Source: Candidatus Pacearchaeota archaeon (GTDB lineage Archaea; Nanobdellota; Nanobdellia; Pacearchaeales; GW2011-AR1). From it: a stretch of 64,000 nucleotides of DNA. How positions within the stretch are numbered: position 1 is the stretch's first letter; each line of letters opens with the position of its first letter. The notes below the pieces were generated by a model, which was not told the origin of the DNA, searched no databases, and saw only the letters and a list, made by a program, of their open reading frames with translations. Made by a program: the position numbers and the translations under genes. The stretch is from positions 434,159 through 498,158 of the forward strand of contig JAVZCO010000001.1 in the NCBI GenBank assembly GCA_038874355.1, given 5' to 3'. This document shows, in pieces, positions 1 through 64,000 of the stretch.

Positions 1-14
1 AGCAAAAAATAATC

Positions 15-1238
15 TTGCCAATTATTTATTCTTATAAAGAAAAAAGGGATAAAATACTAAATGAAGAAGAAAAAGAAAAATTAAGAAATAAAGTTAGAGA
101 AATAAAAGAAAAAACAATAAATAACATAAAAGAATTAAAAGAAAAAACAATAAAGAACTTAATAAAAAATGAAATTAGAGTTATTGAGGCCAAAGATTCT
201 AAAGAAGCAATAAAAATTATAAAAAAAATTGTAGGAAAAGAAAAATTAATAATAAAATCAAAATCTAATACTTGTAATGAAATAGAATTAAAAAAATTTC
301 TTAAGAATAAAGAAATTATTGAAACCGATTTAGGAGATTTTTTAATTCAATTATTTAAAGATGATAAAGAGAAAGAAATTCATCCTGTTTTGCCATCTTT
401 GCATTTAACTTTAGATAATATTTCTAAAAAAATTAATGAAAAATTTAAAGTAAATGTTGAAAAAAAAGAAGAAGAAATTATAAAATTTATAAGAAAGTAC
501 TTAAGAGAAAAAATTTACAAAGCTAAAATAGGGATTAGCGGAGCGAATGTTATTTCTAGTGATGGTAGCATTTTTATTTTAGAAAATGAAGGAAATATTT
601 CTTTAGTTTCTAGGATTGTGGATAAACATATAATATTAGTAGGTTTTGATAAGATTGTTGAAACTAAAGAACAAGCGTTGGATATAATTAAAGCTTCAAC
701 AATATTCGGAACAGCACAAGAATATTCATCTTATGTTAGCATTATTTCTGGACCAAGCAAAACTGCTGATATACAAAATAAAATAATAAAAGGAGCACAA
801 GGGCCAAAAGAAGTTTACTTAATTTTATTAGATAATAAAAGAAATGAAATTTTAAATTCAGAATTTAAAGAATTATTATACTGTATAAATTGTGGTGCTT
901 GTTTAAATTTTTGTCCTGTATATCATCAAATATTTTCAAGATATGGTTCAAATTATTTCTTAGGTGCAAAAGGAGTAATTTCTTCTTATTTTCAGGAATA
1001 TCCTAAAAAAGCATATGAAAATGGAGCTTTCTTTTGTACTACATGTAAACAATGTTATGAAAATTGCCCAGTTAAGATTAATTTATCAGATTTAATAAAA
1101 AAAATAAGAAAAGAACTAGTTAAAAGAAAATTAGAACCTCCTTCAGTTAAAGAAATGATTATTAATATTTCAAATTATGGAAATCCTTTTGGTAAAATAC
1201 AAAAAGGAAAAAAACCAACAAAATTATATTGTTGTTAA
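15..1238 (+). CDS. LutB/YkgF-like iron-sulfur protein (LUD domain plus two 4Fe-4S ferredoxin-type Cys clusters) with a long Lys/Glu-rich N-terminal extension
   Basis: ORF 407 aa. Cys motifs CINCGACLNFCP and CTTCKQCYENCP; LUD-like core IGISGANVISSDGSIFILENEGN. N-terminal 150 aa low-complexity K/E-rich. Confidence 0.55.
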   Translation: MPIIYSYKEKRDKILNEEEKEKLRNKVREIKEKTINNIKELKEKTIKNLIKNEIRVIEAKDSKEAIKIIKKIVGKEKLIIKSKSNTCNEIELKKFLKNKEIIETDLGDFLIQLFKDDKEKEIHPVLPSLHLTLDNISKKINEKFKVNVEKKEEEIIKFIRKYLREKIYKAKIGISGANVISSDGSIFILENEGNISLVSRIVDKHIILVGFDKIVETKEQALDIIKASTIFGTAQEYSSYVSIISGPSKTADIQNKIIKGAQGPKEVYLILLDNKRNEILNSEFKELLYCINCGACLNFCPVYHQIFSRYGSNYFLGAKGVISSYFQEYPKKAYENGAFFCTTCKQCYENCPVKINLSDLIKKIRKELVKRKLEPPSVKEMIINISNYGNPFGKIQKGKKPTKLYCC

Positions 1239-1343
1239 ATTTTTACAAAATAAATTTCTATTATTTTATAACTTTATAGTAATAACAAAAACGAAAGATT
1301 TAAAAACCCTAATTTATTATAAATAATAAAGATAAATAGAAAA

Positions 1344-2210
1344 ATGGAAAGAGAAAAAATATTTTCAATCTTAAGACAAATCAATGAAAATTTAAGGAAT
1401 GGAAAGTACGGTTTAGAATCTTATAACTTTTTCCCACTCCCATATGCTAATTCTTATTTTTTTAATTTAACATGTAATGATACTTTCTGTAAAAAAGAAT
1501 TTTTTGATTTGTATGATAAATTAGAAAGTAGAGAAAAGATAGGATTAGAAGAAAAAGTTTTAGAATTGGAAAGAATTATGGATCATGCTTTAAAAGATAA
1601 AATAAAATTAAAAGCGGGATTAATAAAAGAAAATAATAATCTTAAATTAAATATATTCTCAAATATTCCTGAAGCAATTTTATGTATGCCTACATGTTAC
1701 ACTTTATTTAATTCTATAAAAAAAGGAGAGTTTCCTTATCCACTAGATATACATTACATAAATTTTTACAAATTTATATCAGAAAACCTTATTGATTTTC
1801 TTTTTCAAACAGATTCACAAAAAAATATAGTTGAAAAAAGAAATCATCTTTTTAATTTAAAAGATAATTATATTGTATATAAATGGGAAAATTTTGGAAA
1901 TAAAATGAAGAATATAAATAATAGAGAGAATAAAAATATATTAAATGTTTATTTATACAACCCTATTTCAGAAATAAAAGAAGATATATTTTATCCATAT
2001 ATAGAGATGCCTTTAATATCTTATAGTGAGGCAGAAATAGAAAAAAATATTTTAGATATAAAATCTCATTTATTAAGAGGAATTTTTTTTGTAGGCAACC
2101 CATTCTTAAATAAAATTAATGAATACATTATCTCAGGAAAACAAAGAGAAGATTCAGAAGAATATAAACTAGAAAGTATTAATACTATTCTTAAAAATAA
2201 AGAGTTTTAA
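1344..2210 (+). CDS. hypothetical protein
   Basis: 288 aa intact ORF with no recognisable motif. Promoter-like cGAAAGATTTAAAAA about 40 nt upstream. Confidence 0.4.
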   Translation: MEREKIFSILRQINENLRNGKYGLESYNFFPLPYANSYFFNLTCNDTFCKKEFFDLYDKLESREKIGLEEKVLELERIMDHALKDKIKLKAGLIKENNNLKLNIFSNIPEAILCMPTCYTLFNSIKKGEFPYPLDIHYINFYKFISENLIDFLFQTDSQKNIVEKRNHLFNLKDNYIVYKWENFGNKMKNINNRENKNILNVYLYNPISEIKEDIFYPYIEMPLISYSEAEIEKNILDIKSHLLRGIFFVGNPFLNKINEYIISGKQREDSEEYKLESINTILKNKEF

Positions 2211-2497
2211 TAATTGCAATTTAATATTTTACCTAATTTATATTCAAGATTTTTTCCATTTCTATTAATTTCAACAAAAACATCATATTCTTGATATAAT
2301 CTTTTATTTGTTTTATTTATATAGTCTGTAATATAATTATCTATATTTTCGTTTTTAGGGACTTTTGTTTTATATACTGTTGGATCAAGCTTTATTTTAA
2401 TTCTTTTTCTACTTCCATTATACAAAGTTATTGCATTATAAATCATTTCTTCTTTATCTATATCGCTGGTTATTACAACTTCTCTTATTTTTTTCAT
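2207..2497 (-). CDS. hypothetical small protein
   Basis: 96 aa ORF convergent with its neighbours; no motif recognised. Confidence 0.3.
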   Translation of the reverse strand: MKKIREVVITSDIDKEEMIYNAITLYNGSRKRIKIKLDPTVYKTKVPKNENIDNYITDYINKTNKRLYQEYDVFVEINRNGKNLEYKLGKILNCNY

Positions 2498-2563
2498 ATA
2501 TAAAAAAGTATAAGGAAATATAAAAGAATTTATATTTTAGTATATATATTTTAAAAAATACTG

Positions 2564-3742
2564 CTATCTTGTTAAAATTTCTATAGCATCTTTATGTCTT
2601 AAAATATAATCTTTTCCTATTACTTTTTTAGTTTTTACATCTATTGCTTTAATGAAATTATTTCCCAAATCGGTATGTAATCTAAAAGCAAAATCTAACG
2701 CTGTACTGTTAGGGGGCATTAAATAACAATCAGGCAAGACTCTACCTTGACTATCTGTAAGTTTAGATGTTCCTGCTGGAAATACTGCTACATATTTTAA
2801 TAAATCAAAAACAACATAATTTAAAATATTTTGAACTCCAGTAGAACCGTATTTTTCTAATATTTTTTTTATTTTTTCTAGAGCAATTTTTTGATTTTCA
2901 TTTAAATTTTTTAAAATTTTAAAATTATTTTCTCCAGGTATATATTCTATTAATCCAGCTTTTGAAGCTTCTCTCAAAGCTAATTCTGCATCAGTAGAAC
3001 AAGGTATTATAGGATAATTAAATTCTTCTCTTATTTTCTTTAAATTTTCTTCAGCTCCTTCTAAATCTATCTTATTTCCAGCAATAATCATTGGTTTAGT
3101 TTCTTTTCTTAAATTACTTGCAAAATAAAAAATTTCTTCTTCTGTCCATTGTGTAGGCTTTTCAATATCCAATTTTAATTTTAATACAATTTTATTAACA
3201 TCCTCTTCCTTTACTTTTAATCCAGAAAACTGTTTTGTTATTGCTTGTATAAAATTTTCTTTTGTTGATTCTATTTGCTTAGAAAAAGTTTTCCAAACCT
3301 TTTTTAATATATTAGAATACCATAAATCAATTTCTTTCTCTAAAAATTTTATATCTTCTCCGGGATAATAATTATTTGTTGGTTTACCTTCGGCATTTGT
3401 CTTTCCAGATAAATCAACTATGTGTATAAAAGCATCTGCTTGTCTTAAATCATCTAAAAATTGATTACCCAAACCCTTTCCTTCTGAAGCTCCAGGTACT
3501 AACCCAGCAACATCTAAGAGTTCAATAGGAACAAATCTTTTACTATTAATACAATATCCTTCTCTCGGATTACATTTGACATTAAAATCTTTATCAATGC
3601 AATCTATTTTTACATAACCAATTCCATGATTCGGTTTTATTGTAACAAAGGGATAATTTGCTATTAAAACATTTGCTAATGTTGCTGCTTTAAAAAAAGT
3701 GCTTTTTCCTACATTTGGTTTTCCAATTATTCCTATTAACAT
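2564..3742 (-). CDS. ychF: Obg-family GTPase, YchF/OLA1-like, with C-terminal TGS-like domain
   Basis: N-terminal G1 MLIGIIGKPNVGKSTFFKAAT followed by NYPFVTIKPNHG (YchF signature); NKID G4 motif AGNKIDL; 392 aa. Confidence 0.7.
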   Translation of the reverse strand: MLIGIIGKPNVGKSTFFKAATLANVLIANYPFVTIKPNHGIGYVKIDCIDKDFNVKCNPREGYCINSKRFVPIELLDVAGLVPGASEGKGLGNQFLDDLRQADAFIHIVDLSGKTNAEGKPTNNYYPGEDIKFLEKEIDLWYSNILKKVWKTFSKQIESTKENFIQAITKQFSGLKVKEEDVNKIVLKLKLDIEKPTQWTEEEIFYFASNLRKETKPMIIAGNKIDLEGAEENLKKIREEFNYPIIPCSTDAELALREASKAGLIEYIPGENNFKILKNLNENQKIALEKIKKILEKYGSTGVQNILNYVVFDLLKYVAVFPAGTSKLTDSQGRVLPDCYLMPPNSTALDFAFRLHTDLGNNFIKAIDVKTKKVIGKDYILRHKDAIEILTR

Positions 3743-3806
3743 ATTCTAATTAAAAGGGTAATATATAAAAACTTTTATAAATCAATATTTTTTAAAAATA
3801 TTAATA

Positions 3807-3928
3807 GAGCCCGTAGCTCAGCCCGGTTAGAGCACCGCTCTTATATGAAGAAGATTCAATAGAATCTTCATTTCCAGGCTAAATGCTAGGAAAGGCGGGG
3901 GTCCTCGGTTCAAATCCGAGCGGGCTCA
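3807..3928 (+). tRNA. tRNA-Ile with anticodon UAU and a 49-nt intron at the canonical 37/38 position; no encoded CCA
   Basis: Acceptor gagcccg/cgggctc pairs perfectly (7 bp). D arm gctc-agcccggtta-gagc. Anticodon stem ccgct/ggcgg with loop c-t-TAT-a. Intron tgaagaagattcaatagaatcttcatttcc... contains the hairpin gaagattc/gaatcttc. T arm ctcgg-ttcaaat-ccgag, discriminator A. Confidence 0.7.
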
Positions 3929-3949
3929 TATAAAATTTATCTTGTTAAT

Positions 3950-4636
3950 ATGAAGTTAAAAAAATTAATATATAGTGGATTATTTTTGTTTTTTTTGCAA
4001 TTAAATTTATACGCAGAACCACAACACATAGTAAGAGGACCAAAAGATAAGAAACAAATAGCATTAACTTTTGATGATGGAGATAATTTAGAAAGTGTGA
4101 TAAAAGTACTTGAAGAAAAAAATGTTAAAGCAACATTTTTCTTAACAGGAAATTATATTATGAAAAGAAAAGAAGAAGTAAAAAGAGCATATGAAAAAGG
4201 CCATGAAATAGAAAATCATACTTATACTCATCCTAATTGTACTAATATATCATTAGATTCTTTGATTAATGAAGTAGTAATAACAGATTCTGAAATTTAT
4301 AATATAACTGGTTATATTCCAAGATTTTTTAGATTTCCATACGGAAAGGCAAATAATGAAAAATTAGAAACAATAGAAAAATTAGGAAAAAAATCTATTT
4401 TTTGGACAATAGATACAAGAGATTGGGAATATAAAAAAGAGGAATACAAAAAAGCAAGAGAAAATATTATAAAAATGATTAATGAACAAACTAATAATGA
4501 AAAAGGGAGTGGTAGTATAATTTTAATGCATACAAAAACAATAGTGGGATCCTATAAGATTCTTCCAGAAATAATTGATCTTTTAAAATCAAAAGGATAC
4601 GAATTAGTTACAATAAATGAAATGTTTGAAAAATAA
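3950..4636 (+). CDS. secreted polysaccharide deacetylase (NodB/CE4 family)
   Basis: Signal-peptide-like N-terminus. Motifs IALTFDDGD, HTYTHP and IILMH match the CE4 catalytic motifs. Confidence 0.75.
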   Translation: MKLKKLIYSGLFLFFLQLNLYAEPQHIVRGPKDKKQIALTFDDGDNLESVIKVLEEKNVKATFFLTGNYIMKRKEEVKRAYEKGHEIENHTYTHPNCTNISLDSLINEVVITDSEIYNITGYIPRFFRFPYGKANNEKLETIEKLGKKSIFWTIDTRDWEYKKEEYKKARENIIKMINEQTNNEKGSGSIILMHTKTIVGSYKILPEIIDLLKSKGYELVTINEMFEK

Positions 4637-4709
4637 TTTTTATAAAATTAAAAAATTTGTAATTTAATTAATTAAGTAAATTTAAAAATATAATTTATTT
4701 TAAGATATA

Positions 4710-4940
4710 ATGAAAAAAAACAAAAAGAGAAAAAGAAAAAATAAAAAAATAGAAAATATGACTTTTTCAGAATTAATTGAAAAAAATCCCAAAGCTGCTA
4801 AAATTTTTTTTGAAAAAGGAATGAATTGTGCTTTTTGTCCTCTTGCTTCAAAAGAAACTTTAGAACAAGGTGCTAAATCACATAATATTGATATAAAAGA
4901 ATTAATTAAAGAATTAAACAAAAACAAAAAGAAAAAATGA
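4710..4940 (+). CDS. DUF1858-like small redox/disulfide protein (hybrid-cluster-protein-associated type)
   Basis: 76 aa; MTFSELIEKNPKAAKIFFEKGMNCAFCPLASKETLEQ with an FCP motif. Overlaps the downstream IscU start by 4 nt, which suggests an operon. Confidence 0.45.
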   Translation: MKKNKKRKRKNKKIENMTFSELIEKNPKAAKIFFEKGMNCAFCPLASKETLEQGAKSHNIDIKELIKELNKNKKKK

Positions 4941-5404
4941 ATTATAATAAAAAAGTAATAGAATATTTTACTAAGAAGAAATATGTAGGAGAAATAAAAA
5001 ATGCAGATGGTGTTGGTGAAGTGGGTAATATAATATGTGGCGACATAATGAAAGTTTATATAAAAGTTGGTAAAAAGAATAAAGAAGAATATATTGAAAA
5101 TATAAAATTTAAAACTTTTGGCTGTGTCGCGGCAATTGCCTCTTCTTCTGCTTTAGCAGAAATCGCCATTGGAAAGAAATTAACCGAAGCTATTAAAATA
5201 ACAAATAAAGATATATTAAATAAATTAGGTAATTTACCAACAATTAAAATTCATTGTTCTATTTTAGGAGAGCAAGCTCTTACTGAAGCAATATATAATT
5301 ACTTTGTGAAAAATAAAAAGAAAATTCCTAAATTTTTAGAAAAAAAACATAAATTAATAATGAGAGAAAAACAAGCTTATAAAAAGAAATTTTCTAATCG
5401 ATAA
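4937..5404 (+). CDS. iscU: IscU/NifU-like Fe-S cluster scaffold protein
   Basis: Conserved cluster ligands in context: ICGDIMKV, FKTFGCVAAIASSSALAE and IHCSILGEQAL. Confidence 0.7.
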   Translation: MNYNKKVIEYFTKKKYVGEIKNADGVGEVGNIICGDIMKVYIKVGKKNKEEYIENIKFKTFGCVAAIASSSALAEIAIGKKLTEAIKITNKDILNKLGNLPTIKIHCSILGEQALTEAIYNYFVKNKKKIPKFLEKKHKLIMREKQAYKKKFSNR

Positions 5405-5437
5405 ATTTTTAATATTCCTTATTTTTTTATTTATATT

Positions 5438-6796
5438 ATGTTAGAAAATAAATTAATAAGAAAACTTATTTTTTACACATTAGATAAAACTATAAAATTT
5501 AAATTTTATAATCTTGATAATAACACAAAAAAAATTGCAGAAGATAAATATCTTATAACTTCTTCTGTTTTAAAAGCAATTGATAAACAATATAATCAAG
5601 GGATTTCTAAAGGATGTAAAGATAAATTAGAAAATATCTTCATAAAAAAGCAATTTTTAAGAGTTATAAAAAAAAGAAAATTGCCTTATCAAGATTATCA
5701 GATTGGATTTTTAACAGTTAGCCCAACAAATATATGTGATTTATCCTGTAAAGATTGTTATGCAGGCTTTATAAAAAATAAACAAACTTTACCATTTTCT
5801 ATTCTAATAAGAATATGGGAGGATATAAAAAATATTTTTAAAACTAATTTTATGGTTATCTCTGGAGGAGAGCCTACTTTATACGAGTATGAAGAAAAAG
5901 GAAAAAAATATGTATTAGAAGATTTATTAGAAAAAAATCAAGATATTTATCATTTAATGTATACTAATGGAAGAAGAATTGCAGAAGATTTTTCTTTTGT
6001 TAAAAGAATAAGTGAGTTAGGAAATTTAACTCCTGCTATAAGCATAGAAGGTTTTGAAGAAAAAACGGATTTAAGAAGAGGAAAAGGAATGTATAAAAAA
6101 ATAATTAAAGCAATGGATAATTTAAGAAAAGAAGGAATTCCGTTTGGGATTTCTTTAACAATGAATAAATACAATATAGAAGAATTATTAAGTGACGAAT
6201 TTATTAAAGAAATGTTTGATAAAAGAGGAGCCGTTTATGCTTGGTCTTTTCATTATATGCCTATAGGAAAAAATCCTTCTTTTGATTTATTAATAACACC
6301 AGAACAAAGATTATGGAGTTTCAAGAGAATAAGAGAATTACTAAAACAAGGATATTTTATTGCAGATTTTTGGGATTTAGGAACAGTTGCTGGTTGTATG
6401 GCTTCTGGAGGTGATGGAGGAAGTTATGGTTATATAGATTGGACGGGAAATATTTACTCTTGTGTTTTTATGCCTGATCAAGATAAAGATGAAACAAAAA
6501 ATAATGTTTATAATTTATACAAAAACGAATATAATCTAAAAGATGCTTTTGATACAGTTCTTCATAAAAAAATAAGAGAAATTAAAGCAACACAAAAAAA
6601 TAAATGTAATTTATGTTTGCCTTGCACAATTAGAGATAGAAGTAATATTTATTCGGAAATTATTGAAAAATACGGAAAATATGATTCTCCAACAAAAGAA
6701 TACAGGGAAAAAATAATTAAAACAGGATTAATGGAAAAATATAATAAAGAATGTGAAAAATTATTTTCTAAAATTTGGGAAGAATATTTAAAATAA
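5438..6796 (+). CDS. radical SAM enzyme with C-terminal SPASM-like auxiliary cluster domain
   Basis: CDLSCKDC (CxxxCxxC) at about aa 101; ISGGEPTL; C-terminal Cys-rich CMASGGDGGSYGYIDWTGNIYSCVFMP ... CNLCLPCT. Confidence 0.7.
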   Translation: MLENKLIRKLIFYTLDKTIKFKFYNLDNNTKKIAEDKYLITSSVLKAIDKQYNQGISKGCKDKLENIFIKKQFLRVIKKRKLPYQDYQIGFLTVSPTNICDLSCKDCYAGFIKNKQTLPFSILIRIWEDIKNIFKTNFMVISGGEPTLYEYEEKGKKYVLEDLLEKNQDIYHLMYTNGRRIAEDFSFVKRISELGNLTPAISIEGFEEKTDLRRGKGMYKKIIKAMDNLRKEGIPFGISLTMNKYNIEELLSDEFIKEMFDKRGAVYAWSFHYMPIGKNPSFDLLITPEQRLWSFKRIRELLKQGYFIADFWDLGTVAGCMASGGDGGSYGYIDWTGNIYSCVFMPDQDKDETKNNVYNLYKNEYNLKDAFDTVLHKKIREIKATQKNKCNLCLPCTIRDRSNIYSEIIEKYGKYDSPTKEYREKIIKTGLMEKYNKECEKLFSKIWEEYLK

Positions 6797-6806
6797 ACTT
6801 AGATTT

Positions 6807-7487
6807 TTAATTTTCTTTATTTAAACTTTTAATTGTTAATATTGTTTTATTAACTTGTTCTTGATTTAGGAAATAAGGTTTAGAAATTTTACATCTGTCA
6901 TTCATTAGATTAAATTTATTATCTTCTCTTTTATCTGTTAAACCTAAAACATGTCCTATTTCATGAGCCAAGTTCCATGCAGTAAAATCTTTACATTTTT
7001 TATCTTTCTTAAAAATAACAAATTTATAACCACATAAATTTCCTCTCCCAAAATTAATACTTTTTCCTTTAATATATATAATACTCATATCAGGACTATT
7101 GTTTGTTATTTTATTTATAAGAGGAATATAAAATTCATTGCAAATTTTACTATCTTCTTCTGAATTTTTTCCAGAAATTTTAGTATAAAGATATTTTCTT
7201 TCTTCTGTTGTTATATTTAAATTTACTTTGTATATATTATTTATTAAGATAGAAATATTATAATTATTCCAAATTTTATTTACTTCACTAACATATTTTA
7301 CTAATTCTTCTTCATTGATTTCGTTATTAATAATATAAAAATTAAAACTAACATTTAATTTTTCAATATTTGTACCTTGCTTTTCTATTGAAAAAGAACA
7401 AGTAAAATTTCTCAATATAAAGATAATAAGAATTACAATAAAAATAAAAACCAAAGATCTGATTATTTTTTTATTATTTTTTAACAT
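6807..7487 (-). CDS. secreted zinc metalloprotease (metzincin-like, HExxHxxGxxD)
   Basis: N-terminal TM/signal sequence; AHEIGHVLGLTDKRED zinc-binding motif. Confidence 0.6.
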   Translation of the reverse strand: MLKNNKKIIRSLVFIFIVILIIFILRNFTCSFSIEKQGTNIEKLNVSFNFYIINNEINEEELVKYVSEVNKIWNNYNISILINNIYKVNLNITTEERKYLYTKISGKNSEEDSKICNEFYIPLINKITNNSPDMSIIYIKGKSINFGRGNLCGYKFVIFKKDKKCKDFTAWNLAHEIGHVLGLTDKREDNKFNLMNDRCKISKPYFLNQEQVNKTILTIKSLNKEN

Positions 7488-7660
7488 AATTTATAATATT
7501 ATTAATATTTTTTATATTTTTTTATAATTATAATTTTTTAGTAATCTAACTTTCTATTATATTAACAAATTGCTTTTTCATTTAAGTAAAGAATTTTTTT
7601 AATCTTCTTTTTAAGATAATAACATGTTAATCAATCTTTTACCCTTCTTTATTTCTTCTT

Positions 7661-7915
7661 TCACCTTCTCTTTCTTTGCTTCTTTTTTATCTTCTTTTTA
7701 GTATAAAAGATTTCTGAAAACAAAAAAATATATAGGATTTCTAAAATGCCAAATGTATTTATAATAAGTATAATGATAAACCATATGACATCTTTATTCT
7801 GAGAAGCTTTCCATAAGGCAATTCCCTTCCATGTTAAACTCCAAATTAAAAGAATTATTAATAGAGTTGGATTAATTCCGAATAAGGAAGAAATTTGATT
7901 ATAATCTAAAGCCAT
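7661..7915 (-). CDS. small membrane protein
   Basis: 84 aa with two hydrophobic helices and a basic C-terminus. Confidence 0.3.
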   Translation of the reverse strand: MALDYNQISSLFGINPTLLIILLIWSLTWKGIALWKASQNKDVIWFIIILIINTFGILEILYIFLFSEIFYTKKKIKKKQRKRR

Positions 7916-7997
7916 TATACTATAATAAAAAAAATCTTTATAAATTTAATTAATTAAATTTTTTTAATTTGTATTAATTATAAAATGGTTACAAAAA

Positions 7998-8013
7998 CGA
8001 AATATTTATAAAC
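7998..8013 (+). promoter_or_regulatory. BRE/TATA-like promoter motif cGAAATATTTATAAAc, placed to give a leaderless transcript for the 8039 gene
   Basis: The motif family cGAAAGATTTATAAA recurs upstream of several genes in this window. Here the TATA element ends about 26 nt before the ATG. Confidence 0.4.
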
Positions 8014-8038
8014 ATAAGAATAATAAAAGTAGTATAAG

Positions 8039-9721
8039 ATGAAAAAATATCAACTAACTTACAGTAAAATTAAAGAGAATGATATTTTAATAAACAACAT
8101 AATAACTCATTATAATTTTGGAAAAAAATATGGCTTAACACAAAAAGAAATATGTAAAGAATTTAATATTTCTCAATATACATTAAGAAAAATTTTTAAA
8201 GAATCTAATAGAAAAATTTACTCAAAAAGAGTTTATAAAGAGGATATTGAAGAGATAGTTAAACAATATAAACAAGGAATTCCTATATATAATGAAAAAA
8301 ATTATTTTGAAACTATTTCAGGTTATCATGGATTAAGCAAAAGTACTATAATAAAATATCTAAAACAACAAGGAGTTTATAATTCTAAAAAAGAATATAA
8401 ATCAAAAAATAAGAAAAATAAAGAAGAAATAATAAAAAAAGAAAAAAATTTAGAAGAAAAAATTTTATATGATAATCAAATAGAAAACAAGGAAATAACA
8501 AAAAATAAAGAGTTAAGAGAAAAAAATTTTTATAGTAATCCTTTTCCTGTTACCTATAATCAAAACAATCCTAAAAAAAACTATATAAATTTCTTTAATA
8601 GATTAGGAAAAATTGCAAAAAAAGCTTTAATTACAACAACAGCAGGTCTAATTTTAGCAGGTTCTTTATTTTTTGGCGGTTATAAAAAAGGTTATTATGA
8701 CGCAAAAATGATTTATAAAGAAAAAGAGAAAATTAATTACGTAGAAAAAAAAGAAGAAAATCCAGCAGAAATAAAAATTTTAGAAGAAATTCAGCCAGAG
8801 AAAAAAATAAAAAGCGAACAAAAAAAAGAAATAAAAACAAAAAAACAAAATATCTATTCTTCACAAAAAAGTAAAAAAGAAAATAAATCTTATGAAAAAA
8901 AAGAAGAAAAAGGATCAAAAATTCCAGAAGAAATAAAAAATATAGTAGAATTAAAGGAAAAAGAAAATAAATCTTATGAAAAAAAAGATGAAATACAAAA
9001 AGAAATTCCTTCAAAAGATCTTTCTCTAAATTTAGAGAAAATATTACAATCAGATTTTAAAGAAGTTAAAATAAAAAAACATTCAATTTATTATGAAGTT
9101 TTAGATGAAACAATTCTTTTTAATATTCCAGAAATAATTGAAGTGGAAAAAGAGACATTGAAAATAAAATATGATAAATTAAAAGAGATTGCTACTAAAG
9201 GAAAAGAATTATTTGGAGAAAGACCTATTATAAAGGTTTGGGAAAGAGAAGGAATAGAAGTTTACGGATTTCCAATAAACACTAATGAAGAAATAGAACA
9301 AAGAGGTATCTGGCAAATAAATACAGATTCTAATGGGAAAAGAATTCCATCAGAATACATAGTTTACAATGATATGAAAACAAAAAATGTTTCTCCATCT
9401 AAACCAGATAAAATAATAAATTTTATTCAATTAGAAGAAATAATAAATAATGCAGAAAAAAATAAAAATTTTATTATTCCTCAACATATAAATAAAGATA
9501 AAAATCATTTAAGTGGTTTTGTTATTAAAAAAGATAAAGATAAAAAAGTAATAGTTCAAAATCAAATATATAATTCTGAAAAATTAAATAAATCCTTATT
9601 GAAAAGTATATCAAAAATAGGCCTTTCTGTCGCTGTTGGGGAAATAATAGGACCAGGAGAGAAAGGTATTAATGGATCTTCACAAATACAAATACCACCA
9701 GGGCCTCACCCAGGGATATAA
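8039..9721 (+). CDS. Lys/Glu-rich membrane-anchored hypothetical protein with an internal repeat
   Basis: 560 aa with one TM segment (ALITTTAGLILAGSLFFGG). Internal duplicated segment KENKSYEKKEEK / KENKSYEKKDE. N-terminal HTH-like region (YGLTQKEICKEFNISQYTLRK). Confidence 0.4.
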   Translation: MKKYQLTYSKIKENDILINNIITHYNFGKKYGLTQKEICKEFNISQYTLRKIFKESNRKIYSKRVYKEDIEEIVKQYKQGIPIYNEKNYFETISGYHGLSKSTIIKYLKQQGVYNSKKEYKSKNKKNKEEIIKKEKNLEEKILYDNQIENKEITKNKELREKNFYSNPFPVTYNQNNPKKNYINFFNRLGKIAKKALITTTAGLILAGSLFFGGYKKGYYDAKMIYKEKEKINYVEKKEENPAEIKILEEIQPEKKIKSEQKKEIKTKKQNIYSSQKSKKENKSYEKKEEKGSKIPEEIKNIVELKEKENKSYEKKDEIQKEIPSKDLSLNLEKILQSDFKEVKIKKHSIYYEVLDETILFNIPEIIEVEKETLKIKYDKLKEIATKGKELFGERPIIKVWEREGIEVYGFPINTNEEIEQRGIWQINTDSNGKRIPSEYIVYNDMKTKNVSPSKPDKIINFIQLEEIINNAEKNKNFIIPQHINKDKNHLSGFVIKKDKDKKVIVQNQIYNSEKLNKSLLKSISKIGLSVAVGEIIGPGEKGINGSSQIQIPPGPHPGI

Positions 9722-9735
9722 AAATCTTATGAAAA

Positions 9736-11370
9736 ATGAAAAAAATATTTATTTTTTCTTTATTTAGTATCTTCACAATTAGTTTAGTTTTTGCTTCTTC
9801 TTATTACTATTATACTACAAATTGGTATTATCAAGGAAATCCAGTTAATAATGTTAGAGCAATGAATTTTAAATGTTTAGATAACGGTTGTTATAATTTA
9901 GGTGAAAAAACGTTTGATTTTACTTCACAGAGTAATAGTATAACTATTCCTTATTCTATTCCATCTCCACAATACGGCTATGCTAGTTATTGGTTCTCTT
10001 CTTGTTATATTTATCAAGAAATGGCTTGGAAACCCAATTCTATCGGGAGTTATTTACAAAATGTTAATTTCACAAAAAAAGAAAATTGTAATTCTTCTAT
10101 AGAAGAATTAATTTTTCCAGGTCTTATAAATAAGAGTCAAAATGTTAATATAACAGCAATAATAAAATCCGCTTTTTTTAATTTACCTGAAGCACCTTAT
10201 GCAGTTCCTTCTGATAAAGATCTTATAAAAGATTTTTTTTCTTCTGAAGTGAATATAACATTAGAAATAAAAAATTCTACAAAAAATATTGTTCATACTA
10301 GTTCAAAAGTAGATTATATTTATATGGATTCTTTAAAAGATATAGAATTTTATTGGATTCCGGATAAAGAAGGAATTTATAATATAACAATAAAAACAGA
10401 AGTTATTGATTGCAAATGTTCTTCTAATATAATAAATAAAAAATCGAAAATAATAATAGTTAATTTTACAGATCAATTTCCAATAAATGATACAAACCCT
10501 CCACAAATTACAATAATCTCACCAGCAAACATAACATATAACACAAACACAATTAACTTCAATATAACAGCAGATGAAAATTTAGATACTTGTATATATA
10601 CTTTAGATGAATGGCAAACAAATATAACCATGACAAAATTAAATGACACATACTTCTATAACATAACTCAATTAAACGACGGAAGCTACACAGCAAGGTT
10701 CTGGTGTAATGATACAGCTAGCAATGTAAATAATACAGAACAAGTTAGTTTTGTTGTTAATACTACAATAGAAGAAAATGACACAACAGAACCAATAATC
10801 TTTTTAATTTCTCCATCAAATAACTCTCAATTTTATGAAGGAAATATTAATTTCACTTATAAAGTAACAGATTTAAGCAATATATCTTATTGTAAATTTT
10901 ATTTAAATAACATAAGTGAATATACAGACAACTCTATTATAAAAGAAATTAATTTAACTATAACAAAAAATTTAACAAAAGGAAATTATTCTTGGTATAT
11001 AGAATGTGTAGATTCTTACAATAATGTTGGAGTAAGTGAAACAAGAACAATACATATTTTAGAAAAACAAAACAATACAGAAGAAACAGAAAAAAACAAG
11101 ACGAAAAAAAATGAAAGAGAAAAAAAAGAAATTTTAAAATTTGTTAAAGAAGAAGAAATATGCGGAAATTATATATGTGAATATTGGTTAGGAGAAAATG
11201 AATATAATTGTGAGAAAGACTGTTTAGAAAATATAAAACTTAATTATGAAAAAGAAAAAGTAACATTAAGCAAAAAAGAAACCAAAAATAATCTTATTTC
11301 ATTAATAATTTTTTTAATTTTATCAATTTTTATTCTTTTAATTATTATTTATCTTATTTTAAAAAAATAA
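9736..11370 (+). CDS. secreted cell-surface protein rich in N-glycosylation sequons, with C-terminal TM anchor
   Basis: Signal peptide; dozens of N-x-S/T sequons; Cys-rich pre-anchor region; C-terminal hydrophobic helix followed by KK. Confidence 0.5.
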   Translation: MKKIFIFSLFSIFTISLVFASSYYYYTTNWYYQGNPVNNVRAMNFKCLDNGCYNLGEKTFDFTSQSNSITIPYSIPSPQYGYASYWFSSCYIYQEMAWKPNSIGSYLQNVNFTKKENCNSSIEELIFPGLINKSQNVNITAIIKSAFFNLPEAPYAVPSDKDLIKDFFSSEVNITLEIKNSTKNIVHTSSKVDYIYMDSLKDIEFYWIPDKEGIYNITIKTEVIDCKCSSNIINKKSKIIIVNFTDQFPINDTNPPQITIISPANITYNTNTINFNITADENLDTCIYTLDEWQTNITMTKLNDTYFYNITQLNDGSYTARFWCNDTASNVNNTEQVSFVVNTTIEENDTTEPIIFLISPSNNSQFYEGNINFTYKVTDLSNISYCKFYLNNISEYTDNSIIKEINLTITKNLTKGNYSWYIECVDSYNNVGVSETRTIHILEKQNNTEETEKNKTKKNEREKKEILKFVKEEEICGNYICEYWLGENEYNCEKDCLENIKLNYEKEKVTLSKKETKNNLISLIIFLILSIFILLIIIYLILKK

Positions 11371-11547
11371 AAATTTATATAAAAAATATTAATTTTAAAT
11401 TATATCTTAAAATATAGAAATATTTATAAACTTCAATTTTTTTAAGTAAATTACTTTATACAATAAGTTGAATATAAAATTAAATAAAAATACAACATAT
11501 TGTATTTTAAATATATTTTTAATCAGAAATAAAAAGGGGAACAAGAT

Positions 11548-11979
11548 ATGAAATGTATTTATTGTGGCCACAAAGAAACGAAAGTAACTAATAAAAGGGA
11601 TATAAATGATTTTGTTAGAAGGAGGAGAGAATGTTTAAGATGTAAAAAAAGATTTACAACTTATGAAAAAGCAGAAATAGATTTGATTGTTATAAAAAAA
11701 GATGGGAGAAGAGAAAAATTTAATAGAGAAAAATTAAGAAACGGTATATTAAAAGCATGTGAGAAAAGACCAATAGCAATAGAAAAAATTGATAAGGTTA
11801 TAGCAGAAATAGAGGAAGAATTAAGAAAAAGAGGAAAAGAAATAAAAACTAAGATTATAGGGGAAATAGTAATGAAAAAATTAAAAAAATTAGATAAAAT
11901 AGCTTATATTCGATTTGCTTCAGTTTATAGAGAATTTAAAGATATAAGTGATTTTAAAAATGTAATGAAAGAGGTATAA
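11548..11979 (+). CDS. nrdR: NrdR transcriptional repressor (Zn-ribbon plus ATP-cone)
   Basis: MKCIYCGHKETKVTNKRD...CLRCKKRFTTYE zinc ribbon, then an ATP-cone (VIKKDGRREKFNREKL). Confidence 0.8.
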   Translation: MKCIYCGHKETKVTNKRDINDFVRRRRECLRCKKRFTTYEKAEIDLIVIKKDGRREKFNREKLRNGILKACEKRPIAIEKIDKVIAEIEEELRKRGKEIKTKIIGEIVMKKLKKLDKIAYIRFASVYREFKDISDFKNVMKEV

Positions 11980-11980
11980 A

Positions 11981-14104
11981 ATGGGAATTGAAAAAATAAT
12001 AAAAAGAGACGGTAGAATAGAAAAATTTGATCAGGAAAAAATAACCAATGCAATAAGAAAAGCAGTAAAAGCAGTTGGCGGAACAGATTTAGAAAAGAGA
12101 CCTAAATATCTTTCAGATTTAATTGTTAAAGAAATAGAAAAAAATATAGTAAGTAAAGGAAGAATACCACAAGTAGAAGAAGTACAAGACATTGTAGAAA
12201 AAATTTTAGTTGAAAATGGGCATTATCAAACAGCAAAAGCCTATATTTTATATCGTAATACACATAAAGAGCTAAGAGAATTAAAAGGACTTTTTGATAC
12301 AATAGAGGTGGTAGATGAATATCTTAATGGACAGGATTGGACAATAAGAGAAAATTCAAACATGGGTTTTTCACTTCAAGGATTAAATAATTTTATTTCA
12401 AATAAAATAGTTCCAAAATATTGGTTAAGAAAAATTTATCCAGAAAAAATAAGAAAAGCCCACGAAAATGGAGATATTCACATTCATGATCTAGGAATTC
12501 TAGGACCTTATTGTGTTGGTTGGGATTTAGAAGATTTATTAATTACAGGAATAACAGGTGTACCAGGAAAAGTCGAAGCTTCTCCGGCAAAACACTTAAG
12601 AACAGCTTTAGGGCAAATATGTAACTTTCTTTATACATTACAAGGAGAAGCTGCTGGTGCTCAAGCCTTTTCAAATTTTGATACATTTTTAGCTCCATTT
12701 GTAAGAAAAGATAATTTAAGTTATAAAGATGTTAAACAATGTTTACAAGAATTTTTATTTAATTTGAATGTACCAACAAGAGTAGGTTTTCAAACTCCTT
12801 TTACAAATATAACTTTAGACTTAAAAGTACCACAACATATGAAAGATAAAGCAGTTATAATCGGAGGAAAATTAGAAAATTTAGTTTATAAAGAATTTCA
12901 AGAAGAAATGAATATGATAAATAAAGCATTTGCAGAATGTATGTTAGAAGGAGATGCAAAGGGAAGAGTTTTTACTTTTCCTATTCCAACATACAATATA
13001 ACTAAAGATTTTGATTGGCAAAATACTAGTTATGATTTAATTTGGGAAATGACAGCTAAATATGGAATTCCTTACTTTTCAAATTTCATAAATTCTGATA
13101 TGAAACCAGAAGATGCAAGAAGCATGTGTTGTAGATTAAGACTAGACAAAAGAGAATTAAGTAAAAGAGGGGGAGGTTTATTTGGTTCTAATCCATTAAC
13201 AGGATCTATAGGAGTAGTTACTATTAATCTTCCACGTATAGGTTATCTTTGCAAAGATGAAAAATCTTTTTTTACTAGATTAGAAGAATTAATGGAAATT
13301 TGTAAGGATAGCTTAGAAATAAAAAGAAAAGTAATAGAAAACCTTACAGAAAAAGGATTATATCCTTATTCAAAATTTTATTTAAGAAATATAAAACAAA
13401 GATTTAATGAATATTGGAAAAATCATTTTTCTACTATAGGAATTTTAGGAATGAATGAAGCAATAATGAACTTAATGCCTAATGAAAATATCGCAACAGA
13501 AGAAGGAAGAAAATTCGCAATAAATGTTCTAGATTTTATGAGAGAGAAATTAAGAAAATATCAAGATGAAACAAATAATTTATATAACTTAGAAGCAACT
13601 CCTGGAGAAGGAACTACATATAGATTCGCAAGAATAGATAAAAAAAGATTTCCAGATATAATAGTAGCAAATGAAGAAGCTGTGAAAAAAGGTTATGCAC
13701 CTTATTATACTAATTCTACACAACTTCCTGTAAATTATACAGATGATATTTTTGAAGCTCTTACATTACAAGATGATTTACAAATAAGATATACTGGTGG
13801 AACTGTTTTTCACTGCTTTGTTGGGGAAAAATTAAAAGGAAATGACGTTAAGAATTTAGTTAAAAAAATAGCAGAAAATTTTAAACTACCTTATTTTACT
13901 ATAACACCAACTTTTTCTGTTTGTCCAGAACACGGCTATTTATCAGGAAAACATGAAATATGCCATAAATGTATGAGCATAGGGAAAAAAACAGAAACAG
14001 AAGTATATTCAAGAATAGTAGGTTATTTAAGACCTATACATCAGTGGAATGATGGAAAGCAAGCAGAATTTTATGATAGAAAAATGTTCAATATTTATAA
14101 ATGA
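11981..14104 (+). CDS. nrdD: anaerobic ribonucleoside-triphosphate reductase, class III
   Basis: 707 aa starting with an ATP-cone (IKRDGRIEKFDQEKI); SMCCRLRLD catalytic region; C-terminal CPEHG...CHKC zinc site; RxxGY glycyl-radical region near the C-terminus. Confidence 0.85.
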   Translation: MGIEKIIKRDGRIEKFDQEKITNAIRKAVKAVGGTDLEKRPKYLSDLIVKEIEKNIVSKGRIPQVEEVQDIVEKILVENGHYQTAKAYILYRNTHKELRELKGLFDTIEVVDEYLNGQDWTIRENSNMGFSLQGLNNFISNKIVPKYWLRKIYPEKIRKAHENGDIHIHDLGILGPYCVGWDLEDLLITGITGVPGKVEASPAKHLRTALGQICNFLYTLQGEAAGAQAFSNFDTFLAPFVRKDNLSYKDVKQCLQEFLFNLNVPTRVGFQTPFTNITLDLKVPQHMKDKAVIIGGKLENLVYKEFQEEMNMINKAFAECMLEGDAKGRVFTFPIPTYNITKDFDWQNTSYDLIWEMTAKYGIPYFSNFINSDMKPEDARSMCCRLRLDKRELSKRGGGLFGSNPLTGSIGVVTINLPRIGYLCKDEKSFFTRLEELMEICKDSLEIKRKVIENLTEKGLYPYSKFYLRNIKQRFNEYWKNHFSTIGILGMNEAIMNLMPNENIATEEGRKFAINVLDFMREKLRKYQDETNNLYNLEATPGEGTTYRFARIDKKRFPDIIVANEEAVKKGYAPYYTNSTQLPVNYTDDIFEALTLQDDLQIRYTGGTVFHCFVGEKLKGNDVKNLVKKIAENFKLPYFTITPTFSVCPEHGYLSGKHEICHKCMSIGKKTETEVYSRIVGYLRPIHQWNDGKQAEFYDRKMFNIYK

Positions 14105-14129
14105 AAATAAAAAGAATTTTTAGATAAAA

Positions 14130-14885
14130 ATGAGAATAATAGGTTTAGAGAAAAATTCTTTTATAGATTATTCTGGTAAATGTTCCCTTGTTATTTTTAC
14201 TAAAGGCTGTAATTTTAATTGTCCTACTTGTCATAATAAAATTGCTGTAAAACCAAATAAAAGAACAAATTTAATAAAAGAAGAAGAAATTTTTTATTAT
14301 TTAGAAAAAAGAAAAAAATTTATTGATGGTTTAGTTATTTCTGGTGGAGAACCAACTATACAAAAAGATTTAATTTCTTTTTTAGAAAAGTGTAAAAAAG
14401 AAAAAATACAAATAAAATTGGATACAAATGGCTATAAACCAGATATTTTAGAAGAAATTTTAGAGAAAAATCTTGTAGATTATGTTGCTTTAGATATTAA
14501 AGGGCCTAAAAATATTTATTCAGATTTAGTAGGAATTAACATAGATATTAAAAGAATTGAAGAAAGTATAAAAATAGTAAGCAAATTTTCAGAATACGAA
14601 TTTAGAACAACTATCGTACCTATAAAAAGGAATAAAGATTATATTTCTTGGATGAAAATTGAAGAATTAAAAGATACTTTAGAATGGGTTTATAATATAA
14701 TAAAAAATAAAGAATCAAAATATTTTCTACAAAAATTTTTTTCAAGAGAAGAAAAACAAATGTTAAATAAAAATTTCTCTTTAAATTATTTATCAAAAGA
14801 ATTACATGAAACTCCAAATTATTTAATAGAAGAAATGAAAAAAATAGCAAAGAAATATTTTCCAAAAATAGAGATAAGAGATTAA
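14130..14885 (+). CDS. nrdG: anaerobic RNR activating enzyme (radical SAM)
   Basis: CNFNCPTCHN cluster motif, VISGGEPT, and its position directly after nrdD. Confidence 0.8.
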   Translation: MRIIGLEKNSFIDYSGKCSLVIFTKGCNFNCPTCHNKIAVKPNKRTNLIKEEEIFYYLEKRKKFIDGLVISGGEPTIQKDLISFLEKCKKEKIQIKLDTNGYKPDILEEILEKNLVDYVALDIKGPKNIYSDLVGINIDIKRIEESIKIVSKFSEYEFRTTIVPIKRNKDYISWMKIEELKDTLEWVYNIIKNKESKYFLQKFFSREEKQMLNKNFSLNYLSKELHETPNYLIEEMKKIAKKYFPKIEIRD

Positions 14886-14950
14886 TCTTTAAAATAAAAA
14901 CAAAGATTTTTTAAATATAGTATTTTTATTTTTTATACCAATTTAATGAA

Positions 14951-15025
14951 GGTCCCGTAGCTCAGCCCGGTTAGAGCACTGGCCTTTTAAGCCAGGTGTC
15001 GGGGGTTCAAATCCCCTCGGGGCCA
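14951..15025 (+). tRNA. tRNA-Lys(UUU), no encoded CCA
   Basis: Acceptor ggtcccg/cggggcc with a U3:G70 wobble. D arm gctc-agcccggtta-gagc. Anticodon stem ctggc/gccag with loop cTTTTaa. T arm ggggg-ttcaaat-cccct, discriminator A. Confidence 0.85.
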
Positions 15026-15099
15026 TTTTTATAATCCTTTTATAATTTTCTTAAAAAACGAGCTCTGGCGTATTAAAGGGTCATTTTAAAATCACCTCT

Positions 15100-15327
15100 C
15101 TTTTTGTCGAATTCGGATTATTGAGACTTTGTTTTAATAAGCTCAGCCACACCTTTTTCATATTTGGAAGCAGGATATATTGGCCAGAATATTGTTTTAG
15201 CAGCTGCAGAAAATAATATAGGGGCATGTCCTGTTAGCGGTTTGTAGATGATACGTTAATAAAAATATTAGATTTGACAGAAGGGGAAATACCAGTTTAT
15301 ACAATAAGTTTAAGGAAAAAGAAATAA
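15100..15327 (+). pseudogene. nitroreductase-family gene remnant, frameshifted and truncated, with no start codon
   Basis: One frame reads YIGQNIVLAAAENNIGACPVSGL*, the classic nitroreductase C-terminal core. The next frame reads DDTLIKILDLTEGEIPVYTISLRKKK*. No intact ORF. The region is more GC-rich than its surroundings. Confidence 0.45.
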
Positions 15328-15355
15328 TTATAAATATCTTCTTTTTAATAAATTT

Positions 15356-16342
15356 ATGGAAGTTGATATAATTAATATTTTTAATTCAAATAAAAAAATT
15401 TCTGTGAAAATAGTTAATTTATTGGACAAATCAAAACTCTTAAATGATAAAGAGAAATTTTTTGATAGTTTATTAGATGATATAAAAAATGATGGAGAAA
15501 AAAATCACGTAGGAGGATTTTTAAATGAAAACTTATTAAAAAACCAGTTAGAAAGAGAAATTTTTGACAAAAGAATAATTAAAGTTTCAATAAATACGTA
15601 TAAAAAACTAAAAATTAAAGATATAAAACATTTAATAAAAGAAGTTATTAGTCATGTTAAAGCTTTTTTAAATTCTAAAAAAATTTTAGTTTATGTTTTT
15701 CCTACATTTTCGAACTTTATAATCAAAAAAATGAATGGTTGTAGTGGCTTTCTTGCTTACAAAAACATTATTCATATTTATTTATACCCGACAAAAAACT
15801 GGAAAACAAACTTTAAATGCACTCTTTTACACGAATTTGCTCATTGTATACAACCTTACTATTCTTATAAAATGAACCTTTTCGATCATCTAATTGCTGA
15901 AGGTTTAGCAGAACATTTTCAAATGGCCTTTACTAAAAAAAGAAATGCTATTTATTATACTTCTAAAGATAACAAAAAAATGGAGGCTTCTGTTTTGACT
16001 TTTGGTATTGGTTTACAAAGAATCCTATTTTCTATTATAGATTCAAATAGGAATAATAAAAGTATCAATTTTCCGGAAGAAATCAGGCCTTTTGAATATG
16101 CTATTGTATTGCACAAAGGGGAACAGGAATTAGCAGAGAGATGCTATTCTTTTTTAAAAGCAAAAAACAAAGATGTTTACATTGATGATAGAGACCTAAA
16201 TTTTAAAGATAAAATGGATTATGCTGATTTTCTTAATGTTCCTTATAAAATAATTATAGGAAAAAACTCATTAAATTCGAAATTAGAAATTAAAACTTCA
16301 AAGGATGTTACTATATATAAGACACTTGAGGAACTAATATGA
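15356..16342 (+). CDS. HExxH zinc-hydrolase domain fused to a class-II aminoacyl-tRNA synthetase anticodon-binding domain (HGTP_anticodon-like)
   Basis: LLHEFAHCIQ HExxH motif at about aa 160. C-terminal 90 aa PFEYAIVLHKGEQELAERCYSFLKAKNKDVYIDDRDLNFKDKMDYADFLNVPYKIIIGKNSLNSKLEIKTSKDVTIYKTLEEL matches the ProRS/ThrRS/GlyRS/HisRS anticodon-binding fold pattern. Overlaps the next gene by ATGA. Confidence 0.6.
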   Translation: MEVDIINIFNSNKKISVKIVNLLDKSKLLNDKEKFFDSLLDDIKNDGEKNHVGGFLNENLLKNQLEREIFDKRIIKVSINTYKKLKIKDIKHLIKEVISHVKAFLNSKKILVYVFPTFSNFIIKKMNGCSGFLAYKNIIHIYLYPTKNWKTNFKCTLLHEFAHCIQPYYSYKMNLFDHLIAEGLAEHFQMAFTKKRNAIYYTSKDNKKMEASVLTFGIGLQRILFSIIDSNRNNKSINFPEEIRPFEYAIVLHKGEQELAERCYSFLKAKNKDVYIDDRDLNFKDKMDYADFLNVPYKIIIGKNSLNSKLEIKTSKDVTIYKTLEELI

Positions 16343-17366
16343 TAAAGCCTAAAAAATTAGAAAAAGGAGATACCATTGCTTTTATTGCCCCAGCAGGTGG
16401 TTTAGCGGCATTAGTAAAGCATAGATTAACATTAGCTAAATCTTATTTTGAGAAAAATGGTTATAAAGTAAAAATCTATCCAACTGCATTGAAAAATATT
16501 GGCTTTAGTTCTGATACACCAGAAAATAGGGCAAAAGATGTTAATGATTCCTTTTCTAATCCAGATGTAAAAATGATACTATGCACTATAGGAGGAAATT
16601 CTTCTCATCAAATTCTAGATATTTAGATTTTGATTTAATAAGAAAAAATCCTAAAATATTTTGTGGTTATTCAGATATAACAACTTTGCATTTTGCATTA
16701 TATACAAAATGTAATTTTATAACTTTCTATGGTCCAACGGCAATTGCTGAATTTGGAGAAAAAATTAATTTCGAAAAGTATACTGAAGAGTATTTTTTTA
16801 AAGCAGTTGCTTCTAATTTACCTATCGGCAAGGTTTCACCATCAGAAAAATGGACTGATTGCAGAAAAGCAAATTGGCTAAAAAAAGAGGATTTACGATT
16901 AAAAAGAGAATATAAGAAAAATAAAGGTTATGAGTGGTTAAGAAAAGGAAAAGCTGAAGGAAAAATTATTGGCGGTTGTATTACTTCAATGATGCATACA
17001 AAGGGAACTGAATATTGGCCTGACTTTTCAGAAAAAATTCTTCTTTTAGAAACACCTGAAGGAGAATCTTTTTTTAAAGGAGAGCCCTTATCAAACATAG
17101 ATGGTTTTTTAGCAGATTTAAGGCTACTAGGTATACTTAAAAAAATAAAAGGTCTTATTTTTGGTAGAGGATTTGGGTATTCTGATGACGAGATAGAAAA
17201 ATTAAAAGAAATAATACTCTTTAACACACGAGGGTTTGACTTTCCAATTTTATACGGATTAGATATAGGTCATACTGATCCAAAAATAACTATTCCTTTA
17301 GGAGTAAGCGTTACTTTAGATTCTGAAAAAAACATTTTTTCAATAGATGAATCTGGAGTAAATTGA
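16339..17366 (+). pseudogene. S66 LD-carboxypeptidase (LdcA/MccF family) interrupted by a -1 frameshift near 16620
   Basis: ORFs 16339-16626 and 16581-17366 together give a complete S66 protein: IAFIAPAGG ... CTIGGNSSHQILD | YLDFDLIRKNPKIFCGYSDITTL. The frames join after a 1-nt slip at about 16620. No slippery heptamer is visible. Confidence 0.6.
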
Positions 17367-17370
17367 TTTC

Positions 17371-17586
17371 ACGCAACCCCCTTTTTATTGTAAAATCGTG
17401 TCCCGCCACCTCCGATTTCTGACTTCTTGCCATTCTAATCTGCCTCTGTAGGGGTTGCCACCGAAAATTCTCCTGTTGTTGCCTTCGTTAAAATTCACAA
17501 AACGAAAACAAAAAACCCAATTTGCTTCGCAAACAAAGTCTAACATTGGTTAAGCGGTTTCGCTCGCTACACCCAAAGATTTTTCT
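17371..17586 (+). repeat. 216-bp GC-rich intergenic element, copy 1 (identical to 21470-21685); candidate structured ncRNA or recombination repeat
   Basis: Perfect identity with copy 2 over 216 nt. About 45% GC in a roughly 25% GC genome. Contains the long-range complementary pair gcaacccc ... ggggttgc. Starts 5 nt after the S66 stop codon. Confidence 0.85.
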
Positions 17587-17628
17587 AAAAAAACGGGCAG
17601 GGGCTTTTTATAATGGACAATTAGTTTT

Positions 17629-18306
17629 CTAGAAAAAATACTTATATATTTTTCCAATTTTTAACTCTTTTTTATTTCCACTTTTGGAAAAAAAATAAGC
17701 GGAATTGATTCCAATTATTTTATTGGAAGAATTTTTTAAATATATTCCCGTTCCTTCTGGAAGACCAATAATTTCCATATCGGTTTCTTCAATAATCTTT
17801 AATATCTCTTTATCATATTTTTCTTCATAGTGACAAAATACGCCTCTTTCGTTCAATAAATTCATCCCTTCTAAATCAACTAATTTAAATTTATTTTTAT
17901 CTAGGGGTCTGGCAGTAATAATGCTTTTTGTTAATATTATCGCTCCGGCACTTATCCCATAAACTACTTTACCTTCTTTGATAAATTTTCTCAATATTTC
18001 AATAAAATTAGAATCTTTCAATTCTTTTAATAACCTAAAAGTGTTTCCTCCACCGATAACGATTCCTCTAACATTGTTTAAATCCTTAATTGACTTATCA
18101 TTTAGAGTCGTCCACATTTCAAAATTACTATGGTTGAAAGGTGAAAATAAATTTTCAATCATCCAATTTAAAGAAGATTGAAATTCTTCTTTTTCCCTTG
18201 AATGAGGAATAAAAATTATTCTTCCATTTCCTACACTCTTAAAAAATAACGAGTTTATCTCTTTTATTTGTTCCCCTTTCCCTCCTCCAGATAGTATCAA
18301 TTCCAT
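17629..18306 (-). CDS. S51-family peptidase (dipeptidase E / cyanophycinase-like)
   Basis: 225 aa; GGGNTFRLL and nucleophile motif GISAGAIIL; Rossmann-like class-I glutamine amidotransferase-like fold pattern. Confidence 0.7.
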   Translation of the reverse strand: MELILSGGGKGEQIKEINSLFFKSVGNGRIIFIPHSREKEEFQSSLNWMIENLFSPFNHSNFEMWTTLNDKSIKDLNNVRGIVIGGGNTFRLLKELKDSNFIEILRKFIKEGKVVYGISAGAIILTKSIITARPLDKNKFKLVDLEGMNLLNERGVFCHYEEKYDKEILKIIEETDMEIIGLPEGTGIYLKNSSNKIIGINSAYFFSKSGNKKELKIGKIYKYFF

Positions 18307-18326
18307 ATTATAGATTTATTGCGTTT

Positions 18327-19511
18327 CTATTTTTTTAATCTTTCTATTAACCCTAAAGGCAAATCATACTTTTGGCCTAATTCTTTTTTAGAAACACTAG
18401 GCAAAATAATTTTTTTATTTTGTTCTATAGCTATCTTAATATATTCTTCATTTAATAGTTTTGGACTATCAAAGTATCCTGATTTTGTACCTTTTTTTAG
18501 TTGATTGAGGTAATTCTCTAAATTAAAGTATTCTCTGCAGTAATTTTGAAGATAATCTTTAAACTCTTTCTCACATTTTTTATATGTTTCTTCTATTCTT
18601 TTTATTTCTTCCTCAAATATGGGATTTAATAAATCTAAAAGCCCATCAGTTTGACTTTCTGATGCTCTAATTCTCGCTAAAACCTTTTTGGTTAAATATC
18701 TGATTTTGTTCCCTGGTCCTTTTGCTGAAGGAAAAATTCCTTGATTGGATGCTTCATTTAATGTTAGAATATGGTCTCCCACATATTGTGCATCCTCTTT
18801 CTGAAGATATGGGAAATTTGAAATTATTTTTTCAGTTATTTTTTTTAATTTTTCAATTTCAAAAACAGAATTATAACCATTGATTACTGCAACTAATCTT
18901 TCTAAGGCCATTCCAGAATCAACTAATTTTCTATTTTGAGGATCAATGTACGCTATATTCCACAACTCCCATTCTGTGGGAATATGTCCAATTTCCATTC
19001 GCTGCCCCTCTAAAGGGCCATCCTTAATCCTCCAAGACAATTTTGTTGGATCAAGTCTTCTAATTTCTATTCCTAACGAAGAATATCTTTTGGCATTTTC
19101 TGAAATCTCTTTTTTGTTATCTGGAACATTTAAAAAAATTTCATTAGGCGGAACCCCAGTCGTAATCAAATAGTCAATCATATAATCTGTGATCTTTGAA
19201 AAATTTGTATTGTTAAAAGAAAAAACTTCTAGCATCTTAAAGTTTGTTAAATGTCTAGGGGAATATCCAACTCTATAATCGTTATCCGTTCTTAGACAAT
19301 TTTGTATTCTTGCTAACTGTTGCATATTGGACTCTTCATTTCCCCTAAATACATTATCATATTTAATTCCCCCACAAATCATAAATAACACGGCCGCACT
19401 TTTATTTTCGGGGAGCAGGTTTTCTGATTTTTCAGTGCAAAAACCTAGTTTAGAAAAATAATCCAAGTATTCTACTTCTACTTCTTTTAATTCTTTAATT
19501 TTTTTATCCAT
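18327..19511 (-). CDS. standalone alanyl-tRNA synthetase catalytic-core paralog (class IIc aaRS N-terminal domain only, 394 aa)
   Basis: Aligns to the AlaRS N-terminus: YLDYFSKLGF (FLDFF.SKGH), SAAVLFMICGGIKYDNVF (LLFTNAGMNQFKDVF), IQNCLRTDNDYRVGYSPRHLTNFKMLEVFSF ([35 protein letters not shown]). Lacks the tRNA-recognition, editing and C-Ala domains. Confidence 0.7.
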   Translation of the reverse strand: MDKKIKELKEVEVEYLDYFSKLGFCTEKSENLLPENKSAAVLFMICGGIKYDNVFRGNEESNMQQLARIQNCLRTDNDYRVGYSPRHLTNFKMLEVFSFNNTNFSKITDYMIDYLITTGVPPNEIFLNVPDNKKEISENAKRYSSLGIEIRRLDPTKLSWRIKDGPLEGQRMEIGHIPTEWELWNIAYIDPQNRKLVDSGMALERLVAVINGYNSVFEIEKLKKITEKIISNFPYLQKEDAQYVGDHILTLNEASNQGIFPSAKGPGNKIRYLTKKVLARIRASESQTDGLLDLLNPIFEEEIKRIEETYKKCEKEFKDYLQNYCREYFNLENYLNQLKKGTKSGYFDSPKLLNEEYIKIAIEQNKKIILPSVSKKELGQKYDLPLGLIERLKK

Positions 19512-19566
19512 TCTATAGTGGTATAATTTAGATATATTTATAAATATTCTTATTTTCTTTTAAAAT

Positions 19567-20646
19567 ATGGGTATTCCAAGATTAAGATATCAGAATGAAA
19601 TGTGGGATGTGAATCTACCCTCAATTTTGGCATATACTTTTAAAAAAGAAGATATAGATCTTTTTATTAGAGGCAACTCAATACCCTTAGATTTTGATAC
19701 TAATTTAACTGAGAGGTGTAACGCTAATTGTAAATATTGTGCAACACAGGGAGGAAAATTGGATGTGAGATTTAATTACGATAATAGTTTACCTAAATTA
19801 ACAGATGAGCATATTTCAGAGATAATTAAACAATTAAATTTGCTTGGAACAAAGACTTTCTTTTTGTGTAGCAATGGAGAACCCTTACTAAACCCAAAGA
19901 GATTTCTAGATATTTTAGATAAAGCGGGCGATAAAGAGATAAATATTATAACATATACCAATGGAATAACATTAAATAAAAATATTTTAAAGGAATTATA
20001 TAAAAGAAAAGTCAATTTAGTAATAAAATTAGAGTCTTTAAATCCAAGAAAAAACGACGAGATTATCTTTGGCAAGAATGAACCAAAAAACAAGTCTTAC
20101 AATTATTATAGTTTTAATAATCAAAAAGTACCTCGGGGGATCATTGAAGCATTTGAAGTTTATGGAAGTGACTCTAATTGTTTAGGTATCGAAACAATTA
20201 TCTTAAAAGACAATATTGATGAAATAATAGACATCCGAAATTGGGTTTATGATTTGGGAAGCAGTCAATTCTTAAAGCATTTATATCCCCTAGGATATGT
20301 AAAAATTAGTAGGGAAGAAGTTATGCCAGATAATAAAAAAGAAAAAGATTTAGTACAAAAAATAATCGCTTTCGATTCTAAGTATGGTTTTATCTATCCT
20401 TCATTTCAAACGCCCGACCACTATTCTTATGATTCAAGAAGATTTATGAATAATTGTGTGAATATTTATGGTTTTCCTTTTAGAATGTTTGCTCATGAAT
20501 TTGGAGGAATCTATCAGTCTTCTCAAATAGTTACAAAGAACTTTGGATTTGGAACAGAAAGAATTATCTCTCTTTTTGACTCTAAAGGTAATATTAATAT
20601 GAAAGAATATTTTAATAAAATTGAAGAACAAATCAAAAATGAATAA
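19567..20646 (+). CDS. radical SAM enzyme
   Basis: CNANCKYC (CxxxCxxC) at about aa 51; SNGEPLLNP glycine-rich SAM motif. Divergent from the AlaRS paralog across a 55-bp spacer. Confidence 0.7.
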   Translation: MGIPRLRYQNEMWDVNLPSILAYTFKKEDIDLFIRGNSIPLDFDTNLTERCNANCKYCATQGGKLDVRFNYDNSLPKLTDEHISEIIKQLNLLGTKTFFLCSNGEPLLNPKRFLDILDKAGDKEINIITYTNGITLNKNILKELYKRKVNLVIKLESLNPRKNDEIIFGKNEPKNKSYNYYSFNNQKVPRGIIEAFEVYGSDSNCLGIETIILKDNIDEIIDIRNWVYDLGSSQFLKHLYPLGYVKISREEVMPDNKKEKDLVQKIIAFDSKYGFIYPSFQTPDHYSYDSRRFMNNCVNIYGFPFRMFAHEFGGIYQSSQIVTKNFGFGTERIISLFDSKGNINMKEYFNKIEEQIKNE

Positions 20647-21433
20647 TCTTTCAAGAATTACATTTGGAACATGGGGATTGCCAGAATGGAAGGATTATTC
20701 ACAAGATTATTGTAAAGAACTATTTGATTTTGCTTATAGAAATGGAATAAAGAGTTTTGATACAGCATTAGTCTATGGTGGTGGAAGGATGGAACATTTT
20801 CTATCTTATCTTCCAAAAGAGTGTTTTATTGCAACCAAAATTCCTGCAAAAAATAAATCAAAAGAAATAATTGATGCCTATGATTCGTTATGGATTAAAA
20901 AATGTATAGATCAATCAAGAAAAAGATTGAAAAGAGATTCTTTAGATTTAGTTCAGCTTCATAATTGGGATTATAATTGGAATAATTATCAAACATTAAT
21001 TGATTTAATGGTAAATTTAAAAGACACTGGATTAGTAAAAAACTGGGGGATCTCCTTACCATTTGAATCTCCGAATAATCACAGCGAAATATTGGACGAA
21101 CCTGTAATAAACTTTTTTCAAGTACATTATAATATCTTACAACAACAAAATAAAGATATTATTAAAAATTTAAAACAAAAAAACAAAAAAGTTCTTCTGC
21201 GATCTGTTTTATTGCACGGATTTTTGATGGGTTCAATCAATCCTCCTTTTTGTAAAAAGTATAATTTAGAAAAACAAAATTTAAAGAAAGAAAGGGATAG
21301 GTTATTTTTAGGTTTAAATAAAAGAGAAATACTAAAATATTGTTTAAATAACGCTTTTTTAGTAGGGGCAGATTCTATCGTTTTAGGCATAACTAAGAAA
21401 GAGCATATAACAAGTTTGGAAGAATATTTATAA
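20621..21433 (+). CDS. aldo/keto reductase family oxidoreductase
   Basis: ITFGTWGL N-terminus typical of AKRs, FDTALVYGGG, and a (beta/alpha)8-like pattern. Overlaps the radical SAM stop by 26 nt, indicating an operon. Confidence 0.65.
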   Translation: MKNKSKMNNLSRITFGTWGLPEWKDYSQDYCKELFDFAYRNGIKSFDTALVYGGGRMEHFLSYLPKECFIATKIPAKNKSKEIIDAYDSLWIKKCIDQSRKRLKRDSLDLVQLHNWDYNWNNYQTLIDLMVNLKDTGLVKNWGISLPFESPNNHSEILDEPVINFFQVHYNILQQQNKDIIKNLKQKNKKVLLRSVLLHGFLMGSINPPFCKKYNLEKQNLKKERDRLFLGLNKREILKYCLNNAFLVGADSIVLGITKKEHITSLEEYL

Positions 21434-21469
21434 TTTCTTTTTGTAAAGAACAAAAAAAGTCCTGCCCTT

Positions 21470-21685
21470 ACGCAACCCCCTTTTTATTGTAAAATCGTGT
21501 CCCGCCACCTCCGATTTCTGACTTCTTGCCATTCTAATCTGCCTCTGTAGGGGTTGCCACCGAAAATTCTCCTGTTGTTGCCTTCGTTAAAATTCACAAA
21601 ACGAAAACAAAAAACCCAATTTGCTTCGCAAACAAAGTCTAACATTGGTTAAGCGGTTTCGCTCGCTACACCCAAAGATTTTTCT
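21470..21685 (+). repeat. 216-bp GC-rich intergenic element, copy 2 (identical to 17371-17586)
   Basis: Perfect direct-repeat copy located 37 nt after the AKR stop codon, and preceded by aaaaagtcctgccc, which is nearly the reverse complement of the gggcaggggcttttt motif that follows copy 1. Confidence 0.85.
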
Positions 21686-21894
21686 TGATAAAATGGGAAA
21701 AATTCAATCCAGACTTCTTTATTAGGATAGAAAAAATATTCTATTTGTAGAGATAAAATCTGGAAATTATGCAAAATATATAAGCAATTTTGAAGCTGAA
21801 TTAAAAGAATAGCGCAGTATATAATTTAAAAAATAATTATCACCCGCCTTTGACTTGAGAACCATCAGCCGTTATTGCTACAGAGAATAAAATT

Positions 21895-21910
21895 CGAAAG
21901 ATTTATAAAT
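21895..21910 (+). promoter_or_regulatory. BRE/TATA promoter motif cGAAAGATTTATAAAt upstream of rpoH
   Basis: The same 15-mer family occurs upstream of the genes at 38968, 36580, 47661, 8039 and 1344. It is purine-rich like a BRE and precedes a TTTATAAA TATA box. Confidence 0.45.
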
Positions 21911-21982
21911 CTTGGTTAGAATTCATTTAGTATTAGTAAGTTGTAAAAGAAATTTTATTAAAATTAATTTACTGCTATAAAT

Positions 21983-22189
21983 ATGCACATCCTCCAACCT
22001 AAACATACAAAAATGAGCAAAAAAGAAGTAGAAGAATTATTAAAAAAATATAATATTTCTTTGTCACAATTACCAAAAATAAAAAAAGAAGATCCAGCTT
22101 TACCAGAAAATTGCGAAGTAGGTGATGTAATAAAAATAGAAAGAAAATCCGGAGATAAAAATACTATTTATTATAGAGTTGTTATTTAA
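21983..22189 (+). CDS. rpoH: DNA-directed RNA polymerase subunit H (Rpb5 homolog)
   Basis: 68 aa; ...SKKEVEELLKKYNIS.SQLPKI...DPA...GDVIKIER.S...TIYYRVV pattern; immediately precedes rpoB. Confidence 0.8.
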   Translation: MHILQPKHTKMSKKEVEELLKKYNISLSQLPKIKKEDPALPENCEVGDVIKIERKSGDKNTIYYRVVI

Positions 22190-22192
22190 AAA

Positions 22193-25100
22193 ATGGAAAA
22201 TATCAAAAAGAATAAACATATTTTAATAGAAAAGTTTATAGAAAGTCATTCTTTAATTGAATCTAATATAAAAAGTTTTGATGATTTTATTGAAAATAGA
22301 TTACAAGAAATAGCGAAAGAAGTAAGTTCATCTTTTATTCCAAGTGAAGAAGGAATAGAAATAAAAATAAATAAAATTAAAGTTGGAAAGCCTAATATAA
22401 AAGAAGCAGATGGCAGTATAAATAATATTACTCCTACTGAAGCGAGATTAAGAAATTTAACTTATTCTTCTCCAATATATGTAGAAATTTCCCTTAAGAG
22501 TGACGGTAAAGAAGAATCTTACGAAGTAGAAATAGGAAGAATACCTATTTTAGTAAAAAGTAAAATTTGTAATACTTATGGAATGAATAAAGAAGAATTA
22601 GAAAAAAATTATCTAGATTCTTTAGATCCTGGAGGATATTTTATTATTAATGGTAATGAAAGAATAATGGTATTAATAGAAGATCTTGCTTCTAATCAGC
22701 CCTTTATAGAAAAAATAAAAGGAAAGTTAGTTCTTAGAATTTTTTCTTCAAGAGGATCTTATAGAATACCAACATCTATATCAGAAAATAATAATGGTAT
22801 AATTGAAGTTTCTTTTTCTAGAATGAATAACATTCCAGCAATAATTTTATTAAAAGCTTTAGGTATGATTAAAGAAGCTGATATAGCAAAATATATAGGA
22901 AAAGAAACAGACAATCTAATTATTAATTTATATGAATTTACAAACATAACAAATTCCGAAGACGCTTTAATTTACTTAGCAGAAAAACTTGATTTACAAG
23001 GAACAAAAAGAGAGGTAGTAGATAGAATAAAACAAAGAATAGACAAATACTTTTTACCACATGTAGGAACAGAAAAAAATGACAGAATAGAAAAAGCAAT
23101 AACTTTATGTAAATTCATAAAACAGTTTTTTATTGCTAAAGAGAATCCGGATGTACAAACAGATAAAGATCATTATGCAAATAAAAGGGTTAGACTTTCA
23201 GGAGATCTATTATCAGATTTATTTAGAGTAAATCTAACTATTTTTTTAAGAGATCTTCAATACTCTTTTTCAAAAATAGCAAAAAGAGGTAAAGTTTATA
23301 GCTTAAAAACAATAGCAAAATCAACATTATTCTCTCATAGAATTGAATCAGCAATAGCCACTGGAAGTTGGATAGGAGAAAGAACAGGTGTAACGCAAAA
23401 TATGGATAAAACAAATTATTTTTCTATTTTGTCTCATTTGCAAAGAGTTTCTTCTTTATTGTCAGGAGAACAAGAAAACTTTATGGCAAGAACTTTACAC
23501 CCAACCCATTATGGAAGATTTTGCCCTATAGAAACACCAGAAGGAAAAGAAATTGGATTAAGAAAAAATCTCGCTTTATTAGCAAAAATATCAACACCAA
23601 TAAACATCGATGAAAAGCAATTTTTAAAAAAATTAAAAGAATGTGGGATGAAAGAAAAAGAAGAAAATTTAGAATATGATATTTTTTGGAATGGAAAATT
23701 TATAGGAAGTGTTAATAATGGATTAGATTTTGTTAAAAAAGTTAGAGAAAGTAGAAGAAAAAATATTTTTCCAGAAGAAATGAGTATTTTTATAGAAGAA
23801 ATAAACAAAATTATAATTATTTCTACAGATGCTGGAAGAGTTTTAAGACCTTTAATAATAGTTGAAGATGGAAAAAGTAAATTGACAGAAGAATATGAAA
23901 AAAGTTTGGAAGAAGGAAAAATTAGTTGGTTAGATTTAATAAAAAATGGGATAATAGAATATTTAGATGCGAGTGAAGAAGAAAATGCTTTAGTTGCATT
24001 AAATAAAGAAGATTTAACACAAGAGCATACACATTTAGAAATAGATCATGTTGCTTGTTTAGGAGTTACAACTTCTCTTGCTCCATATGCAAATCATAAT
24101 CAAGCTTCAAGATTATTAAGAGGAAGTAAAACATTCAAACAGGCTCTTGGAGTTTATTCTTTAAACTATCCTGTTAGAATAGATACAGATGTACATCTTT
24201 TACACTACCCACAAAAACCAATAGTAAAAAGTTTTGTGTATGATAAATTAAAAATATGTCCTGTGGGTCAAAATGTTGTTGTTGCTGTAATGACTTATGA
24301 AGGATATAACATGGAAGATGCAATTATATTAAATAAAGCAAGTGTAAACAGGGGATTAGGAAGAAGTACTTATTTTAGACCATATACTTCTGTTGAATTA
24401 CATTATCCCGGTGGTTTAAAAGATTTTATATGTATTCCTGAAAAAGATGTTGCTGGTTATAGAACAGAAGAATCTTATAAATATTTAGAAGATGATGGTA
24501 TATCTTATATAGAAGCAGAATTAAAAGAAGGTGATGTTGTTATAGGAAAAATATCTCCTCCAAAGTTCTTATCGGAAACAAAAGAAATAACTATAAAAAC
24601 AAGTAAAGAGAATAGTTCAGTTATAAGACAAGAAGAAAAAGGAATAATTGATGGAGTTTTTATTACAATAGATAATGAAGGAGATAAAGTTGTTCATGTA
24701 AGAACAAGAGATCATAAAATTCCAGAATTAGGAGATAAATTTGCAACTCCTCACGGGCAAAAAGGTGTTGTGGGGTTATTATTAAATGAAGAAGATGTTC
24801 CTTTTACAGCGAGGGGAATAAAACCAGATATAATTTTTAATCCGCATGGTTTACCAAGTAGAATGTCTGTTGGATATTTATTAGACTTACTTGCAGGAAA
24901 AGTTGGTTCATTATCTGCTAGATATGTTGATGCAACACCATTCTCTGCAGAAAAACCTGAAGATTTAGAAAACGAATTAAAAAATTTAGGATTTAGATAT
25001 GATGGAAAAGAAACAATGTATGATCCTATTACAGGAAAAATGATGAAGACAAAAATTTATATCGGAGAAATGCATTATCTAAAATTAAAATATATGGTTT

Positions 25101-25462
25101 CTAATAAAATACATTCAAGGGCATTAGGAAAAGTGCAAATGTTAACAAGACAACCTGTAGAAGGAAGAGCGAAGGGAGGAGCGCTAAGATTAGGAGAAAT
25201 GGAACAAGAAGCATTAGTTGCTCATGGAGCATCTTTATTATTAAAAGAAAGATATGACTCTGATAAAGTAATTATTTATATTTGTGATAATTGTGGTGCT
25301 ATAGCAACAAAAGATTATATAAAAAATAAAGTTAATTGCAGATTATGTAATTCTCATGAAATTAGCCCTGTAGAAATATCTTATGCTTTTAAATTATTAT
25401 TAGAAGAATTAAATGCTCTTCATATTTCAACTAAATTTGGTTTAAAAAATAAATTTGAATAA
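22193..25462 (+). CDS. rpoB: DNA-directed RNA polymerase subunit B (unsplit B)
   Basis: 1089 aa with typical Rpb2 motifs (GDKFATPHGQKG, NPHGLPSRMSVGYLLD) and a C-terminal zinc ribbon CDNCG...CRLC. Confidence 0.9.
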   Translation: MENIKKNKHILIEKFIESHSLIESNIKSFDDFIENRLQEIAKEVSSSFIPSEEGIEIKINKIKVGKPNIKEADGSINNITPTEARLRNLTYSSPIYVEISLKSDGKEESYEVEIGRIPILVKSKICNTYGMNKEELEKNYLDSLDPGGYFIINGNERIMVLIEDLASNQPFIEKIKGKLVLRIFSSRGSYRIPTSISENNNGIIEVSFSRMNNIPAIILLKALGMIKEADIAKYIGKETDNLIINLYEFTNITNSEDALIYLAEKLDLQGTKREVVDRIKQRIDKYFLPHVGTEKNDRIEKAITLCKFIKQFFIAKENPDVQTDKDHYANKRVRLSGDLLSDLFRVNLTIFLRDLQYSFSKIAKRGKVYSLKTIAKSTLFSHRIESAIATGSWIGERTGVTQNMDKTNYFSILSHLQRVSSLLSGEQENFMARTLHPTHYGRFCPIETPEGKEIGLRKNLALLAKISTPINIDEKQFLKKLKECGMKEKEENLEYDIFWNGKFIGSVNNGLDFVKKVRESRRKNIFPEEMSIFIEEINKIIIISTDAGRVLRPLIIVEDGKSKLTEEYEKSLEEGKISWLDLIKNGIIEYLDASEEENALVALNKEDLTQEHTHLEIDHVACLGVTTSLAPYANHNQASRLLRGSKTFKQALGVYSLNYPVRIDTDVHLLHYPQKPIVKSFVYDKLKICPVGQNVVVAVMTYEGYNMEDAIILNKASVNRGLGRSTYFRPYTSVELHYPGGLKDFICIPEKDVAGYRTEESYKYLEDDGISYIEAELKEGDVVIGKISPPKFLSETKEITIKTSKENSSVIRQEEKGIIDGVFITIDNEGDKVVHVRTRDHKIPELGDKFATPHGQKGVVGLLLNEEDVPFTARGIKPDIIFNPHGLPSRMSVGYLLDLLAGKVGSLSARYVDATPFSAEKPEDLENELKNLGFRYDGKETMYDPITGKMMKTKIYIGEMHYLKLKYMVSNKIHSRALGKVQMLTRQPVEGRAKGGALRLGEMEQEALVAHGASLLLKERYDSDKVIIYICDNCGAIATKDYIKNKVNCRLCNSHEISPVEISYAFKLLLEELNALHISTKFGLKNKFE

Positions 25463-25467
25463 ATAAA

Positions 25468-28400
25468 ATGGATACTCCAATAATAAAACAAATAAAGAAT
25501 ATCCAATTTAAACTTTTAAGTCCAGAAGAAATAAAAAAAATAGCAGCGGCAAAAATAATTACTCCAGAACTTTATGACGTAGATGGTTATCCTGTAGACG
25601 GAGGTTTAATGGATCTAAGATTAGGTGCGATAGATCCTGGAGTTAGATGTAGAACCTGTGGAGGAACTTTAAAAGAGTGTTTAGGACATCCTGGATATAT
25701 AGAATTAGCAAGACCTGTTATTCATATAGACTATATTCAAATAATAGAAATAATATTAAAATCTTATTGTAGTTTTTGCGGAAAATTTCTATTGAAGGAA
25801 GAAGATATAAAAAAACATTCTTTAGCAGATAGAATAAAAAAAGCAAAAAATGTTAAAAAATGCCCATATTGCCAAACAGAAAAAGAAAAAATAAAATTAG
25901 AAAAGCCAACTACTTTTATGTTAGGAAAAAAGAGAATTTTTCCTAATGAGATAAGGGAGATTTTAGAAAAAATACCAGATGAAGAATTGAAATATGTAGG
26001 AATAAATCCTAATGTATTTAGACCAGAATGGGCAGTATTGACTTTATTGTTAATTCCACCAGTAACTGTAAGGCCAAGTATAACATTAGAAACAGGGGAA
26101 AGAAGCGAAGATGATCTTACTCATAAAATATCTGATATAATAAGAGCAAATCAAAGGTTGTGGGAAAATTTGAATGCAGGAGCCCCAGAAGTTATTATTG
26201 AAGATTTATGGGATTTACTTCAATATCATGTTACAACATTTTTTAATAATAATATAGCCGGAATTCCTCCAGCAAGGCATAGATCTGGCCAACCATTAAA
26301 AACAATTGAAGAAAGAATAAAAGGAAAAGAAGGAAGAATAAGGCATAATCTTACAGGAAAAAGAGTTAATTTTTCTAGTAGAAGTGTCATAAGCCCAGAT
26401 CCTTTTTTAAAGATAAATGAAATAGGTATTCCTCATGAAGTAGCAGAAATAGTAACTGTACCAGAAATGGTAAATTCTCTAAATATTAATAGATTAAAAG
26501 AAATAATAAAAAATGATTCTTATCCCTCTGCAAATTATGTAATAAGACCTGATGGAAAAAGAAAAAAAATTACTAAAGAATTAAAAGAAGAAATATTAGA
26601 AGAACTTAAAGAAGGTTATATTGTAGAAAGACATTTACAAGATGGAGATATAGTTTTATTCAATAGACAGCCTTCTCTTCACAGACCAAGTATAATGGCA
26701 CATATTGTTAGAGTACTTCCTTACAAGACTTTTAGATTACACCCAGCGGTTTGTCATCCATATAATGCAGATTTTGATGGAGATGAAATGAATGTACATT
26801 CTCCTCAAACAGAAGAAGCAAAAGCAGAAGCAAAAATTCTTTTGGAAGTAAGTAAAAATTTAATTTCCCCCAAAAATAATGTAAATTTATTTGGATGCGC
26901 ACAAGATTCTATAACAGGAAATTATTTACTCACTTCAGAAGATGAAATAGAAAGAGATGTTGCAATGCAATTATTATATAAATCTAATAAAGAAGAAAAA
27001 ATATCTAAAAAAAATTTAAGTGGTAAAGAGATATTTTCTAAAATATTACCTAAAATAAATTTCGAAACAAAAACAAAATCTTGTTTAGGAGATTCTTGTC
27101 CTTATTATGATAAATGTAAGAAACAAAATTGTCCTTATAATTCCTATTTAAAAATAGAGAATGGTAATTTAATAAGTGGTTTAATAGATAAAAATACTTT
27201 TGGATTAGAAGACGGAACATTAATAAAAATTTTGGATAAAGAAGTTGGAAGAGAAGAAACTATAAAAACAATAGAAAAAATCTTTAGATTAGGAACTGGT
27301 TATTTAATGAAGAAGGGCTTTTCTATAGGAATAGAAGATTTAAAAATAAATGAAGAAATTGAAAAAGCAAATTTGTCTGTAATAAAAGAAGCAGAAGAAA
27401 AAGTAAATAAATATATAGAAGATTATTATAATGATACAATTGAATTAATTCCTGGAAAAACAAAAGAGGAATCAAGAGAAATAAAAATTATACAAGCTTT
27501 AAATGAAGTAAGAACAAGAATAGGAAAAGTTGTCAAAGAAAAATTTGATAAAAACTCACCTGTAAATATTATGATTCTTTCAGGAGCTGGTGGTAATATA
27601 CTCAATATTGTTCAAGTTGGATGTGTTATAGGCCAACAATCTTTATGGGCAAAAAGAATTGAAATAGGTTACACTAACAGAACACTATCTTTTTTTAAGA
27701 AAAATGATTTATCACCTAAAGCAAGAGGTTTTATTTATTCAAATTATAAAAAAGGATTAACACCTATAGAATTTTTCTTCGGAGCTATGACAGGAAGAGA
27801 TTCTTTAATGGACACTGCATTAAGAACTCCAAAATCCGGATATCTTTATAGAAGATTAGCAAATTCTCTACAAGATTTTAAAATAGCATATGATTTGACT
27901 GTAAGAGACGCTTCTGATAATATTGTTCAATTTGAATATGGTGAAGACGGAAAAGACGTATCTCTTCTACACTTAAATAAAAAAATTTCACCCGGAGAAG
28001 CTATTGGTTTAGTTACAGCACAATCTTTTGGGGAACCATCAACACAAATGGCATTAAACGTATTTCACTTTGCTGGTGTTCAGGAAATGCAGATAACAAC
28101 AGGTTTACCAAGATTAATAGAAATAATTGATGCTAGAAAGTTACCGTCAACACCTCAAATGGAAATTTATTTAGAAAATGAATTTAATAATGAAAAAGAT
28201 GCAAGAGTAATTGCAGAAAAAATAAAAGAAGTCAAATTAAAAGAAATAGCAAAAGAGATAAAGATTAATTTTTCCGATAAAAAAATAGAAATTCATTTAG
28301 ACAAAGAAAAAATAAAAAGCATACATTCTTCTATAGAAAAAATAATAGAAAGAATTAACGAAAAAGGATTTAAAGTTAAATTAAAAGAAGAAGTTATATA

Positions 28401-28992
28401 TACTTCAAATCCTAATTTTAATTTTACAGAACTTTATAAATTAAAAGAAAAATTAAAAGAATGTGTTATATCTGGTGTTCCAGGAATAACACAAATATTA
28501 ATTGTAAAAAGAGATAAAAATTATGTTATCCTTACAGCAGGAACAAATCTTAAGAAAATATTAGAAATAAAAGGGATTAATAAAGAAAAAACAATAACAA
28601 ATAATATTTATGAAATAGAAGAGATATTTGGAATAGAAGCAGCAAGAAATGCTATAATAAATGAGATAAAAAAGGTTGTTAATAGTCAAGGACTAGATAT
28701 TGATGAGAGACATATAAAAATGGTAGCAGATGCAATGACTTACAAAGGAAGTATAAAAGGTACAACAAGATTGGGTATAATAAGTGAAAAATCAAGTATC
28801 TTAGCAAAAGCTTCATTTGAAACTCCTATAAAACATTTCGTTAATGCAACAATAAAAGGAAATAAAGATGAATTAGCAAGTGTAACAGAGAATATAATGT
28901 TAAATCAACCAGTACCTGTTGGAACAGGATTACCAGGATTATTGGTAAAAATTACAGGTTCTTTAGCTAAAGATAAACAGAAAGAAAAATAA
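25468..28992 (+). CDS. rpoA: DNA-directed RNA polymerase subunit A as a single ORF (A' and A'' fused)
   Basis: 1174 aa with no internal stop. N-terminal zinc clamp (CRTCGG...C), NADFDGDEMN active site, a bridge-helix region (RTPKSGYLYRRLANSLQD) and trigger loop GEPSTQMALNVFHFAGV all lie in one frame. Confidence 0.85.
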   Translation: MDTPIIKQIKNIQFKLLSPEEIKKIAAAKIITPELYDVDGYPVDGGLMDLRLGAIDPGVRCRTCGGTLKECLGHPGYIELARPVIHIDYIQIIEIILKSYCSFCGKFLLKEEDIKKHSLADRIKKAKNVKKCPYCQTEKEKIKLEKPTTFMLGKKRIFPNEIREILEKIPDEELKYVGINPNVFRPEWAVLTLLLIPPVTVRPSITLETGERSEDDLTHKISDIIRANQRLWENLNAGAPEVIIEDLWDLLQYHVTTFFNNNIAGIPPARHRSGQPLKTIEERIKGKEGRIRHNLTGKRVNFSSRSVISPDPFLKINEIGIPHEVAEIVTVPEMVNSLNINRLKEIIKNDSYPSANYVIRPDGKRKKITKELKEEILEELKEGYIVERHLQDGDIVLFNRQPSLHRPSIMAHIVRVLPYKTFRLHPAVCHPYNADFDGDEMNVHSPQTEEAKAEAKILLEVSKNLISPKNNVNLFGCAQDSITGNYLLTSEDEIERDVAMQLLYKSNKEEKISKKNLSGKEIFSKILPKINFETKTKSCLGDSCPYYDKCKKQNCPYNSYLKIENGNLISGLIDKNTFGLEDGTLIKILDKEVGREETIKTIEKIFRLGTGYLMKKGFSIGIEDLKINEEIEKANLSVIKEAEEKVNKYIEDYYNDTIELIPGKTKEESREIKIIQALNEVRTRIGKVVKEKFDKNSPVNIMILSGAGGNILNIVQVGCVIGQQSLWAKRIEIGYTNRTLSFFKKNDLSPKARGFIYSNYKKGLTPIEFFFGAMTGRDSLMDTALRTPKSGYLYRRLANSLQDFKIAYDLTVRDASDNIVQFEYGEDGKDVSLLHLNKKISPGEAIGLVTAQSFGEPSTQMALNVFHFAGVQEMQITTGLPRLIEIIDARKLPSTPQMEIYLENEFNNEKDARVIAEKIKEVKLKEIAKEIKINFSDKKIEIHLDKEKIKSIHSSIEKIIERINEKGFKVKLKEEVIYTSNPNFNFTELYKLKEKLKECVISGVPGITQILIVKRDKNYVILTAGTNLKKILEIKGINKEKTITNNIYEIEEIFGIEAARNAIINEIKKVVNSQGLDIDERHIKMVADAMTYKGSIKGTTRLGIISEKSSILAKASFETPIKHFVNATIKGNKDELASVTENIMLNQPVPVGTGLPGLLVKITGSLAKDKQKEK

Positions 28993-29007
28993 CTTTTCTA
29001 ATGCCAA

Positions 29008-29427
29008 ATGAAAACTACAATTGATATAAAAAAAATAAGATATTTAAATATTTTTGAAAAAATAACTAATGTTAGAAGTAAAGATTGTTTTTTTTATAAT
29101 AATATCGTTTTTTTTGTTATAAAACAAAAAGATTTATTTAAAGCTATAGGAAAAAATTCAAAAAATTTAAAAGAAATATCTAAAGTCATAGGTAAAAAAA
29201 TAAAAGTAATTCCTTATACATCAAAATTAAAAGATGCTCCTAAATTTATAAAACAATTAATAAGTCCTATAGAAATAAATAATATAATAATAGAAAATGG
29301 GATAATAAAAATTGAAGCTGGAAGTAGACAAAATAAAGCTATTTTGATTGGAAGAGAAAAAAAAAGATTAGAAGAAATGAAAGAAATAATAAAAAATTTT
29401 TTTGGTCTTGATTTACAAATAATTTAG
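29008..29427 (+). CDS. nusA: archaeal NusA-like KH-domain transcription factor
   Basis: 139 aa, KH-like GxxG region (ILIGREKKRL); its position after rpoA matches the archaeal operon. Confidence 0.6.
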   Translation: MKTTIDIKKIRYLNIFEKITNVRSKDCFFYNNIVFFVIKQKDLFKAIGKNSKNLKEISKVIGKKIKVIPYTSKLKDAPKFIKQLISPIEINNIIIENGIIKIEAGSRQNKAILIGREKKRLEEMKEIIKNFFGLDLQII

Positions 29428-29471
29428 GGAAAAAGTTTAAAAAGAAAGTTATTAACTTTTAATAAGTTAAG

Positions 29472-29894
29472 ATGGGATTAAAAAATGCTTTAAAATTAAT
29501 GAAGAGAAGAAAAAAATTTAGATGGCATGATAGAAATTATAAAGTCAGAACTCTAAATCTTTATAAAAAAGCAGATCCTTTAGAAGGAAAGAATCAAGCT
29601 AAAGGAATAGTTCTAGAAAAAGTACAAAAAGAAGCAAAACAGCCAAATTCTGCTATGAGAAAATGTGTTAAAGTTCAATTAATAAAAAATGGAAGAAATG
29701 TTATAGCTTTTGTTCCGGGAAATTTAGCTGTAAAATATATAGATGAACATGATGAAGTTATTGTTGAAAGAATAGGAGGTAAGCAAGGAAAGAGTAAAGG
29801 AGACATTCCAGGAGTTAGATTTAAAGTTATAAAAGTTAATGATCAACCTTTAAAACTTTTGTGGAAAGGTAAGATAGAAAAGGGTAGGAGATAA
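29472..29894 (+). CDS. rps12: 30S ribosomal protein S12 (uS12)
   Basis: [31 protein letters not shown]...[23 protein letters not shown] is a typical uS12. Confidence 0.9.
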
Positions 29895-29895
29895 A

Positions 29896-30144
29896 ATGAA
29901 AAAAGAAAATTTGATAAGTAGAATTGAAGGAGATAAATTGATTAATGAAATAAAAGAAAAATTGGAAAATGAAGAGGAAATTATTATAGAAGTTATTGGA
30001 AAAATGAAAGAAGCTAAAGAGATATACAAAAAAATTTTATTTAATTTTAAAAGTAACGAGTATAAAGTTTATTATTTAAATAATAATTCAAAAAATTATA
30101 AAAATATATTATATCATATAATAATAGGAAAAATAAAAAAATAA
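29896..30144 (+). CDS. small hypothetical protein (paralogous to the next ORF)
   Basis: 82 aa, starts MKKENL; shares the N-terminus and a central EEEI..E motif with the 30146 ORF. Confidence 0.35.
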   Translation: MKKENLISRIEGDKLINEIKEKLENEEEIIIEVIGKMKEAKEIYKKILFNFKSNEYKVYYLNNNSKNYKNILYHIIIGKIKK

Positions 30145-30145
30145 A

Positions 30146-30376
30146 ATGAAAAGAGAAAATTTAAATAAAAAATTAGAAGAAGCTTTAGGAATGATGAATA
30201 AAAGAGGATTTGCTTTTTGTATATTTGATGGAGAAGAAGAAATAAAAGAAATTCCAGAGTTTAATAAAATTGTTTCTGAATATTTTAATAAAATTGGAAA
30301 AGAATACATTATTGAAAATTTATCTGTTTTTAATAATTATAAAGTTATTGGAATAAAAATAAGAGGGGAAAAATGA
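30146..30376 (+). CDS. small hypothetical protein (paralogous to the previous ORF)
   Basis: 76 aa, starts MKRENL; sits in the tightly packed S12-S7 interval and overlaps the S7 start by 4 nt. Confidence 0.35.
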   Translation: MKRENLNKKLEEALGMMNKRGFAFCIFDGEEEIKEIPEFNKIVSEYFNKIGKEYIIENLSVFNNYKVIGIKIRGEK

Positions 30377-30963
30377 AAATATTCGACCTATATTCTACAG
30401 AAAATATCAAGGTGAATGATTCTGGGTTATCTAAATATATAAACTTAAAAGAAAAATTAGTTGTAAAAACTCATGGTAGAAAAAAAAGAAGATTTGAAAA
30501 GGCAGAAGTTAATATAATTGAGAGATTAATAAATTTATTATGTGTTCCTGGTCATAGAGGAAAAAAACATAAAATTCAAACTTCATGGGCATCTGGAAAG
30601 TACGAAAAGAATGCAAAAGTTGTTTTAAATGCTTTTAGGATAATAGAAGAAAAAACTAAACAAAATCCAATACAAATTTTAATTAAAGCAATAGAAAATT
30701 CTGCTCCTTGTGACGAAGTAACTACAATAGAGTATGGTGGTGCCAGATATCCTGTAGCAGTAGATGTTTCTCCTTATAGAAGATTAAGTTTAGCCTTAAG
30801 AAATATAGTTCACGGAGCTTATGATAAATCTTTCAATAAGAAAAAAAATTTAGCAGAAGGATTAGCAGATGAAATAATAGCAGCTTCTCAAGGAATAATA
30901 CAAGAAAGTTTTGCTGTACAAAAGAAAAATGATTTAGAAAAGCAAGCAGATTCCGCAAGATAA
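30373..30963 (+). CDS. rps7: 30S ribosomal protein S7 (uS7)
   Basis: ERLINLLCVPGHRGKKHKIQTS...ILIKAIENSAPCDEVTTIEYGGARYPVAVDVSPYRRLSLALRNIV is a typical archaeal uS7. Confidence 0.9.
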   Translation: MKIFDLYSTENIKVNDSGLSKYINLKEKLVVKTHGRKKRRFEKAEVNIIERLINLLCVPGHRGKKHKIQTSWASGKYEKNAKVVLNAFRIIEEKTKQNPIQILIKAIENSAPCDEVTTIEYGGARYPVAVDVSPYRRLSLALRNIVHGAYDKSFNKKKNLAEGLADEIIAASQGIIQESFAVQKKNDLEKQADSAR

Positions 30964-31019
30964 TTCTTCTATTAAAAATTAGATAAATTTAAAAATAATA
31001 AAATTTAACAAACTAAAAA

Positions 31020-33209
31020 ATGGTAGAAAAAGAAACTCAGTTAGAAAAAATAAAAAGATTAAGTAAAGAAAGGAAAAATATTAGAAATATTGCTACTTCT
31101 GCCCATATACATCATGGTAAAACTGCTTTAACTGATAATTTATTAGCTGCTAGCGGTTATATGGCTGCTAAAAATGCGGGTGATTTAGAAGCAGGAATGG
31201 CTACTTGGCAACATGCGGACGAACAAGAAAGACTTTTAACAGTAGATGCTGCAAATGTTTCTATGGTTCATGAATATCAAGGTCAAGAATATCTTATTAA
31301 TTTAATTGATACTCCAGGTCATGTAGATTTTTCTGGTAATGTTACAAGAGCTATGAGAGCTATAGATGGTACAATAGTATTAGTTTGTGCAGTTGAGGGT
31401 ATTATGCCACAGACAGAAACTGTAATAAGACAGGCTCTTAGAGAAAGAGTTAAGCCAATTTTGTTTATAAATAAAGTAGATAGAATGATAAAGGAATTAA
31501 AATTAACACCAGAACAAATGCAAGAAAGATTTATTAAAATAGTAATTAATTTTAATGAATTGATAAAAAAGATTGCAGAAGAGGAGTATAAAAATAAATG
31601 GCAAGTTAATATAGCAGAAGGAAGTGTCGCTTTTGGTTCTGCAAGAGATAATTGGGCTTTGTCAGTTCCTTTTATGAAAAAGAAGGGAATAACATTTAAA
31701 GAAATTTCAAAGATATATGAAATGAAAGAAGAAGAAAGAAAAGAATGGTGCTGGAAAAATGCTCCTTTATACGAAGTTTTATTAGATATGGTAGTTAAAC
31801 ATTTGCCAAATCCAGAAGAAGCACAAAAATATAGAATACCAAAAATATGGCATGGTGATATAGAAAGTGATTTTGGTAAAGGTCTTTTAAATTGTGATCC
31901 TAATGCAAAACCGGCCTTTGTTATTACAAGAGTAGTTATTGATCCAAAATCAGGAAAAGAAGTTGCAGCCGGAAGATTATTTTCAGGAAAATTACAAGTT
32001 GGACAAGAAGTTTATTTAAATTTAGCAAAACAAAAACAAAGAATACAACAACTTTTAATATACAATGGAATAAAACCAGAACAAATTGAAGAAGTAGAAT
32101 GTGGTAATGTTATTGCAATAGCAGGAATAACAGGAGAAGCCGGAGAAACAATAACTTTAGATAAAGAAACGCCATTTGAAGAATTGAAGCATATTTTTGA
32201 ACCAGTAATAACAAAAGCAATAGAAGTAAAAAAGCCTTCTGATTTACCAAAATTAATTGATGTTTTAAGAAAAGTAGCAAAAGAAGATCCTTCAATAAAA
32301 GTACAAATTAATGAAGAAACAGGAGAAAATTTAATTTCAGGGATGGGAGAACTCCATTTAGAAATTATTGAAAATAGAATAAAAACAGAAAAAGGAGTTG
32401 ATGTTAAAACATCTAATCCTATAGTAGTTTTTAGAGAAACTGTAATAAAAAAATCTCAAGCTTTTGAAGGAAGATCTCCTAACAAACATAATTCTTTTTT
32501 TATTACAGCAGAACCTTTAGAAGATAATGTTTATGAAGCTATAAAATCAGGAGAGTTGCCAGAAGTAAGAATAAAAAAGAGAGACGATAATATAGTAAAT
32601 AAATTAAGAGAACTTGGAGTTGATAATGAAGAAATAAGACAATATAGAGATATATATAAAGGAAATGTTTTTCTTGATAAAACGAAGGGAGAGGTTCATA
32701 TAGGAGAAGTGATAGAATTAGTTTTAGATGCATTCGAACAAGTTTGTGATGCCGGTCCATTATCAAGAGAACCTTGCACAAAAATGAAAATATCTCTTGT
32801 AGACATAAGATTACATGAAGATGCTATCCATAGAGGACCTGCGCAAGTTTATCCAGCAGTAAGAGATGCTATTTATTCTGCTATGAGAGATGGGGCTGCT
32901 TGTTTATTAGAACCAATTCAAATTTATTTGATTGAAGCTCCAACAGAATTTTTATCTTCTCTTACAGGTTTAATTAATTCTAAAAGAGGACAACTATTAG
33001 AAGTAAACCAAGATGAATCTGGTGTTTCAATAAAAGCAAAAATACCGGTAGCAGAAATGATTGGATGGAGCAATGATTTAAGATCTGCAACAGAAGGAAG
33101 AGGTGTTGCGTCATTATGTGATCAAAAATTTGAAAAAGTTCCTACTGCATTACAATTAGAATACATAAAACAAATAAGAAATAGAAAAGGATTAAGTGAA
33201 AATCAATAA
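31020..33209 (+). CDS. fusA: translation elongation factor 2 (aEF-2)
   Basis: IRNIATSAHIHHGKTALTDNLL G1 motif, DTPGHVDF, NKVDR, and the diphthamide-region context ...HEDAIHRGPAQ. Confidence 0.9.
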   Translation: MVEKETQLEKIKRLSKERKNIRNIATSAHIHHGKTALTDNLLAASGYMAAKNAGDLEAGMATWQHADEQERLLTVDAANVSMVHEYQGQEYLINLIDTPGHVDFSGNVTRAMRAIDGTIVLVCAVEGIMPQTETVIRQALRERVKPILFINKVDRMIKELKLTPEQMQERFIKIVINFNELIKKIAEEEYKNKWQVNIAEGSVAFGSARDNWALSVPFMKKKGITFKEISKIYEMKEEERKEWCWKNAPLYEVLLDMVVKHLPNPEEAQKYRIPKIWHGDIESDFGKGLLNCDPNAKPAFVITRVVIDPKSGKEVAAGRLFSGKLQVGQEVYLNLAKQKQRIQQLLIYNGIKPEQIEEVECGNVIAIAGITGEAGETITLDKETPFEELKHIFEPVITKAIEVKKPSDLPKLIDVLRKVAKEDPSIKVQINEETGENLISGMGELHLEIIENRIKTEKGVDVKTSNPIVVFRETVIKKSQAFEGRSPNKHNSFFITAEPLEDNVYEAIKSGELPEVRIKKRDDNIVNKLRELGVDNEEIRQYRDIYKGNVFLDKTKGEVHIGEVIELVLDAFEQVCDAGPLSREPCTKMKISLVDIRLHEDAIHRGPAQVYPAVRDAIYSAMRDGAACLLEPIQIYLIEAPTEFLSSLTGLINSKRGQLLEVNQDESGVSIKAKIPVAEMIGWSNDLRSATEGRGVASLCDQKFEKVPTALQLEYIKQIRNRKGLSENQ

Positions 33210-33244
33210 AATTAAAATAATAAATGCGAAATTAGAAAATTTAG

Positions 33245-33520
33245 AAAAAATTCTTTTTTTATTAAATCAATTGAGCCCGTTAAAAGAAAGAGAGATAAAT
33301 AAAAATTAAAGAATATTTTTAATAAAATTACTACAGATAAAAATTATGTTCTTGTTATTTATGAAGAAGGGAAAAAATTATTAGGAACAGCAACTTTGCT
33401 TATTCAATTAAATTTATCTCGTTCTGAAAAACTATACGGAAATATAAAGAATATTGTTGTTTATAAAAATTTAAGAAAGATAGAGATAAGAAAAGAGATG
33501 AAACAGGAGAAATTAAGATG
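33245..33520 (+). pseudogene. GNAT N-acetyltransferase remnant with an in-frame stop and no start codon
   Basis: The frame reads ...LNQLSPLKEREINKN*RIFLIKLLQIKNYVLVIYEEGKKLLGTATLLIQLNLSRSEKLYGNIKNIVVYKNLRKIEIRKEM..., which carries GNAT motif A/B features, but it is interrupted by TAA at 33307-33309. Confidence 0.4.
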
Positions 33521-33529
33521 AGATTAAAT

Positions 33530-34207
33530 TTATTTTACTAATTTTTTTCTTACATAGTTTACAATCCTTCTATCTACTTCTAATAAAGAGCCTTTTCTTG
33601 GTAAACTGTATTTATAAATTAAAGAATTATAAATTTTAAATATCTTCTGAAAAAAATCTAATTCATCTTTTGGTTGTAATATATACATTGATTTTTTATT
33701 AAAATTTTTTTGAGTAAAATATCTTACAATATATTGTTGATCTATAATAGGAGATAGATTGGGAAGTAAAAAGTGAAGTAATTTTGAATTTGCAACTAAT
33801 TTTGTTTTATTATCTAAAACTTGAATATTTTGAAATATTTCAGATAACGAGAATAGCGCTTTTATAGATTTAGGATTTCCTACTTCATACGAACTTAAAA
33901 TTTTTATCAATCCCGAAAATTTATTTATTTGTTCTATAAATTCTTCAAAATCTTTCATTTTTGGTCCTCTTCTACCCATTTTATCCAAACCCCAGGATGA
34001 TAGGCAAGAATAACAATCTTTAAGAAAATTTCTGCTTTTTAATAAATCTTCAATACAATAATTTTTATGAGCACTAATAATTTCTTCATAAAAAAATTTA
34101 CTTGGACCTTTATCCCAATAAGGATTTCTATCTTTAAATTCTTCATTAAAATTTTTTATTAAAAAAAATGCTCTTTCATTAATTAACTCTTTAGTTTTTA
34201 ATTGCAT
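33530..34207 (-). CDS. hypothetical protein inserted between the EF-2 and EF-1alpha genes
   Basis: 225 aa on the strand opposite the flanking translation genes; no motif recognised. Confidence 0.4.
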   Translation of the reverse strand: MQLKTKELINERAFFLIKNFNEEFKDRNPYWDKGPSKFFYEEIISAHKNYCIEDLLKSRNFLKDCYSCLSSWGLDKMGRRGPKMKDFEEFIEQINKFSGLIKILSSYEVGNPKSIKALFSLSEIFQNIQVLDNKTKLVANSKLLHFLLPNLSPIIDQQYIVRYFTQKNFNKKSMYILQPKDELDFFQKIFKIYNSLIYKYSLPRKGSLLEVDRRIVNYVRKKLVK

Positions 34208-34331
34208 TTTAATCTAATGCTAATTGTTTAAAAAATCTTAAACTAAGTCTATATAAAAAATTTTCTAAAAAATCGAAACCTTTTTAAATATCATCTATTA
34301 TTAAGTTTTATTAAAATTAAATAAATATAAA

Positions 34332-35615
34332 ATGGCACACGAAAAACCAAATTTAAATGTTGTTTTTGTAGGACATGTTGATCATGGTAAATCAACATGT
34401 ATAGGAAGACTTATGTATGATTCTGGATTAATACCAGAACAAGAAATGCAAAAATTGAAGGAAGAGGCAGCAAAACATGGAAAAATTGGTTTTGAATTTG
34501 CTTTTGTTATGGATAAAGTTAAAGAAGAAAGAGAAAGAGGAGTTACAATTGATCTTGCTTACAAAAAATTAATAACACAAAAATATCAAATAACAATAAT
34601 TGATGCACCAGGACATAAAGATTTTGTTAAAAATATGATTACAGGTGCAAGTCAAGCAGATGCAGCTTTTCTTGTTGTAGCTTGTCAACATGGAATTATG
34701 CCACAAACAAAAGAACATCTTTGGCTTTTAAGAACAATGGGAGTAGAACAAATTGCAGTTATAATAAACCAAATGGACAGTGTTAACTATGATGAAGCAA
34801 AATATAATAAATTAAAACAAGATTTAACAGTTCTTTTAAAGACAGTAGGAATAAATGCAGACAAAGTTAATTTTATTGCTGCGAGTGGTTTGAAAGGAGA
34901 TAATATAGTAAAGAAATCATCAAATATGCCTTGGTATAAAGGACCTACTGTTTTAGAACAATTTGATTTATTTACAGAACCTCAAAAACCTGTTGATTTA
35001 CCTTTAAGAATGCCTATACAAGATGTTTATGAAATAACAGGAATAGGAACAGTTCCTGTAGGAAAAATAGAGACAGGAAAAATGAAACCAGGACAAAAAG
35101 TAATAATTTTACCTGGTAGAACAGGAAAAGGAATTGCAGGAGAGATAAAAACAATAGAAATGCATCATGAACAATTACCAGAAGCTATTGCAGGAGATAA
35201 TGTTGGTATTAATATAAGAGGAGTTGGAAAAAAGGATGTTGCAAGAGGAGATGTAATTTGTGATGCAAATTCTCCAGCTCCTGTAGTAGAGGAATTTATA
35301 GCACAAATTGTTGTTATTAATCATCCAACAGTTATTGCAAAAGGATATACTCCTGTTTTCCATGTACATACAGCACAAGTTCCTTGTAGATTTATTGAAA
35401 TACAGAAAAAAATGGATCCTAAAACAGGGCAAGTTATACAGGAAAATCCAGATTATATAAAAAATGGAGATGTAGCGATTGTAAAAATAAAACCTCAAGG
35501 TAATCTTGTATTAGAAAAACAAAAAGATAATCCTCATATGGCAAGATTTGCAATAAGAGATGCAGGAGCAACAGTTGCTGCTGGTGTTTGTATAGATCTT
35601 GTTCCTAAAAAATAA
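34332..35615 (+). CDS. tuf: translation elongation factor 1-alpha (aEF-1A)
   Basis: [26 protein letters not shown] and C-terminal beta-barrel domains; 427 aa. Confidence 0.9.
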
Positions 35616-35756
35616 TTTTAATCTTTTATTTTTTATATAAAAATATGTCCTACAAATAGAATTGTTTTTATTATTTTATTTTTTATTCTTTTATATTTTT
35701 ATTTTATGTTTTTAAATTATAGCAAAATTTAAAAATAGCATTTTTGTATAAAGAAT

Positions 35757-36299
35757 ATGATTACTATACAAGAAATTGATGAAAAATTAAAAACTATGAG
35801 TGATTTTTTGAAATTAGAATATTTAGAAGAAATAAGTAAAAAACAAAATTCCCTTGAAGTCAATAAATATGTAAGAAAAAAGTTAGCAGAATTATATGCT
35901 AATAAAGGAATGTATAGTAATGCTGCTAGACATTACGAAGTTTTAGCTGAACTTTCTGTTACATTTAAAGAAAAAATTGAGGCATATTTAAAAGAAGTAG
36001 AAATGTGGATAAAAGCTTCAGATTATGTTACCGCAGATGATATATTAAAGAGAGCTTTATCTAATGCAAATTCTTCTGAAAAAGAAAAAATAAAAAAAAC
36101 AGTTAAAGAAATGTATAAAAATCAAGCTTTGTTTTATGAAAAAAGAAATGAAAGGAATAAAGCATTAAAAATTTACGAAAAACTTTATAGTATAGAAACA
36201 GATTCTAATGAAAAAGAACTTTTAAAAAATAAGTTATTAGAACTTTACGAAAAAACAGGAAAAGTTAGAGAATATATGAGTTTAAAAGAGAAGAAATAA
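35757..36299 (+). CDS. hypothetical alpha-helical (TPR-like) protein
   Basis: 180 aa, helical repeat-like composition, no catalytic motif. Confidence 0.3.
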   Translation: MITIQEIDEKLKTMSDFLKLEYLEEISKKQNSLEVNKYVRKKLAELYANKGMYSNAARHYEVLAELSVTFKEKIEAYLKEVEMWIKASDYVTADDILKRALSNANSSEKEKIKKTVKEMYKNQALFYEKRNERNKALKIYEKLYSIETDSNEKELLKNKLLELYEKTGKVREYMSLKEKK

Positions 36300-36387
36300 A
36301 AAATTCTTTTTTAAATTTTATTTAGAGAAAAGGAGAAAAAATATCTTTGAATTCTTTATAACCTTTTTAATTTAAAAAACCATTTTT

Positions 36388-36403
36388 GGAAAGATTTATA
36401 AAC
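36388..36403 (+). promoter_or_regulatory. BRE/TATA-like motif gGAAAGATTTATAAAc, about 180 nt upstream of dnaG
   Basis: Member of the recurring cGAAAGATTTATAAA motif family. Its long distance to the ATG lowers confidence that it serves dnaG. Confidence 0.3.
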
Positions 36404-36579
36404 ATATATACTTAGTTAATATAAGAATAAATATTAGAACATAATAGTGTATTAATTTTTATTAATAGTATTAATTTTAATTTATCATGCTTTTTTTGAA
36501 ATGAGAAAAAAATGAATTAATTATTTGTAAGTTCTAATATTTATTCTTATAAAATTAAAATAAAGTGAGGTAATGTAAA

Positions 36580-37785
36580 ATGGCAAAAATAAGTCCAGTT
36601 TCAATAAAGTATATGATTTATGCTAAATTTGAAGCAGAAGGAGCTTTAGATAAACCAGATGTAATCGGAGCCTTATTTGGACAAACAGAAGGTTTATTAG
36701 GAAAAGATTTAGAATTAAGAGAACTACAAAAAGAAGGAAAAATAGGAAGAATAGAAGTTGATTTATCTAATCAAGATGGAAAAACCATAGGTAAAATTGA
36801 AATACCATCAGCCTTAGATAAAACAGAAACAACTTTAATTGCAGCTGCTATTGAAACAATAGAAAGAATTGGTCCAACAATTGCTTCAATAAAAGTAGAA
36901 AAAATTGAAGATGTAAGGCAAAATAAAAGAGAATACATTTTAGAAAGAGCAAAATCATTATTAGAAGAATTAGAAAAAAGTTCTATTCATTCAAAAGAAA
37001 TAAAAGAAAAAGTTAATATTGAAAAACAAATTTCTAAATTAAAAGAGTATGGAGAAGAAAAATTACCAGCTGGAGATCTTTCTGGAGAAGAAATAATTGT
37101 TGTTGAAGGTAGAGCAGATGTAATCAATTTATTAAAAAATGGGATAGAAAATGTTATTGGAATGAATGGAACTAAACTTCCAAAAGAAATAAAAAATTTA
37201 GGAGAAGAAAAAATTTTAACTTTGTTTTTAGATGGTGATAGAGGAGGTTATTTAATAGCAAAAAACGCTATAGAAAATGCGAATATCGATTATATTACAT
37301 TTGCTCCAGATGGAAAAGAAGTTGAACAATTAACAGATAAAGAAATCTTACAATCTTTAAGAAAGAAAATCCCTTGTGAAGAATTTATTTCTAAAATAAA
37401 ATCTTTAGAAAGAAAAAGCCCTATTCCAAAAAGGGCTTTTTCTAAAATTTTTGAAAAAAAAAGAGATAATAAAAAAAATGAAAAAATAGAAGAAGAAAAT
37501 TTATTTAAAAAAATTGAAGAAAATAAAGAAAAATTAAAACAATTATTAAGAAAGATATCAAAATCTAATAATATTATTTTGTTAGATTATGATTTGAATA
37601 TTATTAAAAAAATCAATTCTAAAAAATTATATTCATCATTAAAAAATTATAAGAAAGAAGTAGCAATATTAATGATTGATAAAGCAACACGAAAGATAAT
37701 AGAAACTGCAGAAAATTTTAATATAGGTACAATAATTGCTAATAATTTTACAGGAACTGGAAATATAAATTTGTTAAGTTTTTGA
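36580..37785 (+). CDS. dnaG: archaeal DnaG-type primase / Toprim-domain protein
   Basis: N-terminus KISPVSIKYMIYAKFEAEGALDKPDVIGALFGQTEGLLG is characteristic of archaeal DnaG. Toprim motifs VEGRADVINL and FLDGDRGG are present. A gtgaggt Shine-Dalgarno sequence precedes the ATG. Confidence 0.7.
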   Translation: MAKISPVSIKYMIYAKFEAEGALDKPDVIGALFGQTEGLLGKDLELRELQKEGKIGRIEVDLSNQDGKTIGKIEIPSALDKTETTLIAAAIETIERIGPTIASIKVEKIEDVRQNKREYILERAKSLLEELEKSSIHSKEIKEKVNIEKQISKLKEYGEEKLPAGDLSGEEIIVVEGRADVINLLKNGIENVIGMNGTKLPKEIKNLGEEKILTLFLDGDRGGYLIAKNAIENANIDYITFAPDGKEVEQLTDKEILQSLRKKIPCEEFISKIKSLERKSPIPKRAFSKIFEKKRDNKKNEKIEEENLFKKIEENKEKLKQLLRKISKSNNIILLDYDLNIIKKINSKKLYSSLKNYKKEVAILMIDKATRKIIETAENFNIGTIIANNFTGTGNINLLSF

Positions 37786-37822
37786 TAAAAAAATTTATAA
37801 ACTTAAATAGTATTTTTCTTTT

Positions 37823-38374
37823 ATGAAAAATGGTGTTATAAAAAAAGAAAAAAATTCTAATTTTAAAAAAATTTTTATTATAATATTAATAAGCATTATA
37901 ATCCTTCTTTTATCTTTACTAATATTTTCTTTTAAATATCAATATAAATGTAAAGACCATACATGTTTTAATTCAGCAGTTATTAATTGCCAAAGAAGTT
38001 ATTATTTAGATGATTCTGTAGAAGCGACATGGGAATATAGAATAAATGGAATAGAAAAAAAATGTTTATCTTACAATAAATTAGGTTTTTGTTTAAATTA
38101 TGAAAAAAGATGTTTGATAAATGTAAAATTACTTATGATAAAAGAGGGTAAAAAAGATTTACAATATCTTGTAGGAGAAGAGATGAATTGTTATATAACT
38201 AAAGAAGAAGCTATTTCTTTATTAAATCAAAATAAAAAAATAAAACCACAATCTAATCTTGATAAATGTAGTGGAAAATTAAAGGAAGATATCCAAAACA
38301 TAATAATTAAAAATCTTTGGGGTATAATTATAAAAAATCTTGGAACAATACAAGAAGAAGTAAGGCCTATATAA
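37823..38374 (+). CDS. hypothetical membrane-anchored Cys-containing protein
   Basis: 183 aa, an N-terminal TM helix and several Cys residues. Confidence 0.3.
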   Translation: MKNGVIKKEKNSNFKKIFIIILISIIILLLSLLIFSFKYQYKCKDHTCFNSAVINCQRSYYLDDSVEATWEYRINGIEKKCLSYNKLGFCLNYEKRCLINVKLLMIKEGKKDLQYLVGEEMNCYITKEEAISLLNQNKKIKPQSNLDKCSGKLKEDIQNIIIKNLWGIIIKNLGTIQEEVRPI

Positions 38375-38444
38375 TTTTAAATAAAAATAAATTTTAAGAA
38401 ATTTTAAAATCAATGAATAAAAATAAAAGTTTTTATTAATTTCT

Positions 38445-38822
38445 TTAAATAAAATTTTCTAGATTATTAAAAAAATCTTTATTCAATATTATTAAAGATT
38501 TTTTTATTTTTTCTCTTAAAATATTTTTTTCTTTAAAATCCTTTAAAAATATACTTTCTGGAACAAAATTTATTCTTATTTGAGAATTTTTTATAATCTT
38601 TTTAATTTTTAACGTTATCACAATAAAATTTAAAGGATTTTTTTGGGTTAGACAAATAGCTTTAACTTCTTCTAAATATGGGTTAATAAATTTAAAAATA
38701 ATTTTTTTATAATCGATAGGTTTTTTTAATACAATTATTTTTACTTCAGCTCCTAGTAATTTTTTAGGTAACAAAACTCCAGCGGAATTCCCAACCTTTA
38801 TTGTTCTTTTTATAAATTCCAT
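38445..38822 (-). CDS. AbrB/MazE/SpoVT-type swapped-hairpin DNA-binding protein with C-terminal extension
   Basis: N-terminus RTIKVGNSAGVLLPKKLLGAEVKIIVL matches the AbrB/MazE signature (VGNS..V.IPK). No adjacent toxin is visible. Confidence 0.45.
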   Translation of the reverse strand: MEFIKRTIKVGNSAGVLLPKKLLGAEVKIIVLKKPIDYKKIIFKFINPYLEEVKAICLTQKNPLNFIVITLKIKKIIKNSQIRINFVPESIFLKDFKEKNILREKIKKSLIILNKDFFNNLENFI

Positions 38823-38906
38823 CTTGCATATTTTTTATGTTATAACTATGTTATAACATTTTATAAACTTTTTGGTAGTTACATAAAAGATATTATTATA
38901 AAATGA

Positions 38907-38922
38907 CGAAAGATTTATAAAT
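38907..38922 (+). promoter_or_regulatory. BRE/TATA promoter motif cGAAAGATTTATAAAt upstream of the 38968 gene
   Basis: Exact 16-mer match to the rpoH-upstream motif; 45 nt before the ATG. Confidence 0.45.
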
Positions 38923-38967
38923 GATTATTACATCATTTTAATAATAAATAAATTTAATGAAGAAAAA

Positions 38968-40176
38968 ATGAAAAATTTAATTTTTGTTATAACAATGGCC
39001 TTTGTTTTAGCATTAAGTTTAACTACATTTGTTAAAGCAGATAATCTTGATGTAACAATAAATGATATTGTAATAAATGGATTGACTATTCAACCGAATG
39101 ATAATGTAGTATATGCAGGATTTGCTGGGAGTACATTACCGGTAACAGTTCATTTTACATCAAACGTAGATGTAAGTGATGCAAGAATAAAAGTTTGGAT
39201 TGGCGGAGAAGACGAAATAAAATCAAGAAAAATAAGAATTGTAAATGGAAGCACTTATTCAGAAACTTTATACATTAAAATTCCTTCTGATATAGAACCT
39301 GAAGAAGAATATAAATTGTATGTTTCAATTGAAACACAAAGCGGATATGTAGAAGAACAATTTAACTTGAAATTACAAAGAGAATCTTATGATATAAAAA
39401 TTCTAGATGTAGATATAGAAAAAACTGTAGAAGCTGGAAGTTTATTACCAATTAATATTGTTATTAAGAACACAGGTTATGAAGAATTAGAGGATCTGTT
39501 TGTTATTGTTACATCAGAAGAACTTGGTATAGAAAAAAAAGTTTATCTTTACGATTTACAATCAACAGATTGTTTAGAAGATTGTGAAGACTATGAACAG
39601 GATTCTATCCAAAAAACAATAAATATAAAAATCCCAGATAAAGCAAAACAAGGAATATACAAAATTACTATTGAAGTAAAAAACAAAGAAGTAACTAAAA
39701 AAATAACAAAAGAAATTTTTGTTTATGGTGGAAGAGAAACTTTAAGTTTTTTTGTTCCAATAAAAAGTAAAGAAATAACAATAAATGAAATTGCGAACTA
39801 TGATTTAATAATAGTTAATGCTGCAAAAAAAATTGCCATTCTTCAATTAGAAACAAAAAAAGATGAAAATTTGGAAGTGGATTCAGAGGAATCTGTTATT
39901 GTAATTCCACCAGAAACAAGTAAAACAATAAAATTTAATGTAAAAGCAAAAGAAGAAGGTAAATATAGTTTTGTTGTTAATATAAAAGAAAATGAAAATG
40001 TTATAAAGTCGGTAGAATTTAATGCCAATGCTATAAAAGGAAAAAGAAGTATTGATAATATAACAATGTTAACAATAATTTTAGCAATAATTTTTGTTAT
40101 ACTGCTTATAGTACTTATTGTCTTATTAACAAAAAAGCCATTGATAAAAGAAAATTTAGAAGAAAGCTACTACTAA
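38968..40176 (+). CDS. secreted beta-rich surface protein with C-terminal TM anchor
   Basis: Signal peptide, repeated Ig/CARDB-like beta-strand pattern, C-terminal helix LTIILAIIFVILLIVLIVLL followed by TKK. Confidence 0.45.
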   Translation: MKNLIFVITMAFVLALSLTTFVKADNLDVTINDIVINGLTIQPNDNVVYAGFAGSTLPVTVHFTSNVDVSDARIKVWIGGEDEIKSRKIRIVNGSTYSETLYIKIPSDIEPEEEYKLYVSIETQSGYVEEQFNLKLQRESYDIKILDVDIEKTVEAGSLLPINIVIKNTGYEELEDLFVIVTSEELGIEKKVYLYDLQSTDCLEDCEDYEQDSIQKTINIKIPDKAKQGIYKITIEVKNKEVTKKITKEIFVYGGRETLSFFVPIKSKEITINEIANYDLIIVNAAKKIAILQLETKKDENLEVDSEESVIVIPPETSKTIKFNVKAKEEGKYSFVVNIKENENVIKSVEFNANAIKGKRSIDNITMLTIILAIIFVILLIVLIVLLTKKPLIKENLEESYY

Positions 40177-40218
40177 ATTTTTTCTTTTTTATTTTTTTCT
40201 TTTTATATTTTTATATTT

Positions 40219-43080
40219 TTAAATTTCTAGACTTATTACTTTGCTTATACCATCCTGCATACTCACTCCATATAAAACTGGAGCTTCAGATATAAGAGCA
40301 TCATTATGAGTTACTATTATATATTGACCAGATTTCATATATTTTTTTATCAAAAAAGCTAATTTTTCAGAATTTCTTTTGTCTAAGGAAGCATCAACTT
40401 CATCAAGGATATAAAAAGGGTATGGTTTATATTCCTGAATTGCAAAAATTAATGATAAAGCTACAAGAGATTTTTCTCCTCCTGATAAAGAAGATACATC
40501 AAAATATTTTCCTTTCGCTATTTTTAAAGTAATCTCTAAACCGCCTTCAAAAGGATTTTCTTTATTTTCTAGTTCTAAGTATGCTTGTCCTTTATTAGAT
40601 AATTGCATAAAATTTCTATTCATTAATTCATTTATGGTTGTTAAGGTTTTCATGAAAGTTCTTATTTTTTTCTTATCTACTTCTTCTATTATTTTTATTA
40701 TTTCTTCTTTTTCTTTTTTTAATATTTCTACCTTTTGGTATATTTCATCATAAGAATTCTTGACAGAATCATATTCTTTTAATGCTAACATATTTATAGA
40801 ACCAATCATAGAAATTTCATTTTCTAATTTTTTTATCTTATCTTCTAGAAATTCTATACTTCCATTTATAAATTGTACTTCTTTATACAAATTAAGATCA
40901 TTTTCAAAATTTTCTTTTTCAGCTTCTAATTTTGCTTTTTCTATTTTAATTGAATTTATTATATTTATTTTATTATTTTGTTCTGTTTGTAATGTTACTA
41001 AGTCTTTATTATTTTTTAATAAATCATTTTGTAAATCATTCTTTACTTTTATTAAATATTTATATTTTTCTTCAAACTCTTTCTCTTTTTTTAACATAAA
41101 AGATAGTTTATTATTTTCTTCTGAAATTTTTTCTTGAAGATATTCTAATTCTTCTTCAAGTTCTTTTTTTTCTTTTTCACTTTGTTTTATTGAATTTTTT
41201 ATTTTTTGTATCTCAATTTGCTTGAATTCTAATTCTACATTCGAAGATTTTTCACTCCTAGAAGATATTTCTTGTAATTCTAAAATTTTGTTATCATATA
41301 CTTCTTCTATATCTTTTTTTTCATTAATTTTTTTTTCTATTTTTAATTTTTCTGTTTCCAATAGAGAAATTTCTTTTTCAAAATTATTTAATTCCTGTTG
41401 TTTATTTCTTATAATTCTCTTTTTTTCTTCTATTGAAATTAATTTTATTAGATCAATTTCCGCTTTTTTTTCTTTTATACCTAATTCTTGAATTTCTTCT
41501 CTTAAAGAAATTATATTTTCTTTAATTTTTTCTATTATGGTATTATTCTTTTCTATTTTTATTTTTAGATCAGAAATTTTTTCATCTGCTTCTTTTTCTA
41601 TATTCTTTATATGTTCTTCTGTTATTTTACTTTTACATAAAGGACATATTTTATCTATTTTTTTTACTTCTTCTTTTATGGATTCTATATTCTTTATTTC
41701 TGTTAAAATAGAAGAATTTTCTTTTTCTAATCTTAATAATTCTTCACTACTATTTTTTTCTTCCTTAATTTTGTTTTCTAGTAAATTTTTTATATTAAAG
41801 ATTTTCTCTCTACATTCTTTTTCGTCATGATATTGTAATTGTAATTCTATTTCTTTTATTTCTTCAAAAAGAAAATTTATCTCATTTTTTATTTTTTCTA
41901 TTAAATCCTTTTTTTGTTCCAAATTATTAGTTAATAGTTTAAATTTTGTTTTTAATTCTATATATTCTGTTCTTTCTTTCTCTAATTTTTCTATTTCTTT
42001 TCTTTTCTTCTCAATTTCTTCTGCTTTTATATCAAAAGTAGAACCTTTTTTTATTTCTTCTAATTCTTTTTCTTTTATTATTAATTCTTCTTTTAACTTT
42101 TCTTGTCGTATTTTGTTTTCTTCTAATTTTGATTTAAAATTATTTAGTTGTACTTCTAATCCACTTATATTAGCTCTTATCTGAGTTATTTCATTATACA
42201 ATTTTTCTCCTTCTATACCCGAAGAATTCTCTATTTGTTTTGTTATTTTTTTAATCTCTTCTTCTAATTCGTTATTCTTTTTAAGAATTTTCTCATAATT
42301 TCTTTTAATTTTTTCTTTTTCTTCTTCTAATTTTTTAATTTCTTTTGATAAAGATTCTATATTCTTTGTTTTTTCCTCAATTCTTTTTTTTAAAATAGAT
42401 GCTTTACATCTTCTCAACATTTCTTGTAATTCTTGAAATTTTAATGCTTGCTTTCTTTCTTCTTCTAATTTTTTTAGATAAGAAATTCTTTCTCTTAATA
42501 TCGTTTCAGCTTCTTTAAGTTTAGCATCTGTTTTTTCTAATTCTAATAAAGATTTTTCTTTTCTTTGTTCATATATAGATATTCCAGCTACTTCTTCTAT
42601 TATTCTTCTTCTTTCTTCTGGTGACATTTTTATAATATCCATTATCTCTCCCTGTAAAATGATATTAAACCCATAAGGATTAATATCAGCATTACTCAAT
42701 AATTCTAAAACTTCTTGTCTTGTTTTTATTTCATTATTAATTTTATAAATACTTATTCCATTTCTCCTTACAATTCTTTCAATTGTTATCTCTTTTTCTT
42801 GTAAAGGAAACTTTTTATCAGAATTATCAAAAACTATTTTAACAGACGCTTCCCACATTGGTTTATGATGTGCAGAAGAAAAAATAAAATTAGAAGATTT
42901 TTCTGCTCGCATACTTTTTGCAGATTTTCTTCCTAAAACAAAGCATATAGCTTCAGTTATATTGCTTTTTCCACTCCCATTAGGACCAACAATAACATTC
43001 ATTCCATTATTAAATAATATTTCAGTTTCTTGTGCGAAACTCTTAAATCCTTTCATCACCAATTTTTTTATATATGGCAT
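40219..43080 (-). CDS. SMC/Rad50-family ATPase with central CPxC zinc hook (Rad50-like)
   Basis: N-terminal Walker A MKGFKSFAQETEILFNNGMNVIVGPNGSGKSN; roughly 700 aa of coiled coil; CPLCKSK at mid-coil (aa about 478); C-terminal signature LSGGEKSLVALSLIFAIQ and D-loop ILDEVDASLD. Confidence 0.7.
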   Translation of the reverse strand: MPYIKKLVMKGFKSFAQETEILFNNGMNVIVGPNGSGKSNITEAICFVLGRKSAKSMRAEKSSNFIFSSAHHKPMWEASVKIVFDNSDKKFPLQEKEITIERIVRRNGISIYKINNEIKTRQEVLELLSNADINPYGFNIILQGEIMDIIKMSPEERRRIIEEVAGISIYEQRKEKSLLELEKTDAKLKEAETILRERISYLKKLEEERKQALKFQELQEMLRRCKASILKKRIEEKTKNIESLSKEIKKLEEEKEKIKRNYEKILKKNNELEEEIKKITKQIENSSGIEGEKLYNEITQIRANISGLEVQLNNFKSKLEENKIRQEKLKEELIIKEKELEEIKKGSTFDIKAEEIEKKRKEIEKLEKERTEYIELKTKFKLLTNNLEQKKDLIEKIKNEINFLFEEIKEIELQLQYHDEKECREKIFNIKNLLENKIKEEKNSSEELLRLEKENSSILTEIKNIESIKEEVKKIDKICPLCKSKITEEHIKNIEKEADEKISDLKIKIEKNNTIIEKIKENIISLREEIQELGIKEKKAEIDLIKLISIEEKKRIIRNKQQELNNFEKEISLLETEKLKIEKKINEKKDIEEVYDNKILELQEISSRSEKSSNVELEFKQIEIQKIKNSIKQSEKEKKELEEELEYLQEKISEENNKLSFMLKKEKEFEEKYKYLIKVKNDLQNDLLKNNKDLVTLQTEQNNKINIINSIKIEKAKLEAEKENFENDLNLYKEVQFINGSIEFLEDKIKKLENEISMIGSINMLALKEYDSVKNSYDEIYQKVEILKKEKEEIIKIIEEVDKKKIRTFMKTLTTINELMNRNFMQLSNKGQAYLELENKENPFEGGLEITLKIAKGKYFDVSSLSGGEKSLVALSLIFAIQEYKPYPFYILDEVDASLDKRNSEKLAFLIKKYMKSGQYIIVTHNDALISEAPVLYGVSMQDGISKVISLEI

Positions 43081-43185
43081 AAAAAATACTAATAAATTAG
43101 ATATTTAAATTTAATTTTTAAAAAAATTATAGAAAACTTTATAAATACTTAAATCATCTTAAATTATAATTTCTTTTGTTTTAAG

Positions 43186-43839
43186 ATGGATGAAGAAATA
43201 AAAAAAGTTATAAAAAAAACAGGAACTAGTATTTTAGGAATTGTATGCAAAGATGGAATAGTAATGGCTGCCGATAGACAAGTTACTGCAGGAAATATAG
43301 TCATGAGTAAAACAGAAAGAAAAATAATCCAAATAAATGATTATTTAGTTATTGCTACTTGTGGAAATGTTTCTGATGCACAGTTTATGGCTAAAATATT
43401 ATCAGCAGAATTAAAGTTAAAAGAATATAATTCTGGAGAGAGACCTACTGTAAAAGAAGCTGCTAATCTTTTATCTATGATTGCTTTTAGGAGTATAAGA
43501 CAATTTTCTACAATACCTTCTGTAGTAGGTATATTAATAGGAGGATATAATGAAGATGGTTCTTTTGAGTTATATACAATAGAGCCAGCTGGAAGTATTT
43601 TAAAAGTAGAAGATTATGATGCTAATTTTGGTTCTGGAATGCCATATATTTTAGGAATATTAGAATCAGAATACAAAAAAGATATAACAACAAAAGAAGG
43701 AATAGAATTGGCAGTAAAATGTTTAAAAGCATCAACTCAGAGAGATGTTGGTTCAGGGTATGGTATTGATATTTTTACTATAACGAAAAATGAAATAAAG
43801 AAAGTATTTGAGAAAGAGATAATTGCAGAATTAAAATAA
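43186..43839 (+). CDS. psmB: proteasome beta subunit
   Basis: Propeptide followed by GTSILGIVCKDGIVMAADRQVTAG, which carries the Ntn-hydrolase Thr. Confidence 0.85.
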   Translation: MDEEIKKVIKKTGTSILGIVCKDGIVMAADRQVTAGNIVMSKTERKIIQINDYLVIATCGNVSDAQFMAKILSAELKLKEYNSGERPTVKEAANLLSMIAFRSIRQFSTIPSVVGILIGGYNEDGSFELYTIEPAGSILKVEDYDANFGSGMPYILGILESEYKKDITTKEGIELAVKCLKASTQRDVGSGYGIDIFTITKNEIKKVFEKEIIAELK

Positions 43840-43886
43840 CATAATATATTTTATTTATTTTTAAAAAATTAATCTTATAAAATAAA

Positions 43887-44141
43887 ATGTCACAAAAAAA
43901 GAAAATCTTAAATAAATGCTTAGAAAAGAAGATAGATGAATCTTTTTTAAAAAAGAATATAAGATTAAGAAATACCCTTCTCTCTTCTGATATTTATACA
44001 TATAAACAATTATCTGATAAAGAAGGAGAATATGGATTTTATTATATTGGGAATATTGGAGAAATATCTTTAAGAAAAATATATTATCATTGTTTAGGAA
44101 AATTTAAAATTTGGTTGCCAAACTATAAAAAGAATAAATAA
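43887..44141 (+). CDS. hypothetical small protein
   Basis: 84 aa, no motif. Confidence 0.3.
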   Translation: MSQKKKILNKCLEKKIDESFLKKNIRLRNTLLSSDIYTYKQLSDKEGEYGFYYIGNIGEISLRKIYYHCLGKFKIWLPNYKKNK

Positions 44142-44199
44142 TTATAACATTTGATAATTGTACTTATCTAAAATAAAAAATATAAAAATATATATAAAT

Positions 44200-46089
44200 A
44201 TGGCAGATATACTAAAAGAAATTTTATCAGATATTCCAAAGAATAGTATTAGTGAAGCAAATTTTGAAGGTGCAAATATAGTCTTATATACTAATAATGA
44301 AAAGTTTTTTTTAGAAGGAGATAAAAAAATAAAAGAGATAGTAGATAAAATAAAAAAAAGAATAGAGTTAAGAGCAGATAAAAAACTTTTAAAAAAAGAA
44401 GAGGAAGTAGAAAAGGAAATAAAAAAAATTGTTCCTAAAGAAGCAGAAATAACTAATATAATTTTTGACAAACAAAGAAGTGTTGTTATAATTGAAGCAA
44501 AAAAACCTGGACTAGTTATAGGAAAACAGGGAGCTATATTACAAGAAATAGCAAAAAAAACTTTTTGGACCCCGCAAGTTCAAAGAAGTTCTACTATCCA
44601 GAGTAAGATTACAGAAAATATAAGAGAAGTCTTATATGAAAACAACAATTATAGAAGAAAATTTTTAAATGAAACTGGAAAAAAAATTTATAAAGAATGG
44701 AAAAATGAAAAAATAGAAGAATGGGTTAGAGTAACTTTTCTTGGAGGAGCTAGACAAGTAGGAAGGAGTTGTATTTTATTACAAACCCCGACATCAAAAA
44801 TATTATTAGATTGCGGTATTGATGTTGCTGCTCCAAATTCTGAAAAATTTCCTTATTTAGATGTTCCTGAATTAAGATTAGAAGAAATAGATGCTATTAT
44901 ATTAAGTCATGCTCATCTTGATCATTCAGGTTTAATACCATATATATACAAAATGGGTTATAAAGGACCTTGTTATATGACCATGCCAACAAGAGATTTA
45001 GCAGCTTTACTTGCTTTAGATTTTATAGGTGTTGCATATAAAAAAGCAGCAATGCCTTTATTTTCTTCTAGTGATATAAAAGAAATGGTTAAACATTCTA
45101 TATGTCTAAATTATAATGAAGTTACAGATATAACTCCGGATGTGAGACTTACTTTTTATAATGCAGGTCATACTTTAGGATCTGCAATGATTCATTTAAA
45201 TATAGGAAATGGTTTACATAATTTATTATATTGTGGTGATATGAAATATGGAAAAACTAGATTATTAGATCCTGCTATTACAAATTTTCCTAGATTAGAA
45301 TCTATGATAATAGAATCTACATATGGAGGAAAAGAAAATATTCTTCCTCAAAGACAAGAAGCAGAAAAACAACTTATAGAATGTATAAAAAAGACTATAG
45401 AAAGAGGAGGAAAAGTATTAATACCAGAATTAGGTCTTGGTAGAGCACAAGAAACAATGTTGATAATAGAAGATGCTGTTAATAAAGGAGAACTTCCAAA
45501 AATTCCATTTTATATTGATGGGATGATTTGGGATATAAATGCTATTCATACAGCATATCCAGATTTTTTGTCTAATAGTGTTAAAAATTCAATTTTTCAA
45601 GATAAAAATCCTTTTATTTCTGATATTTTTATTAGAGTTGGTTCTAGTGAAGAAAGAAAAAAAGTTATCGAAGGAGGCAGCTGTATTGTTCTTGCTACAA
45701 GCGGTATGTTAGTTGGAGGAGCATCAGTAGAATATTTTAAAGAATTTGCTTCAAGTAAAAAAAATTCAATAATATTTGTTTGTTATCAGGGAGTAGGTTC
45801 TTTAGGAAGACAAATACAAGATGGTGTAAAAGAAATAAAAATGTTAAGTGAAGGAAAAGAAGAAATTATAGAAGTTAATTTAGAAGTTTATACAATTGAT
45901 GGCTTAACAGCACACTCTGGAAGAAATCAATTATTAGCTTTTATAAATAACATAAACCCACAACCAAAAAAAATAATAATAAATCATGGAGAAGCGTCTA
46001 GATGTTTAGATTTAGCTTCTACTGTTTATAAAATAAATAGGATAGAAACAATAGTTCCAAGAAATTTAGAAACAATAAGATTAAAATGA
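44200..46089 (+). CDS. fttA: aCPSF1/FttA: KH-domain, metallo-beta-lactamase, beta-CASP ribonuclease (transcription termination factor)
   Basis: N-terminal KH domains, HAHLDHSG MBL motif, beta-CASP region, and a length typical of aCPSF1. The more likely start is MADILKEIL at 44200 rather than the ORF-track start at 44158. Confidence 0.8.
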   Translation: MADILKEILSDIPKNSISEANFEGANIVLYTNNEKFFLEGDKKIKEIVDKIKKRIELRADKKLLKKEEEVEKEIKKIVPKEAEITNIIFDKQRSVVIIEAKKPGLVIGKQGAILQEIAKKTFWTPQVQRSSTIQSKITENIREVLYENNNYRRKFLNETGKKIYKEWKNEKIEEWVRVTFLGGARQVGRSCILLQTPTSKILLDCGIDVAAPNSEKFPYLDVPELRLEEIDAIILSHAHLDHSGLIPYIYKMGYKGPCYMTMPTRDLAALLALDFIGVAYKKAAMPLFSSSDIKEMVKHSICLNYNEVTDITPDVRLTFYNAGHTLGSAMIHLNIGNGLHNLLYCGDMKYGKTRLLDPAITNFPRLESMIIESTYGGKENILPQRQEAEKQLIECIKKTIERGGKVLIPELGLGRAQETMLIIEDAVNKGELPKIPFYIDGMIWDINAIHTAYPDFLSNSVKNSIFQDKNPFISDIFIRVGSSEERKKVIEGGSCIVLATSGMLVGGASVEYFKEFASSKKNSIIFVCYQGVGSLGRQIQDGVKEIKMLSEGKEEIIEVNLEVYTIDGLTAHSGRNQLLAFINNINPQPKKIIINHGEASRCLDLASTVYKINRIETIVPRNLETIRLK

Positions 46090-46099
46090 AATTTAAAAA

Positions 46100-47059
46100 A
46101 TGAAACATAATCTTATTACAACTTTAATTTTGCTTGGAATGTTTATTTTAACTCAAATAGTAGGTTTAATTATAATAAAAAATTATTTACCTCATAATGA
46201 AATAATTTTTAATAAAACAACAAATACTTTTGAAAATATAACTATAAAAAAAGAGATTCCTTATGGAATGAATATTCCAGAAGAACAAAAACCAGAAGTC
46301 TCTTTTACAAGTTTTTTAACATCTTTTTTAATTGCAGTATTACTTATAATTTTATTAATAAAAATTAAGAAACCAATATTTTTGAGAATGTGGTTTTTTA
46401 TTGTAGTTGTGATTGCTCTAGGAATAAGTTTTAATTCTTTTTTATTAAAAATAAAATATTCACAATATATTGCTTTTTTTATTGCTTTATTTTTAGCTTA
46501 TATTAAAGTATTTAAAAGAAATATATTTATCCATAATTTAACAGAAATTTTTATTTATCCTGGGATTGCAGTAATTTTTGTTTATATGTTTAATTTGAAT
46601 ATGATAATTTTTCTGTTATTGCTTATTTCTATATATGATATATATGCAGTATGGTATAGTGGTTTTATGCAAAAAATGGCAAAATATCAAATAAATCATG
46701 TAAAAGTTTTTGGAGGCTTTTTTGTTCCTTATATTAGAAAATCTGATAAAGAAAGAGAAATGTTAAAAAAATTAAAATTAGAAAAAGAGAGAAAAAGGAA
46801 AATAAAAAAAATAAAAATAGAAATTGGAATTTTAGGTGGTGGGGATGTTATTTTTCCATTAATCATGTCTGGAGTTTTATTAAAGAGTTTTGGAATTTTA
46901 TCTGCTTTGATTATTGTTTTATTTTCTACTATCTCTCTTTTTTTCTTATTTTTTATGGCAAAAAAAGGAAAATTTTATCCAGCAATGCCTTTTTTAACAA
47001 TAGGGTGTTTATTAGGTTTATTATTAGTTAATATATTAAGATATTTTTCCCTTATATGA
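46100..47059 (+). CDS. presenilin/signal-peptide-peptidase-family intramembrane aspartyl protease homolog
   Basis: Multi-TM; YD motif (ISIYDIYAVW), GxGD motif (GILGGGDVIFP) and a PAL-like motif (YPAMPFL) in the expected order. Confidence 0.5.
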   Translation: MKHNLITTLILLGMFILTQIVGLIIIKNYLPHNEIIFNKTTNTFENITIKKEIPYGMNIPEEQKPEVSFTSFLTSFLIAVLLIILLIKIKKPIFLRMWFFIVVVIALGISFNSFLLKIKYSQYIAFFIALFLAYIKVFKRNIFIHNLTEIFIYPGIAVIFVYMFNLNMIIFLLLLISIYDIYAVWYSGFMQKMAKYQINHVKVFGGFFVPYIRKSDKEREMLKKLKLEKERKRKIKKIKIEIGILGGGDVIFPLIMSGVLLKSFGILSALIIVLFSTISLFFLFFMAKKGKFYPAMPFLTIGCLLGLLLVNILRYFSLI

Positions 47060-47125
47060 TATAAAACAATAAAATTTATAAATAATTCTTTTATTTTAAA
47101 TTTTCTTATATAAAAAATATCAAAA

Positions 47126-47494
47126 ATGATAAATAAAAATATAAATATTATTCCAGAATTTTATATAGAAAAATTAGCAAGAATATTTTTTGTAAATAGA
47201 ATCATTTTTATTTTTCTATTAATTTTTATAATTAATGAACTTAATCTATTAGAAAAATTTTATTACAATATTAAAGATATTCTTAATAAAGAAAAATATA
47301 AAAAATGTAAATATCGTGGAAAAAAAATAAAAGATCTAGATCGTTTAGTATTATATGATTGTTTAAAAGATTTATATAATTTTTTAGATGAAAATAAATG
47401 TCCTTTTAGAAGAAAAATCTATACTTCTAACTTAGGAAATTGTTGTTATGATATAGTAAAGAATAAACAATATAAAAAACAAAGGGATTATTAA
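47126..47494 (+). CDS. hypothetical protein
   Basis: 122 aa, several Cys, no motif. Confidence 0.3.
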   Translation: MINKNINIIPEFYIEKLARIFFVNRIIFIFLLIFIINELNLLEKFYYNIKDILNKEKYKKCKYRGKKIKDLDRLVLYDCLKDLYNFLDENKCPFRRKIYTSNLGNCCYDIVKNKQYKKQRDY

Positions 47495-47546
47495 AAATAT
47501 AGTTCTATAATTAATTTCTTTATTATCTACTTAATAGTAACAAAAA

Positions 47547-47562
47547 AGAAAGATTTATAAAG
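47547..47562 (+). promoter_or_regulatory. BRE/TATA promoter motif aGAAAGATTTATAAAg upstream of the TrmB-family regulator gene
   Basis: Member of the recurring motif family; about 100 nt before the ATG at 47661. Confidence 0.4.
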
Positions 47563-47660
47563 TAATATTTCTTATTCTTACTTATAAGTAGTTATAAATA
47601 AAAATTTTTAAATTAAAAATAAGAAAAATAAAGAATTAAATTTAAATCATTAAGATTCAG

Positions 47661-48434
47661 ATGACATTAAACAATGATTTAATAAAAAAAGTAAGAAGCT
47701 TTTTTGGTTTGAACAGCTATGAAGCTAAAGTATGGCTTGCTTTATTAGCTAAAGGTATAGCTTCTGCTGGAGAGATTTCTGAAATATCTGGTGTTCCTAG
47801 GAGCAGAACATATGATATATTAGAATCTTTAGAAAAACAAGGGTATGTAATACAAAAAATAGGTAAACCTATTAAATTTATTGCTGTTAAACCTAAAAAT
47901 GTTCTTGAAAATTTAAAAAAGCTAACAAAAAAAGAAGCAGAGGAAAGAATAAATATTCTTAACAATATAAAAGGAACTAAAGAATATGAACAACTTGAAC
48001 TATTACATAAATCTTCTAAAAATTTTATTAAAAATAAAGAAGTAAGTTCTGCTATAAAAGGAGAAAATAATATTTATTCCCATATTTATGAATTAATAGA
48101 TAATGCAAATAAAGAAGTTTTAATATCTATAACTGAAGAAGAATTATTAAAAAAAGAGAAAATGTATAAGGAATTATTTAATAAGATGGATAAAAAAATA
48201 AGATTAAAAATAGCAGTTAATGGGGATAAAGAAAAATTAAAAGAATTAGAATCAAAATTTAAAATAAAATTTTATTATATAAATATAAAACTTACATTTT
48301 TTATAATAGATAAAGAACAAGTTTTATTCTTACTTAAAGAAAGGGAAGAAAATGAAAAAGAAATTGCTATATGGTTAAATTCGTCATTTTTTTCATCTTC
48401 ACTTGCGCATCTTTTCGAATTAGGAATCAAATAA
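47661..48434 (+). CDS. TrmB-family transcriptional regulator
   Basis: N-terminal wHTH YEAKVWLALLAKGIASAGEISEISGVPRSRTYDILESLEKQGYV is typical of TrmB. Confidence 0.7.
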   Translation: MTLNNDLIKKVRSFFGLNSYEAKVWLALLAKGIASAGEISEISGVPRSRTYDILESLEKQGYVIQKIGKPIKFIAVKPKNVLENLKKLTKKEAEERINILNNIKGTKEYEQLELLHKSSKNFIKNKEVSSAIKGENNIYSHIYELIDNANKEVLISITEEELLKKEKMYKELFNKMDKKIRLKIAVNGDKEKLKELESKFKIKFYYINIKLTFFIIDKEQVLFLLKEREENEKEIAIWLNSSFFSSSLAHLFELGIK

Positions 48435-48438
48435 AGGT

Positions 48439-49680
48439 TTATAATATCTTTATACTTTTTATCCCAATTTCTTTCATAAATTTTTTTTTACTATTTATTA
48501 TTTTTTTTAAATCCATATCAATTTTCTCTTCAGCGTAAATTACGCCTTTTCTTATAAAAGTTTTTTTATGCTTCTTCTTAAATGCAATAACATTCATTGT
48601 TTTATTAATCGGTGGACCTTTTATTAACAATTTATCTTTCTTTTTTAATACAAAATAGCAAACAGCGGATTTTTTATTGTCATAAAAAAAATCTTTATCT
48701 TTTATTTTATAATATTTTTTTAAACAATTATTAAGAAATTGGTAAAATTTTAATAATTTGCTTCCAGCTATAGACCCTTCTTGAAAAGAAGTTTTAATTA
48801 AAATTTTAATTGCTTTCTTTTTTTCTAAATTATTTATTCTTTTTTTTATCATTTTTTCGTATGAAAAAAAGTCTTTTGAAGGATTATCCAAAAAATTTTT
48901 GCAATATTTTTGAAATTTTTTAAAAGTTTCTTTAGATAAAGCAGATGTTACATTTCTTTCTTTAAAAGTAGGATCTATTAATATTATGGGAGATTGGATT
49001 TTTGACTCATTAATCTCATTAAGAATTTCTTTTTTATTAGAATAAAATTTTTCTATATCTATTATTATTTTTTTATCCGAACTTGCTATGTTTTTTATAA
49101 AATTTTTAAAGGTTTTATAATAGATTATTAATAACTCTATAGCATACCCGGAAAAACCTTTAATATGAGATTCTGCTCCATAATAACCAGAAGCAAATAC
49201 AAACTTTTTAGCTAATTTTATCTCCTCTGCTAATTTTTTATTTTTTTTAATTTTGTTTTTTACATAAGAAACATGAAAATAACTAAGATCTGTTGTATTT
49301 TTCGCATTTTTTGGGGAAGACAATTTTATTGTAGGAACAATTTCAAAAATTATATCATCATAATAAAAATTATAATAATCTCTACTACCATGAATTTTTT
49401 GGCATTTAAATTTTGTTTTCTTTTTTATATTTTTTATTATTTTATTAAATTTATTTTTTATTTCTCTTTCGTTTTTAAATCTTAAAAAAATATCTATATC
49501 ATATTTTTCTTTTTTTATTATTGTATCTTTTGCTATACTTCCTCCTACAAAAAAATCTATCTTATGTTTTTTTAATATTTTTATAAATAATGATAATTTT
49601 TCATTTATCTCTTTTTGTTTTTCTTTTTCTAATAAAATTTCTTTTTTTATCTCTTTTAGTATAGGTTTCAAATTTTTCAT
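48439..49680 (-). CDS. cca: class-I (archaeal-type) tRNA CCA-adding nucleotidyltransferase, putative
   Basis: N-terminal pol-beta NTase motif FFVGGSIAKDTIIKKEKYDIDIF (GS...DxD). Its 413 aa length fits the archaeal CCA enzyme. It matches the absence of encoded CCA on all three tRNAs in the window. Confidence 0.5.
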   Translation of the reverse strand: MKNLKPILKEIKKEILLEKEKQKEINEKLSLFIKILKKHKIDFFVGGSIAKDTIIKKEKYDIDIFLRFKNEREIKNKFNKIIKNIKKKTKFKCQKIHGSRDYYNFYYDDIIFEIVPTIKLSSPKNAKNTTDLSYFHVSYVKNKIKKNKKLAEEIKLAKKFVFASGYYGAESHIKGFSGYAIELLIIYYKTFKNFIKNIASSDKKIIIDIEKFYSNKKEILNEINESKIQSPIILIDPTFKERNVTSALSKETFKKFQKYCKNFLDNPSKDFFSYEKMIKKRINNLEKKKAIKILIKTSFQEGSIAGSKLLKFYQFLNNCLKKYYKIKDKDFFYDNKKSAVCYFVLKKKDKLLIKGPPINKTMNVIAFKKKHKKTFIRKGVIYAEEKIDMDLKKIINSKKKFMKEIGIKSIKIL

Positions 49681-49698
49681 TTTTTATTAATCAATTTT

Positions 49699-50121
49699 TT
49701 ATAAATAGATAAAAATTATTTTTTTAACTTGTTTTTTTGCTTTTATATTCGCTTGATTTAAATTAGATAAATCTATAATATATTTACCTTCTTCTATTTT
49801 ATATATAATTGGTAAGTTCTTCTTTAATATTTTTGTCAAATCTAATTCAAATTTCCCCTTTTTTATAACTCTTATGGATTCTATTTCTAAAATAACTGGT
49901 TCTTCTTCTTTTATCCCGATAATATCTCTTATATCTTTTTCTATATTCTCTCTTTCTTTTTCATTTATTTGTTGAAAGGGCAATTTTTTTTCTTCTTCTA
50001 ATTTTCTAAAATATTCATCTTTGATATAAAAGAAAAAATGACTTTTACATTTAGAACAACCTTCTAGTAATTCTTTACTTCCATCAGGATATAAAGTTCC
50101 GCAATGAACACATTGATGCAT
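49699..50121 (-). CDS. Zn-ribbon protein
   Basis: N-terminus CVHCG...CSKC forms a four-Cys ribbon; 140 aa. Confidence 0.35.
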   Translation of the reverse strand: MHQCVHCGTLYPDGSKELLEGCSKCKSHFFFYIKDEYFRKLEEEKKLPFQQINEKERENIEKDIRDIIGIKEEEPVILEIESIRVIKKGKFELDLTKILKKNLPIIYKIEEGKYIIDLSNLNQANIKAKKQVKKIIFIYL

Positions 50122-50187
50122 AAATATATGTTAGAAATAAGTATATAAAAACTTATTGTAAAAGAAATTTATTATTTTATATAATTT

Positions 50188-50577
50188 TTATTTTCTTAAC
50201 ATTAACTCGACTTTACTAGGATCTTTTTTAATTTGTTTAACAATTGTAGCAGGCCCTATAATTGTTAAACCTTCCCTTCCTTTAGATATAACATTTGCTA
50301 AGTTACTTCTTAATCTATCAAAAAATCCTTTATTTTCGTTTGTTGGTGTTAATACAGCTAATTCCACACCTTTAAATCCCTTTATTCTTCCAGCTAAAGC
50401 CATAGTACTTTGAATTAAAGATGATTCTTCTATAGGAGAAAGTCTTCCTTGCAAAATAACAATTTTGTTTTCTAAGATTAAATCAAGAATTTTTTTTATT
50501 CTTTCCTGACTTGGCAATCTTTCTAATTCACTATAAGTGATAAATCTTATTGTTAGTCCAGCAATTTTCGCTGCCAT
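50188..50577 (-). CDS. small conserved-looking partner protein of the adjacent GTPase (possible Roadblock/DUF2073-like)
   Basis: 129 aa, co-oriented with and 36 nt from the GTPase gene. No firm motif; the assignment rests on gene context only. Confidence 0.3.
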   Translation of the reverse strand: MAAKIAGLTIRFITYSELERLPSQERIKKILDLILENKIVILQGRLSPIEESSLIQSTMALAGRIKGFKGVELAVLTPTNENKGFFDRLRSNLANVISKGREGLTIIGPATIVKQIKKDPSKVELMLRK

Positions 50578-50613
50578 TTTATTTTTATTTTTATTTTTTC
50601 TTATTTTTCATAA

Positions 50614-51279
50614 TTATAATTTTTTTAATAATCTAAATAATGCTTCATAAAATTCTTCTATGTTTGTACCAAATTTTGCTGATATTCCAACAACTTCGTA
50701 CTCTGGAAAAGCTGCTTCAATTTTCTTTATATCTGCTTTTTTTAAATCGATCTTATTAGCTACTATTAATACAGGAATTTTCCTAGCTACTAAATTTCCT
50801 ATAATTGTTATATTAACTTGACTGTAAGGATTTTGTGTTGCATCTAAAACAACAACAACTAAGTCCATATCATCTAACCATTGTATAGCTTCTATTACTC
50901 CTTGAGTTGCTTCTTTTGCTCTTTTTTGAGCTTCTTTTTCTTTTAAACCATACTTCAAAAATTCTTCATAATCTATTCTTGTTGCAATTCCCGGAGTATC
51001 TATTAATTTAAAAATCATCTTCTTATTTTTATAATTAATTTCTACTTTTTCTTTAAATTGTACTTTCCTTGTTTCATGCGGTATTTTTGAAACTTCTCCT
51101 AATTCTTCACCAGTCCAATCTTTACAGATTCTATTTGCTAAACTTGTTTTTCCTGCATTAGGAGGGCCATAAAAACCTAATTTTAATTCTCTTCTATTCC
51201 TAAAAATGTTATTAAGTATTCTTTTAAAAAAATTTTTTATTATTTTTATTACCATTTTTAATTTCTCTTTTTTATTCAA
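50614..51279 (-). CDS. small Ras/Arf-superfamily GTPase
   Basis: G1 GPPNAGKTSL, G3 DTPG, G4 ANKIDL; 221 aa with an amphipathic basic N-terminal extension. Confidence 0.65.
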   Translation of the reverse strand: MNKKEKLKMVIKIIKNFFKRILNNIFRNRRELKLGFYGPPNAGKTSLANRICKDWTGEELGEVSKIPHETRKVQFKEKVEINYKNKKMIFKLIDTPGIATRIDYEEFLKYGLKEKEAQKRAKEATQGVIEAIQWLDDMDLVVVVLDATQNPYSQVNITIIGNLVARKIPVLIVANKIDLKKADIKKIEAAFPEYEVVGISAKFGTNIEEFYEALFRLLKKL

Positions 51280-51328
51280 ATTTCAAAATTTTTAGGTTTT
51301 TAAATATATCTTATTTATTTATTATTTT

Positions 51329-54094
51329 TTATGTTTTATTTTGAATATTTTTTTGTTTTATTGCTCTTTTTGAAAAAATCTTAGATATGTCTAAAGGTAT
51401 TATGCTTTTCCCTTGATATTTATTTATTACATAAGAAATTTGTTCACTTGACCAGCCCGTTTTACTTAACTGTTGTTTTATTGTATTATATGTCATTCCT
51501 TGATGTATAGCATTATTAATATATAGTAATAGATTATAAATATCATTTCTATTTTTAAATAATTTGGATTCGTAATGAATTCTATACCACTGAGATATTA
51601 AGATATAAGAAATAAAAGCACAAATCAATATAAAAGACCATAATATCCATGCAATAGTCCATGGTTTACAATCACTTCTACAATTTTTCCAATTCTCCTC
51701 TTTTTCCTTTTCACAAATTTTGTTATAATTACACTTTTCTAATAGAAAATCTATTTCAATTTCTTCTAAAGTTGGAGATATATATAAATTAAGATCTTTA
51801 TATTTAATTTCACCAAAGTAAAAGAAGGTTATTTCTCTTTCTTTTATATCATCAAAAATTATAGAAAAAGAATTGTTTAATTGTTTTGTATTATTATAAG
51901 AAGAGTATAAATCAAAATTTACTCCTTTAATAGCATCTGGAAAAATTAAATAATTTTTTATTTCTCTTGAAATTTCTTCTTTTGGGGATATTTTTAATCG
52001 AAATATTCCTAAAATTTGTTCTATTGAATTATCATAATATGCATAAAGATATTCTCCTTGCATATACATAATAATATTATCCTGCTGCCAGCCGGCAATT
52101 GCTTTTTTATATTCTTCTTCTCTTTCTTCAGAATAATTTCCTAAATCTTCTAATTCTTCTAAATCATTTAAATTTATTCTTTCGTAATTTACATAATAAG
52201 GAAGATTTTCTTTTAGTGTTATATTTATCTTATAGGGAATTTTTAAACTTAATAATTTTACTGCAATTTCTTCATATTTTTTTTCGTCTCCTCCTGCAGC
52301 ATTATAATCTATTTGAATTTCATCTAATTGTCTTGTTATATTATCAATATTTAAAACTTTCTTTATATATGGTTGATACTGCGAAGGAAAAGAACTTATC
52401 TGTAAAGTTAAGTTTTGCAATCTTTTTTTGTAAATATCTATTGTTGAATTTATTTTTTCTTTTGGAATAGAAATATTTATATTAAAATCCTTTTCGCTCA
52501 TTAAACCTTCAGAATCTATAACAGAAACCTTTATTTTAAAATTTGAAGAAGAAACATTCATGAAGGTATATTCTATACTATTATTAGTTGTTTCTATACT
52601 TTTATTTGGATCAAAATTCCAGATATATTTAACTATGCTTTTATTGTTTAGTGCTTGTGCTTGAACATAAAATTTTGTTGGATATGCTAAAAATGCTTTT
52701 TTTGGATATAAGTCTTTTATTATAGGAAAAGATAAAATTTTAATTGTTTCATTAAAAATTTTTTTATTTCCTATGTAAATTTCTATTGTGTGGTTTCCAT
52801 ATTGAGATGGTAATGAAAAATTTGCTTCATCTAGATTTAAAATAGTGTAATTAAAAGATATTTTAGATTTTTCTATATTTGTTTCGTAAATTTTATTTGT
52901 TGAAGAATAACCGCCTAATTCATTATATTCAATTGAAATATTAGATATTTTTATATTTATAGGAACATTTGCTTTGAAATTTATTGGAATTACACAACCA
53001 TCCTTATTTTCAATACAAGAAGAATCATAATATTCTTGAATGTAATTCATTATATAATCTTTTAAGTAAGAGTCTTCTACTTTTATTTTACCTATATTAT
53101 CAAAAACATAAGATTCTGCAAAGATAGAATAATCATAAGAAAAATCTTCTGGAATTTGTTCAGGATTCCCATAAAAACCACATTTTTCTCCAGATGATTC
53201 TCTTTTAATTTTATAGTCGCCTAAAGAATTTGTTTTTTTTATACAGATAAAATAAAAATCTTCATTATAATTCATGTCTTCATTTTTTAAAGAAATGTTA
53301 CAAAAATATTCTCCCTCTTTTATATTTTTTGTAAAATCTAAAGTACATCTTCCTAGTTCTTCTCCATCTAAATTAAAAATGGACATTCTTATGTTATTTT
53401 CATACTTTGAATTGTTAATAATATATGCACCTAAGTTATAATATTTTGATGGTTTTAATTTTATTCTTTCACAATAATAATTATCTTGAGATAAAGAAAC
53501 TAAAGTCGAAGAAGATAGATTACTAAAACAACCATAATTTTTACTATCAGAACAGATTATAGAAGAAGAAAATTTGTCCGATCTCCATTCTATTTCTTTA
53601 TCATATAATAAATCTATTTCTAGAGGATTTTCACATGAATACTGGTTTGTTACTTCCATATCAAAACTAAATTTTGATATAGAGCTTATTTTATCCCCAA
53701 CTAATTTAAAAGCAAGTGTATAACTTTCCCCTTTTTGAAGAGTAATGCTTTTTTCTTCCAAATCTATATTAGAAGTTTTATAATAAGGGATACAATTATA
53801 AGAATTACAAAAAAAATCTTCACCATAATTTAAAGAATTTAATAATATTAAATCAAATAAATTAATAGAACCGTTAATTTTAGAATTTCCTTTGATTAAT
53901 AAATCATAATATTCGTCTTTAACAGATATATTTATCCATCCTTGTAAATTTTCTCCAGGTTTGTATTCTTTTTTTATGTCATAAGAGAGATTACCTAAAT
54001 GTATATAAGCATTTGCTAAAAAAAAGTTATAAAAAAAATTATAAAATAATATTATTAAAAATAAAAAAAATATAAATAATCTCTTTTTCCCCAT
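51329..54094 (-). CDS. large secreted Cys-rich, N-glycosylation-rich surface protein with C-terminal TM anchor
   Basis: 921 aa, signal peptide, many N-x-S/T sequons, C-terminal WTIAWILWSFILICAFISYILI helix. Confidence 0.45.
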   Translation of the reverse strand: MGKKRLFIFFLFLIILFYNFFYNFFLANAYIHLGNLSYDIKKEYKPGENLQGWINISVKDEYYDLLIKGNSKINGSINLFDLILLNSLNYGEDFFCNSYNCIPYYKTSNIDLEEKSITLQKGESYTLAFKLVGDKISSISKFSFDMEVTNQYSCENPLEIDLLYDKEIEWRSDKFSSSIICSDSKNYGCFSNLSSSTLVSLSQDNYYCERIKLKPSKYYNLGAYIINNSKYENNIRMSIFNLDGEELGRCTLDFTKNIKEGEYFCNISLKNEDMNYNEDFYFICIKKTNSLGDYKIKRESSGEKCGFYGNPEQIPEDFSYDYSIFAESYVFDNIGKIKVEDSYLKDYIMNYIQEYYDSSCIENKDGCVIPINFKANVPINIKISNISIEYNELGGYSSTNKIYETNIEKSKISFNYTILNLDEANFSLPSQYGNHTIEIYIGNKKIFNETIKILSFPIIKDLYPKKAFLAYPTKFYVQAQALNNKSIVKYIWNFDPNKSIETTNNSIEYTFMNVSSSNFKIKVSVIDSEGLMSEKDFNINISIPKEKINSTIDIYKKRLQNLTLQISSFPSQYQPYIKKVLNIDNITRQLDEIQIDYNAAGGDEKKYEEIAVKLLSLKIPYKINITLKENLPYYVNYERINLNDLEELEDLGNYSEEREEEYKKAIAGWQQDNIIMYMQGEYLYAYYDNSIEQILGIFRLKISPKEEISREIKNYLIFPDAIKGVNFDLYSSYNNTKQLNNSFSIIFDDIKEREITFFYFGEIKYKDLNLYISPTLEEIEIDFLLEKCNYNKICEKEKEENWKNCRSDCKPWTIAWILWSFILICAFISYILISQWYRIHYESKLFKNRNDIYNLLLYINNAIHQGMTYNTIKQQLSKTGWSSEQISYVINKYQGKSIIPLDISKIFSKRAIKQKNIQNKT

Positions 54095-54300
54095 CTTTTA
54101 TTAAAAGAAAATATTCTTTTTAAATTTTATTAAGCGGATAATTTTATTTAAAATAAAAATCAAAATTATTTAAATAAAAATCAAAAATTTATTTAAATAT
54201 AAACTAAAAAATATTTTTTATAATAGAAATATTTAAAAATAGTTCCATATTAAAGATTTATTATAATAAAAATTTGTAATAAAAAATAGACGGAAAATAA

Positions 54301-54885
54301 ATGGTTCCAACAAAAGTTTTTTTTACCAAAGGAGTTGGAAGGCATAGAGAAAGATTAGCAAGTTTTGAAGCAGCATTAAGAGATGCTGGAATTGAAAAAT
54401 GTAATTTAGTATATGTTTCTAGTATCTTTCCTCCTAATTGTAAAATAATAAGCAAAGAAGAAGGGATAAAACAATTAAAACCAGGAGCAATAACATATTG
54501 TGTAATGGCAAGAATGGAATGTAATGAAGCAAACAGATTAATAGCAGCAAGTATAGGATGTGCCATACCGGCAGATAAATCAACTTATGGTTATTTATCT
54601 GAACATCACTCTTTTGGAGAAACAGATGAAAAAGCAGGAGAATATGCAGAAGATTTAGCAGCAGAGATGTTAGCAACTACTTTAGGAGTAGAATTTGATC
54701 CAAATAAAAGTTATGATGAATTAAGAGAGATATGGAAAATATCAGACAAAATCGTTAAAACAACAAATATAACTCAATCTGCTATTGGAAAAGCAGGTAT
54801 TTGGACAACTGTTATTGCAGCAGCTGTTTTTGTTCCTGAAGATAATGAAACTTTAGGTTTTAATAATAGTACAAAAAAAGAATAA
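54301..54885 (+). CDS. pdaD: pyruvoyl-dependent arginine decarboxylase
   Basis: [45 protein letters not shown] closely matches the PdaD N-terminus, including the self-cleavage Ser region. Confidence 0.85.
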
Positions 54886-55218
54886 TAATACAAAAAAAGA
54901 ATGTATCAAAAACAATAAAGACCAAAATAATAAAATAATTTTGATACTAAAATATTATAACAAATTTTTATTAATTTTTAGGTATCTTTTTACTATTTTA
55001 TCCTGTTTGATTATTAATTCTCACAATACAGGAAACTCTTCTTATTTTATACATACATCTTAATGAAATTGAAGGATTAGAGAAATATAAATCAAAATTC
55101 AACAACCTTCGCCTCTTAAATAAACATATTCGATATAATAATCTATAATAATTTTACTACCGGAAAAATAATTATCCTTTTATCAATATTGGGCAAATTG
55201 TGAAAATTACTTTTTGAT

Positions 55219-55719
55219 TTATTCTTTCATCTTATTTAGAATCAAAGAAGAAAAGTCGTAATTTTTTATTATGTTTTTTCTAGAGGAAAGAACTATTTCC
55301 ATATCTTCAATATTATTTTTCATTCCATCTTTTATTTTATTTAAAAAATTTTCGCATTCTTCTAAATTTTCATGAAAAGAAATTATAATATTAATTTTTT
55401 TACTTATATCCAAACTTTCAGAAAAAAAAATTATTTCTGGGCTAGATTTTATAAAATTTATTAATTTTTCTAATTCTTTCTTATTAGAATAATCTTTCCA
55501 TTTATATAAAATAGTCATTTGTACATTTAAATTAAATTTTTCTAAATTAATTCTTGGAATATATTCTTTTATTATATTCTCTTTTTCTAACCTTTTTCTT
55601 ATTTTAAATATTGTTGGTCTTGAAGTTTTTAATTTCCTTGCTATTTCTTGATCAGAAACTTTACAATTAATTAATAGTTCTTTTAAAACTTCTTTTTCTC
55701 TCTTTGTTAGCTTTTCCAT
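55219..55719 (-). CDS. HTH transcriptional regulator (Lrp/AsnC-like), divergent from the groES-groEL-hsp20 cluster
   Basis: KVSDQEIARKLKTSRPTIFKIRKRLEKENIIKEY is an HTH; 166 aa. Confidence 0.45.
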   Translation of the reverse strand: MEKLTKREKEVLKELLINCKVSDQEIARKLKTSRPTIFKIRKRLEKENIIKEYIPRINLEKFNLNVQMTILYKWKDYSNKKELEKLINFIKSSPEIIFFSESLDISKKINIIISFHENLEECENFLNKIKDGMKNNIEDMEIVLSSRKNIIKNYDFSSLILNKMKE

Positions 55720-55862
55720 AATTTAATTATATACTAATTATTTATAAATTTTTTTATTTTTTATTCAAAAAGTATCTTTTTTTTAAAAAAATTGGAAAAA
55801 AAGTATATAAAAATAACATATAGTTTTTTTATACTTATTAAATTTTCTGTTATTAATATAAA

Positions 55863-57762
<1,900 letters not shown>

Positions 57763-57792
57763 ATTTAATTAAATAATAAAAAAGAAGGTAAA

Positions 57793-58230
57793 ATGTTTGA
57801 AGATATATTTGATGAAATAAAAAGATTAAAAAGAGAAATTGATAAAAACTTTAATCAATTTTTTAATAATAGATTAGATTTAGAATTAGAAGAAGAAATG
57901 TCTGGAATGAAAAAACCTCTTTCAGAAATGGAAGAGACAGAAAAAGATTTAATATTAAGATTTGAAATTCCTGGAGTTGATAAAAAAGATATACATTTAA
58001 ATATAACAAAAAATAAAGTTGAAATAAGAGCAGAAAAGAAAAAAGAAGAAAAAATAGAGAAGAAAGGATTTTTTAAATCAGAAAGAATTTATAATGGATT
58101 TTATAGAACAATGATACTACCTTGCGAGGTAATACCAGAAAAAGCAAAAGCAAAATATAAAGATGGAATTCTTGAAGTTATTGTTCCAAAAACAAAAGAT
58201 GATAAAAAAACAAAAATAGAAATAGAATAA
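57793..58230 (+). CDS. Hsp20/alpha-crystallin small heat-shock protein
   Basis: Alpha-crystallin-domain pattern (...LRFEIPGVDKKDIHLNI...F.R...LP...... A.YKDGILEVIVPK). Confidence 0.7.
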   Translation: MFEDIFDEIKRLKREIDKNFNQFFNNRLDLELEEEMSGMKKPLSEMEETEKDLILRFEIPGVDKKDIHLNITKNKVEIRAEKKKEEKIEKKGFFKSERIYNGFYRTMILPCEVIPEKAKAKYKDGILEVIVPKTKDDKKTKIEIE

Positions 58231-58232
58231 AT

Positions 58233-58478
58233 TTATTTTTTCCATATAACAGTATTAATTATATATTTAATCATATTTTCAAATGCTTTTTTTTCATTTT
58301 CTTCTATTGTTACTCTATTTAAATTTTCACAATAAACATAATAAGAATTTTTTTCTTTCCAACCTTTCATAATATACTTCTTTTCATTAACATATAGTAC
58401 TTCTATCTTATCATAAATTTCTGGTTTTTTTAATTCCCCAAAAATATCCTGTAATATTTTTATTAATAAATTATTCAT
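58233..58478 (-). CDS. hypothetical small protein
   Basis: 81 aa, no motif. Confidence 0.3.
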   Translation of the reverse strand: MNNLLIKILQDIFGELKKPEIYDKIEVLYVNEKKYIMKGWKEKNSYYVYCENLNRVTIEENEKKAFENMIKYIINTVIWKK

Positions 58479-58569
58479 ATAAAATAATAAAAAATTGGAT
58501 ATAAAAAAATAATTATTTTTTATTATATAAAAAAGAAAAATATATAAAAATAAATTAATTCTTTATTAA

Positions 58570-58854
58570 ATGAAGGATTTAAATGAAATAGAAAAAGAAA
58601 TTTATCTTGAAATAAAAAAGATCAAAAAAATTATAAAAAAAGGAAAGATTAAAAATGTTTTATTACAAATACCAGATTTTTTAAAACCTTATGCTTCTTC
58701 TATTGTAGATAGATTAGAAGAATCTTTAAAAGATAAGATTAATTTTTTTATTTGGTTTGGAAGTTGTTATGGTGCTTGTGATATACCATGTTTACCTAAA
58801 AATATAAAAATAGATTTATTGATTCAATTTGGTCATACTAAGTTCTCTAATTAA
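58570..58854 (+). CDS. hypothetical small protein
   Basis: 94 aa, no motif. Confidence 0.3.
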   Translation: MKDLNEIEKEIYLEIKKIKKIIKKGKIKNVLLQIPDFLKPYASSIVDRLEESLKDKINFFIWFGSCYGACDIPCLPKNIKIDLLIQFGHTKFSN

Positions 58855-58978
58855 TTTTTTATTAAAACCGAAATATTTAAAAATCCTTATTTGTATTTAT
58901 TTTTGAAATTGAGTTATTTAATGTTACTATCAATTAGTAATAAAATTATAATATTTTCTCAATTTAAAAGGATCTTAT

Positions 58979-59785
58979 TTGAAAATGAAAGAAAATGAAT
59001 TAGAAGAAATCGGAAGAGAAGGAAATTATATTATTTATAGGAATGAAAAAGAGATAGTTGTTTGTGATAAAAATAATTTTGTTATAACAAGATATAATAT
59101 AAGAAAAGAAGAAATAAAAGATGAAATAAAAAAAACAATAGCAATATTATCTATTGGTTTTTCTTTATTAAGCCCTTTTTTCTTTTTTGGAAATAAAAAA
59201 AATTATATAAATAATCTTGAAAATAAAGTAATTGCAGAAAAAAATTATGAAATTGAAGGTAAAAATAATAAAATAAATTTAGAGTATAAAATAAGTTATA
59301 AAAATAAAGAAGAAGAAGAATTTAAAAAATATCTTTCTGAAAAGTTTGATAAAAAAAGTAATCATAAATATATCCCTTCTTATATAAGTAATGCTTTTGT
59401 TAAATCAGTGATTTATGTAGAATCTGGATACAATCCTAACGTTATAAGTAATAAAAAAGCAATGGGATTACCACAAACATATTACTCAACATGGAAAGAG
59501 GTATTTCCTAATGATAGTTATAGTGATTTTTTAAAGGGAATTAAAGATAAAAATAAAAGTGAAGAGTTTGTTTTTAAATACTGTTCATTAATAGATAATA
59601 TATTAAATGAAAAAATGCCTTTTTATAAAAATTTGAATAATGATTTGAAACTAGAATATATCTGTGCAGCTTATAATTGGGGTATAGGAAACTTAATAAA
59701 AAATAACTTTGACCTTTCTAAAGCACCAAAAGAAACAAAAAATTATATAGTTAAAATTAAAAAGAAGTATTATAATTTAATATAA
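58979..59785 (+). CDS. membrane-anchored lytic transglycosylase-like protein (SLT/GEWL domain)
   Basis: VIYVESGYNPNVISNKKAMGLPQ matches the SLT catalytic motif (ES-G-N-A-S-GA-GLMQ) including the catalytic Glu. A TM helix lies near aa 55-70. Confidence 0.55.
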   Translation: MKMKENELEEIGREGNYIIYRNEKEIVVCDKNNFVITRYNIRKEEIKDEIKKTIAILSIGFSLLSPFFFFGNKKNYINNLENKVIAEKNYEIEGKNNKINLEYKISYKNKEEEEFKKYLSEKFDKKSNHKYIPSYISNAFVKSVIYVESGYNPNVISNKKAMGLPQTYYSTWKEVFPNDSYSDFLKGIKDKNKSEEFVFKYCSLIDNILNEKMPFYKNLNNDLKLEYICAAYNWGIGNLIKNNFDLSKAPKETKNYIVKIKKKYYNLI

Positions 59786-59879
59786 AACATATTTTTTTAA
59801 ATAGAAAAATTTATAAAAATATTTATTTATTTTTAATAATTAAATAAAATAAATTGAAAAAAACAAACGGAGGTAAAAA

Positions 59880-60227
59880 ATGGAAAAAAAACAAGCTATG
59901 GAGTTAGTTGAAGAATATGAAAAAAAACAAGGTAGAAATCCAGAGAGAGTAAATAAATTTAGAGAAGGATATGACTTGAAATCTGGAGATAGATTTATTG
60001 ATGTAAAAATAGGAACAGAAAGAGACAAGGATCTTTTATTGAGTTTAACAAAATTTAAAAAATTGGGAAAAAATATAATAAATTATTATGTCTACCTTGT
60101 GATAGAAGGAGAAAAACCAAAGTTAAAAATTCTTGAACCAGAGTTTCTTTTAAGAAACTTTAAATTGCTAACTTTAATGAATGTAAAAGGTAATTCCTTG
60201 AGAAGAGTTAAAGCAGAAGAATTATAA
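59880..60227 (+). CDS. small PD-(D/E)xK-like hypothetical protein
   Basis: GDRFIDVKIG fits D...(D/E)xK. Preceded by a ggaggt Shine-Dalgarno sequence. 115 aa. Confidence 0.3.
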   Translation: MEKKQAMELVEEYEKKQGRNPERVNKFREGYDLKSGDRFIDVKIGTERDKDLLLSLTKFKKLGKNIINYYVYLVIEGEKPKLKILEPEFLLRNFKLLTLMNVKGNSLRRVKAEEL

Positions 60228-60242
60228 ATTTTAATTGATTTA

Positions 60243-60272
60243 GGAGGTATATCCCCTCCTTTTTCTTTTTTA
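60243..60272 (+). terminator. hairpin plus T-tract terminator-like element
   Basis: aggagg-tatatcc-cctcct stem-loop (6 bp) followed by ttttctttttta, 16 nt after the stop of the 59880 gene. Confidence 0.35.
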
Positions 60273-60314
60273 TTTTTTAATAAAATTTAAAATTTCCATT
60301 TTTCTAAAAATAAA

Positions 60315-60881
60315 ATGATAAAAAACAAAAAGATAAATAAAAATTTTATAAAACATTTTTATGACGCAGAAAAAACTGCTAATTACCTATTAGGAAAGAA
60401 TTTATGTAGAAAGATAAATGGAAAGATATTAAAAGCAAAAATAGTAGAAACAGAAGCTTATTTTGATGAAAAAGATCCTGCTTCAAGAGCCTGTAAAAAT
60501 GGAGATTTAAAAGAAACAATGAAAATGAAAGCTGGAACAATTTTAGTTTATGGTGTCCACAATAATTGGCTTATTAATATTGTAACAGGAAAAAAAGGAA
60601 AAGCGCAAGCTGTTTTAATTAGGGCAGTAGAACCATTGAATTTCAAAGCAAAAACAAACGGTCCAGGTTTATTAACAAAATCGCTTTTTATAGATAAAAA
60701 ATTTCATAAAAAAAATATTTTCGATTGTAAAGAACTTTATTTAGAAATAGAAAAGAAAGATAAAAGAAAAAAAGAATTTAAAGTAGAAAAAGATTTTAGA
60801 ATTGGGGTAAAGAAAGATTTATATAAAAAGTTAAGATTTTATATTAAAGGAAATGATTATATAAGTAAAAAAGATGATTAA
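60315..60881 (+). CDS. mpg: 3-methyladenine DNA glycosylase (Mpg/AAG family)
   Basis: GKILKAKIVETEAYFDEKDPASRA...AGTILVYGVHNNWLINIV matches Mpg conserved blocks. Confidence 0.75.
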   Translation: MIKNKKINKNFIKHFYDAEKTANYLLGKNLCRKINGKILKAKIVETEAYFDEKDPASRACKNGDLKETMKMKAGTILVYGVHNNWLINIVTGKKGKAQAVLIRAVEPLNFKAKTNGPGLLTKSLFIDKKFHKKNIFDCKELYLEIEKKDKRKKEFKVEKDFRIGVKKDLYKKLRFYIKGNDYISKKDD

Positions 60882-61770
60882 AAAAAATAAAAAAATTAAA
60901 GCACTTGTTCTTTATTCGGGTGGTGTAGATTCAAGATTAGTCTGTAAAATTTTACAAGAACAACTAAAAATAGAGGCAATAACTTTTTTATTGCCTTTCA
61001 TAAAAAAAGAAAAATTAGAAAAATCTCTTTATTTTTTGAATAAAGAAAAAATAAAATATGAATTAATAGATGTTACAAAGGGAAAATTATTCAAAGAATA
61101 TATAAATATAATAAAAAAACCTAAGTTTGGAAGAGGAACTGCATTAAATCCTTGTATAGATTGCCATATTTTTTTATTAAAAAAAGCAAAAGAATATTCC
61201 AATAAGAAAAAAATAAAAATAATAGCTACAGGAGATGTATTAAATGAAAGACCATTTTCACAAACAAAAAAATCTCTTTTATTAATAGATAAAGAAATTG
61301 GTTTTGATGTTTTAAGGCCGTTATCAGCAAAACTTTTACCAGAAACTATTTATGAAAAAGAAAAATTAGTAGATAGAGAAAAATTTTTTTCTATACAGAG
61401 TAGGAGTAGAAAAAAACAAATTGAATTAGCAAAAAAATATAATATAGAATTTATTAATCCTGCTGGAGGATGTTTATTATGCGAAAAAGAGTATTGTAAA
61501 AAATTATTTCCTTTATTAAAAAAGAATAATATAACTTTTCATGATATAGAATTATTATCTATTGGAAGGCATTTTTTTTCCAATAAGATAATATTAGGGA
61601 GAAATAAAGAAGAAAATATGATTTTAGAAAAAGAAAAAGGAATCAAAATAATTCCTATAGGAAAAGGTCCAAGCGCTCTTGTTAAAAATAAAAAGTATAT
61701 AAAAAAGGCAAAAGAATTAATAAGAAGATATTCTAAGAATAAAATAGAAAAATTTATTATAAAATATTAA
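60874..61770 (+). CDS. PP-loop ATPase of the ThiI/MnmA-like tRNA thiolation family
   Basis: KALVLYSGGVDSRL PP-loop (SGGxDS) near the N-terminus; downstream Cys pair NPCIDCH; 298 aa. Confidence 0.55.
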   Translation: MIKKNKKIKALVLYSGGVDSRLVCKILQEQLKIEAITFLLPFIKKEKLEKSLYFLNKEKIKYELIDVTKGKLFKEYINIIKKPKFGRGTALNPCIDCHIFLLKKAKEYSNKKKIKIIATGDVLNERPFSQTKKSLLLIDKEIGFDVLRPLSAKLLPETIYEKEKLVDREKFFSIQSRSRKKQIELAKKYNIEFINPAGGCLLCEKEYCKKLFPLLKKNNITFHDIELLSIGRHFFSNKIILGRNKEENMILEKEKGIKIIPIGKGPSALVKNKKYIKKAKELIRRYSKNKIEKFIIKY

Positions 61771-61778
61771 AATATTTT

Positions 61779-62147
61779 TTATTTCTTATTTTTTTCGGTA
61801 GCCCACTTAGTTAATAACATTACTGCAATAACTCCTAAAATAGTTATTATAATTGCAGCAATATATTCATAATAATAGGCTTCTTTATTCAAATTTAATC
61901 TTTTTACAATATTATTAACAGATTTTTCAATTGGAGTTCTCCATGTTAATGCTATGAGGAAAGCAAATGCTCCACTAATCGCAGTTACTATTTGTTTTTT
62001 AAATTCTCTTTTGAATTCGCTCGCAGACTCTTTTGCTTTTTGTTTAATTTTTTCAGTTAATTTTTTTTGAATTTCTTTTTGAATTTCTTTCTTTATTTCT
62101 TCTTTCTGTTGTAAAGTTAATTTATTACTTTCTTTTTCACTTTCCAT
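61779..62147 (-). CDS. small membrane protein with Lys/Glu-rich N-terminal region
   Basis: 122 aa, two TM helices in the C-terminal half. Confidence 0.3.
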   Translation of the reverse strand: MESEKESNKLTLQQKEEIKKEIQKEIQKKLTEKIKQKAKESASEFKREFKKQIVTAISGAFAFLIALTWRTPIEKSVNNIVKRLNLNKEAYYYEYIAAIIITILGVIAVMLLTKWATEKNKK

Positions 62148-62199
62148 TTTTAAAAAATAAAAAGATTATTTATAAATTTATTTATGTATTATAATCTTA

Positions 62200-63333
62200 T
62201 TATAATATTATTTTATTATCTTCAATTTTTCCTTCTTTTATTAGTTTATTATTAATATAAATTTTATAATATTTAACCTCTTTGTTTTTTATTTCTATCG
62301 TAAGTCCATTTATATTTTCTTCATATGAAGTTTCTATCATTATTTTTAATATGTCTTTATCTATAAAAGTTTCTGCATACAATTCTTCTCTCATAATCCA
62401 CCATTTTGCAACTTCTTTTAAAGTTGTTCTCCAAACATTCTTATCTTTCTGATAATCCAAAAATTTTTTTAATATTTTAAGATTTTTTTCATGTGGTAAT
62501 TTTTCTATATGACTTAAAAGAACAAAAACTCCTTCATTATCATAATAGATATCAAATCTTTTCTTTAATATATTATATCTATTTCTTTCAAATATAGGAA
62601 TTCTCGATTCCCAAAAAAAATCTCCATTTGTTATAATTTCTATAAGAGATAATTCACTAATATGAAAAGGATAAAATAAAGATTCCGCTATTCTTTTATT
62701 ATTCATTAATATCCAAGGAGAAACTCTAATACTTGAATCATAAAGAAATTTTTCTTCGTCTAAAATTTTAAATGTTTTTTTATCTATACCAAATGCCGGA
62801 GCCCTAAAACCTTTAATTTCCAATTCAGATTTTTCTAATATTTCTTTTCCTAAGAGAATCCTTCTCTTTTGTTCAGAGTAAGGAAGATTAGATAATTCTT
62901 TATAATTATTTTTTATAAGTATAGATTTTCTTCTTGAAAAATGAGTTAAACCATGCTGTGCTATTTCATTTCCTAACCCTTCTTGCTTTTTTAGATAAAC
63001 TCCTAAGTCGTTATCTTTTGTTATTTTATATATATTTTTATAATAAGGAATGACAAATAATGTTGTTTTAATATTGTAATCGTTAAGTAAATCCATAACT
63101 TTTTTTAATTCATCTAAATTTGTTAAAGCATCAATATCATCTATTGTAAATACTAAAACTCCTTTATAATCATTCGGCCATAATCCTATATTAATATTTT
63201 CATCAGAATTAAATAAAATTGCTGGTCCGAATAAAATATTTCTGTAATAAAAGAAAAATAAATAAAATAAAAAAGCGATAATAATAAGAATAATAATTTT
63301 TATAATTTTTCTTTGTTTAAGTAATTTTTCCAT
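62200..63333 (-). CDS. membrane-anchored polysaccharide deacetylase-like protein (NodB/CE4-like)
   Basis: N-terminal TM helix; GVLVFTIDDIDA and AQHGLTH motifs. Confidence 0.5.
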   Translation of the reverse strand: MEKLLKQRKIIKIIILIIIAFLFYLFFFYYRNILFGPAILFNSDENINIGLWPNDYKGVLVFTIDDIDALTNLDELKKVMDLLNDYNIKTTLFVIPYYKNIYKITKDNDLGVYLKKQEGLGNEIAQHGLTHFSRRKSILIKNNYKELSNLPYSEQKRRILLGKEILEKSELEIKGFRAPAFGIDKKTFKILDEEKFLYDSSIRVSPWILMNNKRIAESLFYPFHISELSLIEIITNGDFFWESRIPIFERNRYNILKKRFDIYYDNEGVFVLLSHIEKLPHEKNLKILKKFLDYQKDKNVWRTTLKEVAKWWIMREELYAETFIDKDILKIMIETSYEENINGLTIEIKNKEVKYYKIYINNKLIKEGKIEDNKIIL

Positions 63334-63416
63334 AAGAAAAAAATTGAAGAGAATTTAAAAATCTTTTCTTTTATAATTTTATTACTTTATTCAAATATCT
63401 TTTTAATTTTGTTCAA

Positions 63417-63497
63417 CGCCCGCACCCGGAGTCGAACCGGGAAGCCCAAGAGGGCCAGGTGCTCCAGACCTGTGCACTACCGTTATGCGATGCGGGC
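63417..63497 (-). tRNA. tRNA-Ser(GGA), type II with long variable arm, no encoded CCA
   Basis: Reverse complement gives acceptor gcccgca/tgcgggc, anticodon stem caggt/acctg with loop ctGGAgc, variable hairpin gccc-tctt-gggc, T arm cccgg-ttcgact-ccggg, discriminator G. Confidence 0.8.
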
Positions 63498-63516
63498 ATA
63501 AGATAAAAAATAAATT

Positions 63517-63822
63517 TTATTTCATTTCTATTTTTATACTTACACTTCTAGGAAAAGAAGTTCTCATTATAGAATGTAAAACTCTTTCATCAGAAGGCAA
63601 TTCTATTAATCTTTTAAATATTCTCATCTCAAATCTATCAAAAGTAGCAGTTCCATTTCCACATGGACTTTTTCTTGTTGTTATTTTTAATTTTCTTGTA
63701 GGCAAAGGTATTGGCCCAGAAATAGGAGTCCCCATTTTATTAGCAATATTTTTTATATTATTACAAATATCATTAAGAGCATCAATATCATAACTACTTA
63801 ATTTTATTCTTACTTTTGCCAT
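63517..63822 (-). CDS. rps10: 30S ribosomal protein S10 (uS10)
   Basis: MAKVRIKLSSYD...LD.....I...A...G....GPIPLPT....ITT.KSP.G.G...FDRFEMRIFKRLIEL is a classic uS10. Confidence 0.9.
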   Translation of the reverse strand: MAKVRIKLSSYDIDALNDICNNIKNIANKMGTPISGPIPLPTRKLKITTRKSPCGNGTATFDRFEMRIFKRLIELPSDERVLHSIMRTSFPRSVSIKIEMK

Positions 63823-63871
63823 AATTCTTTATGTTAAAGTTAATTTAAAAATCTTACTTTTAATAAAAAAT

Positions 63872-64000
63872 TTATTTTGCTACTTTTTTTACTGCTTGGG
63901 CAACAATTTTTACAACATCTCTATCTTTTATAGAAGGTAAAATTTTATTTATCTCTGGTTTAATCATATTTGCTAAAGCTTCTGCTGCTGCTATTTTCAT
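63872..64000 (-). CDS. C-terminal fragment of a protein running off the window end (or a 42-aa ORF); possibly a malic-enzyme-like C-terminus
   Basis: The reverse complement reads MKIAAAEALANMIKPEINKILPSIKDRDVVKIVAQAVKKVAK*. The window ends exactly at an ATG, so the true start is undetermined. Confidence 0.25.
   Translation of the reverse strand: MKIAAAEALANMIKPEINKILPSIKDRDVVKIVAQAVKKVAK

Follow-up and report, generated by a model that had tools for sequence, protein, structure and literature searches.

Known tRNA-Ile(UAU) systems

The closest described case is the tRNA-Ile(UAU) of ARMAN (Micrarchaeota/Parvarchaeota). ARMAN-1, ARMAN-2, ARMAN-4 and ARMAN-5 were reported in 2011 to carry a tRNA-Ile(UAU) that contains an intron at position 37/38 and to have neither tiaS nor tRNA-Ile(CAU), and the UAU gene was proposed to replace TiaS together with tRNA-Ile(CAU) (PMC3239211). 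The ARMAN-2 precursor, with its 37/38 intron, is cut in vitro by that organism's own epsilon2 endonuclease (PMC3239211). Membership of DPANN, a genomically encoded UAU anticodon, an intron at 37/38 and a bulge-helix-bulge motif are shared with the locus described here, which lies in a stretch of DNA of 64,000 nt (the window, i.e., the whole stretch that was analyzed). The introns differ: that of ARMAN-2, 25 nt long, folds into a strict hBHBh' motif, whereas the intron of the window gene has 47 nt, a 1-bp inner helix, and a competing internal helix. The view of the genome differs as well, in that absence of tiaS has been shown for ARMAN, whereas the window covers 64 kb of a contig.

By description, the "tRNA-Ile3" of N. 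equitans and K. cryptofilum is alike in being an archaeal UAU tRNA in genomes without tRNA-Ile2(CAU) (PMC8450103, PMC6000648, PMC3575796), and the K. cryptofilum tRNA-Ile(UAU) gene likewise has an intron (PMC6000648). Both organisms nonetheless belong to other lineages, Korarchaeum lying outside DPANN. Eukaryotic tRNA-Ile(UAU) also has a genomic UAU anticodon, with which its 37/38 intron pairs, and its U34 is converted to pseudouridine, a change that allows reading of AUA but not of AUG (PMC3895270, PMC3575796); it differs in domain and in being processed by the heterotetrameric Sen endonuclease. Among bacteria, a UAU tRNA replaces the lysidine-modified CAU tRNA in Mycoplasma mobile, Bifidobacterium, and Neorickettsia, and many CPR/Patescibacteria with a UAU tRNA-Ile were also among the matches listed in our scans. 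U34 of the M. mobile tRNA is unmodified, with t6A37 present (PMC3575796). The bacterial genes are unlike the window gene in having no intron (80 of the 97 bacterial matches listed resolve as intronless), in their bacterial-type tRNA body and IleRS, and in the enzyme that was lost, TilS rather than TiaS.

Gene structure and anticodon

Judged from its sequence, the locus at 3807-3928 is very probably a functional, AUA-reading tRNA-Ile(UAU) gene from a DPANN archaeon, Ca. Pacearchaeota. Its parts are as follows.

3807-3928, + strand: predicted pre-tRNA-Ile(UAU) gene, complete, 122 nt, mature tRNA 75 nt (Rfam tRNA and ARAGORN -i)
3807-3845, + strand: 5' exon, tRNA positions 1-37 (sequence, Rfam alignment, fold)
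3842-3844, + strand: anticodon T-A-T, positions 34-36 (Rfam alignment and bulge-helix-bulge geometry)
3846-3892, + strand: intron of 47 nt between positions 37 and 38, the canonical site (Rfam, ARAGORN -i, fold, relatives)
3893-3928, + strand: 3' exon, positions 38-73, without CCA (sequence, Rfam)

Rfam model RF00005 (gathering score 29) matched 3807-3928 on the forward strand at 54.4 bits over its full length (1-71; E = 6e-9 in a scan of the 64 kb). The cloverleaf, a canonical one of class I read from the sequence, comprises a 7-bp acceptor stem (GAGCCCG/CGGGCUC), a D stem (GCUC/GAGC) with G18 G19 in its loop, a 5-bp anticodon stem (CCGCU/GGCGG) that ends in a U31.G39 wobble, a variable loop of 5 nt (GGGUC), and a T arm of CUCGG-UUCAAAU-CCGAG. 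The discriminator is A73, and TAT comes next in place of an encoded CCA. The 7-bp acceptor, 5-bp anticodon stem, and canonical T arm named in a first-pass annotation of this DNA were thus all seen, with every stem intact and the Rfam match full-length. G+C content is 64% in the gene versus 24.2% across the window.

The anticodon loop runs C32 U33 U34 A35 U36 A37, then the intron, then A38. Rfam placed its insert after CUUAUA, and the 48 inserted bases of that alignment correspond to the 47-nt intron plus A38; together with the bulge-helix-bulge geometry, this upholds the first-pass reading of the locus as an archaeal tRNA gene that is interrupted by an intron and encodes a UAU anticodon. That annotation had put a 49-nt intron after position 37, of which the position stands and the length does not, since a gene of 122 nt and a mature tRNA of 75 nt leave an intron of 47 nt (3846-3892). 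Moving the intron to 36/37 leaves the mature loop CUUAUAA unchanged; because either placement yields the identical loop, the anticodon is UAU.

Splice sites and the bulge-helix-bulge motif

Archaeal pre-tRNA splice sites lie within two 3-nt bulges on either side of a 4-bp helix, and cleavage follows the second nucleotide of each bulge. The corresponding elements of the window gene are listed below.

3840-3843, + strand: central 4-bp helix, 5' strand C32 U33 U34 A35, partner 3887-3890
3844-3846, + strand: 5' splice-site bulge U36 A37 / U+1, with the cut predicted after A37 (3845) from geometry
3885-3893, + strand: 3' splice region, GCUAGGAA / A38, with the central helix's 3' strand at 3887-3890 and the bulge A-A-A38 at 3891-3893

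The central helix pairs 3840-3843 with intron positions -6 to -3 (UAGG, 3887-3890) as C-G, U.G, U-A, and A-U. In relatives of the gene, all four pairs can form in 70 of 80 and three of the four in the other 10. The 3-nt 3' bulge A-A-A38 adjoins the anticodon stem, and the same bulge appears in the RNAalifold consensus of the family. Beyond the 5' bulge, toward the intron, the window gene can form just one pair (G3847-C3886); in the family this inner helix (h') varies between 0 and 8 bp. The strict hBHBh' form has a 3-nt 5' bulge and h' of at least 2 bp; because the inner helix of the window gene is a single G-C pair, its motif is of the relaxed hBH type. Examination of the motif geometry, suggested in the first-pass annotation, therefore found the central helix and the 3' bulge in place at 37/38, in relaxed form. 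The relaxed motif in turn predicts an endonuclease of broad specificity, e.g., of the (alpha-beta)2 or epsilon2 type. Neither a splicing endonuclease nor an Elp3-like enzyme was found among the window ORFs scanned (40 by Pfam and 10, mostly the same, by NCBIfam).

The default ARAGORN run missed the gene, and the intron-aware run (-i) found it at 3807-3928 with a different intron placement, a 47-nt intron after U34 (CTCTT-intron-GAAAG) that would make the product a tRNA-Ser(UGA). The coordinates of that call are the same as ours, and Ser(UGA) is also the label that ARAGORN gives to 24 of the 83 related loci. Serine tRNAs belong to class II and bear a long extra arm; since the variable loop here is 5 nt (GGGUC) and the long arm is absent, the gene cannot be a class II tRNA-Ser. 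Moreover, the 3' cut of the serine placement falls inside the central helix and outside any bulge, Rfam sets the insert after CUUAUA instead, and orthologs whose intron position -2 is T, C, or G would by the same placement acquire the anticodons UGU, UGC, and UGG on the same tRNA body. The label evidently depends on the intron heuristic, because a single gene family of 83 loci is split into 55 Ile(UAU) and 24 Ser(UGA). The serine call was accordingly rejected on variable loop, bulge geometry, and ortholog consistency as an artifact of intron placement, and we consider its chance of being correct negligible.

Relatives and conservation

Relatives of the tRNA-Ile(UAU) gene were collected by two pattern scans. 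The first, over one genome per GTDB species, returned at least 120 loci, and the second, with a more specific pattern, covered metagenome contigs. The search pattern demanded CTTATA, so that constancy of the anticodon among the relatives is partly by construction. Bacteria account for the majority of the matches listed from the GTDB scan, and about 25 of these matches carry archaeal labels (Woesearchaeota, Pacearchaeota, Aenigmatarchaeota, Iainarchaeota, Micrarchaeota, Nanohaloarchaeota, and unnamed archaea). The intron directly follows A37 in 19 of these approximately 25 archaeal matches listed, or 20 with the window gene. Four archaeal-labeled matches among those listed are intronless, and two of the four look bacterial and probably come from mislabeled bins. 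Both scans together yielded at least 84 distinct intron-bearing genes, with introns of 25 to 158 nt that always follow A37 and with extensive compensatory change among them; the named genomes among their sources belong to Woesearchaeota, Pacearchaeota, Iainarchaeota, and Nanohaloarchaeota.

An RNAalifold alignment of 36 genes with introns of 44 to 50 nt recovered the cloverleaf, three of the central-helix pairs, the 3-nt 3' bulge, and an intron hairpin. Pairing extends to 97% of the cells in this alignment, and both partners have changed at 20 of the 32 pairs. The observed value was reached in 0 of 500 shuffles, and sliding the partners reduced pairing to at most 45%.

A helix within the intron that competes with the splicing motif

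Two elements of the intron are needed in what follows.

3850-3869, + strand: intron hairpin 1, 8 bp, GAAGAUUC (3850-3857), loop AAUA, GAAUCUUC (3862-3869)
3871-3879, + strand: intron-internal "mimic" strand, UUUCCAGGC, paired with 3885-3893 in the minimum-free-energy fold

The hairpin agrees with the 8-bp hairpin that the first-pass annotation had placed in the intron, and all eight of its pairs show changes on both sides in the 36-gene alignment. Woesearchaeota and Pacearchaeota introns follow a common plan, U/A-G-A, then a hairpin of 4 to 11 bp (at least 5 bp in 70 of 72), and then the 9-nt mimic strand. In most of the 72 relatives analyzed, the hairpin apex reads YUC-[tetraloop]-GAR, the commonest tetraloop being GUUA.

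The mimic helix takes in the 3' splice region, including both bulge nucleotides and A38, and is mutually exclusive with the bulge-helix-bulge motif. It leaves unpaired intron positions -4 and -5, the partners of U33 and U34 when the splicing motif forms. The mimic strand was located through invariant anchor positions only, and pairing was then scored at variable positions, where the helix covaries at intron positions -1, -2, and -8, as given below; the permutation figures overstate significance, because related sequences were counted as independent, although several compensatory types occur all the same:

m1 with -1: paired 89%, permuted 66%, 0/2000 permutations reach the observed value; C:G 26, U:A 27
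m2 with -2: paired 87%, permuted 75%, 1/2000 reach the observed value; includes A:U 3, G:C 1, C:G 1
m8 with -8: paired 76%, permuted 51%, 0/2000 reach the observed value

Both -1 and N38 are paired in the minimum-free-energy fold of 61 of the 80 family members. The preferred fold of the window gene likewise hides the 3' splice site, beating the fold in which the splicing motif is enforced by 6.3 kcal/mol (median cost for the family, 3.4 kcal/mol). Because the preferred fold sequesters the 3' splice site, splicing would need a rearrangement or help from the enzyme. An Iainarchaeum relative has an ordinary strict motif without the mimic.

Known functions for structured introns were sought as well. 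Euryarchaeal pre-tRNA-Trp, which carries a box C/D guide, offers a parallel in that a structured 37/38 intron is conserved by selection beyond the needs of splicing. The window intron differs in having no CUGA (D box) and no match to an Rfam family: over 3760-3980, Rfam at permissive E-values reported nothing but tRNA, the 13 bits of SNORD62 against a gathering score of 39 being noise. A resemblance to the C box (RUGAUGA) is present as AUGAAGA, with one mismatch, and readings of the intron as either a box C/D or an H/ACA RNA were rejected on sequence. A K-turn was likewise discarded, as G+2 forms a Watson-Crick pair with a conserved C at -7, with no sheared G.A pair.

One reading of the competing helix, which we put forward tentatively and judge rather unlikely, is that the intron is not passive, the mimic helix being either a conformational gate that delays splicing or the fold of a stable, excised (circular), functional intron RNA. 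The intron of eukaryotic tRNA-Ile(UAU) is required for pseudouridine modification of U34. If a splicing gate did operate here, the anticodon of the precursor might stay exposed for intron-dependent modification of U34 or U36, as in that eukaryotic precursor.

Expression and maturation

Two further features of the window bear on how the gene would be expressed.

3773-3781, + strand: TATA-box-like element, TTTTATAAA, approximately 30 nt upstream of where the mature tRNA begins, putative function
48439-49680, - strand: archaeal CCA-adding enzyme gene (Pfam tRNA_NucTransf2, E = 7e-34)

Among 82 family members, the starts of TATA-like hexamers cluster at -35 to -29, and A+T content peaks at 0.82 to 0.89 over -31 to -25, compared with approximately 0.72 elsewhere. 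No family member encodes CCA, as examined in the flanks of 82 members. Under the proposed pathway, transcription would start from the TATA box approximately 30 nt upstream, the ends would be processed, and the archaeal splicing endonuclease would cut at both bulges, after which RtcB would ligate the exons. The CCA end missing from the gene would come from the window's own CCA-adding enzyme. Modification of A37 to t6A is expected, and U34 is probably modified; IleRS would then charge the mature tRNA, which would read AUA without an agmatidine-modified CAU tRNA.

The locus might instead be a tRNA pseudogene that has decayed or is not expressed, or a sequence that resembles a tRNA by chance, as could be suspected from its absence in the default ARAGORN output and from the burial of the 3' splice site in the minimum-free-energy fold. 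Such decay would sit poorly with a full-model Rfam match (E = 6e-9) in which every stem is intact, with conservation across orders that includes compensatory changes in three stems (acceptor, anticodon, and T), with a promoter-like element at a conserved position, and with 64% G+C in a window of 24%. A pseudogene or chance sequence is therefore very improbable.

Host lineage and AUA codon load

The divergent neighbor of the tRNA gene, ychF (2564-3742, - strand), encodes a protein 100% identical to MEM3405850.1 from a Ca. Pacearchaeota MAG. NCBI taxonomy places Pacearchaeota under the kingdom Nanobdellati, i.e., DPANN, together with N. equitans. Because YchF equals this Ca. Pacearchaeota protein, placement of the window in DPANN is independently confirmed, and the lineage hint drawn earlier from the tRNA gene is borne out by the gene adjacent to it.

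Across 63 ORFs of the window, ATA occurs at 65.4 per 1000 codons, making it the third most used codon and 55% of all isoleucine codons, in keeping with the earlier expectation that ATA is very abundant here. AUA could in principle have been reassigned (e.g., to methionine), in which case the tRNA would not be an isoleucine acceptor. Nothing specific speaks for such a change, which was considered only on account of the extremely AT-rich, reduced genome. At the homolog residues aligned with the 23 ATA codons of ychF, by contrast, isoleucine makes up 61%, valine 20%, leucine 11%, and methionine 1% of cells, a profile like that of ATT columns and unlike that of ATG columns (methionine 67%). Because the ATA columns resemble ATT and differ from ATG, AUA is taken to mean isoleucine here, and reassignment has next to no likelihood.

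TiaS and the agmatidine pathway

Neither tiaS nor any tRNA gene with a CAU anticodon, tRNA-Ile2(CAU) included, was found in the 64-kb window, which makes up approximately 11% of a contig of 575,629 bp. The query for TiaS was the A. fulgidus protein (Pfam PF22641 and PF08489), which matched a database protein at 100% and whose cluster holds AAB88990.1 and PDB 3AU7_A. In a protein search, the best 120 matches listed were all Archaeoglobi-like, a result that says nothing on DPANN. tblastn of the same query against the window plus 240 fetched loci (approximately 449 kb of related DPANN sequence) returned noise, from too little sequence to be informative. Full-text literature searches for TiaS or agmatidine linked to DPANN, Woesearchaeota, or Pacearchaeota gave no relevant paper. 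One gene of the window does touch on the pathway.

54301-54885: pyruvoyl-dependent arginine decarboxylase (NCBIfam equivalog, 221.6 versus a cut-off of 207 bits)

The first-pass annotation had predicted that TiaS would be absent. This prediction is not safe, because the arginine decarboxylase of the window makes agmatine, the substrate of TiaS. An alternative is thus that the tRNA-Ile(UAU) is functional and that tiaS and tRNA-Ile2(CAU) are also present, with AUA being decoded redundantly. The supply of agmatine would fit such coexistence, as would the small share of the contig in view (approximately 11%). Agmatine nevertheless has other uses, e.g., polyamine synthesis (PMC8007984), and precedent favors the absence of tiaS, because the archaea in which tRNA-Ile(UAU) has been described to date (N. 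equitans, K. cryptofilum, and ARMAN) are without tRNA-Ile2(CAU) or tiaS (PMC3575796, PMC8450103, PMC3239211). Redundant decoding is on balance unlikely, at perhaps one chance in a handful, and decoding of AUA by tRNA-Ile(UAU) in place of the agmatidine pathway is the likelier reading.

Distribution and implications

Surveys of complete genomes give tRNA-Ile(UAU) for N. equitans and K. cryptofilum only (PMC6000648, 2018; PMC8450103, 2021), and because only Nanoarchaeum and Korarchaeum appear in them, the trait looks under-reported. The view that UAU tRNA-Ile is confined to a few lineages, also taken in the first-pass annotation, is outdated in the light of ARMAN (2011; PMC3239211) and of the UAU genes found in many DPANN records. 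On the evidence of these gene sequences, the trait is widespread in DPANN, which is the modest new information; the AUA-reading strategy of the gene was already known. A caution for annotation also follows, in that the gene is missed by default ARAGORN and approximately 30% of the family is mislabeled as tRNA-Ser by intron-aware ARAGORN.

For the organism, the gene would show how an extremely AT-rich, reduced archaeon decodes its top isoleucine codon. The conserved helix in competition with the splicing motif offers a lead toward tRNA splicing that is regulated or coupled to modification. With this gene, Pacearchaeota, and by our scans many other DPANN lineages, would join the archaea in which this tRNA has a genomically encoded UAU anticodon, which may be a general feature of DPANN that parallels the CPR bacteria.

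An intron-internal helix competes with the splicing motif

Two structural features of the tRNA-Ile(UAU) gene recur in its family of related tRNA(UAU) loci, obtained from genome and metagenome contig scans and numbered with the prefix L.

3871–3879 with 3885–3893, + strand: intron-internal strand and its 3′ splice region partner, a pairing conserved among the L020–L237 relatives
3839 and 3894, + strand: U31·G39 wobble (tRNA positions 31 and 39)

In the window and in the L020–L237 relatives, a strand within the intron forms a helix with the 3′ splice region, taking up A38 and both bulge nucleotides, and this helix and the splicing motif are competing structures. The helix covaries within the family at intron positions −1, −2, and −8, and minimum-free-energy folding returns it for 61 of 80 members. 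The anticodon stem ends in the U31·G39 wobble, which is invariant among aligned intron-bearing relatives (36/36; alignment columns 34 and 96), in contrast to the other variable stem pairs, which covary freely in the same alignment. This wobble might tune decoding or splicing.

Genomic context of tRNA-Ile(UAU)

In 52 of 83 related loci (e.g., L020, L026, L031, L034, L046, and L054), tRNA-Glu(UUC) is encoded downstream of tRNA-Ile(UAU) in the same orientation, at spacings of 2 nt to about 2.4 kb. This synteny was not found in the window, where tRNA-Ile(UAU) is followed instead by a polysaccharide deacetylase gene. Other genes of the window include the following.

9736–11370, + strand: ORF of 544 aa
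18327–19511, − strand: ORF of 394 aa, partial match to the alanyl-tRNA synthetase (AlaRS) model
49699–50577, − strand: OapC and OapB (origin-associated protein) genes, side by side
51329–54094, − strand: ORF of 921 aa
54301–54885, + strand: pyruvoyl-dependent arginine decarboxylase, scoring above the NCBIfam equivalog cut-off

This decarboxylase produces agmatine, which TiaS uses as its substrate. TiaS itself is predicted to be absent from the genome; polyamine synthesis is another use of agmatine. The 394-aa ORF aligns with the AlaRS model over roughly positions 1–366 of 847 only, with a score well below cut-off. It is possibly half of a split alanyl-tRNA synthetase, of the sort present in N. 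equitans. A CCA-adding enzyme gene adjoins the OapC/OapB pair, near which a replication origin may lie. Searches of Pfam and NCBIfam returned no match for the 921-aa and 544-aa ORFs.

UAU-anticodon tRNAs in bacteria

Scanning one genome per GTDB species for UAU-anticodon tRNAs with an Ile-like D arm gave at least 120 matches. Among the 120 listed (L001–L120), 55 are from CPR/Patescibacteria (Saccharibacteria, Parcubacteria, and others), Planctomycetes and Chloroflexota also occur, and 80 of 81 resolved bacterial matches are intronless. Genomic UAU may be equally common in CPR bacteria and DPANN archaea. Two records labeled “archaeon”, L076 (JBAZUY010000001.1) and L101 (NYZO01000062.1), carry intronless, bacterial-looking tRNA(UAU) genes (GGGCGGTTAGCTCAGCTGG... 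and GCGCGCGTAGCTCAGTTGG...), and their bins may be misclassified.

Annotation of the family

Default ARAGORN missed the family (window 3807–3928 and 83 related loci), while ARAGORN -i mislabeled 24 of 83 members as tRNA-Ser(UGA) and one as tRNA-Glu(CUC). The tRNA-Ile(UAU) family is a hazard for annotation with ARAGORN.

What the first reader, a model, noticed from the sequence alone, without database searches (positions are those of the whole stretch)
15026..21690. tRNA-Lys-adjacent island encoding a cluster of aaRS-derived proteins, peptidases and tailoring enzymes, bracketed by perfect 216-bp repeats
The segment begins at the 3' end of tRNA-Lys(UUU), next to a decayed nitroreductase gene, and is visibly less AT-rich than the flanking core genes. 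It contains three compact transcription units. One is an HExxH zinc hydrolase fused to a class-II aaRS anticodon-binding domain, overlapping by ATGA a frameshifted S66 MccF/LdcA-like peptidase. The second is an S51 peptidase with a standalone AlaRS catalytic-core paralog. The third is a radical SAM enzyme overlapping an aldo-keto reductase. S66 MccF is the known enzyme that hydrolyses the aminoacyl-adenylate amide bond of microcin-C-type Trojan-horse aaRS inhibitors. Standalone aaRS catalytic paralogs have repeatedly been co-opted as amino-acid ligases, for example EpmA/PoxA on EF-P, AsnA, HisZ and the amino-acid:carrier-protein ligases. The combination of an adenylate-forming aaRS core, tRNA-anticodon-domain hydrolase, aminoacyl-nucleotide peptidases and redox tailoring is not a described system. 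It suggests either a tRNA/aminoacyl-nucleotide-centred natural-product pathway or a toxin/immunity module acquired horizontally.
Basis: partly seen in the sequence, partly recalled or inferred. Interest (0 to 1): 0.88.

Follow-up and report, generated by a model that had tools for sequence, protein, structure and literature searches.

The report
Mobile archaeal cassette with swappable tRNA-synthetase paralogs
A foreign, partly decayed stretch in a tiny DPANN archaeal genome holds one intact four-gene unit (truncated alanyl-tRNA-synthetase paralog, S51 hydrolase, radical SAM enzyme, aldo-keto reductase). The same unit travels as an integron-type gene cassette in related archaea, where the synthetase partner is exchanged for lysine-type enzymes, so it most likely attaches an amino acid to another molecule, though its product is unknown.

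Summary
The sequence features are real, but the island is not one system. The window comes from a Candidatus Pacearchaeota (DPANN) genome with 24% GC. The six island ORFs have GC3 of 0.16-0.23, against 0.11 in the other 45 ORFs, so the island is foreign.

**Left part (15026-17366): wreckage.**
- A nitroreductase stub.
- An "HExxH-anticodon-domain fusion" that is a deletion chimera found only in this genome. It joins the first 198 residues of a DUF2268 protein to the last 135 residues of a 360-residue ProRS-like paralog.
- A frameshifted S66 gene.

**Right part (17629-21433): intact.** The 216-bp perfect repeats bracket only this part. It holds S51 and an AlaRS-like gene, divergent from rSAM and AKR.
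- dN/dS is 0.10-0.28 for all four genes.
- In two related metagenomic arrays, co-oriented attC-like sites flank the unit on both sides, as for an integron-type cassette.
- The window has no intact attC. Each repeat is a relic: the 3' half of an attC plus the cassette leader.

Across relatives, rSAM and AKR stay constant. The synthetase-plus-S51 half is swapped among an AlaRS core, class I LysRS and a class II LysRS-like enzyme.

**Best reading (inferred):** an aminoacyl-conjugate pathway, possibly aminoacyl-nucleoside, with a cognate MccG-like hydrolase. The closest precedent is ascamycin AcmD/F/E. I found no description of this module.

The parts
14951..15025 (+). tRNA-Lys(UUU), the core gene at the left border of the foreign segment
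   Evidence: ARAGORN. Rfam tRNA 69.5 bits. No copy of its 3' end elsewhere in the window.
15125..15330 (+). Nitroreductase remnant: only the C-terminal third, split over two frames
   Evidence: Six-frame translation. Pfam Nitroreductase 34 bits, profile positions 111-164 of 167, on the hand-joined frames.
15356..16342 (+). Chimeric ORF. Residues 1-198 are the N-terminal two thirds of a DUF2268 HExxH protein. Residues 194-328 are the C-terminus (motif 3 plus anticodon-binding domain) of a 360-residue ProRS-like paralog. The junction is at a shared KKRN, about 15935-15961.
   Evidence: Pfam. PDB ProRS 2j3l residues 416-546. Homologs fall into DUF2268-only proteins (285-307 aa) and ProRS-like proteins (360-364 aa, 87% identity to P0187 residues 226-360). 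The fusion occurs only in this genome.
16339..17366 (+). S66 (LdcA/MccF family) pseudogene with a frameshift at about 16620. It overlaps the chimera by ATGA.
   Evidence: Pfam S66 N- and C-terminal domains on two ORFs. 80-82% identity to the intact 342-residue S66 of L018, with the break at residue 94/95.
17371..17593 (.). Repeat copy A. Read on the minus strand it is the 3' half of an attC-like site (...CGAAACCGCTTAACCAATG|TTAGAC) plus about 168 nt of cassette leader.
   Evidence: the repeat finder. 216 nt identical. Local alignment to L001 7720-8080 scores 72-75 against 36-39 +/- 6 for shuffles. No Rfam match and no fold signal. No full attC found by model R1.
17629..18306 (-). S51 serine hydrolase (PepE/cyanophycinase/MccG family), second gene of the aaRS-S51 sub-operon
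   Evidence: Pfam 97 bits. Ser-His-Glu triad aligned to PepE 1fy2. dN/dS 0.19-0.28. It co-varies with the type of aaRS.
18327..19511 (-). AlaRS-like paralog of 394 residues: bacterial-type aminoacylation domain plus a shortened tRNA-recognition domain, with no editing or C-Ala domain
   Evidence: Equivalents of R69, W170, E209, N212, D235, G237 and motif 3 are retained; V214 is Ala and N303 is Ala. The family is small, 390-394 residues. dN/dS 0.12-0.19.
19512..19566 (.). 55-bp divergent intergenic region with an A/T palindrome (TTTATAAATA). Inferred to be the cassette's own bidirectional promoter.
   Evidence: Sequence read directly. A similar ATTTATAAATATT lies at the same place in L001 (9966-9987). 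The promoter function is inferred, not tested.
19567..20646 (+). Radical SAM enzyme with a single CxxxCxxC cluster and no auxiliary-cluster cysteines; the most conserved gene of the module
   Evidence: Pfam. The only invariant cysteines are C51, C55 and C58. AF2 model pLDDT 89.5. Fold neighbours are viperin-like, MoaA, BlsE, SuiB and SkfB, and do not settle the substrate. dN/dS 0.10-0.19.
20639..21433 (+). Aldo-keto reductase, overlapping the rSAM stop codon by 8 nt
   Evidence: Pfam 112.6 bits. Always follows the rSAM gene in relatives, except in L007 where AKR is missing. dN/dS 0.14-0.26.
21470..21692 (.). Repeat copy B, same content as copy A. It lies next to the AKR 3' end, where L001 and L012 carry the upstream attC and the cassette leader.

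Best explanation
**Shown.** Positions 15026-21692 are a compositionally foreign, largely degenerate remnant of an integron-type cassette array. It sits between core genes (nrdDG and tRNA-Lys on one side, rpoH-rpoB on the other) of a Pacearchaeota genome.

The left part consists of dead cassettes:
- a nitroreductase stub;
- a DUF2268 gene fused by deletion to the tail of a ProRS-like gene;
- a frameshifted S66 gene.

The right part is one intact 4.1-kb cassette with its own divergent promoter region. It reads [AKR<-rSAM] [AlaRS-like->S51]. In related DPANN contigs, co-oriented attC-like sites bound this same unit on both sides. In the window only the 3' half of the attC plus the cassette leader survives, duplicated as the 216-bp direct repeats. 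These repeats could now mediate loss or amplification of the unit by homologous recombination.

**Inferred.** The module attaches an amino acid to an acceptor.
- The truncated aaRS paralog activates a small amino acid as the adenylate; its catalytic residues are intact. It then transfers the amino acid to a hydroxyl or amino group of an acceptor.
- The constant rSAM-AKR pair makes or tailors that acceptor. My preferred guess is a nucleoside or nucleotide-like molecule, which would give a mimic of an aminoacyl-adenylate or of an aminoacyl-tRNA 3' end.
- The S51 hydrolase co-varies with the synthetase. I infer that it cleaves the same aminoacyl linkage, for self-protection, editing or activation, as MccG and AcmE do.
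- Exchange of the aaRS-S51 half (AlaRS core, class I LysRS, class II LysRS-like) would change which amino acid is attached.
For: **Foreign origin.** GC3 is 0.197 against 0.110, p = 2e-7.

**Decay of the left part.**

**The module is conserved.** The same four genes in the same relative order occur in L001-L004, L006 and L012/13. L008 and L009 are shorter contigs that show parts of it. In L007 AKR is replaced. Genomic contexts differ between these contigs. All four genes are under purifying selection, dN/dS 0.10-0.28.

**Cassette nature.**
- Eight co-oriented attC-like sites occur in L001. Their 13-bp stem has a 2-nt bulge, 94% of cells are paired, and 4 pairs covary, which no shuffle out of 500 matched.
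- Nine sites occur in L012 and five in L018.
- The module is bounded by attC sites at L001 7726-7875 and 12025-12120, and at L012 410-506 and 4727-4819, in the same relative orientation.
- The start of the cassette, G|TTATACGCGTCT, is shared by L001 and L012.
- Integrons are already documented in Archaea, including DPANN (PMC9668308).

**The repeat is an attC relic.**

**The synthetase partner is swapped.**
- L015 is one overlapping operon: rSAM->AKR->S51->class II LysRS-like enzyme with an OB fold.
- L010 and L016 carry rSAM, AKR, an RlmN/Cfr-like protein, S51 and class I LysRS, in two different arrangements.
- In L012 the rSAM and AKR are 77% and 69% identical to the window's, but the AlaRS-like and S51 only 30% and 32%.

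**Catalytic competence.**

**Precedents.**
- The S51 enzyme MccG and the S66 enzyme MccF cleave aminoacyl-nucleotides (PMC9239234).
- The truncated AlaRS-like AcmF and the IleRS-like SbzA aminoacylate small-molecule aaRS inhibitors, and the hydrolase AcmE is proposed (not shown) to remove the alanine (PMC12945691).

**Hints of a nucleotide link.** The single-cluster fold neighbours, viperin and BlsE, act on cytosine nucleotides or nucleosides. A UMPH-1 nucleotidase, a NUDIX protein or an RlmN-like gene lies next to some variants.
Against: - No product, acceptor or activity is known, so the chemistry is inference from gene content.
- The nucleotidase and NUDIX neighbours may be separate cassettes.
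- The class I LysRS copies pass NCBI's equivalog cut-off (269 and 336 bits against 147.55), and the class II-like enzyme keeps an OB-fold anticodon domain. These partners may therefore simply charge tRNA.
- No IntI integrase was seen in the window or in any fetched locus. The one exception is a partial Phage_integrase ORF on a contig for which no DNA was available.
- The window has no intact attC, so calling the unit an integron cassette rests on relatives.
- A 4.1-kb unit between perfect repeats in a MAG could also be a collapsed assembly of a chromosomal site plus a free circle. The Logan unitigs break exactly at the repeats.
Confidence: 0.55

Rival explanations
1. Resistance cassette against aaRS-targeting aminoacyl-nucleotide antibiotics. 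The extra synthetase would be an insensitive or decoy copy of the target. The S51 hydrolase (and S66 in the neighbouring dead cassette) would destroy the inhibitor, as MccG and MccF do.
For: - S51 and S66 members give resistance to processed microcin C (PMC9239234).
- Integron cassettes typically carry resistance and defence genes (PMC9668308).
- The class I LysRS partners pass the LysRS equivalog cut-off.
- The aaRS and the hydrolase are exchanged together.
Against: - It does not explain the rSAM-AKR pair, which is the most conserved and constant half of the module.
- The AlaRS-like (394 aa) and ProRS-like (360 aa) proteins are heavily truncated and score far below the aaRS cut-offs (103 against 457 bits), so they are unlikely to replace the housekeeping enzyme.
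Confidence: 0.17
2. System that modifies a macromolecule. The aaRS paralog would aminoacylate a modified nucleoside in tRNA or rRNA, or a protein, after rSAM and AKR build or prepare the acceptor group. This would work like GluQRS on queuosine, or like EpmA with the rSAM enzyme EpmB on EF-P.
For: - aaRS paralogs that work with rSAM enzymes have precedents (EpmA/EpmB; YadB and queuosine). This rests on established knowledge, not on a test here.
- The lysine variants carry an RlmN/Cfr-like RNA adenine methyltransferase homolog inside the operon.
- The L015 enzyme keeps an OB-fold anticodon-binding domain.
- The AlaRS-like protein keeps part of the tRNA-recognition domain, including a YD..P motif at its end.
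Against: - The unit is a mobile accessory cassette with patchy distribution: 9 protein clusters among 5.8 billion proteins. That is unusual for a modification of the translation apparatus.
- The amino acid changes between variants while rSAM and AKR stay the same.
- There is no obvious role for a hydrolase that co-varies with the synthetase.
- The N303 equivalent that reads G3:U70 is lost.
Confidence: 0.15
3. The AlaRS-like gene is the catalytic half of a split housekeeping AlaRS, as in Nanoarchaeum equitans, and its neighbours are incidental.
For: - Split AlaRS genes exist in a DPANN archaeon (from memory, not tested here).
- The catalytic residues are intact.
Against: - The sequence is bacterial-type, not archaeal: TIGR00344 at 103 bits against TIGR03683 at 24 bits.
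- Its GC3 is foreign.
- It lies inside a mobile cassette with conserved partners.
- LysRS-type genes replace it in homologous modules.
- The family is tiny.
Confidence: 0.03
4. Pyrrolysine-like unit. rSAM and AKR would make a non-canonical amino acid, and the dedicated mini-synthetase would load it onto a tRNA.
For: - Gene content is formally similar to pylS, pylB (rSAM) and pylD (dehydrogenase).
- AlaRS-type enzymes ignore the anticodon.
- V214 is replaced by Ala or Ser, which enlarges the amino-acid pocket.
Against: - No tRNA gene lies inside the cassette in any locus.
- The synthetase partner is exchanged for apparently ordinary LysRS types.
- A hydrolase has no role in this scheme.
Confidence: 0.03
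5. Chance juxtaposition of unrelated, decaying genes.
For: The left third of the island really is wreckage.
Against: - The four-gene unit recurs in at least 8 independent metagenomic contigs.
- Its genes overlap or are coupled.
- dN/dS is 0.10-0.28.
Confidence: 0.02

Closest known systems
Ascamycin pathway AcmD/AcmF/AcmE of Streptomyces (PMC12945691, PMC4257720)
   Same: - A truncated AlaRS-like protein, with only the aminoacylation and tRNA-recognition domains, attaches alanine to a nucleoside-type small molecule.
- A dedicated hydrolase is proposed to remove the alanine again.
- The product mimics an aminoacyl-adenylate.
   Different: - AcmF has lost the activation residues (N219Q, D232E) and uses Ala-tRNA made by AcmD. 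The window protein keeps the equivalents (N185, D198, R74), and no AcmD-like full AlaRS sits in the cassette.
- The hydrolase here has the S51 fold, not the alpha/beta fold.
- There are no sulfamate or halogenation genes; an rSAM-AKR pair takes their place.
- The host is archaeal and the vehicle is an integron cassette.
Microcin C immunity peptidases MccG (S51) and MccF (S66) (PMC9239234)
   Same: - The same two peptidase families occur here, each translationally coupled to an aaRS-derived gene.
- The S51 Ser-His-Glu triad is intact.
- The known chemistry of these families is cleavage of the aminoacyl-nucleotide bond.
   Different: - No MccA peptide, MccB adenylyltransferase or exporter is present.
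- Substrate specificity was not tested.
- The S66 copy in the window is frameshifted.
Archaeal integrons and CALINs (Ghaly et al. 2022, PMC9668308)
   Same: - Related loci show arrays of co-oriented attC-type palindromes (AAC...GTT boxes, bulged bases, variable loop) that separate small cassettes.
- TA modules and acetyltransferases are among the neighbouring cassettes.
- The hosts are DPANN archaea.
   Different: - The cassette is unusually large, at 4.1 kb with four genes in two divergent operons and an internal promoter region.
- No IntI was seen.
- In the window itself the attC sites are degenerate halves, and the unit is bracketed by 216-bp homologous repeats instead.
Mini-AlaRS of Tupanvirus (PMC10036535)
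   Same: - A natural AlaRS reduced to the aminoacylation and tRNA-recognition domains.
- It lacks the canonical residues that read G3:U70.
   Different: - TuAlaRS is a working tRNA-Ala synthetase related to its host's enzyme.
- The window protein is shorter (394 aa), bacterial-type, and has internal deletions in the catalytic domain.
- It is embedded in a conserved operon with non-translational enzymes.
aaRS paralogs that work with rSAM enzymes: EpmA/EpmB on EF-P, and GluQRS on queuosine
   Same: A catalytic-core aaRS paralog transfers an activated amino acid to an acceptor other than the tRNA 3' end, in partnership with radical SAM chemistry.
   Different: - The rSAM here is not of the KamA aminomutase type or the QueE type. 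It is generically MoaA/viperin/BlsE-like.
- The module is mobile and its amino acid varies.

Membership tests
Integron gene cassette / CALIN | attC site: imperfect palindrome with R'' (..AAC) and R' (GTT....) boxes, bulged bases and a variable loop | tested here: met
   Met in relatives only. L001 has 8 sites, with a 13-bp stem, a 2-nt bulge, 94% pairing and 4 covarying pairs. L012 has 9 sites and L018 has 5, with covarying L boxes.
Integron gene cassette / CALIN | Intact attC at the cassette boundary in this window | tested here: not met
   Model R1 finds nothing in the window. The best hit in the island is 13.9 bits, E = 0.08, inside the S66 coding sequence, even with filters off. Only the 3' half of a site survives, in each repeat.
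Integron gene cassette / CALIN | The unit is bounded on both sides by co-oriented attC sites within an array | tested here: met
   L001 7726-7875 and 12025-12120. L012 410-506 and 4727-4819. The module has the same orientation relative to the attC sites in both.
Integron gene cassette / CALIN | IntI integrase and attI next to the array | tested here: not met
   No tyrosine recombinase among the window ORFs scanned or in the gene tables of L001-L018. A partial Phage_integrase ORF lies at the end of one 13-kb JGI contig. CALINs by definition lack IntI.
Canonical alanyl-tRNA synthetase | Four-domain architecture and a score above the curated equivalog cut-off | tested here: not met
   394 aa. TIGR00344 scores 103 bits against a cut-off of 457 and covers profile positions 1-366 of 847. 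There is no editing or C-Ala domain.
Canonical alanyl-tRNA synthetase | Residues for alanine and ATP activation (E. coli R69, W170, N212, D235, G237, motif 3) | tested here: met
   R74, W160, N185, D198, G200 and E204/R205 are retained. 38 of 65 near-invariant canonical columns are kept. V214 is Ala or Ser.
Canonical alanyl-tRNA synthetase | Residues that read G3:U70 (E. coli N303, D400) | tested here: inconclusive
   The N303 equivalent is Ala (PSAKGPGN against PSNEGRGY). A YD..P motif at the C-terminus may correspond to YDTYGFP, but the alignment there is shifted. The residue numbering is from memory.
AcmF-type aminoacyl-tRNA-dependent AlaRS-like transferase | Truncated to the aminoacylation and tRNA-recognition domains | tested here: met
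   compared with the description in PMC12945691.
AcmF-type aminoacyl-tRNA-dependent AlaRS-like transferase | Loss of the adenylate-forming residues (N219Q, D232E) | tested here: not met
   The Asn and Asp equivalents (N185, D198) are invariant or nearly invariant in the family.
MccG-type S51 aminoacyl-nucleotide hydrolase | S51 fold with a Ser-His-Glu triad | tested here: met
   Pfam S51 scores 97 bits against a cut-off of 23.9. GISAG Ser, His and GLPEG Glu align with PepE S120, H157 and E192 (the PepE numbering is from memory).
MccG-type S51 aminoacyl-nucleotide hydrolase | Hydrolysis of the aminoacyl-nucleotide bond, in the setting of an mcc operon | not testable with these tools
   No MccB-like gene appears among the island ORFs. 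The activity needs an assay.
Viperin / pVip antiviral rSAM | Full-length match above the family cut-off, including the C-terminal nucleotide-binding part | tested here: not met
   NF038283 scores 44.8 bits against a cut-off of 180. The PADLOC pVip match covers only the rSAM core, residues 46-179. The fold match has TM 0.5-0.6.
tRNA-targeted integrative island | An integrase plus a direct repeat of the tRNA 3' end at the far border | tested here: not met
   No second copy of the tRNA-Lys 3' end within 3 mismatches. No integrase found.
Structured RNA gene (for the 216-bp repeat) | An Rfam match or unusually stable folding | tested here: not met
   No Rfam hit at E <= 10. Fold z-scores are +0.56 and +0.08.

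The most novel reading that the evidence does not exclude
DPANN archaea carry, on integron cassettes, a modular family of weapons.
- Interchangeable aaRS catalytic cores (Ala, Lys, and in sister cassettes Pro and Asn/Asp types) directly aminoacylate a nucleoside-like acceptor built by rSAM and AKR.
- The products would be mimics of aminoacyl-adenylates or of aminoacyl-tRNA 3' ends that poison the translation of hosts or competitors.
- The co-evolving S51 or S66 hydrolase would act as immunity.

This would be the first archaeal system targeting aaRS or the ribosome with aminoacyl-nucleosides, and a natural plug-and-play scheme for changing the amino acid.
Probability: 0.2. Interest if true: 0.85.

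Novelty: new variant of a known kind. Interest (0 to 1): 0.66.

Why it matters
- **A new use of synthetase paralogs.** It would add a compact, mobile and apparently self-sufficient example to the short list of aaRS paralogs recruited for chemistry outside translation. Nature has also done a useful experiment here: the same rSAM-AKR chassis is found with AlaRS-core, class I LysRS and class II LysRS-like partners, each with its own S51 hydrolase.
- **A direct route to the chemistry.** Four small soluble proteins can be expressed together, and the aaRS-S51 halves can be swapped. The outcome could be a new class of aminoacyl conjugates, or a minimal aminoacyl-transfer platform.
- **Relevance to integrons.** Archaeal integron arrays can move multi-gene operons with internal promoters. 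Such cassettes can also become stranded in a reduced DPANN chromosome, where they decay.
- **A caution for annotation.** A striking domain fusion, an HExxH hydrolase joined to an anticodon-binding domain, turned out to be a deletion scar.

Tried and rejected
- **Repeat as an RNA gene.** No Rfam hit at the gathering threshold or at E <= 10, and no excess folding energy on either strand. Rejected.
- **Repeat as coding sequence.** All six frames contain stop codons. Rejected.
- **Repeat as a full attC.** The covariance model built from L001 finds none in the window, even with filters off. Only a half site is present. A plain blastn of the L001 intergenic elements against the window also missed it. 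Smith-Waterman alignment with shuffle controls was needed.
- **Integration at the tRNA.** No duplicated tRNA 3' end and no integrase among the 10 further window ORFs scanned.
- **Defence-system models.** PADLOC gives only a generic pVip match to the rSAM core.
- **AlaRS-like structure.** The AF2 model was mediocre (pLDDT 68, only 12 sequences), so I did not use it for a fold search.
- **Wider genomic sampling.** The GTDB representative scan found only 2 loci, and the window's own genome is not a representative. The exact-protein look-up of NrdG found nothing, and that of RpoH found only the same sample. I therefore could not compare the tRNA-Lys-rpoH junction in sister genomes.
- **Literature.** Searches for this gene combination found no description.

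Full report
**Organism and setting**

The window has 24% GC. It encodes archaeal RNA polymerase subunits H and B just right of the finding (Rpb5_C 73 bits). It also encodes anaerobic ribonucleotide reductase NrdD/NrdG just left of it, as well as aEF-1alpha, CCA-adding enzyme and other core genes.

NCBI names the window's AlaRS-like protein as coming from a Candidatus Pacearchaeota MAG, on a 575,629-bp contig. The host is therefore a DPANN archaeon with a small genome.

**Check of the observation**

- tRNA-Lys(UUU) lies at 14951-15025.
- A nitroreductase C-terminal remnant is split over two frames.
- ORF 15356-16342 matches DUF2268 and HGTP_anticodon.
- The S66 gene is split in two.
- S51, the AlaRS core, rSAM and AKR are all present.

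The compositional claim holds, but chiefly at third codon positions. GC3 is 0.16-0.23 in the six island ORFs, against 0.110 +/- 0.022 in 45 other ORFs (p = 2e-7).

The repeat is 216 nt of perfect identity with 41% GC. However, it lies at 17371-17593 and 21470-21692. It therefore brackets only the S51/AlaRS-like/rSAM/AKR block, not the whole island.

**The left part is wreckage**

The C-terminal 135 residues of ORF 15356-16342 align to the end of bacterial-type ProRS, that is, motif 3 plus the anticodon-binding domain (PDB 2j3l residues 416-546).

A search of 5.8 billion proteins found the two-domain architecture only in this genome. All other relatives fall into two groups:
- DUF2268-only proteins of 285-307 residues, which match residues 1-198 to 1-214;
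- ProRS-like proteins of 360-364 residues, which match residues 194-328. P0187 is 87% identical over its own residues 226-360.

Both parents read KKRN at the junction. The ORF is thus an in-frame deletion product. It lacks the last third of DUF2268 and the whole catalytic core of the ProRS-like paralog.

The S66 gene is 80-82% identical to an intact 342-residue S66 in locus L018, and is broken at residue 94/95. In L018 the ancestral arrangement survives as an overlapping operon: AsnRS/AsnA-like core (378 aa), methyltransferase, ProRS-like (362 aa), S66. It shows the same ATGA overlap as the window and is flanked by attC-like sites.

So the window once carried a second "aaRS paralog plus peptidase" cassette, and that cassette is now inactivated.

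**The right part is a conserved, selected module**

Close homologs of the AlaRS-like protein number only 9 clusters, of 390-394 residues and 57-100% identity. An exhaustive HMMER scan of 1.84 billion representatives adds only a few fragments before ordinary AlaRS sequences begin, at about 30% identity.

Every contig long enough shows the same unit, [AKR<-rSAM][AlaRS-like->S51], in unrelated surroundings. In L007 a small ORF replaces AKR. Pairwise dN/dS is 0.10-0.28 for all four genes.

The rSAM family reaches further, down to 46% identity, and shows how the module varies.
- **L012/L013.** The rSAM and AKR are 77% and 69% identical to the window's. They are paired with a 440-residue AlaRS-like protein and an S51 that are only 30% and 32% identical.
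- **L010 (a Woesearchaeota MAG) and L016.** These carry rSAM, AKR, a 296-298-residue RlmN/Cfr-like protein, S51 and a class I LysRS, in two different gene orders. In L010, diaminopimelate dehydrogenase and diaminopimelate decarboxylase follow.
- **L015 (a Nanobdellota MAG).** This is a single overlapping operon: rSAM, AKR, S51 and a 398-residue class II LysRS-like enzyme with an OB fold.
- **One JGI contig.** It has two AlaRS-like genes, a NUDIX protein and a DegT aminotransferase around the rSAM-AKR pair.

The module therefore has a constant half (rSAM-AKR) and an exchangeable half (aaRS-S51). The S51 sequence tracks the aaRS type.

**Vehicle**

In L001 the module sits in a run of small cassettes. 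These are separated by GC-rich imperfect palindromes of the form yTAACAyCGGGCTTAA...TTAAGCCCTGTTRRRY.
- Eight copies are co-oriented.
- The 13-bp stem with a 2-nt bulge is 94% paired, and four of its pairs covary, which no shuffle out of 500 matched.

A covariance model built from these eight sites finds nine co-oriented sites in L012 and five in L018, with clearly covarying inner boxes.

The module is bounded by such sites on both sides in L001 and in L012, in the same relative orientation. The first bases after the upstream G|TT are the same in both (TTATACGCGTCT).

These are the features of integron attC sites and of CALIN arrays, which have been described in Archaea, including DPANN (PMC9668308). 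I saw no IntI.

**What the 216-bp repeat is**

It is not an RNA family, shows no excess folding and is not coding.

Read on the minus strand, it aligns with the L001 sequence that runs from the 3' half of the upstream attC through the roughly 200-nt leader to the AKR 3' end. The alignment scores 72-75, against 36-39 +/- 6 for shuffles. It contains ...CGAAACCGCTTAACCAATG|TTAGAC.

The 5' half of the attC is missing from both copies, and the model finds no intact site in the island. The simplest history is a duplication, or Campbell-type re-insertion, of a unit consisting of the half attC, the leader and the module, followed by loss of the second module copy.

In the present genome only homologous recombination between the repeats could remove or amplify the unit.

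One caveat applies. The Logan unitigs of the same sample end exactly in the repeats. Short-read data alone therefore cannot tell an integrated copy from a chromosomal site plus a free circle.

**Mechanism (inferred)**

*AlaRS-like protein.*
- It is bacterial-type: TIGR00344 scores 103 bits, against 24 bits for the archaeal model.
- It keeps the residues that bind ATP and alanine: equivalents of E. coli R69, W170, E209, N212, D235, G237 and motif 3.
- V214 is replaced by Ala or Ser, N303 is lost, and several loops are deleted. The residue numbering is from memory.
- In this it differs from AcmF, the truncated AlaRS-like transferase of ascamycin biosynthesis. AcmF has lost N219 and D232 and depends on Ala-tRNA (PMC12945691).

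*S51.* It keeps the Ser-His-Glu triad. S51 (MccG) and S66 (MccF) enzymes are both known to cleave aminoacyl-nucleotides (PMC9239234).

*rSAM.*
- It has a single cluster and no auxiliary-cluster cysteines. Its structure model is confident (pLDDT 89.5).
- Its fold neighbours form a flat list: viperin-like enzymes with CTP, MoaA, BlsE, SuiB, SkfB and anSME. The substrate therefore remains open.
- The single-cluster neighbours, viperin and BlsE, act on cytosine nucleotides or nucleosides.

*AKR.* By reading the sequence directly, it has the Asp/Tyr/Lys/His motif positions FDTALVYG, ATKIP and QLHNW.

*Proposal.* Taken together, I propose that:
- the aaRS core activates its amino acid and transfers it to an acceptor made or tailored by rSAM-AKR;
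- the S51 partner hydrolyses that same linkage;
- exchanging the aaRS-S51 half changes the amino acid.

A nucleoside-like acceptor is my preferred guess, at roughly 0.3-0.4. The module architecture and the cassette nature are well supported, at roughly 0.85.

**Rivals**

I give lower weight to five alternatives, for the reasons listed in their entries:
- a resistance cassette, with an insensitive synthetase plus a detoxifying hydrolase;
- an RNA- or protein-modification system, like GluQRS or EpmA/EpmB;
- a split housekeeping AlaRS;
- a pyrrolysine-like unit.

Chance juxtaposition is excluded for 17629-21433.

**Novelty**

Archaeal integrons, aaRS paralogs in natural-product pathways, and MccF/MccG are all known. 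I found no description of this four-gene module, or of the exchange of its aaRS partner.

I rate it a new variant of a known kind. The experimental path is short, but no function has been demonstrated.

Noticed in passing
window 3807-3928 (+): Rfam finds a 122-nt tRNA (54.4 bits) that ARAGORN did not report. The length suggests an intron-containing archaeal tRNA.
   Followed up: no
L018 625-1710 and 4024-8114: The same cassette array holds a standalone 361-residue AlaRS-like gene. It also holds an operon of an AsnRS/AsnA-like core (378 aa), a methyltransferase, a ProRS-like protein (362 aa) and S66. Truncated aaRS cores paired with S51 or S66 peptidases seem to be a recurrent cassette theme in these archaea.
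   Followed up: partly
L010 8343-10619: In the class I LysRS variant of the module, diaminopimelate dehydrogenase (353 bits) and diaminopimelate decarboxylase (294 bits) directly follow AKR. Together they are a two-step route to lysine, next to a lysine-activating enzyme.
   Followed up: partly
L010 3417-4313 and L016 3602-4492: An N-terminally short RlmN/Cfr-like radical SAM adenine methyltransferase homolog (296-298 aa; the two copies are 53% identical) is part of the lysine variants only.
   Followed up: partly
L001 4094-4199 / 4635-4740: Perfect 106-nt inverted repeats flank a single small gene (a weak LCM methyltransferase hit) within the cassette array. This may be an invertible or hairpin-forming segment.
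   Followed up: no
L001 2971-3092 / 15394-15515: A 122-nt direct repeat (98% identity) brackets the whole attC array of about 12 kb.
   Followed up: no
L001 3978-13876 (family D4 and neighbours): Sequences downstream of R', such as GAGAGCCTGCAAGGCGTGG, recur after several attC sites. The repeated intergenic unit is therefore longer than a minimal attC.
   Followed up: no
window 21693-21982: 290 bp with no ORF lie between repeat copy B and rpoH. Part of it is less AT-rich, for example CACCCGCCTTTGACTTGAGAACCATCAGCCG. It may be another cassette relic or the rpoH promoter region.
   Followed up: no
L006 4027-4073: This contig, which carries the module, ends in a sequence that by eye looks like a tRNA T-arm and acceptor 3' end on the opposite strand (GGTTCGAATCCCGG...). 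That would be a second case of the module lying next to a tRNA gene. ARAGORN calls nothing, because the sequence is cut off by the contig end.
   Followed up: no
window 59880-60227 (+): This is the only ORF outside the island with island-like GC3 (0.172, against a mean of 0.110).
   Followed up: no
window 8866-9009 (+), inside ORF 8039-9721: An 84-nt tandem coding repeat (82-87% identity) lies in a Lys/Glu-rich protein.
   Followed up: no

Follow-up and report, generated by a model that had tools for sequence, protein, structure and literature searches.

Two identical GC-rich repeats flank a block of four genes in an archaeal genome of low GC content, which raises the question of what these repeats are and how they came to stand there. 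They lie in a window of 64,000 nt, the whole stretch of DNA that we analysed, from Candidatus Pacearchaeota archaeon (GCA_038874355.1, JAVZCO010000001.1, positions 434,159–498,158, forward strand). A first-pass annotation had offered three candidates: a structured ncRNA or riboregulator, the terminal repeats of a mobile or recombination unit, and the scar of a recent duplication. It had described perfect 216-bp direct repeats about 3.9 kb apart, and the description holds: the repeat (R) occurs as R1 (17371–17586) and R2 (21470–21685), which are 100% identical over exactly 216 nt in direct orientation, with identity ending at both edges, a start-to-start spacing of 4,099 bp and 3,883 bp in between. 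By blastn, these are the only two copies in the window. The placement of the copies 5–37 nt after plus-strand stop codons was likewise correct, as R1 starts 5 nt past the TGA of an S66 peptidase ORF and R2 starts 37 nt past the TAA of an aldo/keto reductase (AKR) gene. The GC content, previously put at about 45%, measured 42.6%, still well above the 24.2% of the whole window. The sequences upstream of R1 and R2 differ on both strands, and the copies therefore share no external promoter. R1 is preceded on the minus strand by a TATA-like sequence, TTATAAAAA. A 53-aa ORF inside R, also on the minus strand, was rejected as a gene, having no homologue and being absent from the protein collection.

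Each copy contains an 8-bp complementary pair, GCAACCCC/GGGGTTGC, at 17373–80/17451–58 in R1 and 21472–79/21550–57 in R2. In folds of the minus strand the pair forms an outer stem (H1; 17373–17458 and, with identical sequence, 21472–21557) that encloses only 70 nt. A second pair of motifs, GGGCAGGGGCTTTTT (17595–17609) and AAAAAGTCCTGCCC (21454–21467), does exist as annotated, but not outside the copies: both motifs lie between R1 and R2, facing the gene block. On the minus strand, the right bracket motif M′ (17595–17609) reads AAAAAGCCCCTGCCC and sits between the S51 stop codon and R1, while the left bracket motif M (21454–21467) reads GGGCAGGACTTTTT and sits between R2 and the 3′ end of the AKR gene. 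Within the window alone, the complementarity of M and M′ was not significant. When the unit is circularised, M and M′ pair in the fold around exactly R.

The block between the repeats (17629–21433), delimited by Pfam and by its recurrence in other loci, encodes an S51 peptidase (17629–18306, minus strand), an AlaRS-like protein (18327–19511, minus strand), a radical SAM protein (rSAM; 19567–20646, plus strand) and the AKR (20621–21433, plus strand); Pfam found no replication gene in it. The same S51/AlaRS-like/rSAM/AKR arrangement is present in two metagenome contigs (L015 and L018) and partly in three more (L019–L021), with different outer flanks. In the window, the block occupies a variable slot that has a tRNA-Lys(UUU) gene (14951–15025, plus strand) as its upstream edge and a conserved rpoH promoter/leader (21893–21982, plus strand) as its downstream edge. 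The latter is conserved upstream of rpoH in L004–L011, and the same tRNA lies near rpoH in L009–L011, about 130 nt upstream of it, with the slot empty; L004–L008 have other content in the slot. These sequence comparisons show the block to be a mobile module in a slot beside the RNA polymerase operon. Relatives sought through the AlaRS-like protein in GTDB genomes were not found. None of the relatives fetched via RpoH has R ahead of rpoH (blastn and nhmmer), which rules R out as a conserved leader of that gene.

Does R itself have relatives? We built a 5′-module profile, comprising the right bracket and the 5′ module, as an HMM of eight metagenome homologues with the window sequence excluded, and with nhmmer it matched R1 at 17609–17450 (E=3.9e-37), R2 at 21697–21549 (E=4.9e-30) and nothing else in the window. 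The 3′-module profile, built from the 3′ module and left bracket of four loci on other metagenome contigs only, matched R2 at 21522–21436 including the bracket (E=1.8e-8) and R1 at 17423–17358 without it (E=2.3e-7), again its sole matches in the window. Since profiles made from independent contigs match the window only at R1 and R2, R belongs to a conserved family of elements. All the matches fall on the minus strand, and homology thus sets the minus strand as the sense orientation of the family, whereas the first-pass annotation, with a 3′UTR element in view, had taken the plus strand to be the relevant one. The homology of R2 to the family runs 12 nt past the perfect repeat (21686–21697; CCCATTTTATCA versus CCCGTTTCGTCA). 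At least eight other contigs show 85–90% conservation of R across about 130 nt, and a gapped motif common to R and the syntenic L015 element matched 96 metagenome contigs, drawn from over 40 datasets; one of these contigs (L108) is a chance coding match, leaving a family of about 95 contigs.

The brackets belong to this homology. M′ occupies the first positions of the 5′-module match and lies directly upstream of every R-type homologue; M falls inside the 3′-module match, and the same motif takes the same position in L052, L067, L070 and L071. The pair brackets gene sets in L052, L067 and L070. The idea that these motifs are specific to the S51/AlaRS-like/rSAM/AKR block was dropped because the same motifs flank unrelated gene sets. 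More direct comparisons gave less: when R was aligned to the L015 elements, 16 of 1000 shuffles reached the alignment score (20 of 500 in a first Smith–Waterman test), a result that is weak alone; R was missed by an HMM of seven 3′ modules from L015, and single-sequence searches of the L015 gaps against the window (blastn and nhmmer) returned AT-rich noise only. An exact 23-mer from R was absent from the viral, GTDB-genome and metagenome collections, and blastn of R gave no plasmid match and, among phages, 41-nt chance matches only. Neither the 207 nt from R2 to the rpoH promoter nor the 330 nt after tRNA-Lys contained a family homologue, and no inverted-repeat brackets were found around the S66 and DUF2268 genes.

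Intact junctions of the family are about 420–440 nt long and are located between gene cassettes. On the sense strand they run from the right bracket AAAAGCCCCTGCCC through a 5′ module, an attC-like hairpin and a 3′ module to the left bracket GGGCAGGGGCTTTT. The 5′ module has a half-site ending in GTTAGGC, small C-GAA-G hairpins and then GCAACCCC; the 3′ module contains TTCAGAATTCGG and, further on, GGGGTTGC. The central hairpin (AAC...GTT, 70–145 nt) has two unpaired bases and a covarying stem, and it is enclosed by an outer stem whose partners in the relatives are GCAACCCCTC (5′ module) and GAGGGGTTGC (3′ module). This is the large closing stem that the first-pass annotation had suspected from the 8-bp pair: the pair is there in both copies of R, but what the stem surrounds in the relatives has been deleted here. 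Both window junctions are about 245 nt long, and in each of them 27 nt separate the 5′-module match from the 3′-module match, whereas the corresponding interval in intact junctions comprises 96–129 nt plus about 70 further 3′-module positions. The 3′-module match in R starts at model position 80, positions 1–79 being missing. R lacks the central hairpin and its immediate flanks, and the deletion is common to both copies, each of which consists on the minus strand of a 5′ module, a 27-nt remnant and a distal 3′ module. Of about 100 loci, no other showed a junction that lacks its hairpin.

What R retains is a half-site and an 8-bp, AAC/GTT-containing stem round a poorly paired interior. The half-site (17538–17557 in R1; 21637–21656, with identical sequence, in R2; minus strand) reads CCGCTTAACCAATG directly followed by TTAGAC, and represents the 3′ arm and core-like GTTAGAC of an attC-like hairpin without its 5′ arm. 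It aligns to the L′/R′ arm of the syntenic L015 hairpin, and the R-type homologues have GTTAGGC. A search for a complementary partner upstream of the 3′ arm in R-type members found none, with scores of 5.0–6.5 against a background of 5.9. A conserved stem partner is also mutated in R, from GGTTAAGCG to TTTTAACG. R did not show the ends of an attC site (inverse core RYYYAAC and core GTTRRRY), and it cannot be an active site of the attC type as it stands because it has no complete hairpin. The window contains two co-oriented junction relics 4.1 kb apart and zero intact attC sites.

Elsewhere the family forms arrays. The L015 contig has at least eight co-oriented elements, one per intergenic gap, that divide GNAT, APH, HD and small-ORF genes and the same four-gene block. 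In all 24 of the 24 loci with at least two hairpins, every hairpin is on one strand, independently of the orientation of the neighbouring genes. The hairpins, with a median spacing of 2.2 kb, fold as ssDNA into one common architecture with covarying arms, and two adjacent copies, e2 and e3, hardly differ between TAAC and GTT. Only a minority of the 95 hairpins fit the strict consensus (RYYYAAC, 23/95; GTTRRRY, 12/95). Xer-like tyrosine recombinase genes stand at array edges in six loci, 0.6–1.6 kb downstream of a hairpin and on the same strand, and beyond them come dense genes without hairpins. The best model for these neighbouring recombinases is NF040815 (XerA-like), with 184–247 bits against a cutoff of 220 that four of eight pass; on TIGR02249 they score 172–208 bits against a cutoff of 265, align in two pieces and lack the IntI-specific insert. 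The 64-kb window itself yielded no PF00589 protein or recombinase, and no transposase was found near the R copies within it. An SSV-type or tRNA-targeting integrase att site was rejected because there is no integrase and R is unrelated to the tRNA of the locus. IS200/IS605, TnpB omega-RNA and IS110 bridge RNA were set aside because no such gene lies nearby, as were the template and variable repeats of a DGR, the copies being identical, outside coding sequence and with no reverse transcriptase in the vicinity.

We then weighed other accounts of the repeats. R could be a two-copy structured ncRNA gene or a 3′UTR riboregulator, its family conserved for an RNA function, an account for which its high GC content in a 24% GC genome, the conservation described above, several stems and the TATA-like sequence on the minus strand would speak. 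We consider it improbable. Rfam 15 recognised only tRNAs in the window and gave no match to R at gathering thresholds or at E≤10, with nothing better than E=0.8; it was also null on L015 and L018, and on full-length junctions at E≤0.01. The fold stability of R is unremarkable (z of −0.4 on the plus strand and −1.8 on the minus strand), array elements keep one orientation whatever that of the flanking genes, and no external promoter is common to R1 and R2. Moreover, the hairpin, the most conserved structural unit, is the very part deleted in R, and the stem partner is mutated. The C-GAA-G and C-GTA-G mini-hairpins that abound in the family are typical of stable DNA hairpins. The riboregulator proposed by the first-pass annotation accordingly finds no favour here. 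A plain segmental-duplication scar, unrelated to any element family, would suit the perfect identity and close spacing of the copies, but we give it next to no credence, as it is refuted by the profile matches to independent metagenome homologues, with E values down to 1e-37.

Members of the family are also multi-copy and widespread, many metagenome contigs end at them, and the bracket motifs resemble terminal inverted repeats, features that would fit a MITE-like non-autonomous transposon inserted twice, independently, near the block. The ends of the 216 nt, ACGCAACC and GATTTTTCT, are not inverted repeats, however, and the flanks (TTTC/AAAAAAAC and CCTT/TGATAAAA) show no target-site duplication at either copy. 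Each copy has one bracket, on the block-facing side only, and family members always stand at cassette boundaries beside co-oriented hairpins rather than scattered; with no transposase nearby in the window, two such insertions seem very improbable. A different doubt concerns the assembly, in which a single chromosomal R between the S66 gene and rpoH might have had a separate 4.1-kb circle, R plus block, threaded into the contig. When SRR30574052 was assembled independently at k=31, the contigs from all three sides (L001–L003) stopped exactly 30 nt into R, and R and all four junctions therefore exist in the reads; the de Bruijn graph fits an integrated block and a chromosome plus free circle equally well, and in such a circle the brackets that face the block would come together around R. 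Against an artefact, both copies lie in one source contig of 575,629 bp, a 216-bp repeat can be resolved by paired-end or long reads, and the block carries no replication gene. We see a small chance of it, and if true it would confirm the mobile-cassette reading, not replace it.

Our favoured explanation, to which we assign a probability of roughly 0.6, is that R1 and R2 are identical decayed junction copies of an integron-like cassette system of Pacearchaeota/DPANN, flanking a mobile four-gene cassette. The terminal repeats of a mobile or recombination unit, one of the original three candidates, came closest, in that the block is movable and the repeats belong to a cassette-junction family. 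The block would be a cassette that occupies the variable slot bounded by tRNA-Lys and rpoH, and loss of the central hairpin and its immediate flanks from a junction would have produced the 216-nt R. A circular cassette consisting of bracket, genes, bracket and R may then have recombined with a resident copy of R, or the locus may be a one-cassette array; brackets only on the block-facing sides of R1 and R2 are the layout expected for either. The perfect identity of the copies probably reflects recent recombination or gene conversion between them, and the earlier suggestion of a recent duplication or gene conversion gains support because both copies have the same derived internal deletion. Today the direct repeats would serve mainly as substrates for homologous recombination, by which the 4.1-kb unit could loop out as a circle and return; the GTTAGAC half-site that R has kept may also allow site-specific exchange.

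The likeness to integrons lies in co-oriented, imperfect AAC...GTT hairpins that separate gene cassettes, as in attC arrays and CALINs, which are clusters of attC sites without an integrase; in hairpin length, unpaired bases by R-box pairing and covarying arms; in typical accessory cargo such as GNAT and APH; and in a tyrosine recombinase gene at the array edge in several loci. The family may function as integron attC sites do, served by a Xer-like tyrosine recombinase. It differs from integrons in its junctions of about 430 nt with conserved 5′ and 3′ modules and brackets, none of which is a known feature of canonical attC sites, in the poor fit of most hairpins to the strict core consensus, in XerA-like recombinases without the IntI insert, and in larger cassettes of mixed gene orientation. 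R departs further, as its identity extends well past any crossover point between G and TT. Vibrio cholerae repeats (VCRs), the intact attC sites of about 120 nt on which IntIA acts in sedentary chromosomal integrons, are comparable in that highly similar copies in one genome flank successive cassettes, which can place a cassette between near-identical sites, and homologous recombination between VCR copies can delete or duplicate cassettes; R, in contrast, is 216 nt long, without the hairpin and with no integrase nearby. In integrative mobile elements exploiting Xer (IMEX) and archaeal XerA/dif recombination, a circle that inserts at a short site in the chromosome ends up with a copy of that site at either end, and a Xer-type enzyme is the only recombinase seen near our family. 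Sites of the dif type, however, are double-stranded, about 28 bp long, without long hairpins and one per chromosome, whereas the family's sites are long, hairpin-rich and arrayed, and no dif-like site was identified. The family shares with MITEs and REP/BIME elements short, GC-rich, palindromic, multi-copy, intergenic sequences that break assemblies, and differs in its strict placement at cassette boundaries in one orientation and, for R, in the missing target-site duplication and terminal inverted repeats.

Archaeal integrons and cassette arrays have been documented in Nanoarchaeota/Pacearchaeales (Ghaly et al. 2022, PMC9668308). The motifs of our family did not occur in the supplementary lists of that study, which give few attC sequences. 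A bolder reading, which we offer tentatively and on balance doubt, is that the family might be a cassette system not described before, spread across DPANN and separate from canonical integrons, with nested-palindrome sites of about 430 nt, XerA-like recombinases without the IntI domain, and cassettes bracketed by inverted repeats that close round the junction in the circle; on that view R would be the first example of a junction that has lost its hairpin yet still moves a cassette of several genes, via the GTTAGAC half-site or homologous recombination.

How DPANN archaea, with their tiny genomes and dependence on hosts, gain and swap accessory genes is a standing question. If confirmed, the family would show integron-like gene capture to reach further in Archaea than is known, its profiles could find cassettes that may escape standard attC models, and the breaks at these loci in assemblies of such genomes would be explained. 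The analysis also flags the S51/AlaRS-like/radical-SAM/AKR block as probable horizontally mobile cargo immediately upstream of the RNA polymerase operon.

The two copies of the GC-rich element, R, are identical over exactly 216 nt (R1, 17371–17586; R2, 21470–21685), as the first-pass annotation had claimed, and the identity ends at both boundaries. They lie in the same orientation with a start-to-start distance of 4,099 bp, and the 64-kb window contains no third copy. The GC content of R is 42.6%, compared with 24.2% for the window, and C outnumbers G on its plus strand (60 C, 32 G). When run SRR30574052 was assembled independently with k=31, three contigs resulted, which cover the S66 flank, the inner block and the rpoH flank and each terminate exactly 30 nt within an R copy. 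Thus, R and its four junctions are real in the reads.

Pfam matches place upstream of R1 the genes for NrdR, NrdD, NrdG, tRNA-Lys(UUU) (14951–15025), a DUF2268/anticodon-binding protein and a frameshifted S66 LD-carboxypeptidase, whose stop codon R1 directly adjoins. R1 is followed by the S51 peptidase and AlaRS-like genes on the minus strand, the radical SAM and aldo/keto reductase (AKR) genes on the plus strand, R2 and rpoH. The window, which is archaeal, holds rpoH-rpoB-rpoA′, a tRNA with an intron of 48 nt, and proteins that NCBI lists under Candidatus Pacearchaeota archaeon (MEM3405866.1). Relatives retrieved with RpoH (76–88% identity) keep the synteny NifU-rSAM-NrdR-NrdD-NrdG...rpoH-rpoB-rpoA while the NrdG–rpoH interval varies, one lineage having a histidine kinase there and another just tRNA-Lys, ~130 nt upstream of rpoH. 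Because this content differs among relatives, the ~6.9 kb from tRNA-Lys to the rpoH leader (from ~21893) is lineage-specific, and R-like sequence upstream of rpoH is absent from all of the RpoH-retrieved relatives.

Several other features of this neighborhood were recorded. The S66 gene (16339–17366, plus strand) consists of two overlapping ORFs (16339–16626 and 16581–17366), a split also seen in the SRR30574052 contig L003 (Logan); since profile position 83 is where the Pfam match of one ORF gives way to that of the other, we regard it as a frameshift, from either pseudogenization or an error in sequencing. Relatives with 81–88% RpoH identity also keep a stretch of ~90 nt ahead of rpoH (21893–21982, plus strand; AAAGATTTATAAAT...TTTAGTATTAGT.AGT.GTAAA...), which is probably the promoter of the RNA polymerase operon together with a conserved leader. 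On the 3′ side of tRNA-Lys (~15150–15250, plus strand), frame +1 reads ...LEAGYIGQNIVLAAAENNIGACPVSGL*, apparently gene debris in the variable slot that is left from the C terminus of a nitroreductase-type gene. A tRNA gene at 3807–3928 (plus strand; Rfam match at 54 bits, missed by ARAGORN) has a 48-nt insertion of the archaeal intron type in its anticodon loop. Between the rSAM and NrdR genes lies a pair of large genes (8039–11370, plus strand) encoding a 560-aa product that weakly matches the resolvase-type HTH_7 and a product of 544 aa with Ig-like domains; relatives keep the position (L006, 243–3378; L009, 3067–6774).

The four genes between R1 and R2 form a movable block. Among 5.8 billion proteins, the AlaRS-like protein is represented by only nine clusters, its own and eight others, and on the contigs of the latter the block's gene set recurs with different outer flanks. 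All four genes are present in the metagenome contigs L015 (8081–11862), where HD-domain and GNAT genes flank them, and L018, next to a tRNA gene; L019 carries the block without the reductase beside unrelated sequence, and L020 and L021 carry a partial block. Conservation extends to the block's own short flanks, which consist of a terminator-like hairpin followed by AAAAGCCCC.... In L018 (~4030–4073), the block ends ~100 nt short of the 3′ portion of an opposite-strand tRNA gene; a tRNA 3′ end adjoins both this placement and the window island, which follows tRNA-Lys. The S51 peptidase, AlaRS-catalytic-domain paralog, radical SAM protein and AKR constitute a conserved, rare four-gene module, which may represent a small pathway for aminoacyl or peptide modification that is carried as a single cassette.

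In L015, almost every intergenic gap from 3.8 to 14.2 kb contains a GC-rich element, always on one strand, and the intervening cargo comprises LCM, APH, one small ORF, HD, the four-gene block, GNAT and an ORF of 232 aa. When folded as single-stranded DNA, the element cores share one architecture, in which AACA pairs with TGTT and is followed by two unpaired bases and a long stem, with arms that vary between elements but match within each and with triloop mini-hairpins inside. Two adjacent elements, e2 and e3, hardly differ from TAAC through GTT, and e4 and e8 show ~93% identity over ~175 nt, with a compensatory change in one mini-hairpin. Mini-hairpins of the d(GCGAAGC) type, with GNA triloops closed by C-G, are unusually stable in single-stranded DNA. 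The L015 gaps (3856–14202) contain many such triloops (C-GAA-G, C-GTA-G) as well as T-GCA-A/T-GAA-A loops, and the abundance of the former suggests folding as single-stranded DNA. A mini-hairpin, TTTGCGAAGCAAA, is also found in R read on the minus strand, R(-) (window 17521–17533 and 21620–21632). R(-) begins with sequence that resembles the 3′ half of the L015 element adjoining the AKR gene. Neither BLAST nor nhmmer found this link, a profile of the L015 3′ modules did not match R, and the best local alignment score was equaled in 16 of 1,000 shuffles; given these weak statistics, we took the resemblance as a lead only.

From the features common to R(-) and the AKR-side L015 element we constructed a gapped pattern, TTTGGGTGTAG N3-16 CGAAACC N1-3 TTAA, which was found in 96 metagenome contigs and a single viral one. 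Two matches, in the metagenome contig L108 and the viral contig L119 (IMGVR_UViG_3300032373_000042), fall inside apparent coding sequence with no surrounding homology and are most likely due to chance. The remaining matches group into subfamilies. The L015-type hairpin occurs in ~75 loci; these come from over 40 metagenome datasets, have at least 27 distinct downstream flanks and show a median ungapped pairwise identity of 85% over 209 nt. A ~200-nt hairpin subtype, TAACATCGGGCTTAAGGG...TTTGGGTGTAGTGAGGTGCAACCGAACGAAACCCTTTAAGCCCTGTTAG...AAAAAATCAAAGT, is highly conserved in ~75 contigs (for example, L026 4935–5068 and L033 124–257, among L023–L118), and many contigs, some of 60 kb to 1.1 Mb, terminate at or near it. 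In nine loci, the match to R(-) reaches far past the scan pattern; this R-type element has the consensus AAAAGCCCCTGCCCG-TTTCGTC-AGAAAAATC-TTTGGGTGTAGCGA(C)AGCGAAACCGCTTAACCAATGTTAGGC-TTTGTTTGCGAAGCAAATTG...GAAGGTTAAGCGAAGGA...GCAACCCCTC.... We made a profile of eight of the nine loci, without the window sequence; it matched the window only at 17609–17450 (E=3.9e-37) and 21697–21549 (E=4.9e-30), both on the minus strand. R is thus a member of a conserved family whose sense strand is the minus strand of the window. As the R1 match covers 17609–17450, the element begins at its 5′ end with the conserved motif AAAAAGCCCCTGCCC (17595–17609), already singled out near R1 in the first-pass annotation. 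R-type members share the metagenomes Ga0272448 and Ga0078972 with the closest relatives of the window's genome.

These homologs reveal the anatomy of a complete junction between two gene cassettes: right bracket, 5′ module, attC-like hairpin, 3′ module and left bracket. The R-type (5′) module usually begins 20–150 nt past the stop codon of a co-oriented gene, and a canonical hairpin starting TAACAT... follows directly. In L052, L067, L070 and L071, a hairpin ending GTTAGGC and then the 3′ module (...GGCGTGGCAAAAT...TTCAGAATTCGGCGGTGGCGGGACGCCACGATTTTTTATAAAATAAGAGGGGTTGCGTTA) lie just outside the left motif GGGCAGGGGCTTTT; the homology of this module to the R(-) 3′ end, GTCAGAAATCGGAGGTGGCGGGACACGATTTTACAATAAAAAGGGGGTTGCGTAA, is clear, and in R2 this end is followed by GGGCAGGAC. 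A second profile, of the 3′ module plus bracket from four loci, matched the window only at 21522–21436 (E=1.8e-8) and 17423–17358 (E=2.3e-7), in both cases beginning at model position 80. Intact junctions measure ~420–440 nt (L096 2230–2667; L034 363–781), compared with ~245 nt for both window junctions, in which an identical 27-nt remnant separates the two profile matches. Given this length difference and the match from position 80, R is a junction that lacks the central hairpin and its immediate flanks. The 8-bp stem noticed initially, GCAACCCC/GGGGTTGC, is present as the outer stem, but the hairpin it encloses in intact relatives is deleted in R. Since both copies carry the same derived deletion, one R was copied from the other or both came from a common deleted ancestor. 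A further conserved stem partner is mutated from GGTTAAGCG to TTTTAACG in R, a change that fits decay.

The bracket motifs GGGCAGGGGCTTT (left) and AAAGCCCCTGCCC (right) flank gene sets in L070 (291/4751), L067 (311/1429) and L052 (319/3217), and the window has this pair at 17595–17609/21454–21467. When the 4,099-bp unit is circularized, the brackets pair as an outer stem around exactly R, with spacers of 8 nt and 2 nt. Each R copy has a bracket on its block-facing side only, the layout expected of a single cassette flanked by its junction; upstream of R2 there is just a degenerate trace (CCCATTTTATCA vs CCCGTTTCGTCA). The complementarity of the window brackets is not significant alone (11 of 14 positions matched, equaled in 287 of 1,000 shuffles), and the apparent pairing draws its support from comparison with the other loci. 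The L015 brackets are unit-specific, and their pairing spans the gene rather than the element. Inverted repeats there surround the GNAT gene (a perfect 19-bp repeat, 12176–12194/12681–12699, overlapping its last codons), the 232-aa ORF (GGGCAGGACTT/AAGTCCTGCCC, 12875–12885/13652–13662) and the four-gene block (AGAGGGGGCTTTTA/TAAAAGCCCCCTCT, ~8040/~11900). To our knowledge, cassette-specific inverted-repeat brackets have not been described as a feature of integron cassettes.

The family resembles integron arrays in its hairpins (70–145 nt, median 104), which are co-oriented in 24 of 24 loci with at least two and have paired AAC/GTT ends with unpaired bases alongside, in its accessory-gene cargo and in a tyrosine recombinase at the array edge. 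The hairpin arms covary: four arm types, retrieved via an internal motif and not via complementarity, pair with their own upstream regions (scores 9–12 vs a background of 5.9). Tyrosine recombinase genes occur in 9 of ~97 family loci. Six of them occupy an array-edge position, 0.6–1.6 kb downstream of a same-strand hairpin and followed by dense, hairpin-free, core-like genes; XerA-like genes lie at L033 1070–1873, L073 1335–2138, L076 5570–6424, L081 1062–1865, L099 651–1487 and L111 1726–2535. The best model for the family recombinases is archaeal XerA (NF040815; 184–247 bits, cutoff 220, passed by four of the eight). Unlike canonical integron integrases, they fall below the TIGR02249 cutoff (172–208 bits vs 265), and the alignment to this model is broken in two, which means that they lack the IntI insert. 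The family also differs from canonical integrons in that strict RYYYAAC fits only 23 and GTTRRRY only 12 of 95 hairpins, in junctions that carry brackets and long, conserved modules on the 5′ and 3′ sides, in its mixed gene orientation and in a median hairpin spacing of 2.2 kb, a value probably too high owing to hairpins missed by the detector. Archaeal integrons and CALINs are documented, Pacearchaeales included (PMC9668308). The system appears to work like an integron and is termed integron-like here.

That R is an RNA gene, as first considered for a structured element of this GC content, is not supported: neither R nor the full junctions have an Rfam match, the fold z-scores of R are unremarkable, the orientation of the elements is independent of the adjoining genes, and R has lost the most structured part of the family. 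A MITE is unlikely, as terminal inverted repeats and target-site duplications are both absent at the R copies. The matches of R to the 5′- and 3′-module profiles refute a plain duplication scar, another of the initial candidates. The k=31 graph fits equally an integrated unit and a mis-threaded circle, that is, a chromosome with one R plus a separate 4.1-kb circle; the latter arrangement, if real, would still imply the same mobile cassette.

We conclude that R1 and R2 are a decayed cassette-junction pair bracketing mobile cargo: real, not ordinary, and no new RNA. The proposal of a mobile or recombination unit holds insofar as family junctions bracket a movable block, but the hairpin is missing and no recombinase gene is encoded in the 64-kb window. 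The family hairpins would serve as recombination sites at which Xer-like recombinases insert and excise circular cassettes. A circular cassette (bracket, genes, bracket, junction) that recombined with a resident junction would yield the window layout, as could gene conversion within a one-cassette array. Because R is without its hairpin, present-day exchange would proceed between the 216-bp repeats by homologous recombination; the half-site that R retains, CCAATG|TTAGAC, may offer another route. The R pair points to an integron-like system that is widespread in DPANN archaea and only in part canonical.
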